Shown here: positions 1-46,331 of the stretch, piece by piece
Position numbering within the stretch: position 1 is the stretch's first letter
Layout: each line of letters begins with the position of its first letter
Origin: Deltaproteobacteria bacterium
Lineage (GTDB): Bacteria > Desulfobacterota > JADFXK01
Assembly: GCA_015233355.1 (NCBI GenBank)
Contig: JADFXY010000001.1
Span: forward strand, 1 to 46,331
Direction of reading: 5' to 3'
Length of the DNA stretch: 46,331 nt
Position numbers and translations under genes: made by a program
The notes under the pieces: generated by a model
Told to the model about the DNA's origin: nothing
What the model saw: the letters and a program-made list of their open reading frames with translations, nothing else
Databases searched by the model: none

Positions 1-241
1 CTGTTGTGACCCCAGAAAAACTGTCCGATGAACATAAAACTTGAACATCGAGTAATAGAATCCATGGGTCTCTTTTAACCGAGCCGGATATCAAAATAAT
101 GACAAGAATGTTACAATTTGGCTATAGAGTTGAACAGGAGGGGGTGGTTTTTATAATTAATTCTGTAAAATAAGTAGATTAAGTAAAGAAGGGGATCAGG
201 AGAAGGCCGGCCGTTTGATTTGCCTTATAATTGTTTGGCGG

Positions 242-259
242 CCGTCACGAAACTGTAAC
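242..259 (+). promoter_or_regulatory. Pho-box-like direct repeat upstream of pstS (CCGTCAC gaaa CTGTAAC)
   Basis: Two 7-bp direct repeats separated by a 4-bp A/T-rich spacer (11-bp period). The end of the box lies about 85 nt upstream of the pstS ATG. The same architecture recurs at 6373, 8145 and 35806. It resembles the E. coli PhoB box CTGTCAT-N4-CTGTCAT. Confidence 0.45.
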
Positions 260-344
260 AATTCTCAGTTATCCTCGCCCCAGATTTAAATCAACCTCCA
301 TGGGAACATGGAATTTTTCAAAAGAATCCAGAGGAGAAAGCATC

Positions 345-1178
345 ATGAAGAAGTTTTTGGGAAAAGGCGCCGGGTTTATCCTGGGCGCAATCGCCATGTG
401 TGGCGTCATAGGCGCAGGCCCGGCCGTGGCGGGTGACAAGATATCAATTACAGGATCCACCACGGTGCTTCCAATCGCCCAGAAAGCGGCGGAAGACTAT
501 ATGAAGAAGCATCCCGACGTCAATATCTCCGTGGCGGGTACCGGTTCAGGTGACGGCGTTAAGGCCATTATTGACGGCAGCGTCGACATCGGTGATTCCT
601 CCCGGGACATGAAGGATAAAGAAATACAACATGCCAAGGAAAAAGGGGTTACGCCCGTAAAGCATGTGGTCGCCTTTGATTGCATCGTGCCCGTCGTCAA
701 CCCGGATAATCCGGTCTCCGAGGTGACAACTCAACAACTTCGAGATATTTATAACGGCAAGATCAAAAACTGGAAAGAAGTGGGCGGTCACGACAAGCCC
801 ATTGTGGCTGTTTCCAGAGATACCAGCTCCGGAACATTTGAAGTGTGGGAAGAAAAGATCCTGCAGAAAGACAAGGTCCGGCCCGATGCCCAACTTCAGG
901 CCTCCAACGGCGCCGTGGCCCAGGCCGTGGCTGGAAACAAATACGCCATCGGCTATGTTGGGATCGGATACCTGAATCCCAAATTAAAAGGCCTGAAGGT
1001 AAACGGAGTGGTCGCCACGGAGGAAGCCGCCAAGAAGAAAACTTACCCCGTGGCCAGAGAATTGTTCATGTTCACCAAAGGTGAGCCGACCGGTCCGGTG
1101 AAGTCCTTTTTGGATTTCGTGAAGAGTGCGGAAGGTCAGAAGATCGTTAAAGAAGAAGGCTTTTGTCCGATCAACTAA
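345..1178 (+). CDS. pstS: Phosphate ABC transporter periplasmic phosphate-binding protein PstS
   Basis: The ORF track starts at 231. I prefer the ATG at 345, which follows GAGGAG at 331-336. Signal peptide MKKFLGKGAGFILGAIAMCGVIGAGPAVAG. PstS-like motifs ITGSTTV and AGTGSGDGVKA. It is the first gene of a pstSCAB arrangement. Confidence 0.9.
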   Translation: MKKFLGKGAGFILGAIAMCGVIGAGPAVAGDKISITGSTTVLPIAQKAAEDYMKKHPDVNISVAGTGSGDGVKAIIDGSVDIGDSSRDMKDKEIQHAKEKGVTPVKHVVAFDCIVPVVNPDNPVSEVTTQQLRDIYNGKIKNWKEVGGHDKPIVAVSRDTSSGTFEVWEEKILQKDKVRPDAQLQASNGAVAQAVAGNKYAIGYVGIGYLNPKLKGLKVNGVVATEEAAKKKTYPVARELFMFTKGEPTGPVKSFLDFVKSAEGQKIVKEEGFCPIN

Positions 1179-1192
1179 TGAGGACTTTGATC

Positions 1193-2155
1193 ATGAGCGA
1201 AGGGGAAGTTCAGATGTTGGCACTCCCGGCCGGTAGCAATCAAGACGAAGAGCCTGTGCCCAGAGGGGTGGAACTGAAGGTGCAAGAGGGCCTACCAAAA
1301 TACCTCTTTCTTGCGGCTGCGTCTACTTCTTTGTTTGTTATGGCTTTGATCCTACTATTCCTATTTCGGGAGGGTCTGGCGATTTTGGGGAAGGTCGACC
1401 TGATCAGTTTCATTTTTGGGAAGTCCTGGTACCCCACCTATGATCCTCCTGAATTCGGAATTTTTCCTTTGATCGTTGGGTCCGGGGTGGTGACGCTGTT
1501 CTCTTCGCTCATTGCTATTCCCCTGGGTGTCGGTACGGCCCTTTACCTGTCGGTGTTGGCCGGCCCCACCGTCCGGGAATATGTTAAAGCGGCGGTGGAG
1601 CTGTTGGCCAGCTTACCGTCGGTGGTTCTGGGGTTTTTGGGGATGGTCGTGATCGGACCGTTTATGCAGCAGGTGCTGGATGTGCCGACCGGCTTGAATA
1701 TAGCTAACGCATCGATCGTCCTGGCTATCATGGCCATACCGACCATTGCCAGCATCTCGGAAGACGCCCTCTATTCAGTTCCCCGAGATAATCTGGAGGC
1801 GTCATACGCCCTGGGCGCGACAAGGTGGGAGACCATGAGCCGGGTTCTGGTGCCTGGGGCTTTGTCCGGGATCGGGACCGCTGTCATTTTAGGTATGGCC
1901 CGGGCCATGGGAGAAACCATGGTGGTCTTGATGGTTGCCGGCGGGGCGGCCCAAATACCTTCGAGTTTGTTCGATTCGGTTCGGCCCATGCCGGCCTCCA
2001 TTGCCGCGGAAATGGGAGAGGCGCCGTTCGGCGGTGACCATTATCATGCCCTATTCGCCATTGGGATTGTGCTCTTTTTCCTGACTTTGGCGTTCAACCT
2101 GATCGCCAACTACGTGTCCGCAAGATTTCAACAAAAAGGGGCGTCAACTCTATGA
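1193..2155 (+). CDS. pstC: Phosphate ABC transporter permease PstC
   Basis: Polytopic membrane protein with the ABC permease EAA-type loop EASYALGATRWETMSRVLVP. It lies between pstS and pstA. The start is uncertain (1163 or 1193). Confidence 0.88.
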   Translation: MSEGEVQMLALPAGSNQDEEPVPRGVELKVQEGLPKYLFLAAASTSLFVMALILLFLFREGLAILGKVDLISFIFGKSWYPTYDPPEFGIFPLIVGSGVVTLFSSLIAIPLGVGTALYLSVLAGPTVREYVKAAVELLASLPSVVLGFLGMVVIGPFMQQVLDVPTGLNIANASIVLAIMAIPTIASISEDALYSVPRDNLEASYALGATRWETMSRVLVPGALSGIGTAVILGMARAMGETMVVLMVAGGAAQIPSSLFDSVRPMPASIAAEMGEAPFGGDHYHALFAIGIVLFFLTLAFNLIANYVSARFQQKGASTL

Positions 2156-3024
2156 TCGCAGCCACATCTAAACGTTATCGCCTGATAACCGAGCTGGTGG
2201 CTTTTTGGATAATTCGACTGTCGGCCGGGTTGGTGGTCCTCACCCTGGGGGGAATCGTGTTATTCCTGCTTTATCGGGGCGCGGGCGCCGTCAATTGGGC
2301 TTTTCTGACCGAGTCGCCTACGGACGCCATGACCAGGGGAGGTATTTTCCCAGCCATTATCGGTACGTTATATCTGACCATCGGCTCGAGCTTGATCGCC
2401 CTGCCTCTTGGTGTCGCTTCGGCCATTTATTTAAGTGAATACGCCAAAGACGGGTGGACGCTGCGGCTGATCAGACTGGGGATTCAGAATCTGGCCGGGG
2501 TTCCTTCCGTGGTTTTCGGCCTATATGGACTGGCCCTGTTCGTGGTCTTCCTGGGCTTTGGAGTCAGCATTCTGGCTGGGTCTTTGACCCTCGGCTTTTT
2601 GGTCTTGCCAACCATTATAGGGGCCTCGGAAGAAGCCATCCGGCAGGTTCCGGCCACGTTCAGAGAGGCTTCTCTGGCCTTGGGCGCCACCAAATTTCAG
2701 ACAATTTGCCGGGTCGTGTTGCCTTCCGCCATGCCTGGTGTCATCACCGGGAGTATTCTGGGGGTCGGCCGGGCGGCCGGTGAAACCGCCCCGATCATGT
2801 TTACCGCCGCGACCTTTTACACCCGGCATATGCCAACCTCACCCTTTGACCAGGTGATGGCCCTGCCTTATCACATCTATGTGCTGGCCACCTCCGGGAC
2901 CCACATCGACCAGACGCGGCCTCTGCAATATGGAACGGTGCTGGTGCTCATTACTCTTGTCTTGGGGATAAACATTTCTGCCATTATCATCAGAACCCGC
3001 ATGAGAAGAAAAAAGACATGGTAG
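2152..3024 (+). CDS. pstA: Phosphate ABC transporter permease PstA
   Basis: 4-nt overlap with pstC. EAA loop [20 protein letters not shown]. Polytopic membrane protein. Confidence 0.88.
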
Positions 3025-3788
3025 TCAATAATGACAACACGATAATCGAAGCTCGCGACGTCGATTTCTATTACGGCGATGTCAAGGCCCTAAGAGGGAT
3101 TACCTTAAGCGTCGTCAGGAACCGGGTGACGGCCTTGATCGGCCCTTCCGGATGCGGGAAATCCACTTTTTTGCGGTTGCTTAACCGGATGAACGATCTT
3201 ATCCCCGGCACGCGGGTGGAAGGCCGGGTGGCATTTGAAGGGAAAAACCTGTATGACGATGACGTGGACCCGGTGGAAGTCCGCCGGCGGATCGGCATGG
3301 TCTTTCAGAAGCCCAATCCCTTTCCTAAGTCCATCTATAACAACGTGGCCTACGGTCCCAGACTGAACGGCATTAAGGATAAGAAGAAATTAGACGAACT
3401 TGTCGTTCGGTCCTTGAAACAAGGGGCCATTTGGGATGAAGTCAAAGATACGCTGGATAAGTCGGCCCTGTCGTTGTCCGGTGGGCAGCAGCAGCGGTTG
3501 TGTATAGCCCGGGCTTTGGCCATGGAGCCCGATATTTTGTTAATGGACGAACCGACTTCAGCTTTGGACCCGATTGCCACCAGTCGCATCGAAGAGTTGG
3601 TGGAAGTCTTGAAGAAAGACTATACCGTAGTTATCGTAACCCATAATATGCAGCAAGCGGCTCGGGTTTCAGACGAAACCGCCTTTTTTTACATGGGTGA
3701 AATGGTTGAAATGGGTAACACGGAGAAGCTCTTCACCAAACCGGATAAACAGCAGACAGAACAGTATATCACCGGAAGATTCGGGTAG
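3018..3788 (+). CDS. pstB: Phosphate ABC transporter ATP-binding protein PstB
   Basis: Walker [13 protein letters not shown] signature LSGGQQQR, Walker [13 protein letters not shown], and a C-terminal ...YITGRFG typical of PstB. It overlaps the end of pstA. Confidence 0.95.
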
Positions 3789-3877
3789 CCTGATGTTCCT
3801 GGTCGGCGAAATAAGGCCCCGGTTTAGAAAGCGGCCGGACAGGAACGACATATCCCTAATAAAAAATTAGACTTTTT

Positions 3878-4020
3878 CGACTAGTTTTTTAACTGACTAC
3901 CAGAAATATATCCACAGATTTCTCAGATGAACGCAGATTGAAAAGCCCCACAGACCTATTTGGCCCGAATCTGCGCAAATCGCGCAATCTGCAATTGAAT
4001 CATGGCTCTTGATGGTAATC
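3878..4020. repeat. MITE/REP-like intergenic repeat, copy A (between pstB and phoU)
   Basis: Left arm CCACAGATTTCTCAGATGAACGCAGAT (3912-3938) and an imperfectly complementary right arm ATCTGCGCAAATCGCGCAATCTGCAA (3969-3994), followed by a conserved TTGAATCATGGC tail. Related copies lie at 35611-35760 and 41630-41817, with a degenerate one at 11110-11200. Confidence 0.75.
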
Positions 4021-4125
4021 GCTTAGCATACTAGTCAAACTCAGGTTATGATAGGAAAACGTTTAGTTTTGGTTTTCGATGACGATGAAAGAAGATTCTT
4101 CTATGAGGATTAGGAGGACTTAACC

Positions 4126-4833
4126 TTGGCTATTCCGGAATTCCACAGGCAGATGGACCAGGTGAAAATCGATCTCCTCAAGATGGGTGGATTGGTTGAA
4201 GAAGCAATTGATGATGTCATGCGTTCCCTCTTGTCCAAAGATGCCGACCTGGCCCGAAAATCGATTAATGGGGACAAGCGGATAGACGCCTTGGAAAATG
4301 AAATTGAAGAACGGTGTTTGAAACTTTTGGCCACGCGGCAACCGGTAGCCGTGGACTTAAGGTTCCTGACCTCTGCGATTAAGATTTCCCACTATCTGGA
4401 GCGGATGGGCGACCAATGTGTCAATGTGGCCGAGCGGTCGCTGGATTTGATTCCCTTAGATCCGATAGAAATTCCAAATACTTTGATAGAAATGGGACAA
4501 ATAGCCCAGGAGATGACCCGCAATTGTTTAGAAGGATTTGTCCACCTGGATGTGTCCGCCGCCCAAGAAGTTTGTTGCCGAGATGAAGACCTGGACAATC
4601 TCAACCGGCAATTGCTCGAAGAGATGATCACCTGGATGATGGATGAACGCCGGTTGATCAAACGAGGAGTGGAACTGATCTTAACCGGACGCCATTTGGA
4701 AAGAATCGGCGATGAAGCGACTAATATCTCGGAACAAGTTATCTATCTGGTCAAAGGCAAGGTGATCCGACACCCCGACTTACAGCCGAATAGAACCAAT
4801 CCGTGCCTTGGGCGGGAAGCCGCTAATCTTTAA
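4126..4833 (+). CDS. phoU: Phosphate signalling complex protein PhoU
   Basis: Two PhoU repeats with the hallmark motifs DKRIDALENEIE...LERMGDQCVNVAE and DEDLDNLNRQL...LERIGDEATNISE. TTG start as given in the ORF track. It lies downstream of pstB. Confidence 0.85.
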   Translation: MAIPEFHRQMDQVKIDLLKMGGLVEEAIDDVMRSLLSKDADLARKSINGDKRIDALENEIEERCLKLLATRQPVAVDLRFLTSAIKISHYLERMGDQCVNVAERSLDLIPLDPIEIPNTLIEMGQIAQEMTRNCLEGFVHLDVSAAQEVCCRDEDLDNLNRQLLEEMITWMMDERRLIKRGVELILTGRHLERIGDEATNISEQVIYLVKGKVIRHPDLQPNRTNPCLGREAANL

Positions 4834-4961
4834 GAGAGAGGAGTAAACGCCGGTCGCTGAATACTAATTGCTTATGCCTCAAGATCGTGCAATAGACCAC
4901 CAGTTTTTTACCCAGGGGGGTAAAACATTGACCGTTACTTAATCATAAGGAGAGAAGGGTG

Positions 4962-6209
4962 ATGAAGAGATTCATTGGTATCATGCTGTTAATGTTTGGA
5001 TTATACATCTTGCCGGCTCAACCGGTGATGGCGGCCAAATCCCTGACCGATGTGCTCATGGAAAAGGGCGTCCTCACCAAAGATGAAGCGAAAGAGATCA
5101 AGACGGACGAGGAAAAAGGCCTTAACCTGCCCAAGGGCCTCCAGGGTATCACCCTCGGCGGAACCTACTTCATCAATTATTTTATCCGGAACTATGACTC
5201 CGGGGCCAAGGCCAATGACAACGGGTTTTCTCTAGACCGGGCTTACCTGACCTTAGGTAAGCAATTCGCGCCCTGGTTCTCCACCCGGGCCACCGTTGAT
5301 GTCACCTACGACAAAAAAAGAGGCAGCACCGGCACCGACGCCAGTGAAATCGGCTGGGAAGTCCGGGCCAAATACGCTTACGGCCTCTTTGATTTCAAGA
5401 ACTTGTTCGGTATGGAAGTGGCCGGCTCCGAGTTTCGGTTGCAAAGTGAGGTTGGTCTGGTTCACACCGGCTCAGATAACTATGACGACTCTCTCTGGCC
5501 ATACCGGGTGGAAGGCAAGAACTACCTGGACCGTCACAACATTATGGCCTCTGCCGATTTCGGCGCCAATATGCACCTGACCTTGGGAGAGATGGACAAG
5601 GAGTTTAAGGATACGGTTGAGAGCAAGTTCTCTTCCCGGTGGGGCGGTATGTGGTTTGGTGTCTACAACGGCTCAGGATATGACCGCAGCGAAAGAAACC
5701 CCACCAAGTTTGTTGAAGGTCTGCTGTATGTCCGGCCGCTCAACATGTTTGACTGGGGCAAAGGGTTACGCCTGGCGGCCCAATACGGCAACGGCGAGAG
5801 CGATGCCAAGTTCGCCGTCCCGGCCGGTTCTACGGCCTATCCCACCTGGAATATCCAGATGTACACTGCTTCCTACCAACATCAGTTGTTCACCATCTTC
5901 GGCCAGTACTACACCGGAAAAGGCACTAAAGTCAGCACGGATGAAAAGAACCGGACCGGCTATGATGTGGCCGGCTTTGTTAAGATGCCCTTCTGGCCTT
6001 GCCTGCGCGTCTTTGCCAAATATGATGTGTACACCCCTGATGATGACGCTAGAATCAGCGCCGAAGAAAAAACTCAACTCTATGGCGTGTCTTATGACTT
6101 GACCAAAGGCTTGATGGTCTATGTCGCCTCTGAGCGAACCAGCTACGACCTCAAGAGCGCCGGCCCCGATACGAATCTCTATCAGGTCGGTCTTAGAGCA
6201 GATTTCTAA
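4962..6209 (+). CDS. Outer-membrane beta-barrel porin, probably phosphate-selective (OprO/P-like)
   Basis: ATG at 4962 after AAGGAGAG. Signal peptide ending PVMA-AK. Alternating beta-strand pattern rich in aromatic residues and Gly. C-terminal LYQVGLRADF ends in the terminal Phe typical of OMPs. Pho-regulon neighbourhood. Confidence 0.55.
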   Translation: MKRFIGIMLLMFGLYILPAQPVMAAKSLTDVLMEKGVLTKDEAKEIKTDEEKGLNLPKGLQGITLGGTYFINYFIRNYDSGAKANDNGFSLDRAYLTLGKQFAPWFSTRATVDVTYDKKRGSTGTDASEIGWEVRAKYAYGLFDFKNLFGMEVAGSEFRLQSEVGLVHTGSDNYDDSLWPYRVEGKNYLDRHNIMASADFGANMHLTLGEMDKEFKDTVESKFSSRWGGMWFGVYNGSGYDRSERNPTKFVEGLLYVRPLNMFDWGKGLRLAAQYGNGESDAKFAVPAGSTAYPTWNIQMYTASYQHQLFTIFGQYYTGKGTKVSTDEKNRTGYDVAGFVKMPFWPCLRVFAKYDVYTPDDDARISAEEKTQLYGVSYDLTKGLMVYVASERTSYDLKSAGPDTNLYQVGLRADF

Positions 6210-6234
6210 CCGAAAAATTTGATATACATCAAAA

Positions 6235-6274
6235 GGGGTGACGGTTGTTGTCCGACTGTCGCCCCTGTTATTTT
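6235..6274 (+). terminator. Rho-independent terminator after the porin gene
   Basis: GGGGTGAC (6235-6242) pairs with GTCGCCCC (6258-6265), including one G-U pair. A T-rich tract TGTTATTTT follows. Confidence 0.6.
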
Positions 6275-6372
6275 CTGCCTGAATGATTGTCCCGGTCGAA
6301 CAGCCGGGTTCGGTCTCAACTTCAGTTTAGGCGTTCCTCGTTCACTGTTATTGACACTTCAAATATATCCCA

Positions 6373-6401
6373 TCGTAACCATTTTGTAACAACCTTATGG
6401 T
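6373..6401 (+). promoter_or_regulatory. Pho-box-like direct repeat plus -10-like TATGGT upstream of alkaline phosphatase copy 1
   Basis: TCGTAAC catt TTGTAAC (6373-6390), then TATGGT at 6396-6401. The same geometry is repeated upstream of copy 2. Confidence 0.45.
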
Positions 6402-6497
6402 AGGTTCCCCTCAGTTGGATCTGAATCGGATAATATCGTGATTACCGATAGCAACGGATCTCTTGCGGTTTGATTAACACTTTTCAGGGAGGTTGTT

Positions 6498-8018
6498 ATG
6501 ATGGCGGGACTTAAAGCGAGGAATTTTTGGAAACTATCTTATTATTTTTTGTGGATTTTGGTCTTATTTGCTTTTTCCGTAGGAATGGCTCAGGCTCAAA
6601 GTCAACCCCAAATCGCGTCTGATCAAAGAAACCCTAAATATGTCTTCCTATTCATTGGTGATGGAATGAGCATGACTCAACGCTATTCCGCCGAAGCCTA
6701 CCTCGGGGCCATTAAAAATCCCTCTAACCCCAATCTAGTTAAGCTGGCCTCCTCCGGATTTCCAGTCTGCGGCATGTGCACGACCTACGATTTAACATCT
6801 ATTTGCCCTGATTCGGCCTCGACCGGAACGGCTATTGCCAGCGGCTATAAGACTACCTCCGGCACCCTGGCCATGGACCCTTCAGGCAAATTCCCTTACA
6901 AAAGCATCGCCACCATGGCTAAAGAAAAGGGCATGAAGGTCGGAATTGTGTCCAGCGTTTCCATTGACCACGCTACTCCGGCGGTGTTCTACGCCAACCA
7001 ACCAACCAGAACTAATTATTATGACATCGCCATCCAACTCGGCAAAAGCGGCTTTGATTTCTTTGGCGGCGGCGGCTTTTTGTCTCCGACCGGGACCAAC
7101 AATGATAAGCCCGATGCCTACGTACAAGCCCAAAAGATGGGGTATAAGCTGGTCAATAACAAAACGGACTTCCTGGCCCTGAAACCCAGCGGGGACAAAA
7201 TCTACGCCTATGAGGCGGTCCTGGACAGCGAAAAGGCCTTGTATTATGAAATAGATCGCAATAGCAACATGATCTCCTTAGCCGATTTCACCAGGAAAGG
7301 AATCGAACTTCTCGATAACTCAAAGGGTTTCTTCATGATGGTGGAAGGTGGCAAAATCGACTGGACGTGCCACGCCAATGACGCCCGGACGTCCATCGAC
7401 GACACCCTGGCCCTGGACAACGCGGTCAAAGAAGCCATCGCTTTTTACGAGCAGCATCCTGATGATACTTTGATCATCATCACGGCCGACCATGAGACCG
7501 GCGGCATGACCCTCGGATGGGCGGGAACGAAATATGGTACATTTTATCAGACTCTGTCCGGCCAGACCATGTCCTATGACGCCTTTAACACGACATACGT
7601 GGCTGCTTACCGCAAGAATGGCTGGAAAGTCACCGACCAGCAGTTGATGGCCGATATAAAAACGGCATTTGGGCTGGATGTGAGCAAACTCGATGGCTGG
7701 CAGGTCAAAATGATCCAGGACGCTTTAGCTGCAAGCAAGAAGATCACATCAGATGTTATTTCCGGTGATCGGCACATGGACGCAGACAGCCGGGGGGACA
7801 ATATCGATCAGACCTACGTCCTTTATGGCGGGTATGAGCCGCTGACCGTCACTCTCACTCATATTTTAAACAACAACGCCGGAATTGGCTGGACCTCCTA
7901 TTCTCATACCGGTGTCCCCGTTCCGGTCTTGGCCAGGGGTTCGCAGTCGGATCAGTTCAGCGGCTTCTATGATGACACCGACATCGCCAAAAAATTGATC
8001 AACATAATGGGCCTGTAA
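6498..8018 (+). CDS. phoA: Alkaline phosphatase (PhoA family), copy 1
   Basis: Signal-anchor or signal peptide ...FSVGMAQAQ. Metal-ligand motif FIGDGMS. Nucleophile motif CPDSASTGTAIASG (D-S-A-x-T). TADHETGGM. RBS GGGAGG upstream. Confidence 0.85.
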   Translation: MMAGLKARNFWKLSYYFLWILVLFAFSVGMAQAQSQPQIASDQRNPKYVFLFIGDGMSMTQRYSAEAYLGAIKNPSNPNLVKLASSGFPVCGMCTTYDLTSICPDSASTGTAIASGYKTTSGTLAMDPSGKFPYKSIATMAKEKGMKVGIVSSVSIDHATPAVFYANQPTRTNYYDIAIQLGKSGFDFFGGGGFLSPTGTNNDKPDAYVQAQKMGYKLVNNKTDFLALKPSGDKIYAYEAVLDSEKALYYEIDRNSNMISLADFTRKGIELLDNSKGFFMMVEGGKIDWTCHANDARTSIDDTLALDNAVKEAIAFYEQHPDDTLIIITADHETGGMTLGWAGTKYGTFYQTLSGQTMSYDAFNTTYVAAYRKNGWKVTDQQLMADIKTAFGLDVSKLDGWQVKMIQDALAASKKITSDVISGDRHMDADSRGDNIDQTYVLYGGYEPLTVTLTHILNNNAGIGWTSYSHTGVPVPVLARGSQSDQFSGFYDDTDIAKKLINIMGL

Positions 8019-8144
8019 GCTATTCCAGTAATCGCCTGGTTTACTTTCATGGGGGCAGGGTTCGGCTGACAAGCCGTCCTTGCCTTTTCTATTTCAGTTT
8101 GAGAGTTCCTTGCTCATTGATGTTGACACTTCTTTTTCGTCTCA

Positions 8145-8173
8145 TTATAACAATTCTGTAACTACATTATGGT
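8145..8173 (+). promoter_or_regulatory. Pho-box-like direct repeat plus -10-like TATGGT upstream of alkaline phosphatase copy 2
   Basis: TTATAAC aatt CTGTAAC (8145-8162), then TATGGT at 8168-8173. This is the paralogous copy of the 6373-6401 element. Confidence 0.45.
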
Positions 8174-8274
8174 AGGGTTCCCGGGTGTCTGGATATGAAA
8201 CTAAAGATATCATAATTACAGATGCTAACAGGATTTTTCAATTTATTCAAAATTATTTTAAGGAGGCTGTTGGG

Positions 8275-9813
8275 ATGCTGGGGCTTAAGACGAAAAATTT
8301 ATGGAAACCGGCCTATTACTTTTTGTGGATTTTGGTTCTGTTTGCCTTTTCGATAGAAATGGCTCAGGCCCAAAATCAAGTCGCAACCGAGCCTGGTCGA
8401 AGAAGTCCCAGATATGTCTTTCTCTTCATCGGCGATGGCATGGGCATGAATCAACGCTATTCCGTCGAGGCCTACCTTGGGGCCATAAAGAATCCCTCCA
8501 ACCCCAATCTAGTCAAGCTGGCCAGCTCCGGCTTTCCGGTTTTCGGTATGTGCACCACCTATGATTTAACGTCCATTTGTCCGGATTCGGCCTCGACCGG
8601 TACGGCTATTGCCAGCGGCTATAAGACGACATCCGGCACCCTGGCCATGGACCCGTCTGGCAAGATTTCATACAAAAGTATCGCCACCATGGCTAAAGAA
8701 AAGGGCATGAAGGTCGGAATCGTGACCAGCGTTTCCATTGATCACGCCACTCCGGCTGTGTTTTACGCCAATCAACCAACAAGAAGTAATTATTATGACA
8801 TCGCCATCCAACTGGGCAAAAGCGGCTTTGATTACTTTGGCGGCGGCGGATTTTTGTCTCCCACCGGGCCGGACAAGGATAAGCCCGATGCCTATGAGGC
8901 GGCCAAAAAAAATGGCTATGTAATCGTAAATAACAAGAAAGATTTTTTAGCTTTAAAACCTACCGGGAATAAGGTGTACGCTTATGAAGCGGCTCTGGAC
9001 AGCCAAAAGGCTCTTTATTATGATATCGACCGCACCAGCGACATGATCTCCCTGGCTGAATTCACCAAAAAAGGAATCGAGTTGTTGGATAATCCGAAAG
9101 GATTTTTTATGATGGTGGAAGGCGGTAAGATTGACTGGACCAATCACGCCAACGACGCCCGGACATCCATCAACGACACCATCGCTCTGGATAACGCCGT
9201 GAGAGAAGCCATCACCTTTTATAATCAACATCAGGACGAGACCCTAATAATCGTCACGGCCGACCACGAAACCGGCGGTATGACCATTGGATGGGCCGGC
9301 ACCAGATACGGCGCCTTCTACCGGACGCTGGGCGGCCAGACCATGTCATATGACGCCTTTAGCACCACCTACGTGGCGGAATACCGCAAGAATGGCTGGA
9401 AAGTCACCGAGCAGCAGTTAATGGCCGACATCAAAAAAGCATTTGGTCTGGATGTAAGCAAACTCGACGCCTGGCAGGTCCAAATGATCCAGGACGCTTT
9501 AGCTGCCGGCAAGAAGACTGAAGCAAAGGCAATTCGTTCTCCAAACAAGGCCAAATTGGCCGCGAGCGATAAAGGCGCGGACAGCCGGAGGGACCCGATT
9601 GATCAAACTTACGTCCTTTACGGCGGATATGAGCCGTTGACCGTAACTCTCACCCATATTCTGAACAACAACGCCGGAATTGGCTGGACCTCCTACTCTC
9701 ACACCGGGCTCCCCGTTCCAGTCTTGGCCAGGGGCGCTCAGTCGGATCAATTCAGCGGCTTTTATGATGACACCGACATCGCCAAAAAGTTGATCCACAT
9801 CATGGGCCTGTAA
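8275..9813 (+). CDS. phoA: Alkaline phosphatase (PhoA family), copy 2 (tandem paralogue)
   Basis: The ORF track starts at GTG 8185. I prefer the ATG at 8275 after AAGGAGG, which aligns with the start of copy 1 (MLGLKTKNLWKPAYYFLWILVLFAF versus MMAGLKARNFWKLSYYFLWILVLFAF). The catalytic motifs match copy 1. There is a short insertion near the C-terminal third (KTEAKAIRSPNKAKLAASDKG). Confidence 0.85.
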   Translation: MLGLKTKNLWKPAYYFLWILVLFAFSIEMAQAQNQVATEPGRRSPRYVFLFIGDGMGMNQRYSVEAYLGAIKNPSNPNLVKLASSGFPVFGMCTTYDLTSICPDSASTGTAIASGYKTTSGTLAMDPSGKISYKSIATMAKEKGMKVGIVTSVSIDHATPAVFYANQPTRSNYYDIAIQLGKSGFDYFGGGGFLSPTGPDKDKPDAYEAAKKNGYVIVNNKKDFLALKPTGNKVYAYEAALDSQKALYYDIDRTSDMISLAEFTKKGIELLDNPKGFFMMVEGGKIDWTNHANDARTSINDTIALDNAVREAITFYNQHQDETLIIVTADHETGGMTIGWAGTRYGAFYRTLGGQTMSYDAFSTTYVAEYRKNGWKVTEQQLMADIKKAFGLDVSKLDAWQVQMIQDALAAGKKTEAKAIRSPNKAKLAASDKGADSRRDPIDQTYVLYGGYEPLTVTLTHILNNNAGIGWTSYSHTGLPVPVLARGAQSDQFSGFYDDTDIAKKLIHIMGL

Positions 9814-9912
9814 ACTATTCCGGCAATCGCTTGTTTTACTAACCTGGGGGCAGGGTCCGGCGTAAAGGCCGTCCTTGCCTCTTCTGTTTTCATTATAACA
9901 GATGGAGAACTG

Positions 9913-11100
9913 ATGCTAATTCTAAATGTAAATCAATTTCTTAAGAATCGCGACGCTGTCCTGGCATTATTCTTAACGGCAATCTGTTTTTTTCTCCTTT
10001 GGGCACCCACCGGGTTTGAGAATAGACAGCCTGCCGGCTCTCAATACGCCAGGGCCCGGATTACCGCTTTAGATAATGCCAGACTCAAACAACACGTCCT
10101 GGTCAAGACGGGGTTCCAGGATCTGACTGTGGAAATACTGGATGGTCCATTCCAGGGCCGGACCGAGCGGGCAGTCAACTATTTGACCGGTAAATTGGAG
10201 ATCGATGAGTTTTATCTGGCCGGCCAGACGATCCTGCTGGAATTCTCGGCCGACCAGGGCCGGATAACCACCTCACATCCGCGGGGCGTTTACCGGCTGG
10301 GGGTGGAGATTTGGCTATTCGGTCTATTCGGCGTGTTGCTGATTGTGTCAGGTGGATGGACTGGATTAAGAGCCCTTTTATCCTTCGTTTTCGCGGCCCT
10401 AATGATCTGGAAGGTGATGGTCCCTTGCTTTTTAAAGGGCTATGATCCGGTGTTGCTTGGATTGGCCGTGGTGACCTGTCTCATTGGAGCCGTCAGCTTT
10501 TTGGTCGGGGGACTAAATCGAACCGGACTGGTCACCTTTCTCGGTTCATTCATCGGACTTAATTTGACCTACCTGTTGTCGAAAATTTTTTATAAGTTGT
10601 TTTGGGTCCACGGAGCTATCCGACCTTTTTCCGAGATGCTCCTCTATACGGGCTTTCCCCACCTCGACCTGGGAAAAATATTCCTTGCCGGGATTTTCAC
10701 AGCGTCATCGGGGGCGATCATGGATGTGGCCATGGATATATCCGTGTCCATGCACGAGTTAAAGCTGAAGAACCCGGATGTTTCTTTGCGAGAACACCTG
10801 GCCTCGGGCATGGCCGTGGGCCGGGCCGTCATCGGGACAATGACCACCACGCTGCTGCTGGCCTATTCCGGCGGATACGTGACCATGTTGATGGTGTTTA
10901 TGGGGCAGGGGATTCCACTCCGAAATATCTTCAACTTGAACCTGGTCTCAGCCGAGGTCCTGGACACGCTGGTGGGAAGTTTTGGAGTCGTCCTGGTGGC
11001 TCCCGTTACCGTTTTGATCGGGGGGCTGATGTTCCGGAGAGGACCCAATGCGGCATTTAATCAGCCTGAAGTGGGACGTAATCAGCCCGAGCTCGATTAG
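9913..11100 (+). CDS. YibE/F-family integral membrane protein
   Basis: One N-terminal TM segment, an extracytoplasmic domain, then about 6 TM segments. The motif SSGAIMDVAMDISVSMHE and the TLLLAYSGGY region recall PF07907 members. This is recognition only, with no search run. Confidence 0.5.
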   Translation: MLILNVNQFLKNRDAVLALFLTAICFFLLWAPTGFENRQPAGSQYARARITALDNARLKQHVLVKTGFQDLTVEILDGPFQGRTERAVNYLTGKLEIDEFYLAGQTILLEFSADQGRITTSHPRGVYRLGVEIWLFGLFGVLLIVSGGWTGLRALLSFVFAALMIWKVMVPCFLKGYDPVLLGLAVVTCLIGAVSFLVGGLNRTGLVTFLGSFIGLNLTYLLSKIFYKLFWVHGAIRPFSEMLLYTGFPHLDLGKIFLAGIFTASSGAIMDVAMDISVSMHELKLKNPDVSLREHLASGMAVGRAVIGTMTTTLLLAYSGGYVTMLMVFMGQGIPLRNIFNLNLVSAEVLDTLVGSFGVVLVAPVTVLIGGLMFRRGPNAAFNQPEVGRNQPELD

Positions 11101-11109
11101 TTTTATGAA

Positions 11110-11200
11110 TTGGACGACAGAAATGTGTCCGCAGATGGATGATGTCCATATCAGCCTGCGATCATAGGTCTTTTTTGTCTGGGCGAACCGAACTATATTT
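11110..11200. repeat. Degenerate copy of the MITE/REP-like repeat
   Basis: CAGAAATGTGTCCGCAGAT matches the left arm. CCTGCGATCAT matches the copy C core. TCTGGGCGAACCGAA matches the right arm (TCTGCGCGAATCGGC). Confidence 0.45.
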
Positions 11201-11361
11201 TGGAGGATGGCCGGGGTTCTTGAAAACGTCAAAATAATTTAACCGGGCTGAGGGGTGACTGTCACACTCTCGTTCTATACTCCATCCGTTGTTTGGGCGA
11301 CCTGAACTGTTCAGGTTCAATCAAGACAAATAATTGATCGTATCAATGAGAGGAGGCCCTA

Positions 11362-13200
11362 TTGCTAGACAAAGCGCGGATAGAGATTAAAGAACCAGGC
11401 CTGGCCACAGACAGCCGCCTTCCTTTGCGGCAATTCCTTTTTCCGACCAACAAAGGGCCGCTGGATCGGATCTTATCGTTTGGCCGGTTAGGAAAAATCT
11501 GTCAAGAAATCTCAGCCATGGGAGGCGAATCCGACTTTCTGGAAAATGCGCTGGAAGCCTTTCACGTCAATTTTGACATCCCGGAAAAAGACCTGAGCCG
11601 AATTCCGGAAAAGGGTCCGGTCGTAGTCGTGGCCAACCACCCCTTCGGCGCGATAGAGGGGATCTTGCTCTACCGGTTGCTTCGGATGATCAGGTCGGAT
11701 GTCAAAATAATGGCCAATCATATCCTGCAGTTGATCCCTGAATTGAGAGACGTGTTGATCATGGTCGATCCTTATGGCACAAGCGGCTCCATAAGCTCTA
11801 ATGTTAACCCTATCCGTAAAACCATTGGCTGGCTCAGGAGCGGTGGGGTAGTCGGTGTTTTTCCGGCCGGCGAAGTCGCCCATATTCAGTTGCGCAAATT
11901 TGAGGTTAGCGATCCGCCGTGGAACCCCAGGCTGGCCCCGATCATAAGAAGGACCCAGGCCGCGGTATTGCCGATCTATTTTTCCGGCCGGAATGGCCTT
12001 CTATTTCAATTGTTGGGTCTGATTCACCCTAAACTCCGGACGGCCATGTTGGCCAGGGAACTGTTGAATAAAACCAACAAGAGCATAACCGTCAGAATCG
12101 GCCGGGTCATTCCTTTTGAGAAATTGAACAAAATCCAAAGCGATGGTCATCTGATAGGTTATTTGAGGACAAGAACATATATGCTCGGTTGCCGCCGGGA
12201 TCAATATCCCAGTCCCTTTATGGCCGGACCGGTTGACCGGTTTGTCAGGACCCGGCCCAAGGTGGCCGACGCGCAAAGGTCCAGCCTGCTTAAACAAGAA
12301 GTCCAGGATTTGCCGCCCGATCATTTGTTGGCGGATAGCCCCGGGCTGAGTGTATATAGGGCGACGGCTTCCCAGATTCCTCATTTACTCCATGAGATCG
12401 GCCGGCTTCGGGAAATCACTTTTCGGCAGGCCAATGAAGGAAGCGGTAAGGCCATTGACCTGGACAGTTTTGACACCTATTACACCCATCTCTTCCTCTG
12501 GGACAAAGAAAAGAGCCGGGTGGCCGGCTCCTACCGGCTGGGGATGACGGACGAGATCGCCGCTCAGGTAGGCGTAAGCGGCCTTTACACCCATGATCTG
12601 TTTGAATATGACTGGCGATTGCTGGACCGGATCGGCCCTGCCCTGGAACTCGGGAGATCCTTCGTCCGGCTGGAATATCAAAAAAACTACCGTCCGTTGA
12701 TGTTGCTGTGGAAAGGCATTGGCCGGATTGTGGCCGCTAATCCCAAGTATAGAATCTTGTTTGGGCCGGTCAGCATCTCCGGTGACTATCGGGCGGCCTC
12801 ACATCAACTGATCGTTTCTTTTCTTAAAGCCAATAACTTGGAGACCGACCTGTCCAGACTGGTTAAGTCTCGGCATCCCATCCGGGCGAAAGCCACGAAC
12901 AAGAGCCTGGTCCAAGAGGCTTTACCCCTGATTCAAGATGTCCGGGATTTATCTGAGATAGTTTCAGATATCGAAGACGACGGGAAAGGCATCCCCATAT
13001 TGCTTAGGCATTATCTTAAGTTGGGGGGGAAGACTCTGGCCTACAGCTTTGACCCCGGCTTCAGCCGCGTGCTGGATGCGCTGATCATGGTGGACTTGAC
13101 CCAAACCGATCCCAAAATTTTGGAAACGTATTTGGAAAAATCCGGGGCGACAACGTTTCTCCGCCACCATTACCTCGATCCCCAAACTCGTGTGGCCTAG
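11362..13200 (+). CDS. Bifunctional O-acyltransferase / N-acyltransferase, OlsF-like aminolipid (ornithine-lipid type) synthase
   Basis: The N-terminal half has lysophospholipid-acyltransferase motifs (VVVANHPFGAIEG, VGVFPAGEV). The C-terminal half has the OlsB/GNAT 'hemolysin-like' pattern (LREITFRQANEGSGKAIDLDSFDTYYTHLFLWDKEKSRVAGSYRLG). TTG start is taken from the ORF track, so the start is uncertain. Confidence 0.6.
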   Translation: MLDKARIEIKEPGLATDSRLPLRQFLFPTNKGPLDRILSFGRLGKICQEISAMGGESDFLENALEAFHVNFDIPEKDLSRIPEKGPVVVVANHPFGAIEGILLYRLLRMIRSDVKIMANHILQLIPELRDVLIMVDPYGTSGSISSNVNPIRKTIGWLRSGGVVGVFPAGEVAHIQLRKFEVSDPPWNPRLAPIIRRTQAAVLPIYFSGRNGLLFQLLGLIHPKLRTAMLARELLNKTNKSITVRIGRVIPFEKLNKIQSDGHLIGYLRTRTYMLGCRRDQYPSPFMAGPVDRFVRTRPKVADAQRSSLLKQEVQDLPPDHLLADSPGLSVYRATASQIPHLLHEIGRLREITFRQANEGSGKAIDLDSFDTYYTHLFLWDKEKSRVAGSYRLGMTDEIAAQVGVSGLYTHDLFEYDWRLLDRIGPALELGRSFVRLEYQKNYRPLMLLWKGIGRIVAANPKYRILFGPVSISGDYRAASHQLIVSFLKANNLETDLSRLVKSRHPIRAKATNKSLVQEALPLIQDVRDLSEIVSDIEDDGKGIPILLRHYLKLGGKTLAYSFDPGFSRVLDALIMVDLTQTDPKILETYLEKSGATTFLRHHYLDPQTRVA

Positions 13201-13361
13201 GCAGCCTTGGTTGTTTGTTGCTTGTTGCCGGTTGCCGGTTGCCATTGACTTACGGGGCGGCGCCCGGCTACAAGCGATTTGGAATTTTCGAATCCGTTGC
13301 GTTGGAACTAACTATTTGTGCAGAAATATGATTCCATCAAGGGAATTAAACAGGAGAAGCT

Positions 13362-13586
13362 ATGGAACAGACAGCCGGCGTTAACGAGTTTAATCAAAAT
13401 GTTGGTGAAGAAAATCATGAGGAAAAATTGAAGGCGGCGTTGACGGAACTCAATCACTTTCTGGCCGGGAAGCCGAAAATGCAGATGGTTCAACAAGAAA
13501 TTGAACGGCGGTTGGATAACGAACCCAACACTGTGAGCCGGTTGATTGTCATCGGACATGTAATCCGTTCCAGTACCAAATATTAA
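13362..13586 (+). CDS. Small hypothetical protein (74 aa)
   Basis: ATG preceded by AACAGGAGAAGC. Charged helical sequence. It ends next to the IS remnant, so its 3' end may not be native. Confidence 0.3.
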   Translation: MEQTAGVNEFNQNVGEENHEEKLKAALTELNHFLAGKPKMQMVQQEIERRLDNEPNTVSRLIVIGHVIRSSTKY

Positions 13587-13611
13587 TAATCCTATATCTC
13601 GGGCTTTCTCT

Positions 13612-13697
13612 TTAATCTATCGCTACCTTCGCCCTAAAGGCGGCATCGGACCTCTGCCGCATCCTCTTCATTTAAGTCCTCCTTGTTGTACTAATCA
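13612..13697 (-). mobile_element. IS3-family left-end remnant (terminal repeat plus the first ~19 codons of orfA)
   Basis: The minus strand reads TGATTAGTACAACAAGGAGGACTTAA-ATG, encoding MKRMRQRSDAAFRAKVAID-stop. It is nearly collinear with the longer remnant at 35318-35600. FRAKVA is the conserved N-terminus of IS3-type OrfA. Confidence 0.5.
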
Positions 13698-13761
13698 AGG
13701 CTGTCTTCACACCTTATCAGGCTGTCCAGTGCTTGGGGAGCATAATCGACCCAACCACCGG

Positions 13762-13850
13762 GACGGAAATTCCTGCCTTAATCAATTGCGATTGACCAGA
13801 TCGAAACTCATTTTCAGCTTGACAACTGAACCTTGACCGCATAAAAAACA
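13762..13850 (+). repeat. Promoter-like repeat, copy 1 (contains CTTGACAACTGA)
   Basis: About 90 bp similar to 23246-23340. It includes an identical 12-mer CTTGACAACTGA (13818-13829), with TAAAAA 17 nt after the TTGACA. Confidence 0.4.
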
Positions 13851-14246
13851 AAATTGTAGTCTTATGTCCTTAACTTTATCCTCACTATTCGGGATAAAGA
13901 TGGATCTATTCTGCAGTCATTATATCTTTATTTTTGAATAAACAATATTCCGCCACCCACATTTTTAACCCACAAAATTCTTTCTTATATCTTTAAGTTG
14001 TTGCCTTACACCGGTAACCGTAACATGAGATAATAGACCAACATATTCGGTTTCTTTGCTATCGGCCGGATCAAACCAGGTGATATAAGCTGGGTTCGGT
14101 AAGAGGAGACTTTCCCCATAACCATACACTTTGAAAGGCTCTCGCAAAACTCAATAAAAACATCACCCCGGCGAAAGCCGATGTCCGAAAGACATTGAAA
14201 GGCCAGGCTTCAAGTTTTGGTCCAAATGACATTGAAGGAGAATAAA

Positions 14247-15794
14247 ATGGACAAAGAAGAGAAGAATACGACGGGTTTGACGAGAAGGCAAATGTTGACG
14301 GCTTCCGGATTAGCCTTGGGTGGGTTTCTTATCGACCAAGCAATTCCCGGAATAAACGAAGTTCGCGGAAATGACGGCTGTACCTGTCCCAGCGGGCCAA
14401 CGTGCAACTGGGAAAATACACCAAGTTCACAGGTTTATACCTACTTTGACTCGCTGCCTCCTTTCTATCCATTCGATTCAAGCACAAAGACAAACATTGT
14501 ACCCTTGGGAGAAAACGAAATGCGGATCACCTTCATGGGGTCTTCCATTCCTCCCACCTTGCGCCATAAGCAACAGATGATGAGTGTGTTTGTCGAAGTT
14601 GGCTGGGATAAAGACAAACAGATGCCGATCGACCAGTTTGTTTTCGACTGCGGATCGGGAGTATGCACTAATTACAGTTCCATGAACGTCGGATTCGGGA
14701 GGATGAATAAGGTCTTTATTAACCATCTTCACGGGGATCACATGTCCGATCTGACTCATATCTACTGCTTCGGACCTTCCGGGGATCGTCAATTTCCCCT
14801 GTATGTCTGGGGGCCAAGCGCGTCGGGGGTAGAGAGTCCCAAAGGTTCCGGGAGATATTATGACGACGGGGTGAAAGCTTTCTGCACTCATCTTCGCCGG
14901 GCTTGCCGATGGCACACGGAGAGTTTCAGCTTTCAATCCACCAGCTATTCCGGTTATCAGGTTCCAACAAAGAAAAGTTGGGGGTTGCCGTGCGATCCTG
15001 TTCCCGTTGAGGATGATGCGCCGAATGATGGATATGCTCTGGTTCCGATTGAGCTGAACTGGAGGAAATATTGAAATGATGAAGGAGATAACGTTGCTTA
15101 TCACGATCCGGCTACAGGTGTAAATATAACGCAATTCCCCGTTATCCAAGCCCGGCATGGCTCCATCGTCTATAAATTATATTGGTACGGGCTGACCATG
15201 ATCTACACCAGCGATACCAAGCCTGAGTATAACAGCATTATCCAGGCGTCCAATAAGGGCAAGGGTGTGGATGTGTTAATTCACGAGATGATAGTCCCGG
15301 CTCAGGTGTGGGCCATGAAACTTGCACATCAATCCACACTTCCAGATCCAACCAGCCCCAGCGTCCAGTGGGCGACAATGGTTCAAAACAGCTCCCACAG
15401 TCCGCAGGGGGCTTTCGGTTATCTTCTGAGCCAAATAAAACCTCGACCGCGTCTTACCGTGGCCACGCATTTTCCGGTAGCCGATGACACTGTTGCCTGT
15501 GCCCTGAAGAGCGTGAACGATCACTGCCCCGATGTTCAAATGGGTAAGGATTTGATTTGGAGCTTCGACCTGATGACTATAACGGTCTCCAAAGACAAAA
15601 TTACCCCAATGAAAGGAGTTGTGTCGGATTTCAGCTTCTCTCCGACGGTAAATTTACCTTCTGGTACACCGAATGTGCCGAAGTATCACGATGCCAGCGG
15701 CAATGGTGACCCCTATGCCCAAATTTGCACGGATACGGCGGTTCCGGCTTGCGGAGATAATAATGAGTGCAATTACCGGACAGATGGGTATTAA
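14247..15794 (+). CDS. Tat-exported metallo-beta-lactamase-fold hydrolase (RNase Z / phosphodiesterase-like), interrupted by one in-frame TGA at 15072-15074
   Basis: The two ORFs 14217-15074 and 15198-15794 are in the same frame, and codons 15075-15197 are open. Twin-arginine signal TRRQMLTASGLALGG. MBL motifs are distributed across both halves: HLHGDHMSDL before the TGA, then ARHG, IYTSDT, LIHEM and VATHF after it. ATG at 14247 follows AAGGAG. Confidence 0.7.
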
Positions 15795-15935
15795 TCCGTA
15801 ATTATAATGAGTACCCCCACGCTCTGCCGGCAATTCTGTTGAATTAAGGTGAGGCTTGGAGTGGAATCCACATCGTTGTCTGAACTGTGATTATTTTGAT
15901 CGATAATGATGTTTGTGGAAGTTCATCAACAGTGG

Positions 15936-15961
15936 TAGGGGCGAGGCATGCCTCGCCCCTA
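15936..15961. terminator. Perfect GC-rich palindrome between convergent genes (possible bidirectional terminator)
   Basis: TAGGGGCGAGGCATGCCTCGCCCCTA lies between the MBL gene end (15794) and the maturase gene end (16038). There is no clear U-tract. Confidence 0.4.
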
Positions 15962-16037
15962 AGGATGGGTTTTCCCTCCCACCCGTCAGTCCGGTGCCGC
16001 AAATAACAGTTCACCGGTAACGTCACCGGCAAGTCTT

Positions 16038-17354
16038 TTACGTGGAAACCTCTCCGACAGCCGAAGGCTTCTCAGATGCTTCGGGCTGATCCGCCGCCTC
16101 CATGATCTTCTGGACGGGTATGCCTCTGTAAATAAGCTCCACCATCCGGGTCATGGCCGGATGAACGGAATAATAGAATTTTTTAAATCCTTCGCAGAGA
16201 TAGTTTAGTCCTGGTTCTCCATCGGGAGATGTGACGAAACGATGTTTGGGGCAGCCGCCGCGGCAGGCAAAAAGGAGCTCGCATCCGCGGCAATATCCGT
16301 GCAGGGCGGTTTCCTTTGATGCGCCGAAAGCGATCTGTTGGGTTGACTGGACCATTTCTTTTAACCCGCGCTCAAGAATATTTCCCAGGCGAAAAGCCGG
16401 GTACATGAAATGGTCGCAGGAAAAAATATCGCCGTTGTGCTCCAATATCAGGTTCCCCCCGCAGCGGGGAGCGAGATAGCACACACCAGGGGCGACCCCG
16501 GCCCAGGCGCCCAGGGTCCATTCGAAATTCATGACAAAGATCCGGCCGACATCATTTCTTATCCACTCCTGGAAGACCTGGATGAGGAATTCACCATATT
16601 GGGTCGGCCCGACACTCCAGGGGGTCACGGTGGTCGACTTCTCTTCGTGGGTGAGAGACGGCGGCGCGGCCAGAGACATGCCCAATCTTTCCGCGGCGGA
16701 ATCGGTCTCCCGTTCCACGATAGGGATAAATTGGATAAACTGCACCCCGTGTTGCCGGAAAAAACGGTATACTTCAAGAGGATGCGTTGCGCTTTGGCTG
16801 TTCACGGTGGCCAGAACGTTTATTTCCACGCCAGATCTTTGCATCATCCTCAGCTTATCCAAAACTTTGGTGCAGGTTGGCCGGCCAGCCTTGTCCCGGC
16901 GATAGGCATCGTGAACCACCGCGGGACCATCCAGGCTCAACCCAACCAGGAAGTTGTTCCTGGACAGAAAAGCACACCACGCTTCATCGATAAGCGTTCC
17001 ATTTGTCTGAAGCGAATTTGAAATCTGTTTTCCCTGACTGTATTTCTTTTGAAGATCCAGGGCCCGCTGGAAAAAATCAACCCCCAGTATGGTCGGTTCA
17101 CCACCCTGCCAGTCGAATACGACGGATGGTCCCGGCTGGGATTCGATATATTCTCTGGTGTAGGTCTCAAGAACTTCATCAGACATACGGAAGGTTCTAT
17201 TTTCAGGGAAAAATGCCTTTTTTTCACGATAAAAACAATAGCCGCAACGGAGATTGCAGGACGGCCCGGCGGGCTTGGCCATAAGGTGAAAGCCCTGGGG
17301 CAGAGGACCATCGCGATCAGAGGTTTTCTGATTGGTTTTCTGGTTATCGGCCAT
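16038..17354 (-). CDS. Anaerobic sulfatase-maturating enzyme (radical SAM / SPASM, formylglycine-generating)
   Basis: Radical SAM motif CNLRCGYCFY near the N-terminus. C-terminal SPASM cysteine cluster CRGCELLFACRGGCPKHR. It lies immediately downstream of a Cys-type sulfatase gene on the same strand. Confidence 0.85.
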   Translation of the reverse strand: MADNQKTNQKTSDRDGPLPQGFHLMAKPAGPSCNLRCGYCFYREKKAFFPENRTFRMSDEVLETYTREYIESQPGPSVVFDWQGGEPTILGVDFFQRALDLQKKYSQGKQISNSLQTNGTLIDEAWCAFLSRNNFLVGLSLDGPAVVHDAYRRDKAGRPTCTKVLDKLRMMQRSGVEINVLATVNSQSATHPLEVYRFFRQHGVQFIQFIPIVERETDSAAERLGMSLAAPPSLTHEEKSTTVTPWSVGPTQYGEFLIQVFQEWIRNDVGRIFVMNFEWTLGAWAGVAPGVCYLAPRCGGNLILEHNGDIFSCDHFMYPAFRLGNILERGLKEMVQSTQQIAFGASKETALHGYCRGCELLFACRGGCPKHRFVTSPDGEPGLNYLCEGFKKFYYSVHPAMTRMVELIYRGIPVQKIMEAADQPEASEKPSAVGEVST

Positions 17355-17383
17355 ATCGCGGATTAATTACCTCTTTTGGCCAA

Positions 17384-19312
17384 TTAGCTGGACCGGCTGA
17401 GTATGGAAGCTTCCTGTTTGGCCAGCTCCACTCTCAATTGGCTGTTTTTCAATTTTAGTTCATCTGTTGTCAGACCGGGCACGGTCACGTCGGCCCGCAC
17501 CTCCCCAGTCTTGAAATCAACCAGATTTGTTTGCTCTATAGGATCCGTTTTCAGGCAATATAGTTCCCATTCATCCGGCTCAACCGCTTTCGGGTCCACA
17601 TATCGGGCGATCTTCCAGTCTCCGGTGCACAGGGCTCTGACGTTGTTGGGCTGTCGAACCGACCCTGGGACCAGGGGATATCCCTTTTTAATCGTCGCGT
17701 TGACGTTGGCCTGAAATATTTTGTATTGTTGAATCGTTTGATCAGAAGGGTTGGGGCCGGTTTCCGTGATCGTATCATTGGTCATAAAGAGAACGCCGGT
17801 CCGTGGCGCTCCGTCAGGCCCGAGGATGTCCCCATTGCTTTCACCCTTGATATGAGACGACAGGTCGGCTCCCACAAACGCTTTGACCACGGCTTTGCCG
17901 TAGATGGTTTCCATCATGCCCCGCACCTGGGCCGGATCATATCCGGCCAGGGCCAACAACGTCGGGGCCAGATCAATTGAGCTGGTGGGTTGCAGGACTT
18001 CCCTCATTTGCAATTTGTTTTGGTTGACCAGGGGGGAGGAAACAACCATCGGCACTCGGATCACTTCTTGATAAGCGTTGTGCCACTTCTGAATCATCCC
18101 GCCGTGCGCTCCAGCCACTTCGCCGTGATCAGCCAGGAAAACGACGATGGTATTTTCGGTCAGGCCGTTGTCATCCAGGGCCTGCAACACCCGGTGCATC
18201 TGCAGGTCCTCAAGATAATGGCAATAGGCATAGAACTGATTATAAGCCTGGGACCAGGCGGCCGCGTAGTCTCCCTGGAGTTGGAATGGTAAAGGTGAGG
18301 GAAGCAGGTTGGACTCAACAATAGACTTCATCATAAGTCCGTACTTGAGGGAGTACTCTTTCTGACACTGTGGCTTTGTATCCAGAGCCTCGCTAAAGGT
18401 CCGCGGCAGAGTGAAGTTATCTTGAGGGAAACCGCCAGGGTTCAGGTCTACCGAAAGTCCGGCCGGGTTGGGGAGGCTTTTATCGCCCTTGACGGAATTT
18501 GGCGGCGGCGGGGGAAAATTCTCCCAAGGAACAACGCCCTGGTTCTGGGGTAGTTGCCAGTTTATCGGCCAGGAACTGCAGTCATGGGGATCGACCAGCG
18601 AGGAGACGGCCAGCCAGGGAACATTGGAGTTGTCCTTTCCCTTACTGCTAAGAAAGTTCACGACGTTGTCAGCGAATCCGACATCGCGATAGACACCCAG
18701 GTTGTAAGAGGTTCCGCCATGAGGCTCGGGATATGATTTTTCCCAATCTGAAAACCCCCATGGTTCAAGATAATCAGGATCCTTGGCATCGGATACGTGC
18801 CATTTTCCAAAATAATGAGTGGTATAACCGATGGCCCGAAACCAATCACCAATTGTCGGTGTGCCATTGGGGTCAAGCCATGGTATCTCGCCGGCCGACT
18901 TAAAAGCCCCATCCGTTTGGTCAACGCCGGTTACGTTTGAATACTGACCGGTCATGATGCAAGTCCGGCTTGGGACGCAGGCGGAAGAGGCGGTATGGTG
19001 TTGTCTTAAGACCACGGCGTTTTGCCGCAACCGCAAGAGACCGGGAAAAAACCGGGCATATGAATTATCAGGAGAAAGAGGCTCAAAACCAACGATCTCT
19101 CTTAATCCTTGCGCCATACCCTCATTGGGTCCATATCCCTGTGGAGGAGTCCGCATTTGATCCACCATCATCAATAAGATGTTCGGACTTCTCGTAGGAT
19201 TAGAGGAATCGGAAGAACATGAGGAGAGTGCGCCAAGAGTTCCGGTGAGCGCCGCGGCGGCCAGAATTTTGGGTGGCGTGCTGAGAAATTCTCTGCGTGT
19301 CATTTTTTTCAT
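17384..19312 (-). CDS. Tat-exported Cys-type sulfatase-family hydrolase (alkaline phosphatase superfamily)
   Basis: Preferred start MKKMTRREFL (ATG at 19312 after AAAGGAA). Twin-arginine signal. Formylglycine motif SSACVPSRTCIMTGQY (C-x-P-S-R). HYFGKWHV and LADHGE motifs. Confidence 0.85.
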   Translation of the reverse strand: MKKMTRREFLSTPPKILAAAALTGTLGALSSCSSDSSNPTRSPNILLMMVDQMRTPPQGYGPNEGMAQGLREIVGFEPLSPDNSYARFFPGLLRLRQNAVVLRQHHTASSACVPSRTCIMTGQYSNVTGVDQTDGAFKSAGEIPWLDPNGTPTIGDWFRAIGYTTHYFGKWHVSDAKDPDYLEPWGFSDWEKSYPEPHGGTSYNLGVYRDVGFADNVVNFLSSKGKDNSNVPWLAVSSLVDPHDCSSWPINWQLPQNQGVVPWENFPPPPPNSVKGDKSLPNPAGLSVDLNPGGFPQDNFTLPRTFSEALDTKPQCQKEYSLKYGLMMKSIVESNLLPSPLPFQLQGDYAAAWSQAYNQFYAYCHYLEDLQMHRVLQALDDNGLTENTIVVFLADHGEVAGAHGGMIQKWHNAYQEVIRVPMVVSSPLVNQNKLQMREVLQPTSSIDLAPTLLALAGYDPAQVRGMMETIYGKAVVKAFVGADLSSHIKGESNGDILGPDGAPRTGVLFMTNDTITETGPNPSDQTIQQYKIFQANVNATIKKGYPLVPGSVRQPNNVRALCTGDWKIARYVDPKAVEPDEWELYCLKTDPIEQTNLVDFKTGEVRADVTVPGLTTDELKLKNSQLRVELAKQEASILSRSS

Positions 19313-19366
19313 AATAATCGATTCCTTTTCGTTAAGTGTTTGCGTCACAATATCTTAACGTGGGGT

Positions 19367-19981
19367 CTACTGCAGTTTCATGTTCTCCTTAACCGAGCCG
19401 GCTATCTCTTTCCCAAGCCGGCGGATATTATGTTGCTGGACTTTGACCCAGGAGTTGTATCCGCCGTCCCCGAGGGGTTCAGAAAAATGGCTACGCCGGA
19501 TGACCGGTCCCCATTTTCCTTGGGAATCAATCAGGGTCCAGCGGATGATCATGTTAGCTTCCTTTCCCAAATTTCCGCCCATCTCCAAGACGTTGATCAG
19601 CACCTGACAGTTCGGGGCAAGACGCTGGTCGCCCGGAAAGAGGACAACTTTTTCAGTACCCAATTCCATGGCCAATTGTTCGGTCAGGGTGCGGGCGATC
19701 TCCCGGTCGAGATCACCGGCCCAGCGGTGATATTCACTTCTTTGGAAGATGCCGTCTTTCCCGCCCGTAGCGATTTGCGATCTATTCAGAATATCCGGGA
19801 TGGTGACAGGTCCGACAAGCAGGACGAGTTGATCGTTTTTCCTTTCAATAGGCCCCTGGGCAGCAGTGTCAAGTAGGCTGTAATATATAACCTGAGGAGA
19901 CGAGGAGGCGCAGGCAAACCCAAACACTCCGAATAAACCGCACAGTGCCGGTAAACAATAGGCCCGGACAAACTTATTCAT
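19367..19981 (-). CDS. pqiC: PqiC/YmbA-like lipoprotein (ABC-type transport auxiliary component)
   Basis: Lipobox GVFGFA-C, followed by the IYYSL motif and HRWAGDLDREIARTLTEQL, typical of the DUF330/PqiC family. It follows pqiB. Confidence 0.7.
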   Translation of the reverse strand: MNKFVRAYCLPALCGLFGVFGFACASSSPQVIYYSLLDTAAQGPIERKNDQLVLLVGPVTIPDILNRSQIATGGKDGIFQRSEYHRWAGDLDREIARTLTEQLAMELGTEKVVLFPGDQRLAPNCQVLINVLEMGGNLGKEANMIIRWTLIDSQGKWGPVIRRSHFSEPLGDGGYNSWVKVQQHNIRRLGKEIAGSVKENMKLQ

Positions 19982-21605
19982 GTTTCTCTTTCTCCTTTCC
20001 AAAAATAATCGACTGAGGCCGTTTGTCTAAGGTTTCAGCCAATTCACGGACGGTCCGAAGGGTTCGTGTCAGTTCTTCAAGAGTTTTTTTGGCGTTGTAA
20101 TTTAGCGGAGAGTCTTGATTTAGCGTCTTCTGCATTTCAAGCAGGACCTTTTGCAAATCCATCAGTGTCGCCTTTGCCTGGGGCGCCGTATCTTGGGTGA
20201 GTTTTTCGGCCAGGCCGCGTATTTGTTTCAGTGTATTCTGAGTTTCCTGCAGCACCAGACGCAATTCAGAGCCAATTTCCCGAAAGGGAACTTTTTCAAG
20301 ATTACCAATTAGTTTTACCATACTCTCCTGCAGTTGCTGGAACGTGCCGGGAATAGTCGGGACGACAGGATATTTGCCTTTAAAATAAAGAGTCTTTTTC
20401 GGTAAGTCCGGATGGAAGTCCAGGTTAACCATCAACTGCCCGGTCAAAAGATTACCATTCTGCAGTTGAGCGCGCAGTCCCCGCTGTTCGACCATTTCTT
20501 TTAAGAAGACATATGGGGTTTTTCTCATATCCCCATTGCCGTCCTTTTGATTAACTACGCGAATCCGCTCCGGCTCAACGGCGATAAGCACCGGGACAAG
20601 AAACTGTTTGTTGGTGACGTCGAATTCCAGGTTGAGATCGATAACCTCACCCACTTTGATGCCGTAAAGTTCCACCGGGGCGCCGATATAGAGACCACGC
20701 ACCGATTGATTGAACAACATCAAGTAATAATTACGAATGGAGAAATTTTTCTCATTGGTGCTGGCCCGATCTTGATAAAGATGAAATGCCGCGTTGTCCT
20801 TGGCTTCATCTCCAGGGGGAGAGTCCTTGGCTTGATCGAAGGCGATGCCTCCGCTGATGACGGAAATCAAAGACTGAACGTCGACCTTGAGCCCCTGGGC
20901 ATTGAGAGTGACATCGATGCCGCTGGCGTTCCAGAATCGGGTGTTTTCCTTGACTTGCTTGTGATGGGGAGCTTCGATGAAAATCTGGATATCCACCCCC
21001 TGGCCGCCCTGGCCTAACTTATAGCCGACTACCTGGCCCACCTGGATTTGCCGGTAGTAGACCGGAGCGCCGATATCCAGAGAACCGAGAGCGTCGGCGT
21101 TAAGTCTAAAGTGTCTTCCAGGCTGGCCCAGGGTCACTACCGGCTGCGCATCAAGCCCCTTGAAAGTCCTGGTCGGTTTTCCATCTTGGCAGGGGTCGAC
21201 ACCGATGTAAGCCCCTGAAAGTAGGGTGGTCAGACCGGACACCGAGCCGCCGTGCACCCGAGCCCGCACAACCCAGAATTTGGTTTTATCGGTCAGGTAT
21301 TGCTCGCCTCCCTTGACCAATTTGGCGGTGACGATGACGTGGGAAATGCTCTGGCTCAATGAAATGTCCTCAACCTGACCAATCTCCACGTCTTTATATT
21401 TGATCTTAGTCTTGCCGGCCTCCATGCCCTCGGCATTACTAAACGTGATAGTAATAGTTGGGCCTTTTTCACTAATTGCCTTAAAGGCCAGCCAGCCGCC
21501 GATCAACAGGGCGACTATGGGCACGATCCAGACAATGGAAAAACGTCGTTTGGCTTGTACGCCGGCTTCTGCAGCCAGTTCTTCAACCTGATGGCTTACC
21601 ATCAT
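19974..21605 (-). CDS. pqiB: PqiB-like MCE-domain intermembrane transport protein
   Basis: N-terminal anchor RRFSIVWIVPIVALLIGGWLAF, followed by repeated MCE domains and a long C-terminal helical region. I prefer the start at MMVSHQ (21605); the ORF track extends to 21686. Confidence 0.8.
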   Translation of the reverse strand: MMVSHQVEELAAEAGVQAKRRFSIVWIVPIVALLIGGWLAFKAISEKGPTITITFSNAEGMEAGKTKIKYKDVEIGQVEDISLSQSISHVIVTAKLVKGGEQYLTDKTKFWVVRARVHGGSVSGLTTLLSGAYIGVDPCQDGKPTRTFKGLDAQPVVTLGQPGRHFRLNADALGSLDIGAPVYYRQIQVGQVVGYKLGQGGQGVDIQIFIEAPHHKQVKENTRFWNASGIDVTLNAQGLKVDVQSLISVISGGIAFDQAKDSPPGDEAKDNAAFHLYQDRASTNEKNFSIRNYYLMLFNQSVRGLYIGAPVELYGIKVGEVIDLNLEFDVTNKQFLVPVLIAVEPERIRVVNQKDGNGDMRKTPYVFLKEMVEQRGLRAQLQNGNLLTGQLMVNLDFHPDLPKKTLYFKGKYPVVPTIPGTFQQLQESMVKLIGNLEKVPFREIGSELRLVLQETQNTLKQIRGLAEKLTQDTAPQAKATLMDLQKVLLEMQKTLNQDSPLNYNAKKTLEELTRTLRTVRELAETLDKRPQSIIFGKEKEKHE

Positions 21606-22230
21606 AATCCTCCTCAATAACGTCCCAGATAAGACGGGGATCGAAGCTCTCCGCAGCGAACATGGTGATGACCACAACCGAGGCAAAATAGATGGCCGCC
21701 GGTCCGGCTTCTATGGTCGCGATGGCGCCCAATTTAACCAAGGCCACCAGAATGGTCAGCACATAGATATCGACCATCGACCATCGACCGACGGACTCCG
21801 TAAGTCGGTAGAGTGCGGTCCTGTCCTTCGGGCGCCAGGTTGATCGAAACTGGACGCTCAGCGATAAATAAATCAGGATCATCAGTTTAGCAAAAGGTAC
21901 AAACACGCTGGCGATAAAGATAACCGCAGCAATTTCCCACGAGCCGGTTTGCAAGAAAAATATGACCCCGCTGAGGATGGTGTCTTTTTGCTTAATGCCG
22001 AGCGTTGAAGTTATGGTGATAGGCAAAATATTGGCGGGGATATAGAGAATAATCGCGGCGCAAATCAGCGCCCAGACTCGCGTTAAACTGTTGGGTTTGC
22101 GTAAATGTAGATGGGCCCCACAGCGGGGGCAGCGGCCGGGCGCTTGGGGATTCCGTGTTTCAATCAGCAGGCGGCAGTCGTGGCAGCTCATCAGACCGAG
22201 TTGACGGGCAGTGGCGATACGAGGATTCAT
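21583..22230 (-). CDS. pqiA: PqiA-family membrane protein, second half-size gene
   Basis: Zinc-ribbon-like CHDCRLL...CPRCGAHL, then 4 TM segments. ATGA overlap with the upstream half-gene. Confidence 0.75.
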   Translation of the reverse strand: MNPRIATARQLGLMSCHDCRLLIETRNPQAPGRCPRCGAHLHLRKPNSLTRVWALICAAIILYIPANILPITITSTLGIKQKDTILSGVIFFLQTGSWEIAAVIFIASVFVPFAKLMILIYLSLSVQFRSTWRPKDRTALYRLTESVGRWSMVDIYVLTILVALVKLGAIATIEAGPAAIYFASVVVITMFAAESFDPRLIWDVIEEDYDGKPSG

Positions 22231-22967
22231 CGGCGGAGATCCAGACGTTCCCAGAGTAGAGACGGGTCCAAGTTAGAGAAAGCTGCGATCATGACGAAGA
22301 TCAAAGCCCCAAAGGAAAAGGCCGATATGCCGGGCACGATGGTCGCCATATGCCCCAGTTTTACCAAAGCCACCAGAATGCCGATGAGGAAGACCTCCAT
22401 CATCCCCCACGGGGCGATATCCTGCACCAGGCGAAAAATTCGAACGGCACAAGGTGCGGGACGGCCGGCCCATTTTAGCGGGATCAGGACATAAAATAGG
22501 CCCAGCATTTGGATCAACGGAGCCAGGACGCAGGTGAGCAAGACAATCAACGACAGCTCGTACAATCCCTGTTTCCACAGTTCCTGAACGCCGGTCAAGA
22601 GGGTGGTTTCCTGAAAGATACCGCTTCTTTTCATGGTTAGAAAGGGAAAACTGTTTGAGATCGTAAACAAAATAAAAGCAGCTAGGGCCAAGGCGAGGGA
22701 ACGATCGATGCTGTTCGGGCGATATCGGTGCAGCAATGCCCCGCAGCGGACGCAAAGTAAGATGGCTTTGGATTCTTTTGGTAACCGGTTGAGCATATCG
22801 CAGTCAGGGCAGGCCATAACTTCCCAGCTACTTGATCGGGGAGGTTCGACGAACGAATTGTTTGAGAGATCAACGTCCGAGGCGTTGTGGCAAGATAAGG
22901 TTGGGACGGAGGCAACATCCGGATGCGCATCGACATCGATCTCAGATGTCTCATTGTTCTTATTCAA
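22227..22967 (-). CDS. pqiA: PqiA-family membrane protein, first half-size gene
   Basis: CPDCDML...CVRCGALL, then TM segments. This is the same module as the downstream gene. E. coli PqiA is a single protein with two such halves. Confidence 0.75.
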   Translation of the reverse strand: MNKNNETSEIDVDAHPDVASVPTLSCHNASDVDLSNNSFVEPPRSSSWEVMACPDCDMLNRLPKESKAILLCVRCGALLHRYRPNSIDRSLALALAAFILFTISNSFPFLTMKRSGIFQETTLLTGVQELWKQGLYELSLIVLLTCVLAPLIQMLGLFYVLIPLKWAGRPAPCAVRIFRLVQDIAPWGMMEVFLIGILVALVKLGHMATIVPGISAFSFGALIFVMIAAFSNLDPSLLWERLDLRR

Positions 22968-23245
22968 AGCCTGTTTCCTCCCTGGTATTTAAAAATTGTT
23001 GCTGTGAATACCATGTTTCTATTCCAGTGTCAAAAAGAAAATCGTCGGGTTCAATTCCACGAACTCCAGGTTTTCAGATTCCTATTTGTATGAAAATAGA
23101 TCATTATTGGAAAGAGGCTGGAGTGGTCTGGTCGGGTCAAGTTAGGAGATACCGACTAGACTTCCGGTGACGGAAACCGAATGGCATAAACCAGTCAGCA
23201 CATGATACTACCCAAGTCCCGATGATTGTTCCAACGGATTTACCT

Positions 23246-23340
23246 GACGGAATAGAAATCACCCATCTTAATAAAAGGGGATCGACCTGGCTAAAGCTGA
23301 TTTTCGACTTGACAACTGAGGTATGATCGCCTATGGAACC
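23246..23340 (+). repeat. Promoter-like repeat, copy 2 (contains CTTGACAACTGA)
   Basis: Similar to 13762-13850. Identical 12-mer at 23308-23319, with TATGGA 17 nt after the TTGACA. It lies in the 857-bp gap between pqiA and the first hybrid kinase. Confidence 0.4.
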
Positions 23341-23824
23341 GATTTGAGGTTTTTTTCACAAACACTAATTATATCAATAAATTTCTGACCGAGAAAAACT
23401 ATCTTCCCCCACATTTTTTAGCCGGGCGATTTCTAAAAGGAAGGTTAAATAAATATGTGTAAAGTAGTATATTTTAATGTCAATAGAACGGAATCACTTT
23501 GCCAAAGACATTCGAAAAATATTGGATCAAAAATTCCCGCTGCTTTACCGGCTTGGTTTAACCGCCGGTGGCGTAATTGATTATATGCAGGGATTAACTG
23601 ATGGATCTAATTTGATGGGAAGGGTTGTCTAATGGGATAACCACAACATATGTGCGATCTGCCAAGGGCGTCGCCCGGAATTTGCTCCCACCCAGATATT
23701 CACAAATGTAGCTGGATAAAATTCATATTCAGCAGCCCAAGACCGGCTGATAGAAACCGTTATGATATTGGCTTACCTTTTTTGATTAAATCTCATTTTC
23801 AAAAAAAATAGATAGGAGTGTAGA

Positions 23825-27769
<3,945 letters not shown>

Positions 27770-27882
27770 TGCCGAATAAAATATTAAAGAGTGAATAACC
27801 ACCAGATTGGATCCTGTCCGACTTTCCCCAAAAAAAATCGTGCCGGAAAAGCCAAAGTTGGTGTAGTATATGTGGCTCATTC

Positions 27883-30800
27883 TTGGGTTTAAGACCTTTA
27901 AGCTTTAATCATAAGCATTCGGAGGGAACTGCTGTGGACGTTGACGGTACCTTAACCTATCTGAACCAGACTTCTCGAAAACATGTCTTGTTCAAGCTGT
28001 TACCATTTCTTGTTCTGGGCCTTTCCTTGTTCTTTACTCTCTTATTATGGCGGATGGCGGATACAGGTTTGAGGCAGAAAGCTCAAACTATTTTCTCCGA
28101 CAAGACTAATGAAATCGCCACGTCCATTGTAAAACGAATGCATGATCACGAGCAGGTTCTTTTAGGTGGTGCCGGCTTATTCAACGCCATAGGAGAGGTT
28201 ACCCGGACTGAATGGCGTCACTATGTTTCATCATTACAGCTTGACCAGAATCATCCCGGCATCCTTGGCGTTGGGTACTCAATCTGGTTGACACCGAAGG
28301 AAAGGGACGGAAATTTAATAAAGATCCGGGGAGAAGGTTTTCCCGAATATAGCATCAAACCGGAGGGTGATCGTCCGGTTTACACCTCCGTCATCTACTT
28401 AGAACCGTTCAACTGGCGTAACCAGCGAGCCTTCGGATACGATATGTATACCGAACCCATCCGGCGGGCCGCTCTTAATAAGGCTAGAGACGAGGGCATA
28501 ACCACCATCGCAGCCAAGATTATTCTGGTGCAGGAAACAGATAAATATAAACAAAACGGTATGTTGATGTGTATACCTGTTTACCGTTTAGGCATGGCCG
28601 TTGATAGTGTTGAAAATCGCCGGGCCGCCCTCAAGGGATTTGTTTACAGCCCCATCAGGATGAATGATTTTGTATACGGCACCCTTGGAAAACTCCCGAC
28701 AGACATAGCCTTCGAGCTTTTTGCCGGAGATTCAGATACGCTGGAATCACATATGTTCAGCAGTATTGCGAGTGAAAAGATAACCCTACCGGATAATTTT
28801 CGTCCGGATTTCACGAGTGAGAAAGAAGTCGCGGCATACGGCCGGACGTGGGTTTTCACCTTCAGGAGCCTTCCCTCCTTTTCTCAAGAGCTCAACCGAG
28901 TTGAATCCTATATCGCCTTGTCCGGAGGTATTCTAGTCAGCCTTTTACTGTCAATCATAGCTTTCACCCTGCTCTCAACGCGCAATCAGGCCCTATCGCT
29001 GGCCAAGATGATGACCAAAGAGTTGCGCGAAAACGAAAACTCATTGAAATCTATCCAACTTCGTCAGCGATCCATCCTGGACAACTTGCCGATTATGGCC
29101 TGGCTTAAAGATGCGGAAGGGCGCTTCGAAATGGTCAACGACGTGATGGCTGATATAGTCGGCCAACCATCCGATAGATTTTTCGGCAAAACGGATTTCG
29201 ATTTTTTCCCCCAGGAGCAGGCTCAAAAATATCAGGCTGATGACCGGGAAGTCCTTGTCACGCGGCTCAAAAAACAGACGGAAGAATTTATTACAACCAA
29301 ACACGGGACGTTATGGTTTCTAACTAATAAGACGCCGTTGTTCGATGAACTAGGACGGGTTGTAGGAACCATAGGGGCGGCTCTAGACATAACCGAGCGG
29401 AAAATCTATGAAGATGAGCTGATCAAAGCCCGTGTGGCTGCCGAAACCGCTAATCAGGCTAAGAGCGAATTCCTGGCCAACATGAGCCATGAGATTCGAA
29501 CGCCGCTAAACGTCATAATAGGTATGGCTCGTTTACTTATTGATTCCGATTTGACGGATAAACAGCGAGAGCAGATGATTTCACTAAAAAATGCGTCCGA
29601 CAATTTACTTGTTGTCATCTCAGACATACTAGATTTTTCTAGAATAGAAGCCGGCAAGACCCAATTGATAGAAACTGACTTCTACATTTACGATATGTTA
29701 AGAGATATAATCAGTCTGTTTTTCATCAGCGCCAGGGAAAAGGGGATCAAATTAAACTTAGATATTGATCCCAAGGTTCCCAAGGTTCTCAGCGGTGATT
29801 TCGGTAAGTTGAAGCAATTGATTGTGAACCTGGCCGCTAATGCCCTAAAGTTCACCTCCCAAGGTCTAATCGAACTGAAGGTAGCCACCCTAGAAGAAAC
29901 AGCCGTGGCTTTAGCTGGTCGGATTGAGAAAGTTAATTTGCTCTTTTCCATCCGGGATACCGGAGTCGGGATTCCCGAAAATCGGATAGGAGTAATTTTT
30001 GATTCATTTATCCAGGGAGATTCTTCAACGACCAAAAAATATGGCGGCACAGGATTGGGATTGGCCATATGCAAAGGTATCGCTGAACTAATGGGTGGAT
30101 CTATTTGGGTAAAAAGTAAACTAGGGGAAGGCTCGACATTCTACTTCTCGGCTAAATTTGATACAGTTCTCGGCGTTCCGGAAGATCATCTCATAGGTAT
30201 GGCGCATAGGAGCCCGGCTCAACTAAAACCGCTCCACATTATCTTAGCCGAAGACAATGAATTGAATCAAAAATTCTGCATGGAATTCTTGGAAGGATGC
30301 GGGCATTCCGTATCTGTGGCCAATAATGGCCGTGAGGTCCTGGACCTATTAGGCAATCAACCAGTAGATTTGATACTTATGGACATCTCCATGCCGGAGA
30401 TGGATGGGCTTGAAACCACTGCGGTCATAAGAAGCTCTGCAGGCGACAAATTCGATCCTCGGATTCCCATAATCGCTCAAACCGCTCATGCCATGAAAGG
30501 AGATCGTGAAACCTTTCTGGCCGCCGGGATGAACGGGTATATTGCCAAGCCGATCGATGTGGAAGAGCTAGTCCATATCATTGAACAGGTCGCCCCGCAT
30601 CTGACTATCCCACAGAGCTCAAAAAGAAACGTTACTCAGCTTTCAGACCTCCCTGATAAAGAATTACCGGTATTTGATACCGGCTGGCTGGTAAACAAAT
30701 ACAGTCACAAGAGGGATTTCCTTTGTGAATTGCTGAGCCTTTTTAAAGACGAATTACCAAAGAAGATAAACGAACTCAATATGGCATTTATCGATAATGA

Positions 30801-31008
30801 TATTAATTTGTTAATTAAAACAGCCCATTCCTTGAAGGGTTCTACGGCTACCCTCGGTGCGGTAGGGTTGAATGATTGTGCCAGGCATCTACTGGAGTCC
30901 GGCAGAGAAAATGATCAGGAAAAGATCAAAATATACCTGGATAAGGCAGAAACTGAAGTTGGGCGGGTTCTGGACGTATTATCTCAGGGCGGTCCCTTAC
31001 TCGATTGA
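27883..31008 (+). CDS. Hybrid sensor histidine kinase with CHASE sensor domain (CHASE, PAS, HisKA, HATPase, REC, HPt)
   Basis: CHASE-like region ([10 protein letters not shown]...[34 protein letters not shown]) flanked by TM segments. H-box [19 protein letters not shown]. Receiver ILAEDN...[10 protein letters not shown]. HPt [12 protein letters not shown]. The start codon is uncertain (TTG in the ORF track). Confidence 0.85.
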
Positions 31009-31222
31009 ATCAAGTCTCGTGCCTTAGAATAAAGGGGCATGCTTAACCGAAGAATTATGCTCTAATTTTTTGTTGCTGTTTCTTCCAACCTTCGGTAGCC
31101 CAAACCGAAGCTCAACATCTCATTTTAATTTGTAATCATTGGGGATATGATTTATAATATGGCTCTCCTTTTCCGAGTTAATTGACCTAAAAGACATCTA
31201 TGTTTTCTCCACGGATAAAGCC

Positions 31223-33580
31223 ATGAAAAGAAACATACTGGCCGCCTCAATCTTGTTCGGCCTGGCTGGTTTTGCCGGGAATTGGTTTAAGGCCGAGTTG
31301 TTCTTCAATGTCGACTTCCTCTTCGGCTCTTTTTTCGTGATGCTGGCTATTCTCCGGTTTGGCCCGTTGGCCGGCGTGGTTGCCGGGGTCATGGCCGCGT
31401 CCTGCACTTATATTCTCTGGCACCATCCCTGGTCCATCATCATATTCCTGGCCGAGGCGGCGTTCGTGGCCTGGAGGACCGGAAAAAAGGGCCGAAAAAT
31501 ATTAACCCAGGACATTCTCTTTTGGCTGGTTTTAGGCATGCCGTTGGTCTGGTTGTTCTATCACCAGGTCATGGGGATTCAGCCGCAGCCAACCCTAACG
31601 ATCATGCTTAAACAAAGTATCAACGGAATCTTCAACGCCCTTTTGGCCGGAATCGCCAATTTGTTGCTCCAGACTTTCAGCCGGGACAGGGACTCACTCC
31701 CGGCATTCCGGGAAACAATTTTTACGATCATGGTCTCCATTCTCATGTTCCCGGCAATAATATCAGTAATTTTCTATCAGAGAAATTCCATGGACGACGA
31801 GCTTAACCGCCTGGCCGCTTATGCGTCACAGGTAGCTAGAATTACGCATAATAGCGTCAACGTCTGGGTTGAGAAGAATCATCAAAGCGTCATAGGTCTG
31901 TCTAAGCTGATCGGAGACCCCGATACGACCCCAGGGCCGGTAATGCAGCGACTCGTGACGGAGGTTAAAGAAGTCTCGCCCCAATTCAAGCGGATGGGGG
32001 TGCTGGATCGAAACGCAACCACCATAGCCTATTCGCCGATGGTAGACCATCATGGAAATTCAACAATAGGGGTTAATTTTTCAGATAGAGCATATCTCCC
32101 CATACTAATGGCCAAAAAAAAACCCATGATCGGTGACGTAGTTATGGGGAGGTTCGGCCCTCCCAACCCCATGGTCCCGTTTCTGGCTCCCTTAATATCC
32201 TCAGGGGAATACAATGGTTTTTGTGTAGGTATCCTAGACGAAGAACAGATAAGAAATGTTTTATCCTCCATTGTGGTTAAAGGCGATTTTGACGTAACAC
32301 TGCTTGATTCTAAGAAAAAAATTATCGTTAGCACCAGAAGCGACTTAAAACCAATGGACCGTCTTGCTACACCCAGAGATGGGCGTAATTACCAAATTAC
32401 CGCCGATGTCCGACACTGGGTCCCCACAGCGATGCCTGGAACCAGCATTATGCAGCGTTGGGAAAAATCGTTATTGGTGTCGGAAATAGATGTCGGACAC
32501 GATGGCTGGTTTGTTCGAGTCGAGGCGTCGCTCCTGCCGCTGTTAACCGGACTCAACAGCAGGACTATAAATGGATTTCTGTTTTTGTTTTTCTTGCTTC
32601 TCGCTGTTGTCGGCTTGTCCTATCTAATTAGTGGGAGCTTGATTTATTCGGTCGAGAGGCTACAGGAAGCCACGGGGAGGCTGCCCCAACAGCTTGAGAT
32701 TGAAGATTCAGAGAGGTATTGGCCCGTCAGCAGAATCGCCGAGCTGGATAAATTGATTTACAACTTCACGCAAATGTCTCAGGCCCTCAAGGGAGCCTTT
32801 CGCGACCAGAGGCAACTCAATGAATATCTTGAACAACGCGTATCAGAGCGGACAGCTTTGTTGAAAACCGTCAACGAACAACTACAGGAAGAAATAGCAG
32901 AACGGCAACGGGCTGAAGACCAGTTGCTCGACGCCCTGAGAGAAAAGGAAGTTCTGCTTAAAGAGGTTCACCATCGGGTCAAAAATAATTTACAGGTGGT
33001 CATAAGCCTGCTGAACATGCAGTCAAGACAGGATCCTGATGGGCGCGTCAGGCAAGCTTTGCAAGACAGCCGGGATAGAATCCGGGCTATGGCGTTGATT
33101 CATGAAACGTTGCACAGATCGAGTAATTTGGCCAAGATTTCAATAAAAAACTATACTCAAGACCTGGTTAGGATTTTATTCCAGGCCTTACAGGGCCGGG
33201 GAAAGATATTTACCACAAGCTTGGATATGGAGGAAATTAGCCTACCGATTGATCAGGCTGTTCCCTGCGGGCTCATTTTGAACGAATTGATAACCAATGC
33301 CTTGAAATATGGTCTACCGGGGGGAAAAGAAGGCGTGCTGAGAATAGAGGCCCGAATGATTGATTCAGATGAAGTTGAGTTACAAATCCGAGATAACGGC
33401 CCTGGCTTGCCCGAAGACATAGAGCGCCTGAAAGAAACTTCTCTTGGCCTGAATCTCGTGTCAATTTTAGTCGAGGGTCAGCTCTTGGGCCGTCTGACCA
33501 TGGAAAACGATCATGGAGCCGTTTTTAAAATTCGCTGGCCCTTTTTAGAAAAGGCAAGAGAGGAGCGCGCCAATGCCTAA
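31223..33580 (+). CDS. Membrane sensor histidine kinase of the HisKA_2 (HWE-related) type
   Basis: About 6 N-terminal TM segments, a Cache-like extracytoplasmic region (FSDRAYLPILMAKKKPMIGDV), a coiled coil, H-box EVHHRVKNNLQVVISLLNMQ, and an ATPase region ELITNALKYG...DNGPGLP. Confidence 0.8.
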   Translation: MKRNILAASILFGLAGFAGNWFKAELFFNVDFLFGSFFVMLAILRFGPLAGVVAGVMAASCTYILWHHPWSIIIFLAEAAFVAWRTGKKGRKILTQDILFWLVLGMPLVWLFYHQVMGIQPQPTLTIMLKQSINGIFNALLAGIANLLLQTFSRDRDSLPAFRETIFTIMVSILMFPAIISVIFYQRNSMDDELNRLAAYASQVARITHNSVNVWVEKNHQSVIGLSKLIGDPDTTPGPVMQRLVTEVKEVSPQFKRMGVLDRNATTIAYSPMVDHHGNSTIGVNFSDRAYLPILMAKKKPMIGDVVMGRFGPPNPMVPFLAPLISSGEYNGFCVGILDEEQIRNVLSSIVVKGDFDVTLLDSKKKIIVSTRSDLKPMDRLATPRDGRNYQITADVRHWVPTAMPGTSIMQRWEKSLLVSEIDVGHDGWFVRVEASLLPLLTGLNSRTINGFLFLFFLLLAVVGLSYLISGSLIYSVERLQEATGRLPQQLEIEDSERYWPVSRIAELDKLIYNFTQMSQALKGAFRDQRQLNEYLEQRVSERTALLKTVNEQLQEEIAERQRAEDQLLDALREKEVLLKEVHHRVKNNLQVVISLLNMQSRQDPDGRVRQALQDSRDRIRAMALIHETLHRSSNLAKISIKNYTQDLVRILFQALQGRGKIFTTSLDMEEISLPIDQAVPCGLILNELITNALKYGLPGGKEGVLRIEARMIDSDEVELQIRDNGPGLPEDIERLKETSLGLNLVSILVEGQLLGRLTMENDHGAVFKIRWPFLEKAREERANA

Positions 33581-34145
33581 AGCACGAATCATGATTGTGG
33601 AAGACGAGGCTATTACCGCTCGGGAACTGGCCCACGAACTCCAGGAACTGGGCTACGAAATTGTCTCCATCGTAGTTTCGGGAGAGAAAGCCGTCAGACT
33701 GGCCGAGGAGAACCATCCAGACCTGATATTGATGGACATAAAACTGGTTGGCAGCATGGATGGTATTGAAGCGGCACAGGAAATCAAAAACAAATCCGGC
33801 GTCCCGGTGATCTTCTTAACTTCCTGGGCCGAGGATGAATTCTTAGCTCGGGCCAAGGTTACCGAGCCTTTCGGCTATTTGCTCAAACCTTATAACATCA
33901 GGGAACTTCGCGCCTGCATCGAGATGGCCTTGTACCGGGCTGAGATGGAGGCCAAAGTGAAGAAGCTCAGCGGCCTTTTGCCTATCTGCGCCAGTTGCAA
34001 AAAAATTCGAGACGACCAGGGTTATTGGCAACGGATAGAGAAGTATATCCAGGAGCATTCCGAGGCGTTATTCACTCATGGCGTTTGCCCTGACTGCGTC
34101 AAGAAACTATACCCGGAATATTACGCTGAAAAAGATTATCAATAA
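33573..34145 (+). CDS. Response regulator: REC domain plus C-terminal Cys-rich (CxxC...CxxC) module
   Basis: IMIVEDE...ILMDIKL...LLKPY receiver. C-terminal LLPICASCKKIRDDQGYWQRIEKYIQEHSEALFTHGVCPDCVKKLYPEYY. It overlaps the kinase stop by 8 nt. Confidence 0.8.
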   Translation: MPKARIMIVEDEAITARELAHELQELGYEIVSIVVSGEKAVRLAEENHPDLILMDIKLVGSMDGIEAAQEIKNKSGVPVIFLTSWAEDEFLARAKVTEPFGYLLKPYNIRELRACIEMALYRAEMEAKVKKLSGLLPICASCKKIRDDQGYWQRIEKYIQEHSEALFTHGVCPDCVKKLYPEYYAEKDYQ

Positions 34146-34157
34146 AAGGGAGAAGTG

Positions 34158-35303
34158 ATGGCGCCACGCAAAATTATGATTGTGGAGGATGAAGCCATTG
34201 TGGCGCTCGACCTCAAGAGGATACTTGAGGATTTAGGTTATGTTGTCTGCGCCCGAACAGCTTCCGGTGAAAAGGCCGTTGCCCAGGTCGAAGAAGACCG
34301 CCCCGATCTTGTTCTGATGGATATTACTTTAGCCGGAAAGATGGACGGAATCGAGGCAGCCGAGATAATTCGTTACAGGTTTGATATTCCAGTTGTTTTT
34401 ACTACCGCATGGGCTGATGAAGAGGCGCTGACAAGAGTCAAATCGGCCTATCCCTTTGGCTACTTACTTAAGCCATATCAGGAACGGGATATTCGGATTA
34501 CGATTGACATGGCCTTCCATCTGGCACAGGCTGAGTCTGAAAGGAAGCTTGCGGAGGAAGCGTTACGTGAGAGTGAGAAAAAGTACAAAACCCTGATTGA
34601 AACGACTGACACCGGATTTGTGATTCTCGACCGGGAAGGAAGGGTTCTCGACGCTAACCCGAAGTTTGTCAGGTTAACCGGTAATACGCGGTTGATAGAT
34701 ATCCTTAATCGCCAAGTCACCGAGTGGACTGCGCCACATGATCTGGAACGAAATTCATCGGCGATCGGCCAGTGCTTAGAGCTGGGTTATGTCCGCCATC
34801 TTGTAATCGATTACGTGAACCAACAAGGATCATTTACCCCGGTTGAGATAAACGCCACCGTCGTGCCGACACCTGGAGGCCTCCGGATCATGTCGCTAAT
34901 CCGGGATATAACCGAGCGGAAACATACAGAGGATGCGATCTTGGCCGGTGAAAATTGGTTTAGATCAATTTTCGAGAACTTCCCTGTACCCTATCACTCC
35001 CTCGATGAATATGGCCGCTTCCTTGAGGTGAACGGCGCGCTCTGTGATCTGCTAGGGTTCAAAAGAGAAGACATTATCGGTAAAGAATTTGGAGATTTTT
35101 GCACCTCCGCGAGCAAGCCTTTATTTCATGAAATATATAAACAAGTTAAAGAGATAGGATGGGATGGCAATGCTGAACTGGCTTTAATCAACTCGGCAGG
35201 GGAAACAATTACGGTGCTGCTGACGTGCCGTGTTCAACCCCACCCCGTCACTAATGAATTTATTCGAACTCTTTGTATAATATATGATATTACCTCGCAA
35301 TAA
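34158..35303 (+). CDS. Response regulator: REC domain plus two PAS domains, no recognisable output domain (possibly 3'-truncated)
   Basis: IMIVEDE...VLMDITL...LLKPY receiver. PAS regions (SEKKYKTLIETTDTGFVILD; GENWFRSIFENFPVPYHSLD). The ORF stops right at the end of PAS2 (IIYDITSQ), 15 nt before the IS3 remnant ORF. Confidence 0.75.
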   Translation: MAPRKIMIVEDEAIVALDLKRILEDLGYVVCARTASGEKAVAQVEEDRPDLVLMDITLAGKMDGIEAAEIIRYRFDIPVVFTTAWADEEALTRVKSAYPFGYLLKPYQERDIRITIDMAFHLAQAESERKLAEEALRESEKKYKTLIETTDTGFVILDREGRVLDANPKFVRLTGNTRLIDILNRQVTEWTAPHDLERNSSAIGQCLELGYVRHLVIDYVNQQGSFTPVEINATVVPTPGGLRIMSLIRDITERKHTEDAILAGENWFRSIFENFPVPYHSLDEYGRFLEVNGALCDLLGFKREDIIGKEFGDFCTSASKPLFHEIYKQVKEIGWDGNAELALINSAGETITVLLTCRVQPHPVTNEFIRTLCIIYDITSQ

Positions 35304-35317
35304 GCTTAAGAGTGTTA

Positions 35318-35600
35318 TCACCCCAGCATCGGCACGAAGACGAAAAAGCCAGTGTATTCCGCCGAACTGTCAGTCGGATATCCAGTGCCGTGGTTGATCG
35401 GCGCCACGTGTAAGGTGCTCCCCCTTGTCAAGATAAATTTCTTCCACCTGGTTATTTGGTTGCCATGCACCCCATGCTCACCGGCAATCTCAGCCATGGT
35501 CCGGTGACCCTTTATCCCTTCCCTCGCCACCTCGCCCTAAAGCCGGAATCGTACCTCTTCCCCATCTCTTTCCGTTAAGTCCTCCCTGTTGGACTAATCA
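35318..35600 (-). pseudogene. IS3-family transposase orfA remnant with terminal repeat (frameshifted and truncated)
   Basis: The minus strand reads TGATTAGTCCAACAGGGAGGACTTAA..ATG MGKRYDSGFRAR. After a 1-nt frame change it continues VAREGIKGHRTMAEIAGEHGVHGNQITRWKK. This matches the conserved IS3/IS911 OrfA N-terminus (..FKAKVALEALKG..T.AELA.E.GVHPNQI.QWKK). Similarity is lost after about 50 codons and there is no orfB. Homology is only convincing for about 35430-35600. Confidence 0.6.
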
Positions 35601-35610
35601 AACCTGAGTT

Positions 35611-35760
35611 CGACCAGTTTTTTAATTAACTACCAAAAAAATGAATCCGCAGATTTCTCAGATCAACGCAGATGGAAATGACCCACCGACCTGTAACGGT
35701 CCGAATATGCGCTAACCAGTGCAATCTATCGGATTGAATCATGGCCCTTTATGATAAATG
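35611..35760. repeat. MITE/REP-like intergenic repeat, copy B
   Basis: CGACCAGTTTTTTAATTAACTACCAAAAAAATGAATCCGCAGATTTCTCAGATCAACGCAGAT...ATTGAATCATGGC. It is collinear with copy A across about 140 bp. The right arm is more degenerate. Confidence 0.7.
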
Positions 35761-35805
35761 TTACATTAAGGTGAAATCCGCTGTTGTGACCGAGTTATCA
35801 GGTAA

Positions 35806-35823
35806 TCGTCACTGTGCTGTAAC
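35806..35823 (+). promoter_or_regulatory. Pho-box-like direct repeat upstream of the CheY-like/arsC-like/phoB gene group (TCGTCAC tgtg CTGTAAC)
   Basis: Same 7+4+7 architecture as at 242-259, and nearly the same sequence (GTCAC-N6-GTAACAAT). It lies about 200 nt upstream of the ATG at 36029. Confidence 0.4.
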
Positions 35824-36028
35824 AATATGATGTTACCTTAACAACGTCTTTGAGACTTCAACCCGGCCGATATCAGCGAATGGTCGGCTGAAGTGAAAAA
35901 GTACGCCGATTGCAAGCCTGGAAACTGTTTTGTCCGGGATGGAAGGACTCAAAAATTTGTTGGCCAAATTCAAGCGAACCGACGATTATTTCAACCAAGA
36001 TTAAATTGCGGGATAACCAGGAGACTTT

Positions 36029-36409
36029 ATGGCCAAAGTATTAGTCGTGGATGATGAACAATACATCCGGGAAATGTATCTTGACGAGTTGACCGAAGAT
36101 GGACACGCCGTGGCGACTCTCGCCTCAGGATTGCACTTGAAAGAATCCTTAGACAGTCTGCAACCTGACGTGATGGTCTTGGACATTATGCTGGGTGGTG
36201 ATAATGGGCTTAATTTACTTCAGGAAATTCGTTCCGATAACTATAAGCTCCCGGTCATTCTGTGCAGCGCCAATGATTCCGGCAAATCAGATCCGCGGTC
36301 CCTGGCTGCGGAATATTATGTCATGAAATCATTTGATCTCTCAGAGCTGAAGAAAAGGGTCAACCAGGCTACCGATGGGATCAATTGCCGCCCCATCAGC
36401 CGGAACTGA
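36029..36409 (+). CDS. Single-domain (CheY-like) response regulator
   Basis: [13 protein letters not shown]...[14 protein letters not shown]...VILCSAN...YVMKSFD. There is no output domain. Confidence 0.8.
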
Positions 36410-36450
36410 AACATCGATCTCTTCCACCACCCGACGCGGAGGACTTCATT

Positions 36451-36906
36451 TTGGAGGTGATTGTGACCGGAAAATCCGCGGTTCTTTTTGTTTGTGTCCA
36501 TAATAGCGCCCGGAGCCAGATGGCGGAGGCTTTCTTGCATCACCTGGCCGGTGATCGTTTTGAAGCATCCAGCGCCGGTTTTGAACCAACCTGTATAAAT
36601 CCTTTAGTTATAGAGGTAATGCGGGAAGAAGGATTTGATCTGTCGGATCATCAAACCAAGAGTGTGTTTGAATTGTATAAGCAAGGAAAATTATATCGAT
36701 ATATCATAACCGTGTGCGATGAATCAACCGGCCAAAGATGTCCCGTTTTCCCTGGAATAGCCAAAAGACTGCATTGGAGCTTTGACGATCCGGCGTCATT
36801 CACCGGCAGTCATGAAGAAAAGTTGGCCTTAACCAGAAAAGTTCGGGACGAAATCATGGCCACAATTCAAGACTGGCTAAGTGGACCGGCTCCGGCCGCG
36901 GATTAA
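36451..36906 (+). CDS. Low-molecular-weight phosphatase family protein, ArsC-like (thioredoxin-type arsenate reductase) or LMW-PTP
   Basis: P-loop [18 protein letters not shown] (C-x5-R-S) and a downstream cysteine pair in [16 protein letters not shown]. The ORF track starts at 36385. I prefer TTG 36451 or GTG 36457/36463 after GGAGG. Confidence 0.7.
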
Positions 36907-36934
36907 GCGGCACTAAAAAAGGAAGAGAAAGCAA

Positions 36935-37630
36935 ATGTCCCAGGTGAACATATTAGTGGTGGAAGATGAGCAGGATATTCTCGACCTGGTGGAATACAAT
37001 CTTCAGCAAGAGGGCTTCCATGTCCTGCGGGCGATGGATGGACTGGCCGGAATTCAACTGGCCAAAAAAGAACGTCCTGATCTGGTCATCCTCGACCTCA
37101 TGCTGCCCAAGATGGATGGCAAGGAGGTTTGCCGCTCTATCCGCCAGGATGGCGAGACCAGTACCATGCCGATCATGATGCTGACGGCCAGGGCTGAAGA
37201 GATTGACCGGGTCATTGGGTTTGAACTGGGCGCGGACGATTACTTGACCAAGCCGTTCAGCCCCCGGGAACTGGTCCTTCGGGTCAGGGCCGTGCTCAGG
37301 CGGTTAAAAGATAAGGTGACATCTAATTCACTTATCCGATTTCCAGGCATCCTGATTGATCCGGAGAAGCATCGGGTCGAAATCGATGAACAGGATGTCC
37401 GATTGACCGCCACCGAGTTCAGATTGTTGCAATGTCTGGCGGCCAATTCAGGCAATGTCTTGACCAGGGAGGATTTGCTCGACCAGGTCTGGGGTTATGT
37501 TTATGATGGTTACGCCCGGACGGTCGATACCCATATCCGACGGCTCCGGAAGAAAATGGGTAATCAACAAGAACGGATCGATACTATTCGAGGTGTGGGA
37601 TATCGATTTCGGTCCGACCAGTTACAGTGA
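36935..37630 (+). CDS. phoB: OmpR-family winged-helix response regulator, PhoB-like
   Basis: Collinear by eye with E. coli PhoB (ILVVEDE..., DLVILDLMLP, MLTARAEEIDRVIGFELGADDYLTKPFSPRELVLRVRAVLRR, TATEFRLL, RTVDTHIRRLRKK, IRGVGYRF). No histidine kinase gene is adjacent. Confidence 0.75.
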   Translation: MSQVNILVVEDEQDILDLVEYNLQQEGFHVLRAMDGLAGIQLAKKERPDLVILDLMLPKMDGKEVCRSIRQDGETSTMPIMMLTARAEEIDRVIGFELGADDYLTKPFSPRELVLRVRAVLRRLKDKVTSNSLIRFPGILIDPEKHRVEIDEQDVRLTATEFRLLQCLAANSGNVLTREDLLDQVWGYVYDGYARTVDTHIRRLRKKMGNQQERIDTIRGVGYRFRSDQLQ

Positions 37631-37818
37631 GAGCGGTTGTCGGGTAATCGTCACCGAGTCTGCGTCGAAGTCCGCCCAAACCCGGTCAAATGTATCTAAC
37701 GGCCATGCCTGAGTCATTAATTCGTGACCGGACTAGACTCAGGCCGGCTTGCCCGGCGGGCGTTTGTTTTGTGCTATGCCCTTTTTAATATTCATTGATG
37801 CAATTTTCAGGAGGAACC

Positions 37819-38364
37819 ATGGGATCCCGTGAAATAAAGATAGAAAAAGTATTGAGCGTAGAAGAACTCTCCGGCTTTTTCAACCAGGTGATTGAAGGTC
37901 TGGAAGCGGCTAATTCGCTCAATGAACTGGGAGTTGATTTGCATGATTTCAGTAAAGTGTCTATCAGTCTCAAACGCCGTCAAGGTCAGGTGATGATGAA
38001 GTTAAAGGTAGAGCATGATCGGACTGCTTCGGGAGAGGAGGAAGACCTTATTGAAACAGATCATCCGGACCAGATCGCCACAAAATACAAAACCCTCAAG
38101 AAATCAATGAAAACCGGGATGAAGGTGATGGCCCAGTTCTTGAGCAATAATGAATTGCCGCCGAGGCTGGTGGTCCAGTCCTTCTTGAGCCAGGCCAATC
38201 AGATGATCACCTTTCCGGGCAAAGGGGACGAACATTATCTGGAGTTCGGTAAAGAATGTGATGACCTTAAGGTGGCATTCGACCAGGGCGACGTCAACTT
38301 AATGAGAATCAAGTGCGATGCACTGAACAGCCTCAAAAAGCAATGTCATGCCCAATTCAAGTAA
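37819..38364 (+). CDS. Amphi-Trp-like N-terminal domain protein with a C-terminal domain ending in a ...KQCH motif (candidate 'XXXCH-domain' protein)
   Basis: ATG at 37819 after AGGAGG. The N-terminus IKIEKVLSVEELSGFFNQVIEGLEAA...VMMKLKVEH parallels the three small paralogues downstream, with His where they have Trp. The C-terminus is ...ALNSLKKQCHAQFK. Confidence 0.5.
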   Translation: MGSREIKIEKVLSVEELSGFFNQVIEGLEAANSLNELGVDLHDFSKVSISLKRRQGQVMMKLKVEHDRTASGEEEDLIETDHPDQIATKYKTLKKSMKTGMKVMAQFLSNNELPPRLVVQSFLSQANQMITFPGKGDEHYLEFGKECDDLKVAFDQGDVNLMRIKCDALNSLKKQCHAQFK

Positions 38365-38396
38365 CCTCTGTCTTTGGTGGGTAAACAAGAAAATAA

Positions 38397-39554
38397 ATGG
38401 ATAACATTGATATTGAAACGGATACAGGCTGCGACCTCCTGGAAGACCTCCCGGACGAAGTGTCTGAAGCTGACGAACGGAATTTTCTAGGGCTTATTTC
38501 CACGGAACTCACTCCGAAGCAACGGGAAGAAATAGTCATTCCCCCGGTAGTTTTTCCGGAGCAGCAAAATGTTCTGGCGGTCCACTGGCATCCCGAGCAT
38601 GTCCCCTTAGACCTGATCGCCCGACGGATTGATGCGACCTTTCCCAATAAAACTGACGAGCTGATCATTCCGACCCAACATAATGTTTTGATGCGATATA
38701 ATGAGTGGTTCGGCGTGGAGGTCGATTGTTATTCGACCGGATTTAATCAAAAGGTCCAACTCCTGCTGCATTTCCACCACAGCAAGGAAGAAAAGGCCGG
38801 TGTCTTGAAATCCATGCTGACTTACACCTTCAAGTACCGGTCGCAGCAATTGTTTGATTATATCGAGACCATCGTTAAACCCCACCGGGACAGGCTGGAG
38901 CAGGCGGCCCGGATTACCGGGACAGATGAAAAGGTTATTGATCTGGTCATTAATTATGTCAAGCACCTGGTCCAGTTGTTGGAGCGGCATCGGGCGGCGG
39001 TATCGCCGGAGATGCTCAAAAATAAGTTATTACGGGATTTTTTCGACACCCTGCGGCCCCAATATGGACACGGGACGATTAATCGGGCCCAGGCTTTTTT
39101 GCGGGCGGTGAAGGAAATCGTCAAGGCTGATTTTCCCTTGCAGTATTTCTTTAGGACCTCTGAAATCATAGAGGAGGCCCGGTGTCTCGGATGCGGTATC
39201 TTGGTGCCCCATCCGGAGCAATTTTGGCCGATCTTGTTGGCGGAATATGATCTGGACGGTTATGAGGTCTGGAATCCTCAATCCCGAAAGTATACTGAAT
39301 TCTTGATTTCAGTGGTAGATCGAAGCAATCGCCGACAGGGCCCATCAAGGAGAAAGATGCTCCTGTTCATGGGTGACGACACCCACCTGGGCGAGAAGCT
39401 AAAGGATCCATCAGCTCAGTATCCGGATAAGGCCTGCCGGGAGATCGGCGTTCATCCCGCCTGGGATGATCTTAGTATCCGGAAAAAGATGATTTCGGCC
39501 GCGATGGATCGGCGGCAAGTCATTATTGAGTACCGCGACCGGCTGCTGGGGTAA
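38397..39554 (+). CDS. Hypothetical protein with PHP-domain-like motif series (TrpH/YciV-like phosphoesterase architecture)
   Basis: Ordered motifs: AVHWHPEH (HxH), IIPTQHN (xxH), FGVEVD (GxE), LLLHFHH, then a ~130-aa helical insert, then LVPHPEQF (HP), LDGYEVWN (xE.xN) and FMGDDTHLG (GDDxH). There is an acidic N-terminal extension. Motif-level recognition only. Confidence 0.4.
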   Translation: MDNIDIETDTGCDLLEDLPDEVSEADERNFLGLISTELTPKQREEIVIPPVVFPEQQNVLAVHWHPEHVPLDLIARRIDATFPNKTDELIIPTQHNVLMRYNEWFGVEVDCYSTGFNQKVQLLLHFHHSKEEKAGVLKSMLTYTFKYRSQQLFDYIETIVKPHRDRLEQAARITGTDEKVIDLVINYVKHLVQLLERHRAAVSPEMLKNKLLRDFFDTLRPQYGHGTINRAQAFLRAVKEIVKADFPLQYFFRTSEIIEEARCLGCGILVPHPEQFWPILLAEYDLDGYEVWNPQSRKYTEFLISVVDRSNRRQGPSRRKMLLFMGDDTHLGEKLKDPSAQYPDKACREIGVHPAWDDLSIRKKMISAAMDRRQVIIEYRDRLLG

Positions 39555-39668
39555 CCCGCCGGGGTGCCGATTAAGGGCGAGAGAGGCAGAATCCCTTGGA
39601 CCCTCAGGGTTAGAGGCCCGGTTCCGGGCCAATTCCATTCATGACTTTCATTCTCGGAGGCGACCAAC

Positions 39669-39941
39669 ATGTCCCAAAATGAAAAATTCGAATACGAATC
39701 CATTCAAGATAACGCCAGCGTTAGAAATTTTATCCAGTCTTTGCTTGATGGGATAGAGCAAGGCCGCATTATCCTGCAATCAAACGAGGATGAGATTATC
39801 ATGCATCCAAATAATTTACTCAAGCTTTCGGTCAAGGCCCGGAAAAAAGACGATCAAGGCCGGCTGAACATTAAGGTCTCGTGGAAAGAATCTAAATCTT
39901 CCGTCATCACCACACCGAACTCACTCAGGGTAACCGCGTAG
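39669..39941 (+). CDS. Small amphi-Trp domain protein (90 aa)
   Basis: KFEYESIQDNASVRNFIQSLLDGIEQGRIILQSNEDEIIMHPNNLLKLSVKARKKDDQGRLNIKVSWKE. This pattern is shared with 43929 and 44214. GGAGG RBS. Confidence 0.6.
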   Translation: MSQNEKFEYESIQDNASVRNFIQSLLDGIEQGRIILQSNEDEIIMHPNNLLKLSVKARKKDDQGRLNIKVSWKESKSSVITTPNSLRVTA

Positions 39942-39944
39942 GCC

Positions 39945-41594
39945 ATGCTAAATTTTGAAGGAATAGAAGAAAATCTTAAGTTTATCGTGCTGGAGACGCA
40001 GACTCAGGTCAGCGCCACTCGCGACTTGCTCCGGAATCGGAGTCAGATAGAATATGAAAGAATCGTCTCTCGCGACGATTACATCGATAATCTGAAAAAT
40101 CTTATCGAAAGCAGTTGCTTCACCAGGCTGGCCTCCGACCGGTTACTGGGCAAGGAAGAAATCAATGAAATAAGGGCAGTCCAAATAATTTGTATTAACC
40201 TGGAACGGATTGCCGATTACTCGGTTAATATCAGCCGGCAGATGGGCTACATGGATGAAGCTGAGTTTATTCATGAATTTGACTTCGAAAGTGTATTCCC
40301 AAAGATATCGGAAGGTATTTCCAGTATCTACACCGTGTTAAAGGATCGGAATCTGGCCGGGGCCTTAACCATCTGCCGGGTCGAATACGCCCTCGATGAA
40401 TGGTATAAGGTTAGTTTCGACGCCATCATGGATCGGCTAAGAGGCGGGCAAAACATCCAAAATTTGATTACCGTGCTCTTTATCTTTCGGTACTTGGAGC
40501 GGATTGGCGATGCCCTGCTCAACATCGGTGAGGCCTTGATTCTGGCCATCATCGGCGAAAAGATCAAGATTCACCAGTTCCAGGCTCTCCAGGAAACACT
40601 GTCCCGGTCGGGATTTGAGGGCAACCTGGAAGAACTCGATGTCCATTCAATTCTGGGCAGTAGGTCCGGCTGCATCATCAACCGGCTGGAGCAGCGGCGG
40701 TCCAATTGGTCCCAGGCACAAGAGAGTATCTTCAAGGAAGGCAACCTGCAAAAAATCCGCCGTGAAAAAGCCAACTTGGAACTGTGGGCGGAAAAGTATC
40801 CCGGTCTGACTCCCAAAATTTTAGGCTATTATGAGGAAGGCGACAAGGGCGCGCTGCTGGTCCAGTTTTTGGCCGGGTGCACCTTAGATGAAGTCATCCT
40901 GAATGCCGCGGAGGAACCGCTTCGGAATGCTTTCTTTATCCTGAAGCAAATACTCGAAGAAGTGTGGCGGCAGACCCGGCAGGACGGTCCTATGGCCACC
41001 GACTATCTCAACCAGATCCGGGCCAGACTGCCTCAGATTCACCGAGTCCATGAAAATTTTTCGCGGCCGGCCAAATATCTGGGCGTGACCAAGGTCGCCT
41101 CATCCGAAGAGCTTTTGTCTGCTTGCTCAGAAATTGAGAGCCGGCTTCCCGCACCCTTTGCCGTGTTGATTCATGGTGATTTCAACGTCAACAATGTCGT
41201 TTACAACCATGAACTGCAACGGGTCCACTTCATTGACCTGTACCGGTCCAGGTATGCCGATTACGTGCAAGATGTCTCGGTCTTTCTCATCTCGAATTTC
41301 AGGATCCCGGTTTTTGATGAAGAACTGAGATCCAGGTTAAACTGGATCATCGAAAAATTCTATGAGTTCTCCAGCCAATTGGCCTTGAGTTGGCAAGACC
41401 GGACGTTCAACGCCCGGCTGGCCCTGGCCCTGTCCAGATCCTTTTATACCTCCACCAGATTTGAATTAAACAAGGAATTCGCCCGAGAGATGTATTTGCG
41501 GGCTCATTTCTTAATGGAAAAAGTGGCCGGATATGGCGCGGCCGGCGGGTCCTGGACGGATTTTGTCTTTCCATTGTCTGTATTATATTATTAA
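39945..41594 (+). CDS. PhoU-domain / aminoglycoside-phosphotransferase-type kinase fusion protein
   Basis: The N-terminal ~210 aa hold two PhoU repeats (DDYIDNLKNLIE...NLERIADYSVNISRQ; LDEWYKVSFDAIMDRL...YLERIGDALLNIGEA). The C-terminal ~260 aa have the APH/choline-kinase catalytic loop LIHGDFNVNNVVY and VHFIDLYRS. The start is 4 nt after the preceding stop. Confidence 0.7.
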   Translation: MLNFEGIEENLKFIVLETQTQVSATRDLLRNRSQIEYERIVSRDDYIDNLKNLIESSCFTRLASDRLLGKEEINEIRAVQIICINLERIADYSVNISRQMGYMDEAEFIHEFDFESVFPKISEGISSIYTVLKDRNLAGALTICRVEYALDEWYKVSFDAIMDRLRGGQNIQNLITVLFIFRYLERIGDALLNIGEALILAIIGEKIKIHQFQALQETLSRSGFEGNLEELDVHSILGSRSGCIINRLEQRRSNWSQAQESIFKEGNLQKIRREKANLELWAEKYPGLTPKILGYYEEGDKGALLVQFLAGCTLDEVILNAAEEPLRNAFFILKQILEEVWRQTRQDGPMATDYLNQIRARLPQIHRVHENFSRPAKYLGVTKVASSEELLSACSEIESRLPAPFAVLIHGDFNVNNVVYNHELQRVHFIDLYRSRYADYVQDVSVFLISNFRIPVFDEELRSRLNWIIEKFYEFSSQLALSWQDRTFNARLALALSRSFYTSTRFELNKEFAREMYLRAHFLMEKVAGYGAAGGSWTDFVFPLSVLYY

Positions 41595-41629
41595 GTATAA
41601 CCTGACTTCGGCAAGTCTTATTGATTGGG

Positions 41630-41817
41630 AAACTGAAATGTATCCGCAGATTTCGCAGATGAACGCAGATGAAAGCGACCCACAGGCCATGCGATCATTT
41701 GCTTGACTTTGGCCGGCCGTGGCTTGAATACAAGCCTTCGGACACAAACGTTTTGTTTTTTTAATCTGCGCGAATCGGCGCAATCTGCGGATTGAATCAT
41801 GGCGTTGAAGTTGATAC
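41630..41817. repeat. MITE/REP-like intergenic repeat, copy C (long-core variant)
   Basis: Left arm CCGCAGATTTCGCAGATGAACGCAGAT (41644-41670). Right arm ATCTGCGCGAATCGGCGCAATCTGCGG (41764-41790), whose reverse complement CCGCAGATTGCGCCGATTCGCGCAGAT matches the left arm. Conserved tail ATTGAATCATGGC. Confidence 0.75.
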
Positions 41818-41870
41818 GCCACCTGCGGGAGAGCTGAGCCTTTTGCAGTAACCTGGTAAAGGAGTTAAGT

Positions 41871-42806
41871 GTGACCAGAATTGGTGTGGTTGGAATCAAA
41901 GGAAGCTGGTCTTCGGAAAAGTTGGCCGACGCGGTAGCTGAGATGACCGGCTTTAGGCTATTGATCGGCATGGATGAAGTAAGTTTGGACTTTGAATCGG
42001 GGCGGGCGTTTTTCCAGGGATGTGATTTGACCGAACTCGATGCTTTGATAATCAAGAAGATCGGCCTCACCTACTCGCCCAGCCTGCTGGACCGGTTGGA
42101 AGTCTTGCGTTATCTCAATAGCCGCGGCCTGCCCATGTTCTCCAAACCGGGCAACATCATTGGCGTCTTGAACCGGCTGTCTTGCACCGTCACCTTGCAA
42201 TCGGCCGGTATCCCCATGCCGCCGACTACTATCACCGAAGACGTTACCGAGGCCTTGAAGGCCGTCTCCGAGTATGGAGAAGCCGTTTTTAAACCTCTTT
42301 ACACGTCAAAGGCCCGCGGTATGGTGGTCATTAAGTCCGGTTATGGGACGAAGGAGGCCATCGAATCCTACCGGAGCGAATATTCCTCCATGTATATCCA
42401 AAAGAAGATAGATATCCCAGGTAAGGACCTGGGGGTGGTGTTTTTGGGCGGCGAATACCTGACCACCTATGCCCGATGCCGGGTCCCCGGTTCATGGACC
42501 ACGACTACTTTTTTCGGAGGCCAATATGAACCGTATGATCCGCCGCCGGCCATTATTGACTTAGCCGGCCGGGCCCAAAGTTGCTTTGGCCTGGACTTTA
42601 CCTGTGTTGACGTGGCCGAGACCGGTGCCGGACCGGTTGTCTTTGAAGTATCGGCTTTTGGAGGATTTCGGGGCTTGGAAAAGGCCCAGGGCATTGACGC
42701 CGCCGAGAAGTACGTCACCTATGTTTTAGCGAGGCTCGCATCATGGAAGAAAATCCCATCTCAGCCCTTGACCTCATTAGCCGGTTGCGGACAACGTACC
42801 CGGTAA
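41871..42806 (+). CDS. RimK-like ATP-grasp ligase
   Basis: GTG start after AAAGGAG. ATP-grasp pattern: AVFKPLYTSKARGMVVIK, MYIQKKIDIPGKDLGVVFLGGEYL, FTCVDVAETGAGPVVFEVSAFGGFRGL. Confidence 0.7.
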   Translation: MTRIGVVGIKGSWSSEKLADAVAEMTGFRLLIGMDEVSLDFESGRAFFQGCDLTELDALIIKKIGLTYSPSLLDRLEVLRYLNSRGLPMFSKPGNIIGVLNRLSCTVTLQSAGIPMPPTTITEDVTEALKAVSEYGEAVFKPLYTSKARGMVVIKSGYGTKEAIESYRSEYSSMYIQKKIDIPGKDLGVVFLGGEYLTTYARCRVPGSWTTTTFFGGQYEPYDPPPAIIDLAGRAQSCFGLDFTCVDVAETGAGPVVFEVSAFGGFRGLEKAQGIDAAEKYVTYVLARLASWKKIPSQPLTSLAGCGQRTR

Positions 42807-43828
42807 CCACCGGCCTCAACCTGGTTTTTGGACAGGTGAGAATAGCCTTAAAGACAAATCAGCCGACCCTGGTGGATGTATTAGAGGAGTATTTCGGGTC
42901 GTTCGTCTCCACGGAAGGTCCCGCCGACATCACCATTACCGCCCATGAAGCTCCAATTCAGACCTTTCCGTTCTCCTTCACTCAGAAGACGCCGGACCCC
43001 GGTAAGACGAAGGTAAAGGAAGAATATGTGGAACTCGATGATGGGCGGATCGTCCGCAAACGACTGACCGGTCTCTGTTTCGTCTTTAACAGCCGGGAAC
43101 ACCTGGCTATCGGGCCTTGCCTGAGTAATGCCAATCAAATCGTTAATTTTATCAATAATCGTTATATCCAGTGGAAGCTTCACCGGGGCTGCTTGCTGGG
43201 CCATGCCGCGGGAGTCTTGTATCATGGCCGCGGGCTGGCCTTGGCCGGGTTTTCCGGAATGGGCAAATCTACCCTGGCCCTGCACCTGGTCAGCCGAGGG
43301 ACATCTTTTGTCAGTAACGACCGGTTGCTCATCTCTCCCAGCGGCTCCGGCCTGGAGATGAACGGCGTGGCCAAACTCCCCCGGATCAACCCTGGGACCG
43401 TTTTGAACAATCCTATGCTCTCCTCCGTGATTCCGGAAGAGGAGAAAGCGGCGTTTAAGTCTCTCCCTAAGGAAGAGCTATGGGATCTTGAACACAAATA
43501 TGATGTGCCGATCGGTGGAATTTTTGGCCCGTCGCGATTCGCCTTGTCGGCGCCGATGGTGGGTTTGGTCATTTTGAACTGGGACCGGACCGAAGCCCCG
43601 GTGACGGCACAGGAGGTTGATCTGGATCAGCGACGGGATTTGCTGGCCGCCTTCATTAAGTCAGAGGGGTTGTTTTACTTGCCGCTCAACGACGAGTCCG
43701 AACACGACCGTTCGGCCGCGGCCTACATAACCTTTTTGTCTCGATGCCGGGTCTGGGAGATTCGGGGGGGCACGGATTTTTATGCCGCTGCGAATATTTG
43801 TTTCCGGTTCCTTGAGACTCAGGGATAA
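42743..43828 (+). CDS. HprK/P-related P-loop kinase
   Basis: GRGLALAGFSGMGKSTLALHLVSRGTSFVSNDRLLI resembles the HPr kinase/phosphorylase P-loop region (G.SG.GKSE.AL.L...GH.LV.DD). It overlaps the ATP-grasp gene by 64 nt. Confidence 0.6.
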   Translation: MEENPISALDLISRLRTTYPVTTGLNLVFGQVRIALKTNQPTLVDVLEEYFGSFVSTEGPADITITAHEAPIQTFPFSFTQKTPDPGKTKVKEEYVELDDGRIVRKRLTGLCFVFNSREHLAIGPCLSNANQIVNFINNRYIQWKLHRGCLLGHAAGVLYHGRGLALAGFSGMGKSTLALHLVSRGTSFVSNDRLLISPSGSGLEMNGVAKLPRINPGTVLNNPMLSSVIPEEEKAAFKSLPKEELWDLEHKYDVPIGGIFGPSRFALSAPMVGLVILNWDRTEAPVTAQEVDLDQRRDLLAAFIKSEGLFYLPLNDESEHDRSAAAYITFLSRCRVWEIRGGTDFYAAANICFRFLETQG

Positions 43829-43895
43829 CAACTCCCAGCCCAACCGGTCTGGAGGAAACTGTCATAGGCGATGCTTGATAAAAAACAGGTCACAG

Positions 43896-44445
43896 CGTTA
43901 AATAACCCCAGGTAGAAAGGTAGAGACGATGGACAAGCCGAAGATAGAATTAAAGAATACTATAGGCCGAAATGAAGTGATCACCTATTTAGAAGGACTC
44001 GTCGAAGGCTTCAAGGCCGGAAAGATCGTGTTGGAGCAAGGCGACCTGATCCTTGAGATGACTGTTCCCGAAGTGGTCCAGGTTGAAGTGGAAGCCGGAC
44101 AAAAGAAGGATAAGGCCAAGTTTGCGCTGGAACTAACCTGGGACCAAGTCACTGATTCCAAATAATTTGACCCCTTGCCTCGTTAAATAACCCCGGGTAG
44201 AAAGGTAGAGTCGATGGATAAGCCGAAGATAGAATTAAAGAATACTATGGGCCGAAATGAAGTGATCACCTATTTAGAAGGACTCGTCGAAGGCTTCAAG
44301 GCCGGGAAGATCGTGTTGGAGCAAGGATACCAAATCCTCGAGATGACTGTTCCCGAAGTGGTCCAGGTGGAAGTGGAAGCTAAACAAAAGAAGGATAAGG
44401 CCAAGTTTGCGCTGGAACTAACCTGGTATCAAATTGCTGATCCAG
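43896..44445 (+). repeat. Tandem duplication (285-bp offset) covering RBS and most of two amphi-Trp genes
   Basis: 43896-44160 and 44181-44445 are near-identical (CGTTAAATAACCCC[A/G]GGTAGAAAGGTAGAG[A/T]CGATGGA[C/T]AAGCCGAAGATAGAATTAAAGAATACTAT...). They diverge only after ...LELTW. Confidence 0.85.
43929..44165 (+). CDS. Small amphi-Trp domain protein (78 aa)
   Basis: MDKPKIELKNTIGRNEVITYLEGLVEGFKAGKIVLEQGDLILEMTVPEVVQVEVEAGQKKDKAKFALELTWDQ. RBS GAAAGG. Confidence 0.6.
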   Translation: MDKPKIELKNTIGRNEVITYLEGLVEGFKAGKIVLEQGDLILEMTVPEVVQVEVEAGQKKDKAKFALELTWDQVTDSK

Positions 44446-44684
44446 ATGAATGTGACTCCGTCAAGATCTCGGGCCAAAACCCGGAGAAGGCGGTTTTAGC
44501 CGCAGGATTTGAGGAAGTCGGCGACAAAGAGCCAACGTTGGACAATAATGAGCATAGGTTGTGTATCGATGCCAAGGAAGAGTGCCTCCTTACCATTACG
44601 GTGAAGGAAGAAACCGAACTGGAGTCCGCTGAAAAGGAGTCTGACCGCTTGCTCCGAATCGGCGAAGAGCAATACACATCTTAA
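44214..44684 (+). CDS. Amphi-Trp domain protein with acidic C-terminal extension (156 aa)
   Basis: The first ~72 aa are almost identical to 43929-44165. A ~80-aa Glu/Asp-rich tail follows, ending EEQYTS. Confidence 0.6.
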   Translation: MDKPKIELKNTMGRNEVITYLEGLVEGFKAGKIVLEQGYQILEMTVPEVVQVEVEAKQKKDKAKFALELTWYQIADPDECDSVKISGQNPEKAVLAAGFEEVGDKEPTLDNNEHRLCIDAKEECLLTITVKEETELESAEKESDRLLRIGEEQYTS

Positions 44685-44800
44685 GAAAAAGATTTTGGAT
44701 CCGGCATGAACAAATTCCCGCGGGCAGGGACGCCTGCGCCACCAGAAAAACAGATTCTTTTTTACAAACCTATAACTTATAAATGCTGTTGGAGCATGAC

Positions 44801-46159
44801 ATGATCGATCCGGTGATTTTTAGAAAATACGACATCCGGGCCGTAGTGGATAAAGAACTCGACGATACCGGGGTAATCAACCTGGGTCGGGCCATGGGGA
44901 CATATTTCCAAACCAGGGGTATGGATAGGATCACCTTAGGCCGCGATGGCCGGTTGAGCTCTGACAGGTATGCCGCCTTGTTCTCGGAAGGTTTGATCAG
45001 CACGGGGCTGTCTGTGGCCGACCTCGGACTGGTCACCACCCCGATGCTCTATTTTTCTGTTTATGCTCTGAAGCATCCGGGCGGCGTGATGATCACCGCC
45101 AGTCACAATCCCGCTCAGTACAATGGGTTTAAGATCTGTGTCGGGCCTCATGCCATGACGGAAGCTGAGATTCAAGCCATCCGGGCCCTGGCTCAACGGG
45201 GTGACTTTTACAAAGGAAAAGGGACCATCGAACAATTTGACGTGGCCCCCTTCTATCTGGAATACCTCCTGAAACATATTGATATTCCGCGGCCGGTGGC
45301 CATCGGGGTTGATACGGGGAACGGCTCAGTCGGTCCCATCGCCAAGGCCGTCTATGAGGGTCTGGGATTAAAGGCCATCCACATCTATGCCGATGTGGAT
45401 GGCCGGTTCCCCAATCACCAGCCGGATCCCACCGTGCCGAAGAATATGGTGGATCTCGGGGCCCTGGTCAAGGAGCATGGCCTGGAGGTAGGTCTGGGTT
45501 TTGACGGGGACGGGGATCGCGTTGGGGTGGTGGACGAGGCCGGCCGCCTTATCTATGGGGACAGGTTACTCCTGATCTTTGCCCGAGAGATTCTGGCCCG
45601 CCGGCCTGGGGCTGCCATCGTGGGTGATGTCAAGTGTTCTGATAATCTTTTCCGCGAGATAGAACAACGCGGCGGCCGGGCTAGAATGTGGAAGACTGGA
45701 CACGCCCTAATCAAGCATAAGATGGAAGAAGAAAGAGCCGCCCTGGGCGGGGAGATGAGCGGGCATATTATTTTTGCCGACAGATATTTTGGTTTTGATG
45801 ATGGGATATATGCCGCACTTCGGCTGGTGGAGATCCTGGCCCGAGACAGTCGTCCCTTATCCGAATACCTGGCTGACGTGCCGGAAGGATATATTACCCC
45901 GGAGATACAGATTAGTTGCCCGGACAAACTCAAATCGGCCGTGGTCGCGGAGGTGCGGGATGCCCTGCGCCGGGATTATCAGATTAATGATATTGATGGG
46001 GTCAGGGTCGGCTTTGAACACGGGTGGGGTCTATTGCGGGCGTCCCAGACCATGCCCAAGGTGGTCATGCGCTTCGAGGCGGATACGGAGGAAGAACTCA
46101 ATCGGATCAGATCGATATTCGAGTCCCAGGTCACCCAAGCCCTCCAGGCCAACATATAG
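44801..46159 (+). CDS. Phosphomannomutase / phosphoglucomutase (alpha-D-phosphohexomutase family)
   Basis: Active-site serine loop ITASHNPAQYNGFK. Mg-binding loop GFDGDGDR. Sugar-binding loop GGEMSGH. N-terminal IFRKYDIRA. The start is 44783 or 44801. Confidence 0.9.
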   Translation: MIDPVIFRKYDIRAVVDKELDDTGVINLGRAMGTYFQTRGMDRITLGRDGRLSSDRYAALFSEGLISTGLSVADLGLVTTPMLYFSVYALKHPGGVMITASHNPAQYNGFKICVGPHAMTEAEIQAIRALAQRGDFYKGKGTIEQFDVAPFYLEYLLKHIDIPRPVAIGVDTGNGSVGPIAKAVYEGLGLKAIHIYADVDGRFPNHQPDPTVPKNMVDLGALVKEHGLEVGLGFDGDGDRVGVVDEAGRLIYGDRLLLIFAREILARRPGAAIVGDVKCSDNLFREIEQRGGRARMWKTGHALIKHKMEEERAALGGEMSGHIIFADRYFGFDDGIYAALRLVEILARDSRPLSEYLADVPEGYITPEIQISCPDKLKSAVVAEVRDALRRDYQINDIDGVRVGFEHGWGLLRASQTMPKVVMRFEADTEEELNRIRSIFESQVTQALQANI

Positions 46160-46268
46160 CCCCTACCTCAATGTCATTGACTTAAGGTGCAAGGTCATCG
46201 GATTCTATTCTAATAAATGGTTAATTCCGATGAAGCCCTGAAAGGGCGCTCTAGGTTAGCCCAGGGCA

Positions 46269-46287
46269 ACGCCCTGGGTAGGGGTGG
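46269..46287. other. GC-rich hairpin downstream of the phosphohexomutase gene
   Basis: CCCAGGGC aac GCCCTGGG. No U-tract follows, so it is not a canonical terminator. It may be a REP-type element. Confidence 0.3.
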
Positions 46288-46331
46288 CGACTATATAAAA
46301 ACCATGTAATAGTCACATAAAACCGCCGGCA

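Follow-up and report, generated by a model that had tools for sequence, protein, structure and literature searches.

Does an in-frame TGA codon in the middle of a hydrolase gene mark an enzyme whose stop codon is recoded, or a gene that has been broken? The question is raised by a locus in the window, a stretch of 46,331 nucleotides that belongs to a MAG of 633 contigs. The original prediction for this locus offered both answers, namely decoding of the TGA as selenocysteine (Sec) or by readthrough, and a very recent nonsense mutation in an MBL-fold hydrolase gene with no other damage.

Layout and family of the interrupted gene

The hydrolase gene comprises 515 codons on the forward strand. It is read from the sequence as two ORFs, 14217/14247-15074 and 15198-15794, which share one frame. 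The sole stop between them is the TGA at 15072-15074, codon 276 counted from the ATG at 14247, and the 41 codons at 15075-15197 are free of stops; the original description was accurate in both respects. The true start is the ATG at 14247. Upstream of it stands a Shine-Dalgarno-like GAAGGAG (14234-14240), whose anti-SD duplex of -9.2 kcal/mol is among the strongest of the window. The neighboring genes encode phosphatases and a sulfatase-family enzyme with its maturase (anSME).

Homologs span 100% of the query. The translated N-terminal part of 275 codons (14247-15071) contains a twin-arginine-type leader, a Cys-rich segment, the first MBL β-sheet and the sequence HLHGDH (codons 160-165, positions 14724-14741). 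The leader, GLTRRQML followed by a hydrophobic stretch, was recognized by eye and is kept in the family consensus; no Tat-signal profile of Pfam or NCBIfam matches it, even at E<=1. The C-terminal part of 198 codons (15198-15794 in the ORF list) begins at the first in-frame ATG, which is the conserved Met318. It holds the bridging Asp323 (15213-15215), His346, His384, His408 (15468-15470) and a Cys-rich tail. The ATG at 15198 has no good ribosome-binding site, its anti-SD duplex amounting to only -3.2 kcal/mol. Both congeners that carry the gene, G001 and G003, have SD-like GGAG motifs at this position, which are destroyed here by derived changes in codons 312-314.

Sequence comparison places the gene family in the PNGM-1/GntH-like branch of the MBL superfamily, as a binuclear-zinc hydrolase that is probably exported. 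HLHGDH aligns to the HxHxDH motif of PNGM-1, and His188, Asp210, His257 and His279 of PNGM-1 correspond to residues 301, 323, 384 and 408 of the hydrolase family. The published list of PNGM-1 metal ligands gives His188 as a Zn1 ligand (PMC7404133). Asp323 (in YTSDT) and the last histidine, His408 (in ATHF), are present in the C-terminal ORF, but the histidine of the third motif is absent, its place being taken by Gln301. Nor do the motifs lie on one uninterrupted chain, with the TGA at codon 276: as had been noted, HLHGDH is found 5' of the TGA and the strings ARHG, YTSDT, LIHE and ATHF are found 3' of it.

Origin of the stop and of the divergent tract

The column of codon 276 is mostly glycine. 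Among 120 full-length homologs it is occupied by Gly in 99, a gap in 10, Ala in 4, Leu, Trp and Ser in 2 each, Tyr in 1 and Cys in none, and no ortholog has an in-frame TGA at this column. The gene of the same-genus ortholog G001 is intact, 93.5% identical in nucleotide sequence and has GGA at codon 276, while G003 has GGC. As read from the aligned codons, the TGA is a plain nonsense mutation, from GGA (Gly276) to TGA through a G>T change at 15072. The nonsense option of the original prediction is supported, but its starting point needs correction: the congener codons give GGA (Gly), and not TGG (Trp), as the ancestral codon. The gene is an accessory one that decays readily. Of the four genomes of the genus three have it, against none of the 37 genomes sampled from the rest of the phylum, and interrupted copies are also present in other lineages.

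The stop is not the only damage. It opens a hyper-divergent tract (15072-15197, codons 276-317) with 22 window-specific substitutions in 126 nt, when these are polarised, compared to 19 in 825 nt upstream and 16 in 594 nt downstream, or 35 in 1,419 nt for both flanks together. The changes begin at the stop itself, are densest in a block at 15095-15188 and end 9 nt before the first in-frame ATG. The most divergent 126-nt segment in the 10.5 kb that can be aligned to G001 starts exactly at 15072. Ten of the 22 substitutions replace an amino acid; unambiguous derived replacements affect 10 of 41 tract codons versus 4 of 473 codons elsewhere (Fisher p = 3e-9). The window deviates at only four columns that are at least 95% conserved, all of them within the tract: N287D, H301Q, G308V and E312Y. 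The gene had been described as otherwise intact and without other lesions, and neither description holds in view of these substitutions.

One of these replacements is at codon 301 (15147-15149), the position of the PNGM-1 Zn1 ligand. It is CAA (Gln) here and CAT in both congeners, and the histidine is present in 120 of 120 homologs and invariant in the family alignment. ARHG, which had been listed among the metal-ligand motifs, is not a motif: the consensus is V-I-H-x-R-K/Q-G, its conserved histidine is residue 301, and His304 of ARHG is a new residue that is Gln in both congeners. In the AF2 model of the intact ortholog the tract encodes the β-strands 283-287, 292-298 and 307-313 and the start of strand 316-321. 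The stop is not a lone point mutation, because a hyper-divergent tract of 94-126 nt removes a zinc ligand as well.

The substitutions have the look of diverged coding sequence. The tract pS is 0.31, rising to 0.43 in codons 283-304, versus 0.10-0.115 in the flanks, and the tract omega is 0.47. Thirteen of the 22 changes fall on third codon positions (p 0.012) and only two on second positions (p 0.009). There are no indels, and no change is seen in the 22 nt directly behind the TGA (p 0.024). Changes from GC to AT number 11 versus 6 in the other direction. At the informative sites of the tract, which are too few for placement, the window sides with G001 at five and with G003 at six, and these six fall to two when G001's own mini-cluster in codons 315-317 is left out.

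Several sources of the tract were considered and rejected. DGR-type adenine-specific mutagenesis does not fit, as only 7 of the 22 changes start from A, and raw sequencing error is contradicted by the third-position bias and the lack of indels. Simple neutral drift since the stop arose was rejected on a clock of 4-fold sites, by which about 7 changes are expected in the tract and 22 are observed (Poisson 5e-6). Short hyper-divergent windows were also seen elsewhere between the genome of the window and G001, in non-coding DNA and linkers; these windows in unconstrained DNA weaken the clock argument. Creation of a sigma-70-like promoter within the tract was suggested by the derived TATAAATTATAT (15171-15182), which resembled a -10 box, but a scan found no promoter-like site.

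No relative with the same allele was found. A blastn and tblastn search of the 62%-complete MAG gave neither a second copy nor a donor of the tract, and none of the 120 homologs carries the derived residues at 293, 296, 301, 304, 308, 312 or 314. The exact 33-mer spanning the TGA has no match in JGI metagenome contigs, and relatives in metagenome contigs do not exceed 65% identity. Neither the exact C-terminal ORF nor the two versions of the N-terminal ORF (starts at 14247 and 14226) are on record in public assemblies, and when the N-terminal half was used to look for homologs split in the same way, nothing above 74% identity came up.

The reading preferred here, with a probability of roughly 0.65, is that the locus is an ordinary and probably recent pseudogene, in which an accessory gene for a binuclear-zinc hydrolase, probably an exported one, has been inactivated. 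It has a premature stop compared to intact orthologs and has lost invariant residues. A nonsense TGA beside a mutated stretch that removes the zinc-binding histidine points to a dead copy and not to recoding. Translation from the strong native start would end at the TGA, the decoding of which nothing appears to programme. Even if the stop were leaky, no active full-length enzyme would be expected, because of Gln301 and the three near-invariant core replacements.

The tract may have been acquired in a single step, as a short patch of homologous coding sequence that had diverged and was already degenerate. Such a patch is suggested by its sharp bounds, by pS values of 0.31-0.43 as found between species of the genus, by the third-position bias and by the conserved 1,419 nt of flanks. 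Its source would have been short-tract homologous recombination inside the cell, with an assembler chimera of strains or species as the less likely alternative, and arrival in one step would imply that the inactivation is recent. The adjacent anSME gene has a synonymous divergence of 18.9% versus an average of 11%, which indicates that mosaicism occurs at the locus.

The omega on the window branch is 0.12 for the N-terminal part and 0.06 for the C-terminal part, the same as on the branch of the intact congener, and none of about 145 conserved flank columns deviates. Selection is not relaxed over the entire gene. Such constraint leaves two possibilities, an inactivation that is recent or selection that continues. 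As the flanks show no decay, a recent inactivation is plausible.

Alternatives to a dead allele

Continued selection is the basis of the first alternative, a retained split gene. The nonsense mutation would be old, the ORF of residues 1-275 and the ORF from Met318 would both be translated and selected for a function other than that of the catalytic core, and the spacer between them would have drifted. We regard this as unlikely, although it explains what the one-step patch does not: the limits of the tract coincide with the stop and with the next ATG, as spacer drift would predict, whereas for a patch the match is a coincidence with a rough probability of ~1%. The untouched flanks beside a spacer that lost four near-invariant residues also fit a split, and so does the excess of GC to AT changes, which is expected of unconstrained DNA. 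However, the ATG at 15198 is almost devoid of a Shine-Dalgarno sequence. Furthermore, a pS that is 3-4 times that of the flanks, a third-position bias, the absence of indels and 22 unchanged nucleotides behind the stop do not resemble neutral drift, and the 22 changes are more than the 4-fold clock allows for all the time since the lineage parted from G001. The spacer takes out three and a half β-strands of the core together with the Zn1 ligand, so the halves cannot rebuild an MBL active site. A fission through the MBL catalytic core, with both products kept under purifying selection in a new non-catalytic or differently assembled role, is quite unlikely. One conceivable variant of it has the leaderless C-terminal piece co-exported with the leader-bearing N-terminal piece.

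An assembly artefact is about as doubtful as such a fission. The tract would derive from reads of a co-occurring population or of a paralogous remnant, and the real gene may then be intact. The fragmented and incomplete MAG is open to such errors, the tract is sharply bounded and resembles diverged coding sequence, and both gene-bearing congeners belong to one MAG name series (nDJH8bin5 and nDJH6bin12), so that they may share a project and may co-occur. Raw read error is hard to reconcile with the codon-position bias, and the TGA lies in a GGA-AAT context that is common to the closest relative, G001, and differs from GGC-CAA of G003. The source population of such a tract would itself carry Gln301, Val308, Tyr312 and probably the TGA, and a dead copy would therefore exist somewhere in any case.

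The remaining alternatives require that the ribosome passes codon 276. Among the stop codons of bacteria, UGA is the leakiest. One polypeptide could result from near-cognate readthrough of UGA-A, or from a hop from TAT275 to a downstream in-frame TAT. The 6-nt repeat ATATTG stands at 15068-15073 and again, in the same frame, at 15179-15184, with a spacing of 111 nt, and each of the two copies arose through derived changes. In-frame TAT codons are found at 285 and 309 too, however, so that nothing sets this repeat apart. Moreover, the readthrough product would lack the Zn1 histidine and the hop product three core strands, the stop is not associated with any stable structure, and no homolog has a comparable arrangement. 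Such a bypass is very improbable.

Insertion of Sec at codon 276 by a SelB/tRNA-Sec system of the host is more improbable still, even though the machinery is there. The genome, for which a check of sel genes had been proposed, contains tRNA-Sec(tca), two SelB proteins above the family cut-off and SelD, also above cut-off, with an in-frame TGA at its active-site Cys position; no SelA turned up in what is a 62%-complete MAG. Codon 276, however, is a glycine column and never Cys or Sec in the 120 homologs and both congeners, and in the AF2 model residue 276 is part of the stretch that joins strand 265-270 to strand 283-287, at a distance from the metal-ligand motifs. The small GATAA/TTATC hairpin pointed out originally does exist in the sequence. 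Nevertheless, the 60-67 nt that follow the TGA have an MFE of -5.8 kcal/mol, which is worse than that of shuffled sequences (z +1.4 to +1.6; 193 of 200 shuffles fold at least as well), and no Rfam family, SECIS included, was found within 13500-16100 (E<=1). By comparison, the selD gene of the same genome, which served as a control, has a hairpin of -23.6 kcal/mol 15 nt downstream of its TGA (position 4034 of contig C112). The ten derived replacements in the 41 codons behind the TGA, four of them at the conserved columns, indicate that this stretch is not being selected as translated sequence. By the grounds given in the original prediction for rejecting recoding, Sec and readthrough alike are unsupported. 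A reassigned code in which TGA means Gly (NCBI table 25) would suit the conserved glycine but has practically no chance, being refuted by stop-codon usage (TGA ends 6 of the 31 long ORFs of the window) and opposed by the two tRNA-Gly genes found in the assembly, whose anticodons are gcc and ccc, by the assembly's sole UGA-reading tca anticodon, which belongs to tRNA-Sec, by GGA and GGC at codon 276 in the congeners and by the Deltaproteobacteria-type lineage of the MAG.

The outcome is mostly negative. An in-frame TGA in a Sec-competent genome of the sulfate-reducer type is tempting as a new selenoprotein, but the ortholog column, the lack of a hairpin and the decay of the residues behind the TGA show that it is not one. 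In annotation, the two ORFs are best merged into a single pseudogene, that of an exported hydrolase of the PNGM-1/GntH-like type, instead of being listed as two hypothetical proteins. The only unusual feature is the hyper-divergent tract with its sharp bounds, which runs from the stop to just before the next ATG. If it arose by decay of a spacer in place between conserved flanks, the locus would be a rare documented split of an enzyme-core gene in which neither piece was lost; as a recombination patch or a chimera, the tract would instead call for caution about mosaic alleles in MAGs.

Comparison with known systems

The allele has much in common with bacterial pseudogenes and short-tract mosaic alleles: a premature stop, lost invariant residues, a patchy distribution, interrupted copies elsewhere, a bounded tract and raised synonymous divergence. 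Recombination mosaics leave unexplained why the stop and the next ATG should mark the limits of the tract. The selD gene resembles the hydrolase gene in having an in-frame TGA in a Sec-decoding organism. The two are otherwise quite different, because the TGA of selD stands at a catalytic Cys position and is followed by a strong hairpin, whereas that of the hydrolase gene stands at a Gly column without a hairpin and in front of a decayed sequence.

Among protein families, GntH (NF041257), the MBL-fold hydrolase of guanitoxin biosynthesis, is the best NCBIfam match of the read-through protein (E 1e-61), but the score of 208.9 bits falls well short of the curated cut-off, which is 333 bits, and the alignment is broken into two stretches, so that GntH is a related family and not an equivalog. 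The guanitoxin gene context is not present around the hydrolase gene. RNase Z/ElaC (2CBN, 1Y44 and 3ZWF) belongs to the same MBL branch, and NCBIfam RNase Z models give weak matches to the HxHxDH half, with scores far below their cut-offs for the hydrolase family. The exported-protein architecture of the family argues that it is not the tRNA-processing enzyme.

The closest known structure is that of PNGM-1 (PDB 6J4N and variants), a metagenome-derived MBL-fold enzyme with tRNase Z activity and weak β-lactamase activity. It is the best PDB match in sequence (E 3e-23), although only ~24% identical, and in fold, too, it is what the modeled intact ortholog matches best (Foldseek E 1.5e-24; TM 0.79-0.81, target-normalised). 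Features that set the hydrolase family apart from PNGM-1 are a twin-arginine-type leader, Cys-rich extensions at both the N- and the C-terminus and an insert of ~70 residues after the HxHxDH half. The allele in the window departs from PNGM-1 in two further respects, the stop at codon 276 and the glutamine at the position of His188.

Interruption of the hydrolase gene

The locus is an ordinary nonsense pseudogene of a widespread, predicted exported MBL-fold hydrolase family. The gene has 515 codons, counted from the ATG at 14247, which has a strong ribosome-binding site (GAAGGAG). Codon 276 is an in-frame TGA at 15072-15074, in the context GAG CTG AAC TGG AGG AAA TAT TGA AAT GAT GAA GGA. The 41 codons 3' of it are open, and the first in-frame ATG, GTG or TTG is the ATG at 15198 (codon 318). 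When the entire assembly was searched in all six frames, this proved to be the sole copy of the gene, with one TGA inside. The coordinates and sequence strings of the original prediction proved correct on re-reading of the window.

Codon 276 is GGA in the congener G001, whose gene is intact and 93.5% identical at the DNA level, and GGC in a second congener, G003. The event was therefore GGA to TGA, and not TGG to TGA as first proposed. The nonsense mutation offered in the original prediction is borne out, as the codon encodes Gly in relatives and is a stop only here. The description of the gene as otherwise intact is not. When changes were polarized with G001 as the sister and G003 as the outgroup, 22 were specific to the window lineage within codons 276-317 (126 nt, 15072-15197), compared to 19 in 825 nt upstream and 16 in 594 nt downstream. 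Besides the TGA, ten codons of this tract are replaced (N286H, N287D, T289A, K293N, H296Q, H301Q, Q304H, G308V, E312Y and R314Y). The window deviates at four columns that are at least 95% conserved in 120 homologues, all within the tract, and at none of the ~145 such columns outside it. His301, lost through H301Q, is invariant across the homologues and corresponds to a Zn1 ligand. The histidine of the 'ARHG' motif, previously listed among the metal-ligand motifs, is the new His304 and not the conserved His301. In the AlphaFold model of an intact orthologue the tract spans strands 283-287, 292-298 and 307-313 and the start of strand 316-321.

A 226-aa antisense ORF (14478-15158, minus strand) also covers part of the gene. 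Its ATG, the complement of 15156-15158, stems from a derived CAA to CAT change at codon 304, and the ORF is probably a chance open frame.

Origin of the divergent tract

The most divergent 126-nt window in 10.5 kb of synteny with G001 starts exactly at 15072 and has 29 differences (mean 7.1, sd 4.4). The window-lineage changes run from the stop to a point 9 nt short of ATG 15198. The pairwise divergent block reaches the ATG because G001 has a mini-cluster of its own immediately 3' of the tract, at codons 315-317 (15189-15197), which read GGA CTT TCG in G001 and GGG CTG ACC in G003 and the window.

On the window branch the flanks have pS of 0.10-0.115 and pN of 0.006-0.012, and therefore omega of 0.06-0.12, a constraint no different from that on the branch of the intact congener. 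The tract cannot belong to a uniform decay of the whole gene. Its pS is 0.31 (0.43 in codons 283-304), a 3-4 fold rise in synonymous divergence. Third codon positions account for 13 of the 22 changes (p 0.012) and second positions for two (p 0.009), indels are absent, and the 22 nt 3' of the TGA are unchanged (p 0.024). A clock based on 4-fold sites, calibrated at 11.2% pairwise over seven genes, predicts about 7 changes in the tract since the split from G001, and 22 are seen.

The tract probably came in a single step, as a patch of homologous coding sequence that was diverged and already free of catalytic constraint, brought in by short-tract recombination or through an assembly chimera. Such a patch would fit the codon periodicity and the raised pS, which is near the window-G003 dS of 0.36-0.53. 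The sharp edges of the tract would fit as well, as would mosaicism next door, where the anaerobic sulfatase maturase (anSME) gene (16038-17354, minus strand) differs from G001 at 18.9% of 4-fold sites (neighbours 6.6-15.6%) and at 6.4% of codon positions 1 and 2 (neighbours 1.2-2.6%). This divergence points either to fast evolution or to the import by recombination of a segment the size of the gene. No donor was found in the MAG, the 120 homologues or metagenome contigs, and the coincidence of the tract limits with the stop and the ATG would be due to chance; both are weaknesses of this reading.

An old stop would account for those limits, with selection maintained on both half-ORFs and drift confined to the untranslated spacer. 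However, drift predicts neither the rise in pS, the third-position excess and the lack of indels nor the 22 untouched nucleotides, and the number of changes exceeds what the clock allows. Furthermore, the halves would have to function without a catalytic core, and the C-terminal ORF has hardly any Shine-Dalgarno sequence (-3.2 kcal/mol), the SD-like GGAG motifs present there in both congeners having been lost through derived changes at codons 312-314. That the halves are still used is thus unlikely, and the one-step patch is favoured roughly 4:1. The odd geometry of the tract leaves a residual chance of about 12-15% that both halves remain in use.

When the comparison with G001 was widened to 20.7 kb, five other 126-nt windows with 26-38 differences appeared. 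Two (23377-23800) fall in the long stretch of non-coding DNA that precedes 23825. Three (26416-26542, 27346-27472 and 27595-27721), with mostly non-synonymous changes, are in a 1,314-aa kinase ORF, within two linkers, one of them Pro/Ser-rich, and the C-terminal tail. The tract is thus one of several of its kind, which makes the clock argument less strong than it seemed.

Decoding of the TGA

The organism is capable of selenocysteine decoding. The search for sel genes recovered tRNA-Sec, two separate full-length SelB homologues above the family cut-off (C17:8576-10462 and C12:4240-6132) and SelD (C112:4010-4933), itself a selenoprotein with a TGA at C112:4034 in the catalytic Cys position (KAAG-U-ASKIPP), followed by a strong hairpin of -23.6 kcal/mol. 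No SelA turned up in this MAG, which is 62% complete. Decoding at codon 276 fails every site-specific test. Of the 120 homologues, 99 have Gly in this column and none has Cys. In contrast to selD, the RNA 3' of the TGA folds at only -5.8 kcal/mol, 193 of 200 shuffled sequences are at least as stable, and an Rfam search around the site gave no match. The locus is neither a selenoprotein nor a recoding site, and the selenocysteine or readthrough option of the original prediction falls. A code in which TGA specifies Gly is excluded, as TGA ends 6 of 31 window ORFs and the tRNA-Gly genes found carry gcc and ccc anticodons, not uca.

The hexanucleotide ATATTG is repeated in frame at a distance of 111 nt, at 15068-15073 (TAT-TGA) and 15179-15184 (TAT-TGG). 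The pair formally resembles the take-off and landing codons of translational bypassing. Both copies were made by derived substitutions, and in-frame TAT is also found at codons 285 and 309.

Family and fold

Homologues of the read-through protein number more than 1,200. The top 120 are full length (~490-600 aa) and 53-86% identical, and most belong to Thermodesulfobacteriota-type, Chlorobium and purple-sulfur MAGs. The gene is accessory: three of the four genomes of the genus carry it, and it is missing from all 37 further genomes sampled from the phylum. Interrupted copies occur in other lineages. One, on a 64.6-kb contig (JGI 3300076802; L024 2501-4176), is split into ORFs of 292 and 242 aa by one frameshift near codon 250; the other, on a 198-kb contig (GCA_040769805.1; L023 2501-4100), has at least two frame changes.

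The leader, GLTRRQML and a hydrophobic stretch, resembles by eye a twin-arginine signal, and it matched no signal profile. Genes for an anaerobic sulfatase maturase and a sulfatase-family enzyme lie nearby on the opposite strand. An exported phosphodiesterase is a reasonable guess for the role of the putative hydrolase.

The top NCBIfam model for the read-through protein is GntH (NF041257), for which the score of 208.9 bits falls short of the 333-bit cut-off, and RNase Z models match weakly, on the HxHxDH half. The closest solved structure is that of PNGM-1, a metagenome-derived MBL-fold enzyme (PDB 6J4N), both by sequence (E 3e-23) and by fold (E 1.5e-24, TM 0.8 by target), the fold query being the AlphaFold model of the intact orthologue P0002 (pLDDT 84.5). 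When aligned with the zinc ligands of PNGM-1 (PMC7404133), HLHGDH 160-165 corresponds to His91, His93, Asp95 and His96, His301 to the Zn1 ligand His188, Asp323 to Asp210, His384 to His257 and His408 to His279.

Follow-up and report, generated by a model that had tools for sequence, protein, structure and literature searches.

What is the eight-gene cassette that follows phoB in this genome, and what might it do beside genes for phosphate uptake? In the window, the whole 46,331-nucleotide stretch of Desulfobacterota DNA analysed here, all eight same-strand ORFs (37819-44684, plus strand) lie where a sequence-only reading had placed them, behind phoB (36935..37630, +; an ORF matched by a purpose-made PhoB HMM) and a weak terminator-like hairpin in the phoB/cassette gap (37747..37771, +; 6-bp stem, 4 G-C pairs, T-rich tail). 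Hairpin-type terminator sites are no more numerous in the scanned region than in shuffled sequence. The description of the window as almost entirely Pho-regulon was an overstatement, as classic Pho genes (pstSCAB-phoU, two alkaline phosphatases and an OlsF-like acyltransferase) take up about 13 kb; the remainder consists of sulfatase/maturase and Pqi/MlaD genes and of a block of sensor kinases and response regulators.

The GAK system, a computational definition in TIGRFAMs/NCBIfam, comprises amphi-Trp (TIGR04354), HprK-related kinase B (TIGR04355), ATP-grasp (TIGR04356), CofD-like (TIGR04357) and XXXCH (TIGR04358) proteins. The earlier assignment of the cassette to this type was borne out by HMM searches, as four of the five families are found above curated cutoffs, on the same strand and in the usual order. 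ORF1 (37819..38364, +; ATG after GGAGG) matches the XXXCH model (87 bits, cutoff 40), ORF5 (41871..42806, +; GTG start) the GAK ATP-grasp model (436.7 bits, cutoff 300) and ORF6 (42743..43828, +) the HprK-related kinase B model (511.6 bits, cutoff 200). Three ORFs match the amphi-Trp model at 62-69 bits (cutoff 31): ORF3, a class A protein of 90 aa (39669..39941, +; 62 bits), and two class B copies, ORF7 (43929..44165, +; 78 aa, 62.9 bits, class B consensus) and ORF8 (44214..44684, +; 156 aa, 69.2 bits). ORF4 (39945..41594, +) is indeed a PhoU-kinase fusion, featuring two PhoU repeats (PF01895, 75.5 bits) and APH (PF01636, 37.4 bits) and EcKL (PF02958, 41 bits) kinase matches, all above Pfam cutoffs; to our knowledge, this PhoU-PhoU-APH/EcKL architecture has not been described earlier. 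Neither ORF4 nor the family of ORF2 (38397..39554, +) reaches the cutoff of any NCBIfam model, and our literature search found no paper describing the GAK system.

The locus had been regarded as remodelled, with the PhoU-kinase and a phosphoesterase replacing the CofD-like gene. The absence of the latter was confirmed, as no CofD-like ORF or remnant occurs anywhere in the window, but the idea of replacement was rejected by comparing neighbourhoods. The comparison set comprised the best-scoring 80 of at least 370 loci, is biased to Desulfobacterota MAGs, and was surveyed with component HMMs and score thresholds chosen ad hoc. Adequate flanking sequence is available for 57 loci, which span about ten phyla: 55 of them carry the PhoU-kinase, 55 amphi-Trp, 53 ATP-grasp, 51 ORF2, 50 CofD (TIGR04357) and 34 XXXCH. 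The PhoU-kinase and ORF2 families adjoin CofD in nearly all 50 CofD-bearing loci and are unrecognised core members, not substitutes; the GAK definition includes the CofD-like protein and omits both families, although their conservation equals that of the named ones. The genes keep a fixed order, usually [XXXCH]-ORF2-amphi-Trp (class A)-PhoU-kinase-ATP-grasp-HprKB-CofD-[amphi-Trp (class B)]. CofD is lacking in 7/57 loci (12%), scattered over unrelated lineages, with the other genes intact. The operon in the window is thus nearly canonical; the system that it represents is widespread but uncharacterised, and its conserved content exceeds the five named families.

This copy departs from the canonical form in two respects: the CofD-like gene is missing, and the class B gene is tandem-duplicated. 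The two class B genes are the product of a recent duplication (43896..44459, +), the 279-nt copies of which are 91% identical and 285 nt apart. The gap between the PhoU-kinase and ATP-grasp genes is also unusual (276 nt, compared with a median of 24 nt elsewhere) because a dispersed palindromic repeat (41630..41800, unstranded; arms at 41642-41674 and 41760-41792; fold z-score -4.4) is inserted there. Two more intergenic copies of this inverted repeat, which is not a component of the cassette, are present in the window. Elsewhere the gaps are short or the genes overlap. ORF4 starts 3 nt past the ORF3 stop, the median gap between class A amphi-Trp and PhoU-kinase genes being 6 nt across 70 loci, and ORF6 overlaps ORF5 by 64 nt, the median overlap being 4 nt across 76 loci. 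Class A amphi-Trp is translationally coupled with the PhoU-kinase, and ATP-grasp with HprK-related kinase B.

The tie to phosphate proposed earlier is upheld, and proves to be general, on the evidence of neighbouring genes and promoters. The cassette is co-directional with, and at most about 850 nt downstream of, phoU/phoB/pstA genes in the window and in loci L005, L007, L025, L045, L058 and L079. In L003, L032 and L048 (about 3 kb off in the last), the cassette and pst/phoB genes diverge. The PhoB half-site of D. vulgaris, (c/t)GT(n)AC, was derived experimentally (PMC3333781). Repeated at 11-bp periodicity, this half-site is found in 9/50 cassette promoters and in 3/410 other promoters of the same loci (odds ratio 30, p = 1.8e-7), and spacing controls at 10 and 12 bp were flat. 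Pho linkage, through either a neighbouring gene of Pho type or a strict box, is detectable in only 29% of the loci (23/80). Gene order and promoter motifs place the operon in the PhoB (phosphate-starvation) regulon of many of the genomes.

Within the window, PhoB boxes occur at the pstS, alkP1 and phoB-operon promoters. The last of these boxes, CGTCAC-N5-TGTAAC (35807..35823, +), matches YGTNAC-N5-YGTNAC, has the D. vulgaris half-site and the third-best PWM score in the window. It lies in the promoter of an operon encoding a receiver-only response regulator (36029..36409, +; Pfam Response_reg), an LMW phosphatase/ArsC-like protein (36385..36906, +; Pfam LMWPc) and PhoB. The same gene order is seen in a sister MAG contig (L084), and the LMW phosphatase recurs close to cassettes in 5 loci. 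The PWM scan revealed no convincing box of the cassette's own in the window. A weak site, GTCAT-N6-GTGAC (37713..37728, +), for which no function is claimed, features one perfect (CGTGAC) and one imperfect half-site and ranks about 894th among 92,620 positions when the PWM is trained on the other boxes. Transcription of the cassette is assumed to occur by read-through from the Pho-box-driven phoB operon past the weak hairpin.

Over 1,600 homologues share about 60% identity with ORF2, a highly conserved protein that has no sequence match in Pfam, NCBIfam or PDB. Its earlier description as PHP-like is sustained by the predicted fold alone. The AlphaFold model (pLDDT 87) is a seven-strand barrel with HxH after the first strand and DxH after the last, and the family has an invariant HWHPE...GDDTH motif. 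All significant structural matches (E 7e-6 to 1e-4) are PHP proteins of the TrpH/YciV type, namely the nucleotide phosphoesterase-type protein BAD_1165 (PDB 3o0f and 3e0f) and V. cholerae RNase AM (PDB 9etk), although no sequence similarity to such enzymes is detectable. TM-scores are only 0.38-0.52 because ORF2 carries a helical insert of about 135 aa. ORF2 is thus a PHP-like, putative metal-dependent phosphoesterase.

The other enzymes also resemble known systems without belonging to them. Like the PhoU of the PstSCAB-PhoU-PhoR complex, ORF4 has two repeats with conserved E-x-x-x-D motifs, and a genuine phoU with its pst operon is present in the same window and often adjacent to the cassette in other genomes; ORF4 nevertheless falls under the PhoU equivalog cutoff (70 versus 130 bits), and its repeats are fused to a kinase. 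ORF5 belongs to the RimK/LysX/MptN clade. Among solved structures it is closest to LysX, ArgX and RimK (E 3e-16 to 2e-12), enzymes that, with carrier protein LysW (LysX/ArgX) or ribosomal protein S6 (RimK) as partner, attach an amino acid to a carboxylate on the small protein's flexible C-terminus. After its own family, its best NCBIfam matches are MptN (139 bits), RimK_fam (95.6 bits, cutoff 143.4) and LysX (82 bits, cutoff 275.6), the last two far under the cutoffs; moreover, amphi-Trp tails have no invariant C-terminal Glu, and lysine or arginine pathway genes are absent. ORF6 resembles HprK/P in its P-loop, which has the Walker A motif GxSGxGKS and matches HprK/P structures, in the acidic motif that comes next (SNDR instead of ADD) and in being encoded beside proteins of about 80-90 aa. 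It aligns with HprK/P in the P-loop region only (28 bits, cutoff 240), the amphi-Trp fold is not that of HPr, and PTS genes are absent. Pi/PPi dependence is intrinsic to the activity of HprK/P, whose substrate is the 88-aa HPr, and suits an operon tied to phosphate. Conservation of the catalytic motifs is at least 95% in ORF4 (PhoU E-x-x-x-D motifs, HGD-x-N-x-x-N and the downstream Asp; 74 homologues), ATP-grasp (core motifs; 77 homologues) and HprK-related kinase B (G-x-SG-x-GKST and SNDR; 81 homologues). As these motifs are intact in the window, the enzymes look active, judging from their sequences.

Each cassette encodes two to four amphi-Trp paralogues. The class A consensus is F-x-x-E-S-x-Q-D ... 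SWK, and the model of ORF3 (pLDDT 85) is an alpha plus four-strand fold without a counterpart among solved structures. Of the eight class A columns with the highest conservation, five (F7, E10, S11, Q13 and D14) lie in the N-terminal coil, and the tail past W72 is disordered. The C-terminal residue is variable (Ser in 44%), in contrast to the invariant one of true carrier proteins of the LysW type, and the conserved S11-x-x-D14 could be a mere helix-capping box. Amphi-Trp strands are Lys-rich and amphipathic, and the class A body has a net charge of about +1. Class B proteins typically end in variable, low-complexity A/K/E/P tails, acidic on average, as is the C-terminal tail of ORF8. The XXXCH domain ends in a conserved CH-x-x-[YF]-K (LKKQCHAQFK in ORF1); the amphi-Trp-like N-terminus noticed earlier in ORF1 is a divergent amphi-Trp domain, as revealed by hhalign profile-profile comparison with classes A and B (probabilities 93.6% and 94.7%, E 6e-8 to 2e-7). 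In Dissulfuribacter thermophilus, one amphi-Trp protein ranks in the top 20 by abundance (PMC13490349).

The explanation that we favour, to which we assign a probability of about 0.45, is that the conserved operon encodes a reversible modification cycle, gated by phosphate status, that acts on amphi-Trp proteins. These proteins, with a novel fold and flexible, conserved termini, would be the substrates or carriers of covalent modification. The HprK-like kinase, the PhoU-fused kinase or both would phosphorylate them, the LysX/RimK-like ligase would attach an amino acid to a carboxylate, and the CofD-like enzyme, where present, would attach a phospho-linked group. The PHP enzyme would strip phosphate, and the PhoU repeats would gate the fused kinase by phosphate status; the output may be a phosphate-dependent signal or adaptation. 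A role of amphi-Trp proteins as substrates is suggested by the number of paralogues, the conserved N-terminal coil and disordered tail, the coupling within both gene pairs, the small-protein targets of LysX, ArgX and RimK, the use of HPr and Pi/PPi by HprK/P, and the abundance noted in D. thermophilus. The variable class A C-terminus and the possible capping box count against it.

Much of the same evidence may be read, with lower likelihood, as a small-molecule pathway, in which a phosphorylated, glutamylated metabolite or cofactor-like compound is built or recycled under phosphate stress. The APH-type kinase would phosphorylate a hydroxyl, the CofD-like enzyme transfer a phospho-linked moiety, the MptN/CofF-like ATP-grasp add glutamate and the PHP enzyme trim phosphate, leaving amphi-Trp proteins to act as carriers, chaperones or regulators and not as end substrates. 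Small molecules or nucleotides are the typical targets of APH/EcKL kinases and PHP phosphoesterases, as the ORF2 matches illustrate; the CofD-like partner usually present is a member of the CofD/YvcK superfamily, the relatives of which usually act likewise, and the best match of the ATP-grasp outside GAK, MptN, is a cofactor ligase. All of this weighs against protein modification. However, the cassette has no recurrent genes for scaffold biosynthesis, 12% of loci dispense with CofD, and the most constant partners (55/57 loci) are the two to four small paralogues, with their translational coupling to an enzyme.

A system for phosphorus salvage or translation control that is directed at RNA or the ribosome is improbable. 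It would make the PHP enzyme an RNase AM-like 5'-3' exoribonuclease or pAp phosphatase, let the RimK-like ligase modify a ribosomal or RNA-binding protein and have amphi-Trp proteins bind RNA, as their Lys-rich strands might allow. RNase AM is among the three significant matches of ORF2, RimK is among the nearest solved relatives of ORF5, and a PIN-PhoH ATPase recurs close to the cassette in 9 loci; yet amphi-Trp has no significant resemblance to Sm/Hfq folds (E about 6, TM 0.23-0.40), ORF2 has its insert and no sequence similarity to TrpH/YciV, and the RimK score is far under the cutoff. Least probable is the handling of a polyanion such as polyphosphate, coated or buffered by abundant amphi-Trp proteins through a basic sheet face and A/K/E/P-rich tails under the control of the kinases and phosphoesterase, which accords with the Lys-rich strands, tail composition, abundance and Pho linkage, but the class A charge is low, class B tails are acidic, ppk, ppx or CHAD genes do not recur near cassettes, and the ATP-grasp ligase is left without a role.

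A modification or signalling system centred on amphi-Trp proteins, with PhoU domains coupling it to Pi, is plausible. The two conserved families, the PHP-fold ORF2 and the PhoU-kinase, extend the GAK system beyond its five named families.

The eight same-strand ORFs of the cassette (37819-44684, + strand) were all found where the sequence-only reading had placed them. ORF1 starts with an ATG at 37819, preceded by GGAGG, and its product ends in LKKQCHAQFK. The phoB gene (36935-37630) lies directly upstream of the cassette, and a weak terminator-like hairpin (37747-37771) is located between the two. The stop codon of ORF3 and the start codon of ORF4 are 3 nt apart, while the ORF5 and ORF6 genes share a 64-nt overlap. 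ORF7 and ORF8, which are 91% identical at the DNA level, result from a recent tandem duplication.

The families of the GAK system (TIGR04354-TIGR04358), named in the sequence-only reading, proved to be the correct ones, as the amphi-Trp, ATP-grasp, HprK-related kinase B (HprK-B) and XXXCH proteins all score above the NCBIfam cutoffs. ORF1 is an XXXCH protein (TIGR04358, 87 bits, cutoff 40), whose N-terminal half is a divergent, cryptic fourth amphi-Trp domain according to profile-profile comparisons (93.6-94.7% probability). ORF3, ORF7 and ORF8 are amphi-Trp proteins (TIGR04354/PF20068, 62-69 bits, cutoff 31), ORF5 is the GAK ATP-grasp enzyme (TIGR04356, 436.7 bits, cutoff 300) and ORF6 is HprK-B (TIGR04355, 511.6 bits, cutoff 200). 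When compared with HprK/P proper (TIGR00679), ORF6 reaches 28.3 bits, below the cutoff of 240, and the P-loop alone aligns; the window showed neither HPr nor PTS genes. The Pfam ScmC model weakly matches HprK-B homologues, and literature on ScmC yielded nothing relevant.

ORF4 had been described as a PhoU-kinase fusion, and this description holds, since the Pfam cutoffs are exceeded by both PhoU repeats and by the APH/EcKL kinase domain. The PhoU part matches PF01895 twice (75.5 bits, cutoff 23.5), and the C-terminal half matches PF01636 (37.4 bits, cutoff 23.2) and PF02958 (41 bits, cutoff 22). The score against the full-length PhoU model TIGR02135 is 70.1 bits, below the cutoff of 130.25; by its profile matches, ORF4 is a PhoU-domain protein and not PhoU itself. 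The kinase domain features an HGDxxxxN catalytic motif and a downstream metal-binding Asp, which both reach at least 95% conservation across 74 homologues. An assignment as an aminoglycoside phosphotransferase was rejected (38 bits, cutoff 205). For the ATP-grasp, HprK-B and PhoU-kinase proteins, each compared across 74-81 homologues, conservation of the catalytic signatures is 95% or higher, and all of these signatures are intact in the window.

One genome per species was scanned with an HprK-B alignment, and at least 370 relatives were confirmed. The best 80 of these at least 370 loci, most of which come from MAGs, were analysed; their genes were classified using our own HMMs and score thresholds, and gene starts are approximate. 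These best 80 loci belong mainly to Desulfobacterota, and also to Nitrospinota, Nitrospirota, Zixibacteria, Eisenbacteria, Spirochaetia, SAR324, Planctomycetales, Ignavibacteriales and Acidobacteriota. Among the 57 loci with adequate flanks, PhoU-kinase and amphi-Trp genes are each present in 55, ATP-grasp genes in 53, members of the ORF2 family in 51, CofD-like genes (TIGR04357) in 50 and XXXCH genes in 34. Gene order is nearly constant, and reads [XXXCH]-ORF2-amphiTrp-PhoUkinase-Grasp-HprKB-CofD-[amphiTrp]. The amphi-Trp gene preceding the PhoU-kinase gene (class A, the ORF3 type) is translationally coupled to it (median gap of 6 nt across loci), as are the ATP-grasp and HprK-B genes to each other (median overlap of 4 nt).

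This arrangement overturns the earlier view of a remodelled locus in which the PhoU-kinase and a PHP-like gene replaced CofD, because both accompany CofD in nearly all loci and are therefore core members of the operon rather than substitutes. For instance, three contexts of ORF2 homologues (in Desulfonema magnum, in a Zixibacteria MAG and in one further genome) all contain a CofD-like gene (TIGR04357, ~555 bits) along with amphi-Trp, PhoU-kinase, ATP-grasp and HprK-B genes. PhoU-kinase scores fall below every NCBIfam cutoff and ORF2 has no NCBIfam match at all, so that the five-family definition of the GAK system under-describes the operon. The absence of CofD from the window was confirmed (best hmmsearch E = 0.29, best tblastn E = 0.67), and no remnant was detected. 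The same state is found in 7 of the 57 loci, which are scattered, and the closest HprK-B relatives of the window, among the loci analysed, all carry CofD. Both observations point to recurrent loss or relocation of the gene. The locus is securely identified as a GAK operon lacking CofD.

A further local peculiarity is the junction between the PhoU-kinase and ATP-grasp genes, which measures 276 nt here and usually 24 nt across loci. The interval contains one of three copies of a palindromic intergenic repeat dispersed in the window (3905-4010, 35640-35750 and 41630-41800), the core of which, ATCCGCAGATTTC[GT]CAGAT[GC]AACGCAGAT, has an inverted partner. The cassette copy has a strong predicted RNA fold (-62 kcal/mol, z -4.4). 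Reading the interval as a hidden component or regulatory RNA was rejected, as the repeat has two other intergenic copies and no Rfam match. Two contigs of sister MAGs (loci L084 and L085) both stop just after the PhoU-kinase gene, where the repeat would lie, suggesting that the repeat probably breaks assemblies.

ORF2 had been read as a PHP-like protein. Its fold and motif placement agree with this reading, while its sequence profile does not. No Pfam match, including PHP (PF02811), was obtained with 40 members of the family even at E <= 10, and ORF2 matched neither NCBIfam models nor PDB sequences. The family comprises more than 1,600 homologues, which retain ~60% identity across phyla; an exhaustive search yielded no more than 105 clusters at 50% identity, without any link from ORF2 to other families. 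The AlphaFold model (pLDDT 87, pTM 0.84) features seven strands, broken by a helical insert of ~135 residues. When this model was used as a Foldseek query, the top three hits were the only significant matches, and all are PHP proteins, namely BAD_1165 (3o0f/3e0f) and Vibrio cholerae RNase AM (9etk). Invariant residues lie at strand ends (H63-W-H65-P-E, TQH95N, E108-x-D110, H125, PH272PE, E290-V-W-N and GDD328-T-H330). An N-terminal HxH and a C-terminal DxH motif are typical of PHP enzymes, whose fold is a (beta/alpha)7 barrel, and in the ORF2 model H63-x-H65 follows strand 1 and D328-x-H330 follows the last strand. The term PHP-like thus refers to the fold and not to the sequence, and the modelled structure suggests that ORF2 is a putative metal-dependent phosphoesterase. 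Domain fusions gave no clue to function, as the N-terminal extensions of ORF2 homologues consist of low-complexity sequence. In one homologue of 417 residues (P0060), the called N-terminus opens with ERFEYDSIQD, the motif of class A amphi-Trp proteins, and continues into the ORF2 body; rather than a real fusion, this is probably an artefact of gene calling or of a frameshift.

Amphi-Trp proteins, of which a single-sequence search retrieved 3 and a profile search 39, sort into two positional classes. Class A proteins are ~90 residues long and are encoded before the PhoU-kinase. Their most conserved residues are found in an N-terminal coil (F7, E10, S11, Q13 and D14), along with G28, a Lys and W72, and approximately half of the proteins end in I-x-S/T. 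In the class A model (pLDDT 85), a helix packs on a four-stranded sheet and the tail is disordered; no significant counterpart was found among solved structures (best E = 0.5). Class B proteins (the ORF7/ORF8 type) are encoded after CofD or HprK-B, and carry variable tails of 7-147 residues rich in A, K, E and P. In several loci, such as L042, L045 and L076, these A/K/E/P-rich tails are long and of low complexity, as exemplified by PAKKAAPKKPAAK. One amphi-Trp protein ranks among the 20 most abundant proteins of Dissulfuribacter thermophilus (PMC13490349), and this is the only experimental trace of the GAK system.

The window carries genes of the PhoB-controlled phosphate-starvation (Pho) regulon, namely pstSCAB-phoU, two alkaline phosphatase genes and an OlsF-like acyltransferase gene; sulfatase genes, Pqi genes and a signalling block are also present. 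The alkaline phosphatase genes (6210-9915) are tandem paralogues, and the duplication takes in the promoter, whose box and -10/-35 region are shared, as well as a GC-rich hairpin at the 3' end. An ORF of 416 residues (4959-6209, + strand), located between phoU and the first alkaline phosphatase gene, has no Pfam match and is possibly a further uncharacterised Pho-associated gene. Direct repeats with an 11-bp period are found at the promoters of pstS, of both alkaline phosphatase genes and of the response-regulator/LMW-phosphatase/phoB genes. Candidate PhoB boxes, fitting YGTNAC-N5-YGTNAC or near variants, map at 99-115 (- strand), 243-259, 6374-6390, 8147-8162 and 35807-35823. Their half-site is identical to that determined experimentally for the PhoB box of D. 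vulgaris, (c/t)GT(n)AC (PMC3333781).

The proposed tie between the cassette and phosphate status holds at the level of the system, through neighbours and boxes in many genomes; in the window, the cassette itself features a weak site at 37713 behind the boxed phoB operon. This site had fitted a pattern shaped after it was seen, and ranks ~894th of 92,620 positions when scored with a PWM built from the other boxes; because of this low rank, it is not claimed as a PhoB box. The most plausible start of cassette transcription is the boxed promoter at 35807, from which it would continue across the weak hairpin. In six other loci, the cassette lies at most ~850 nt downstream of phoU, phoB or pstA in the same orientation, and in three more it is divergent from pst/phoB genes, once at a distance of ~3 kb. 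Of the 50 cassette promoter regions, 9 carry the published half-site at an 11-bp period, set a priori, compared with 3 of the 410 other promoter regions in these loci (odds ratio 30, Fisher p = 1.8e-7). Spacings of 10 and 12 bp were not enriched in cassette promoters; reading the published box as having a 4-bp spacer (10-bp period) was accordingly rejected in favour of the 11-bp reading. The pattern derived from the window is found in 9/50 cassette and 8/410 other promoter regions. At foreign pstS promoters it was detected in 1 of 6 cases, a rate indicative of low sensitivity, and the true fraction of boxed cassettes is probably higher. Overall, 23 of the best 80 of at least 370 loci have either a strict box or a neighbouring gene of Pho type, and the predicted association of the GAK system with the Pho regulon is well supported by these comparisons. 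A cluster of D. alaskensis G20 with phosphate-dependent fitness phenotypes and a 'PhoU-like regulator' (Dde_3773-3780) was considered as a cassette and discarded, as Dde_3777 is CobT.

Other genes recur near GAK cassettes. LMW phosphatase/ArsC-like and YibE/F membrane protein genes are each found in five loci, including the window (36385-36906 and 9913-11100, respectively) as well as L011, L027 and others. PIN-PhoH ATPase genes lie near the cassette in 9 loci, and ABC ATPase genes recur downstream of it in 10. In 14 loci, a gene ~3 kb downstream of HprK-B encodes a fusion of ~830 residues, in which an N-terminal PHP-like motif (DLHVHS...ISDHN) is joined to a GT4 glycosyltransferase (e.g., L059:5898-8378). 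A phosphomannomutase/phosphoglucomutase gene is found beside the cassette both in the window (44783-46159) and in a CofD-less Nitrospinota locus (L082:4033-5430); with two cases only, this is possibly a coincidence. Just downstream of this gene in the window, an Acido-Lenti-1 sRNA is predicted by Rfam (46234-46278, - strand; 44.7 bits, gathering score 37).

No paper in the literature describes the GAK system or assigns a function to it. We favour a mechanism in which amphi-Trp proteins would undergo a phosphate-gated cycle of covalent modification. A PhoU-gated kinase, an HprK-like kinase/phosphorylase and an ATP-grasp ligase acting on proteins would write the modifications, and the PHP phosphoesterase of the sequence-orphan ORF2 family would erase them. 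The cassette may encode an unrecognised PhoB-controlled pathway of post-translational modification and signalling, which would report phosphate status on small proteins of novel fold, as a bacterial parallel to the HPr/HprK logic; we hold this reading tentatively, with a probability of roughly 0.3. The ligase bears both on it and on the main rival, a small-molecule pathway. The closest solved relatives of ORF5 are LysX, ArgX and RimK, enzymes that modify small proteins, while its best non-GAK profile match is MptN, a cofactor ligase (139 of 350 bits), followed by RimK_fam (95.6 of 143.4 bits) and LysX (82 of 275.6 bits). Judged from these scores, ORF5 is a separate family within the RimK/LysX/MptN clade. 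Polyanion-directed and RNA-directed roles are minor rivals; the class B tails resemble histone-like or polyanion-binding tails. A role in anti-phage defence was dropped, since the PADLOC defence-system models gave no match with any of the eight cassette proteins.

Bacterial phosphate sensing is known almost wholly through PstSCAB-PhoU-PhoR/PhoB. Conservation of the operon described here, which has seven to eight genes, extends to at least 370 species-level genomes of approximately ten phyla, mainly those of anaerobes living in sediments and in the subsurface. The operon encodes kinases, a ligase and a phosphoesterase that look active from their sequences, and appears repeatedly to be under PhoB control or joined to pst/phoU/phoB operons. 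Two previously unrecognised core families, the sequence-orphan PHP-fold enzyme and the PhoU-kinase fusion, are added to the system, and the comparative work names phosphate limitation as the condition under which the operon should be studied. Modification of the amphi-Trp proteins, if it does occur, would add a new layer of regulation to the phosphate response, and a small-molecule product, if there is one, would represent a new phosphate-stress metabolite.

Follow-up and report, generated by a model that had tools for sequence, protein, structure and literature searches.

The DNA analyzed here (the window, 46,331 nucleotides) is a contig of a metagenome-assembled deltaproteobacterial genome. 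It constitutes a Pho island in which, following a gene for a PhoB-like regulator, lies an operon of the GAK type, the conserved order of which is phosphoesterase (predicted), amphi-Trp protein, PhoU-kinase, ATP-grasp ligase, HprK-like kinase, CofD-like protein (absent from the window) and again amphi-Trp protein (Table 1). The PhoU-kinase, a protein of 549 amino acids, matches the Pfam family PhoU (PF01895) over two stretches with an E-value of 4e-21, above the gathering score, and two kinase families, APH (PF01636, residues 267–461, E 3e-9, 37.4 bits against a gathering score of 23.2) and EcKL (PF02958, E 2e-10, 41 bits against 22), both of which are matched by all 26 fusion-family members searched. 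Its AF2 model has a mean pLDDT of 86.6 and contains two confident domains, with the geometry between them being uncertain (pTM 0.59). The open reading frame is thus confirmed to encode a complete two-repeat PhoU bundle (residues ~4–206) followed by an APH/EcKL-type kinase (residues ~230–549), as a preliminary description made from the sequence had proposed.

Table 1. Position, strand and assignment of the genes, domains and sites discussed in the text
Feature	Position (nt)	Strand	Basis
Two strong Pho-box-like sites (35757, 35804)	35757–35826	.	≤1 mismatch to TGTMAY-N5-TGTMAY; PWM ranks 3 and 4
PhoB-like OmpR-family response regulator, directly upstream of operon	36935–37630	+	Best NCBIfam PhoB TIGR02154, 255.6 bits, below cut-off 296
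Moderate Pho-box-like site GGTTGTCGGGTAATCGTCACCGA, directly upstream of GAK operon	37635–37657	+	PWM score 8.8, rank 19 of ~92,000 window positions
GAK-system XXXCH-domain protein	37795–38364	+	TIGR04358, 86.8 bits; in 47/65 loci
385-aa uncharacterized protein, PHP-like metal-dependent phosphoesterase fold (predicted)	38397–39554	+	AF2, Foldseek; in 70/72 loci
Amphi-Trp protein, 90 aa, translationally coupled to fusion gene	39669–39941	+	TIGR04354 / PF20068
PhoU-kinase fusion gene, 549 aa	39945–41594	+	ATG-to-stop ORF; Pfam PhoU (twice), APH and EcKL; AF2 model with two confident domains
PhoU six-helix bundle, residues ~4–206	39954–40562	+	Pfam, PDB profile, Foldseek, invariant columns
Linker helix into glycine-rich loop, residues 207–259	40563–40721	+	Invariant or near-invariant columns; AF2 confidence low
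APH/EcKL-type kinase core, residues 260–549	40722–41591	+	Pfam APH/EcKL, Foldseek, invariant residues
Catalytic loop H410-G-D412-x-N414-x-x-N417	41172–41195	+	Invariant, 94 homologues
Metal-binding D431	41235–41237	+	Invariant, 94 homologues; role assigned by position
GAK-system ATP-grasp ligase, RimK/MptN/LysX-related	41871–42806	+	TIGR04356, 436.7 bits against 300; 73/76 loci
HprK-related kinase B, P-loop GFSGMGKST	42743–43828	+	TIGR04355, 511.6 bits against 200; 67/69 loci
Downstream amphi-Trp protein, 78 aa	43929–44165	+	TIGR04354, 62.9 bits
Downstream amphi-Trp protein, 156 aa, acidic tail	44214–44684	+	TIGR04354, 69.2 bits
Canonical stand-alone phoU, after pstSCAB	4126–4833	+	TIGR02135, 205 bits

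The PhoU Half

A profile of the fusion family covers the whole chain of the solved PhoU structure 4q25 (E 2.5e-17), and the AF2 model of this half aligns in Foldseek to the PhoU crystal structures 4q25, 1t72, 2i0m and 1sum with TM-scores of 0.77–0.86. The E/D-x3-D motifs (D44/D45/D48, E87/D91, E147/D151 and E185/D189) are invariant in an alignment of 94 homologues, to which all invariance figures given here refer. The motif strings quoted in the preliminary description are found in the protein, namely DDYID (44–48), LERIADYSVNI (86–96), LERIGDALLNI (184–194) and, in the kinase half, HGDFNVNN (410–417) and IDL (430–432); the D..ID motif that it assigned to both PhoU repeats occurs in the first, as DDYID, but not in the second, which has E147-YAL-D151 instead. 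The stand-alone phoU gene that it had recognized elsewhere in the window is indeed canonical, clearing the TIGR02135 equivalog cut-off of 130 bits, whereas the fusion misses both PhoU equivalogs (TIGR02135, 70.1 bits against 130.25; NF008332, 35 against 342) and its PhoU half shares 24% identity with the resident PhoU in a BLASTP alignment.

Canonical PhoU couples PstSCAB activity to PhoR. The N-terminal half of the fusion shares with it the two repeats, the six-helix bundle, the paired E/D-x3-D motifs, the fold (TM ~0.8) and a genetic link to phosphate homeostasis. It differs in that canonical PhoU is a stand-alone protein of ~235 amino acids encoded after pstB, with an output in trans through PhoR/PstB, whereas here the bundle is one half of a 549-residue enzyme in a GAK operon and would signal in cis, through the attached kinase.

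The Kinase Half and the Linker

By sequence, the kinase half reaches the PDB with an E-value of only 0.014. By structure, the C-terminal half of the AF2 model matches APH(3′)-Ia (4feu) and MTR kinase (2pul) with a Foldseek probability of 1.0 and TM-scores of 0.4–0.55. The residues H410, G411, D412, N414, N417, D431, K264 and E274, whose putative roles are assigned from their positions, are invariant in the 94 sequences, far beyond chance, as is, together with K264 and E274, the glycine loop G238-x-R-S241-G242-C. The C-lobe is helical and Arg-rich, with many of its Arg residues invariant. The catalytic loop and the IDL motif lie within residues ~290–549, where the preliminary description had placed the kinase, but the N-lobe begins earlier, near residue 230. 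Ahead of it runs a linker helix in which K208, Q211, F212, L215 and L219 are invariant or near-invariant; residues 207–259, glycine loop included, are modeled with pLDDT below 50, and the β1–β2 hairpin is likewise of low confidence. Judged from alignment and model, the kinase half retains the bilobal APH/EcKL fold and all catalytic residues, and activity is predicted. It has in common with the APH, choline kinase and EcKL families (PF01636, PF01633 and PF02958) the bilobal fold, H-G-D-x4-N, the metal-binding Asp, the β3 Lys and the αC Glu, and departs from them in being very divergent (TM ~0.5), in having its own Arg-rich C-lobe and in being always fused to PhoU. It is not an aminoglycoside-resistance enzyme, since it falls far below all equivalog cut-offs for these (NF033068 APH(3′), 38 bits against 205, with other APH models lower still).

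The poorly modeled glycine loop and hairpin and the modest similarity to APH (TM ~0.5) would fit a pseudokinase, that is, a noncatalytic scaffold whose kinase-like half does no more than bind nucleotide or a partner, making the protein a PhoU-type regulator of neighboring enzymes. We consider this very improbable: Lys264, Glu274, His-Gly-Asp412, Asn417 and Asp431 do not vary across the 94 sequences, and the catalytic residues survive in family members of 33–40% identity that lack intact PhoU motifs. As the most distant members thus keep the kinase motifs while their PhoU motifs are degenerate, the PhoU half may not everywhere need to bind a ligand.

Conservation of the Fusion

Homologues of the fusion fall into more than 1,200 sequence clusters, and relatives were found in at least 430 species-level genomes, most of them of environmentally important Desulfobacterota; cultured carriers include Desulfonema magnum, Paucidesulfovibrio longus and Pseudodesulfovibrio. 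The ~120 best full-length matches, which stem from independent genomes and metagenomes and include complete genomes, are all 537–592 amino acids long and of identical architecture, which bears out the covalent joining of PhoU to an intact kinase. The preliminary description had itself named the possibility that two genes were joined by a frameshift or sequencing error; this conserved full-length architecture refutes such an assembly or annotation artefact, the linker is conserved as well, matches without a PhoU half that we examined look like truncated fragments, and the chance left to it is next to nil. A search of 1.84 billion proteins with the kinase half alone as query retrieved only 342 representatives at E ≤ 1e-3, and nearly all of these are 530–620 amino acids long with the kinase at ~225–550, down to 33% identity. 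The short matches examined mostly begin inside the last PhoU helix and are therefore taken as fragments; no clear complete unfused relative was found among them. The kinase half is, as far as these sequences tell, essentially never unfused, and the protein an obligate two-domain one. Because the amphi-Trp and fusion genes stand in the same frame in the window, natural amphi-Trp–PhoU–kinase fusions were also sought, and the longer homologues showed only mis-called starts or loop insertions. The PhoU-kinase fusion is a real, widely conserved and so far unstudied protein. A 2026 survey of PhoU clades limited its PhoU set to proteins without additional Pfam domains (PMC13170248).

The GAK Operon and Its Partner Proteins

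The window holds four of the five modeled components of the computationally defined GAK system (TIGR04354–04358) in conserved order, with the fusion gene placed between them. This order is the same in related loci (67–76 of 69–76; synteny was assessed over 80 species loci, with denominators that vary by gene). The PhoU-kinase belongs to the constant core of the GAK system and has no model of its own there: neither for it nor for the 385-residue protein encoded upstream did Pfam or NCBIfam return a dedicated model, and the two genes are no less constant than the modeled parts. This fixed membership of the GAK neighborhood, and the flanking putative phosphoesterase, had been overlooked in the preliminary description. 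We know of no function for the GAK system, and a literature search on it, on amphi-Trp proteins, on the HprK-related kinase and on PhoU-domain fusions returned nothing relevant. Rfam has no match in the operon. Seven operon proteins were run through PADLOC for anti-phage defense systems and gave zero matches, and the weak Pfam matches to TCAD9 remained under the gathering score.

The amphi-Trp gene precedes the fusion gene directly in 76 of 76 loci, at a median stop-to-start distance of ~6 nt; in the window 3 nt separate its stop codon, which ends at 39941, from the start codon of the fusion. The tight coupling noted in the preliminary description is thus supported. Its 90-residue product carries the conserved motif F7-x3-S11-x-Q13-D14, in which Ser11 is 97% conserved, and an invariant W72. 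Of the two downstream amphi-Trp genes, the one coding for 156 amino acids is over ~72 amino acids a near-identical duplicate of the 78-residue product, and the XXXCH gene likely starts at ATG 37820, which is preceded by AGGAGG. In a published proteomics table, Dissulfuribacter has an amphi-Trp protein among its 20 most abundant. The CofD-like GAK gene, carried by 52 of 65 related loci, gave no tblastn match in the window.

The 385-residue protein has 1,632 homologues, of which every named one is a "hypothetical protein", and it returned no Pfam (PHP included) or NCBIfam match and nothing in a sequence-profile search of the PDB. Its AF2 model (pLDDT 90.7, pTM 0.88) finds 3o0f, 3e0f and 9etk as top Foldseek matches at a probability of 1.0, but with TM-scores of only 0.4–0.5 to 3o0f and 9etk. 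The residues H63-x-H65, H95, E108, D110, H125, H272 and D328-x-H330 are invariant, and H63-x-H65 and D328-x-H330 stand after the strands 58–61 and 322–325; the PHP fold has an H-x-H behind β1 and a D-x-H behind the last strand. From this model the protein would fold like a PHP phosphoesterase and is a predicted enzyme. In another lineage we found a second operon variant that keeps amphi-Trp, PhoU-kinase, ATP-grasp ligase and HprK-like kinase and in which the PHP-like protein is replaced by a His_Phos_1 phosphatase and a fusion of Metallophos (calcineurin-like) with amphi-Trp; one protein of this variant is a Metallophos–PhoU–kinase, and the amphi-Trp unit beside the kinase retains the F..(E/D)S motif. 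Replacement of one phosphoesterase by nonhomologous ones suggests that amphi-Trp proteins are at the center of a reversible phosphorylation module.

Probable Link to Phosphate Starvation

Many relatives of the operon are preceded by Pho boxes (direct repeats spaced by 11 bp): 32 were found, at a threshold of at most one mismatch, in 21 of about 61–63 loci, a 13-fold enrichment in density, and most permuted motifs gave 0–8 matches. They lie 25–260 nt upstream of the first ORF, and 28 of the 32 are on the coding strand; at this threshold only about one-third of the relatives have one. A position weight matrix trained on these boxes, all from other genomes, and then applied to the window picks out the upstream regions of pstS, phoA and an olsF-like gene plus the site at 37635 directly before the operon, which is only moderate (rank 19), while the two strong sites at 35757 and 35804 stand before the response regulator, ArsC-like and PhoB-like genes that precede it. 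Between the PhoB-like gene and the operon lies a terminator-like hairpin. To judge from these sites, phosphate starvation seems to turn the operon on. In line with the preliminary description, which saw no phoR in the window, none of the histidine kinases encoded there reaches the cut-off of the PhoR model. The regulatory route independent of PhoR that was proposed there is, however, unsupported at the transcriptional level: the operon looks PhoB-controlled, with a PhoB-like regulator gene directly upstream, and its expression would therefore depend on the PhoR/PhoB system. A search of published data found no expression data for a carrier organism. Dde_3780 of Desulfovibrio alaskensis G20, a "phosphate transport regulator" near a PhoR homologue, was considered as an orthologue and rejected; it is described as a "distant homolog of PhoU" and is probably of the PitR type, and its listed neighbors, such as CobT, are unrelated.

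With pstSCAB-phoU located in this window, and close to the operon in several relatives too, the PhoU half might serve for docking: it would bind PstB and/or PhoR and bring the kinase to Pst, PhoR, PhoB or PhoU for modification, with amphi-Trp being an accessory. E. coli PhoU contacts PstB and PhoR, and the PhoU half of the fusion can be aligned with canonical PhoU from end to end and keeps its motifs. We nevertheless hold this to be improbable in view of the low identity to the resident PhoU and the equivalog score (70 against 130 bits) given above, and of the genomic context: GAK genes adjoin the fusion in essentially every locus and pst genes in only about one-quarter (Pho genes lie within 10 kb of the operon in 12 of 48 loci), and in distant members the operon context persists as the PhoU motifs decay.

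Proposed Mechanism

The reading that we favor, at a little short of an even chance, is that of a PhoB-induced, PhoU-gated kinase acting on the coupled amphi-Trp protein, in which substrate and gating are what we infer. Phosphate starvation would act through PhoB to induce the operon, after which the PhoU module would tune the kinase by phosphate status, be it by binding phosphate or metal or by contacting Pst/PhoR. The kinase would then phosphorylate a hydroxyl on the co-translated amphi-Trp protein, for which the near-invariant Ser11 of the F-x3-S-x-QD motif is the best candidate, or, alternatively, a group that the ATP-grasp ligase may attach to amphi-Trp, and the adjoining phosphoesterase would reverse the mark.

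Known systems resemble parts of this scheme. HPr is phosphorylated on Ser by HPr kinase/phosphorylase, the kinase/phosphorylase balance of which is directly affected by inorganic phosphate. As in that system, a small protein would be served by a dedicated kinase, and an HprK-related enzyme is encoded in the GAK operon; amphi-Trp is, however, unrelated to HPr, the fold of the PhoU-kinase differs from that of HprK, and phosphorylation of amphi-Trp is only proposed. In the LysW/LysX/LysZ system, a small carrier protein is loaded by a RimK/LysX-type ATP-grasp enzyme and a kinase acts on the loaded group. The GAK operon is alike in gene content, from which alone the analogy is drawn, and its ATP-grasp protein matches the LysX model at 82 bits, whereas amphi-Trp is without the acidic C-terminal EDWGE-type tail and the kinase families differ. 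The Na/Pi cotransporter NptA has a C-terminal PhoU domain, and thus provides another case of a PhoU module covalently joined to the protein that it presumably regulates in phosphate homeostasis, its partner being a transporter and that in the fusion a soluble kinase.

The Pfam relatives in the APH, EcKL and choline kinase families are mostly small-molecule kinases, so that one would not by default expect a protein substrate. The enzyme might then belong to biosynthesis or salvage and act on a free metabolite shared with the ATP-grasp ligase, the CofD-like phosphotransferase and the phosphoesterases, such that a phosphorylated and glutamylated compound would be made or recycled in phosphate stress; amphi-Trp would be a scaffold, carrier or regulator, and the PhoU half would still regulate. 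The nearest families (MTR kinase among them), the closeness of the ATP-grasp protein to the cofactor glutamate ligase MptN, to RimK and to LysX, the CofD-like gene in most loci and the invariant C-lobe Arg residues, which would suit an anionic small ligand, agree with such a role. That amphi-Trp always precedes the kinase with near-zero spacing does not, the covalent fusion of the phosphoesterase to amphi-Trp in the second variant is easier explained if amphi-Trp is acted upon, and the CofD-like gene is dispensable, being missing here and in ~20% of loci. We therefore rate a free small-molecule substrate as somewhat unlikely.

Extended to the whole operon, the favored scheme of a PhoU-gated amphi-Trp kinase would give sulfate reducers and their relatives a novel post-translational layer of phosphate signaling or buffering, which we think unlikely to hold in full. 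PhoB would induce a write/erase cycle: the PhoU-gated kinase, together with the HprK-like kinase/phosphorylase, would phosphorylate the abundant amphi-Trp proteins, the mark would be erased by phosphoesterases that are interchangeable (PHP-like, or Metallophos and His_Phos_1), and PhoU would read cytoplasmic phosphate directly, without PhoR.

Implications

To our knowledge, the mechanism by which PhoU senses phosphate and relays the signal is still unresolved, and the action of canonical PhoU in trans, on PhoR and PstB, is hard to reconstitute. Here a conserved helix runs from a PhoU bundle into the nucleotide-binding loop of a kinase, so that effects of phosphate or metal could be read as kinase activity in a single purified protein. 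The GAK neighborhood gains a probable physiological setting, phosphate starvation, as well as two core parts that had no model, the PhoU-kinase and the predicted PHP-like phosphoesterase. Should the PhoU-gated write/erase cycle prove true, the fusion would contain the first PhoU domain to signal through an enzymatic activity of its own polypeptide.

Domain Architecture and Conservation of the PhoU-Kinase

The open reading frame described as a PhoU domain fused to an APH/choline-kinase-type kinase is real and encodes a 549-aa product. Its matches to Pfam PhoU (two repeats, E 4e-21), APH (residues 267-461) and EcKL all exceed the gathering scores. The motifs quoted in the preliminary description were all recovered, the sole correction being that repeat 2 reads E147-YAL-D151. 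A profile built from 94 homologues aligned solved PhoU proteins over their full length (4q25, E 2.5e-17) and matched APH weakly, around the catalytic loop. In the AlphaFold2 model (mean pLDDT 86.6, pTM 0.59), residues 4-206 and 260-549 form confident domains joined by a low-confidence segment (207-259); by Foldseek the first matches PhoU crystal structures at TM 0.77-0.86 and the second matches APH(3')-Ia, APH(3')-IIIa and MTR kinase at TM 0.4-0.55. The protein contains a PhoU domain but fails the PhoU equivalog test, and contains an APH-clan kinase domain but fails the APH equivalog tests: its NCBIfam similarity to PhoU and APH(3') lies far under every equivalog cut-off, so it is not an orthodox PhoU, and an identity as an aminoglycoside resistance enzyme is ruled out.

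Across the 94 sequences the glycine loop G238-x-x-S241-G242, K264, E274, the catalytic loop H410-G-D412-x-N414-x-x-N417 and D431 are invariant, as are the four PhoU motifs (D44/D45/D48, E87/D91, E147/D151 and E185/D189) and several linker residues. The most distant members have degenerate PhoU motifs and keep the kinase motifs; a pseudokinase role is less likely. Homologues form 1,277 clusters (E<=1e-3) in a large protein collection; the best ~120 are essentially all full length (537-592 aa, 50-56% identity), apart from a relative at 85% and a partial sequence of 353 aa. Database names include "PhoU domain-containing protein", "phosphotransferase" and "phosphate uptake regulator". Among 1.84 billion representatives, a search with the kinase half alone (E<=1e-3) gave only 342 matches, nearly all of 530-620 aa with the kinase at ~225-550 and identity down to 33%. 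Three of four short matches examined start inside the last PhoU helix and are thus fragments, while the fourth starts at the glycine loop. Relatives are encoded in 430 species-representative genomes, mostly Desulfovibrionales and Desulfobacterales, with some Zixibacteria and Eisenbacteria. This spread and the full-length architecture shared across homologues exclude an assembly or annotation artefact, including the artificial joining of two genes, and establish a genuine, obligate PhoU-kinase with catalytic and PhoU motifs intact.

The GAK Operon and Its Putative Phosphoesterases

NCBIfam assigns the neighbours of the fusion to the "GAK system", to which the fusion belongs by position and which is defined only computationally; the library searched gave no model specific to either the fusion or the 385-aa protein encoded upstream. 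Gene order around the fusion is almost invariant across 80 loci of other species (see table; denominators are loci with enough flank), which fixes the position of the fusion gene in the GAK operon, adjoining amphi-Trp and phosphoesterase-like genes.

Features of the window and occurrence of GAK genes near the fusion gene in loci of other species
Feature	Position (strand)	Assignment	Loci
Island genes: pstS-C-A-B, phoU, two alkaline phosphatases, YibE/F-like membrane protein, OlsF-like gene	1-13200		
Intergenic repeat, full copies (150-190 bp, internal inverted repeats)	3880-4030; 35615-35770; 41612-41810		
Intergenic repeat, partial copy	near 11120-11150		
Adjacent ORFs	14217-15074; 15198-15794	GntH-like MBL-fold hydrolase model, positions 8-143; 190-319	
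PhoB-like gene	36935-37630 (+)	Best match TIGR02154, 255.6 bits, below cut-off	
Moderate PWM site	37635-37657	Rank 19 of ~92,000	
Terminator-like hairpin	37747-37761		
XXXCH-domain protein	37795-38364	NCBIfam, GAK system	47/65
385-aa protein	38397-39554 (+)		70/72
amphi-Trp, directly upstream of fusion gene	39669-39941	NCBIfam, GAK system	76/76
PhoU-kinase fusion	39945-41594 (+)	Pfam PhoU x2, APH, EcKL	
GAK ATP-grasp	41871-42806	NCBIfam, 437 bits	73/76
HprK-related kinase B	42743-43828	NCBIfam, 512 bits	67/69
CofD-like protein	none in window	TIGR04357	52/65
Two further amphi-Trp proteins	43929-44165; 44214-44684	NCBIfam, GAK system	
Acido-Lenti-1 sRNA motif	46234-46278 (-)	Rfam, 44.7 bits vs gathering score 37	

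The close coupling proposed between the fusion and the preceding amphi-Trp gene holds, with 3 nt from stop to start here and a median of ~6 nt in relatives. In the coupled amphi-Trp protein F7-x3-S11-x-Q13-D14 is near-invariant and W72 invariant. The two genes share a reading frame with TAG GCC alone between them, such that stop read-through would yield one amphi-Trp/PhoU-kinase polypeptide; no natural fusion of that kind was found among the homologues.

The 385-aa protein has 1,632 homologues, every named one a "hypothetical protein" and none with a Pfam domain, and displays extreme conservation with His/Asp/Glu-rich motifs. Its predicted structure (pLDDT 90.7, pTM 0.88) has as sole significant matches PHP-family metal-dependent phosphoesterases (3o0f, 3e0f) and RNase AM (9etk), with the invariant H63-x-H65 and D328-x-H330 at the expected PHP motif positions, and on this model the partner is a phosphoesterase-like protein. 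A second operon variant has the order His_Phos_1 phosphatase, Metallophos-amphi-Trp, (small amphi-Trp), PhoU-kinase, ATP-grasp, HprK-like, (CofD), amphi-Trp: the PHP-like and XXXCH genes are swapped for unrelated phosphoesterases, and amphi-Trp and PhoU-kinase are retained, with the F..(E/D)S motif kept in the kinase-adjacent amphi-Trp unit. One representative, P0336 (1009 aa), combines Metallophos, two PhoU repeats and APH, and is to be read with caution as it is known from a single contig; the family that includes its N-terminal half consists of 558-629-aa proteins, and the members scanned carry a calcineurin-like phosphoesterase and a C-terminal amphi-Trp domain. Phosphoesterase replacement and these domain fusions together link amphi-Trp and PhoU-kinase functionally to phosphoesterases.

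Several further features of the operon were observed. The tandem amphi-Trp genes downstream are nearly identical over the first ~72 codons, share the repeated upstream sequence GTTAAATAACCCC[AG]GGTAGAAAGGTAGAG and look like a recent duplication, the second copy being extended at its C-terminus by a long acidic tail. As listed, the ATP-grasp and HprK-B ORFs share 64 nt; the actual HprK-B start is probably further downstream, whereby the genes would abut or slightly overlap, like those of relatives. The gap before the ATP-grasp gene is 277 bp (10-100 bp in most relatives) because a copy of an intergenic repeat lies there; this copy, 3' of the fusion gene, forms a long hairpin when folded (z = -3.2). 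The repeat, with three full copies versus none expected by chance and the core CAGATTTC[TG]CAGAT[GC]AACGCAGAT ... AATCTGCG ... TTGAATCATGGC, looks like a MITE or REP-type element. Just 3' of the GAK operon in Desulfovibrio caledoniensis (locus L027, 15659-16884), another amphi-Trp gene comes after a gene for a ParA/MinD-type ATPase, hinting that some amphi-Trp proteins may cooperate with ParA-like positioning ATPases.

Link to Phosphate Limitation

The window is a phosphate-limitation island. Most island genes have Pho-box-like sites upstream, the two alkaline phosphatase genes have near-identical upstream regions, and the OlsF-like bifunctional ornithine-lipid synthase scores 404 bits, below the cut-off of 620. 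Several hybrid histidine kinases are encoded, and genes for a receiver protein, an ArsC-like phosphatase and the PhoB-like regulator directly precede the GAK operon, with the terminator-like hairpin in between. Elsewhere, the adjacent hydrolase-like ORFs are possibly a disrupted or split gene, and the sRNA motif lies at the very end of the contig.

PhoB binding sites are built as an 11-bp-spaced direct repeat. The window has seven matches to the pattern TGTMAY-N5-TGTMAY (<=1 mismatch), and five or six of them precede pstS, the two phoA-like genes and the cluster with the PhoB-like gene. Across the 80 loci there are 81 such sites, of which 32 fall in the 1-kb zone just 5' of the first GAK gene (21/61 eligible loci; 13-fold density enrichment). 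Permuted half-site controls mostly gave 0-8 matches; the two that exceeded this were MAYTGT, which is the same motif shifted in phase, and the unexplained YTTGMA. The sites of relatives lie 25-260 nt (median ~88) 5' of the first ORF, 28/32 in coding-strand orientation, and tandem pairs in 11-bp register are common. A PWM trained solely on other genomes' sites has among its best matches in the window the pstS, PhoB-cluster, phoA and olsF-like upstream regions, and gives a moderate site directly 5' of the GAK operon. In 12/48 loci, Pho-type genes occur within 10 kb. Judged from sequence, Pho boxes occupy the promoter position of the GAK operon in many lineages.

Two observations concern individual loci. 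In the closest relative (L001, 1-1410; fusion protein 85% identical), strong tandem Pho boxes lie ~200 nt 5' of an apparently frameshifted XXXCH gene, and no PHP-like gene precedes amphi-Trp; since contig coverage is low, this may be decay or assembly error. Desulfomicrobium-group loci (L031, L035, L047, L057, L059) have a second, divergently oriented Pho-box-like cluster 3' of the GAK operon, ~7.3-7.6 kb beyond the start of the fusion gene, which probably marks another Pho-regulated gene pair.

Proposed Mechanism and Significance

We propose that PhoB would induce the GAK operon under phosphate starvation and that the PhoU bundle would gate the kinase via the conserved linker leading into the glycine loop, the fusion perhaps working like a sensor-domain-gated kinase; docking at the Pst/PhoR complex is a less likely use of the PhoU half. 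The target of the kinase may be the coupled amphi-Trp protein, Ser11 being the leading candidate residue, or a group attached to that protein, and the phosphoesterase would undo this action. The chief alternative is that the kinase acts on a small molecule, in a pathway shared with the ATP-grasp and CofD-like enzymes, a reading favored by the kinase family affinities.

Fusion sequences and domain architecture are already public in databases, no mention of the GAK system or a PhoU-kinase fusion was found among the papers searched, and a 2026 PhoU-clade survey limited its set to proteins without additional Pfam domains (PMC13170248). New here are the readings of the fusion as an obligate PhoU-kinase and a core GAK component, of the operon as a Pho-regulon member, and of its pairing with interchangeable phosphoesterases. 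The fusion offers a direct biochemical handle on PhoU domain sensing.
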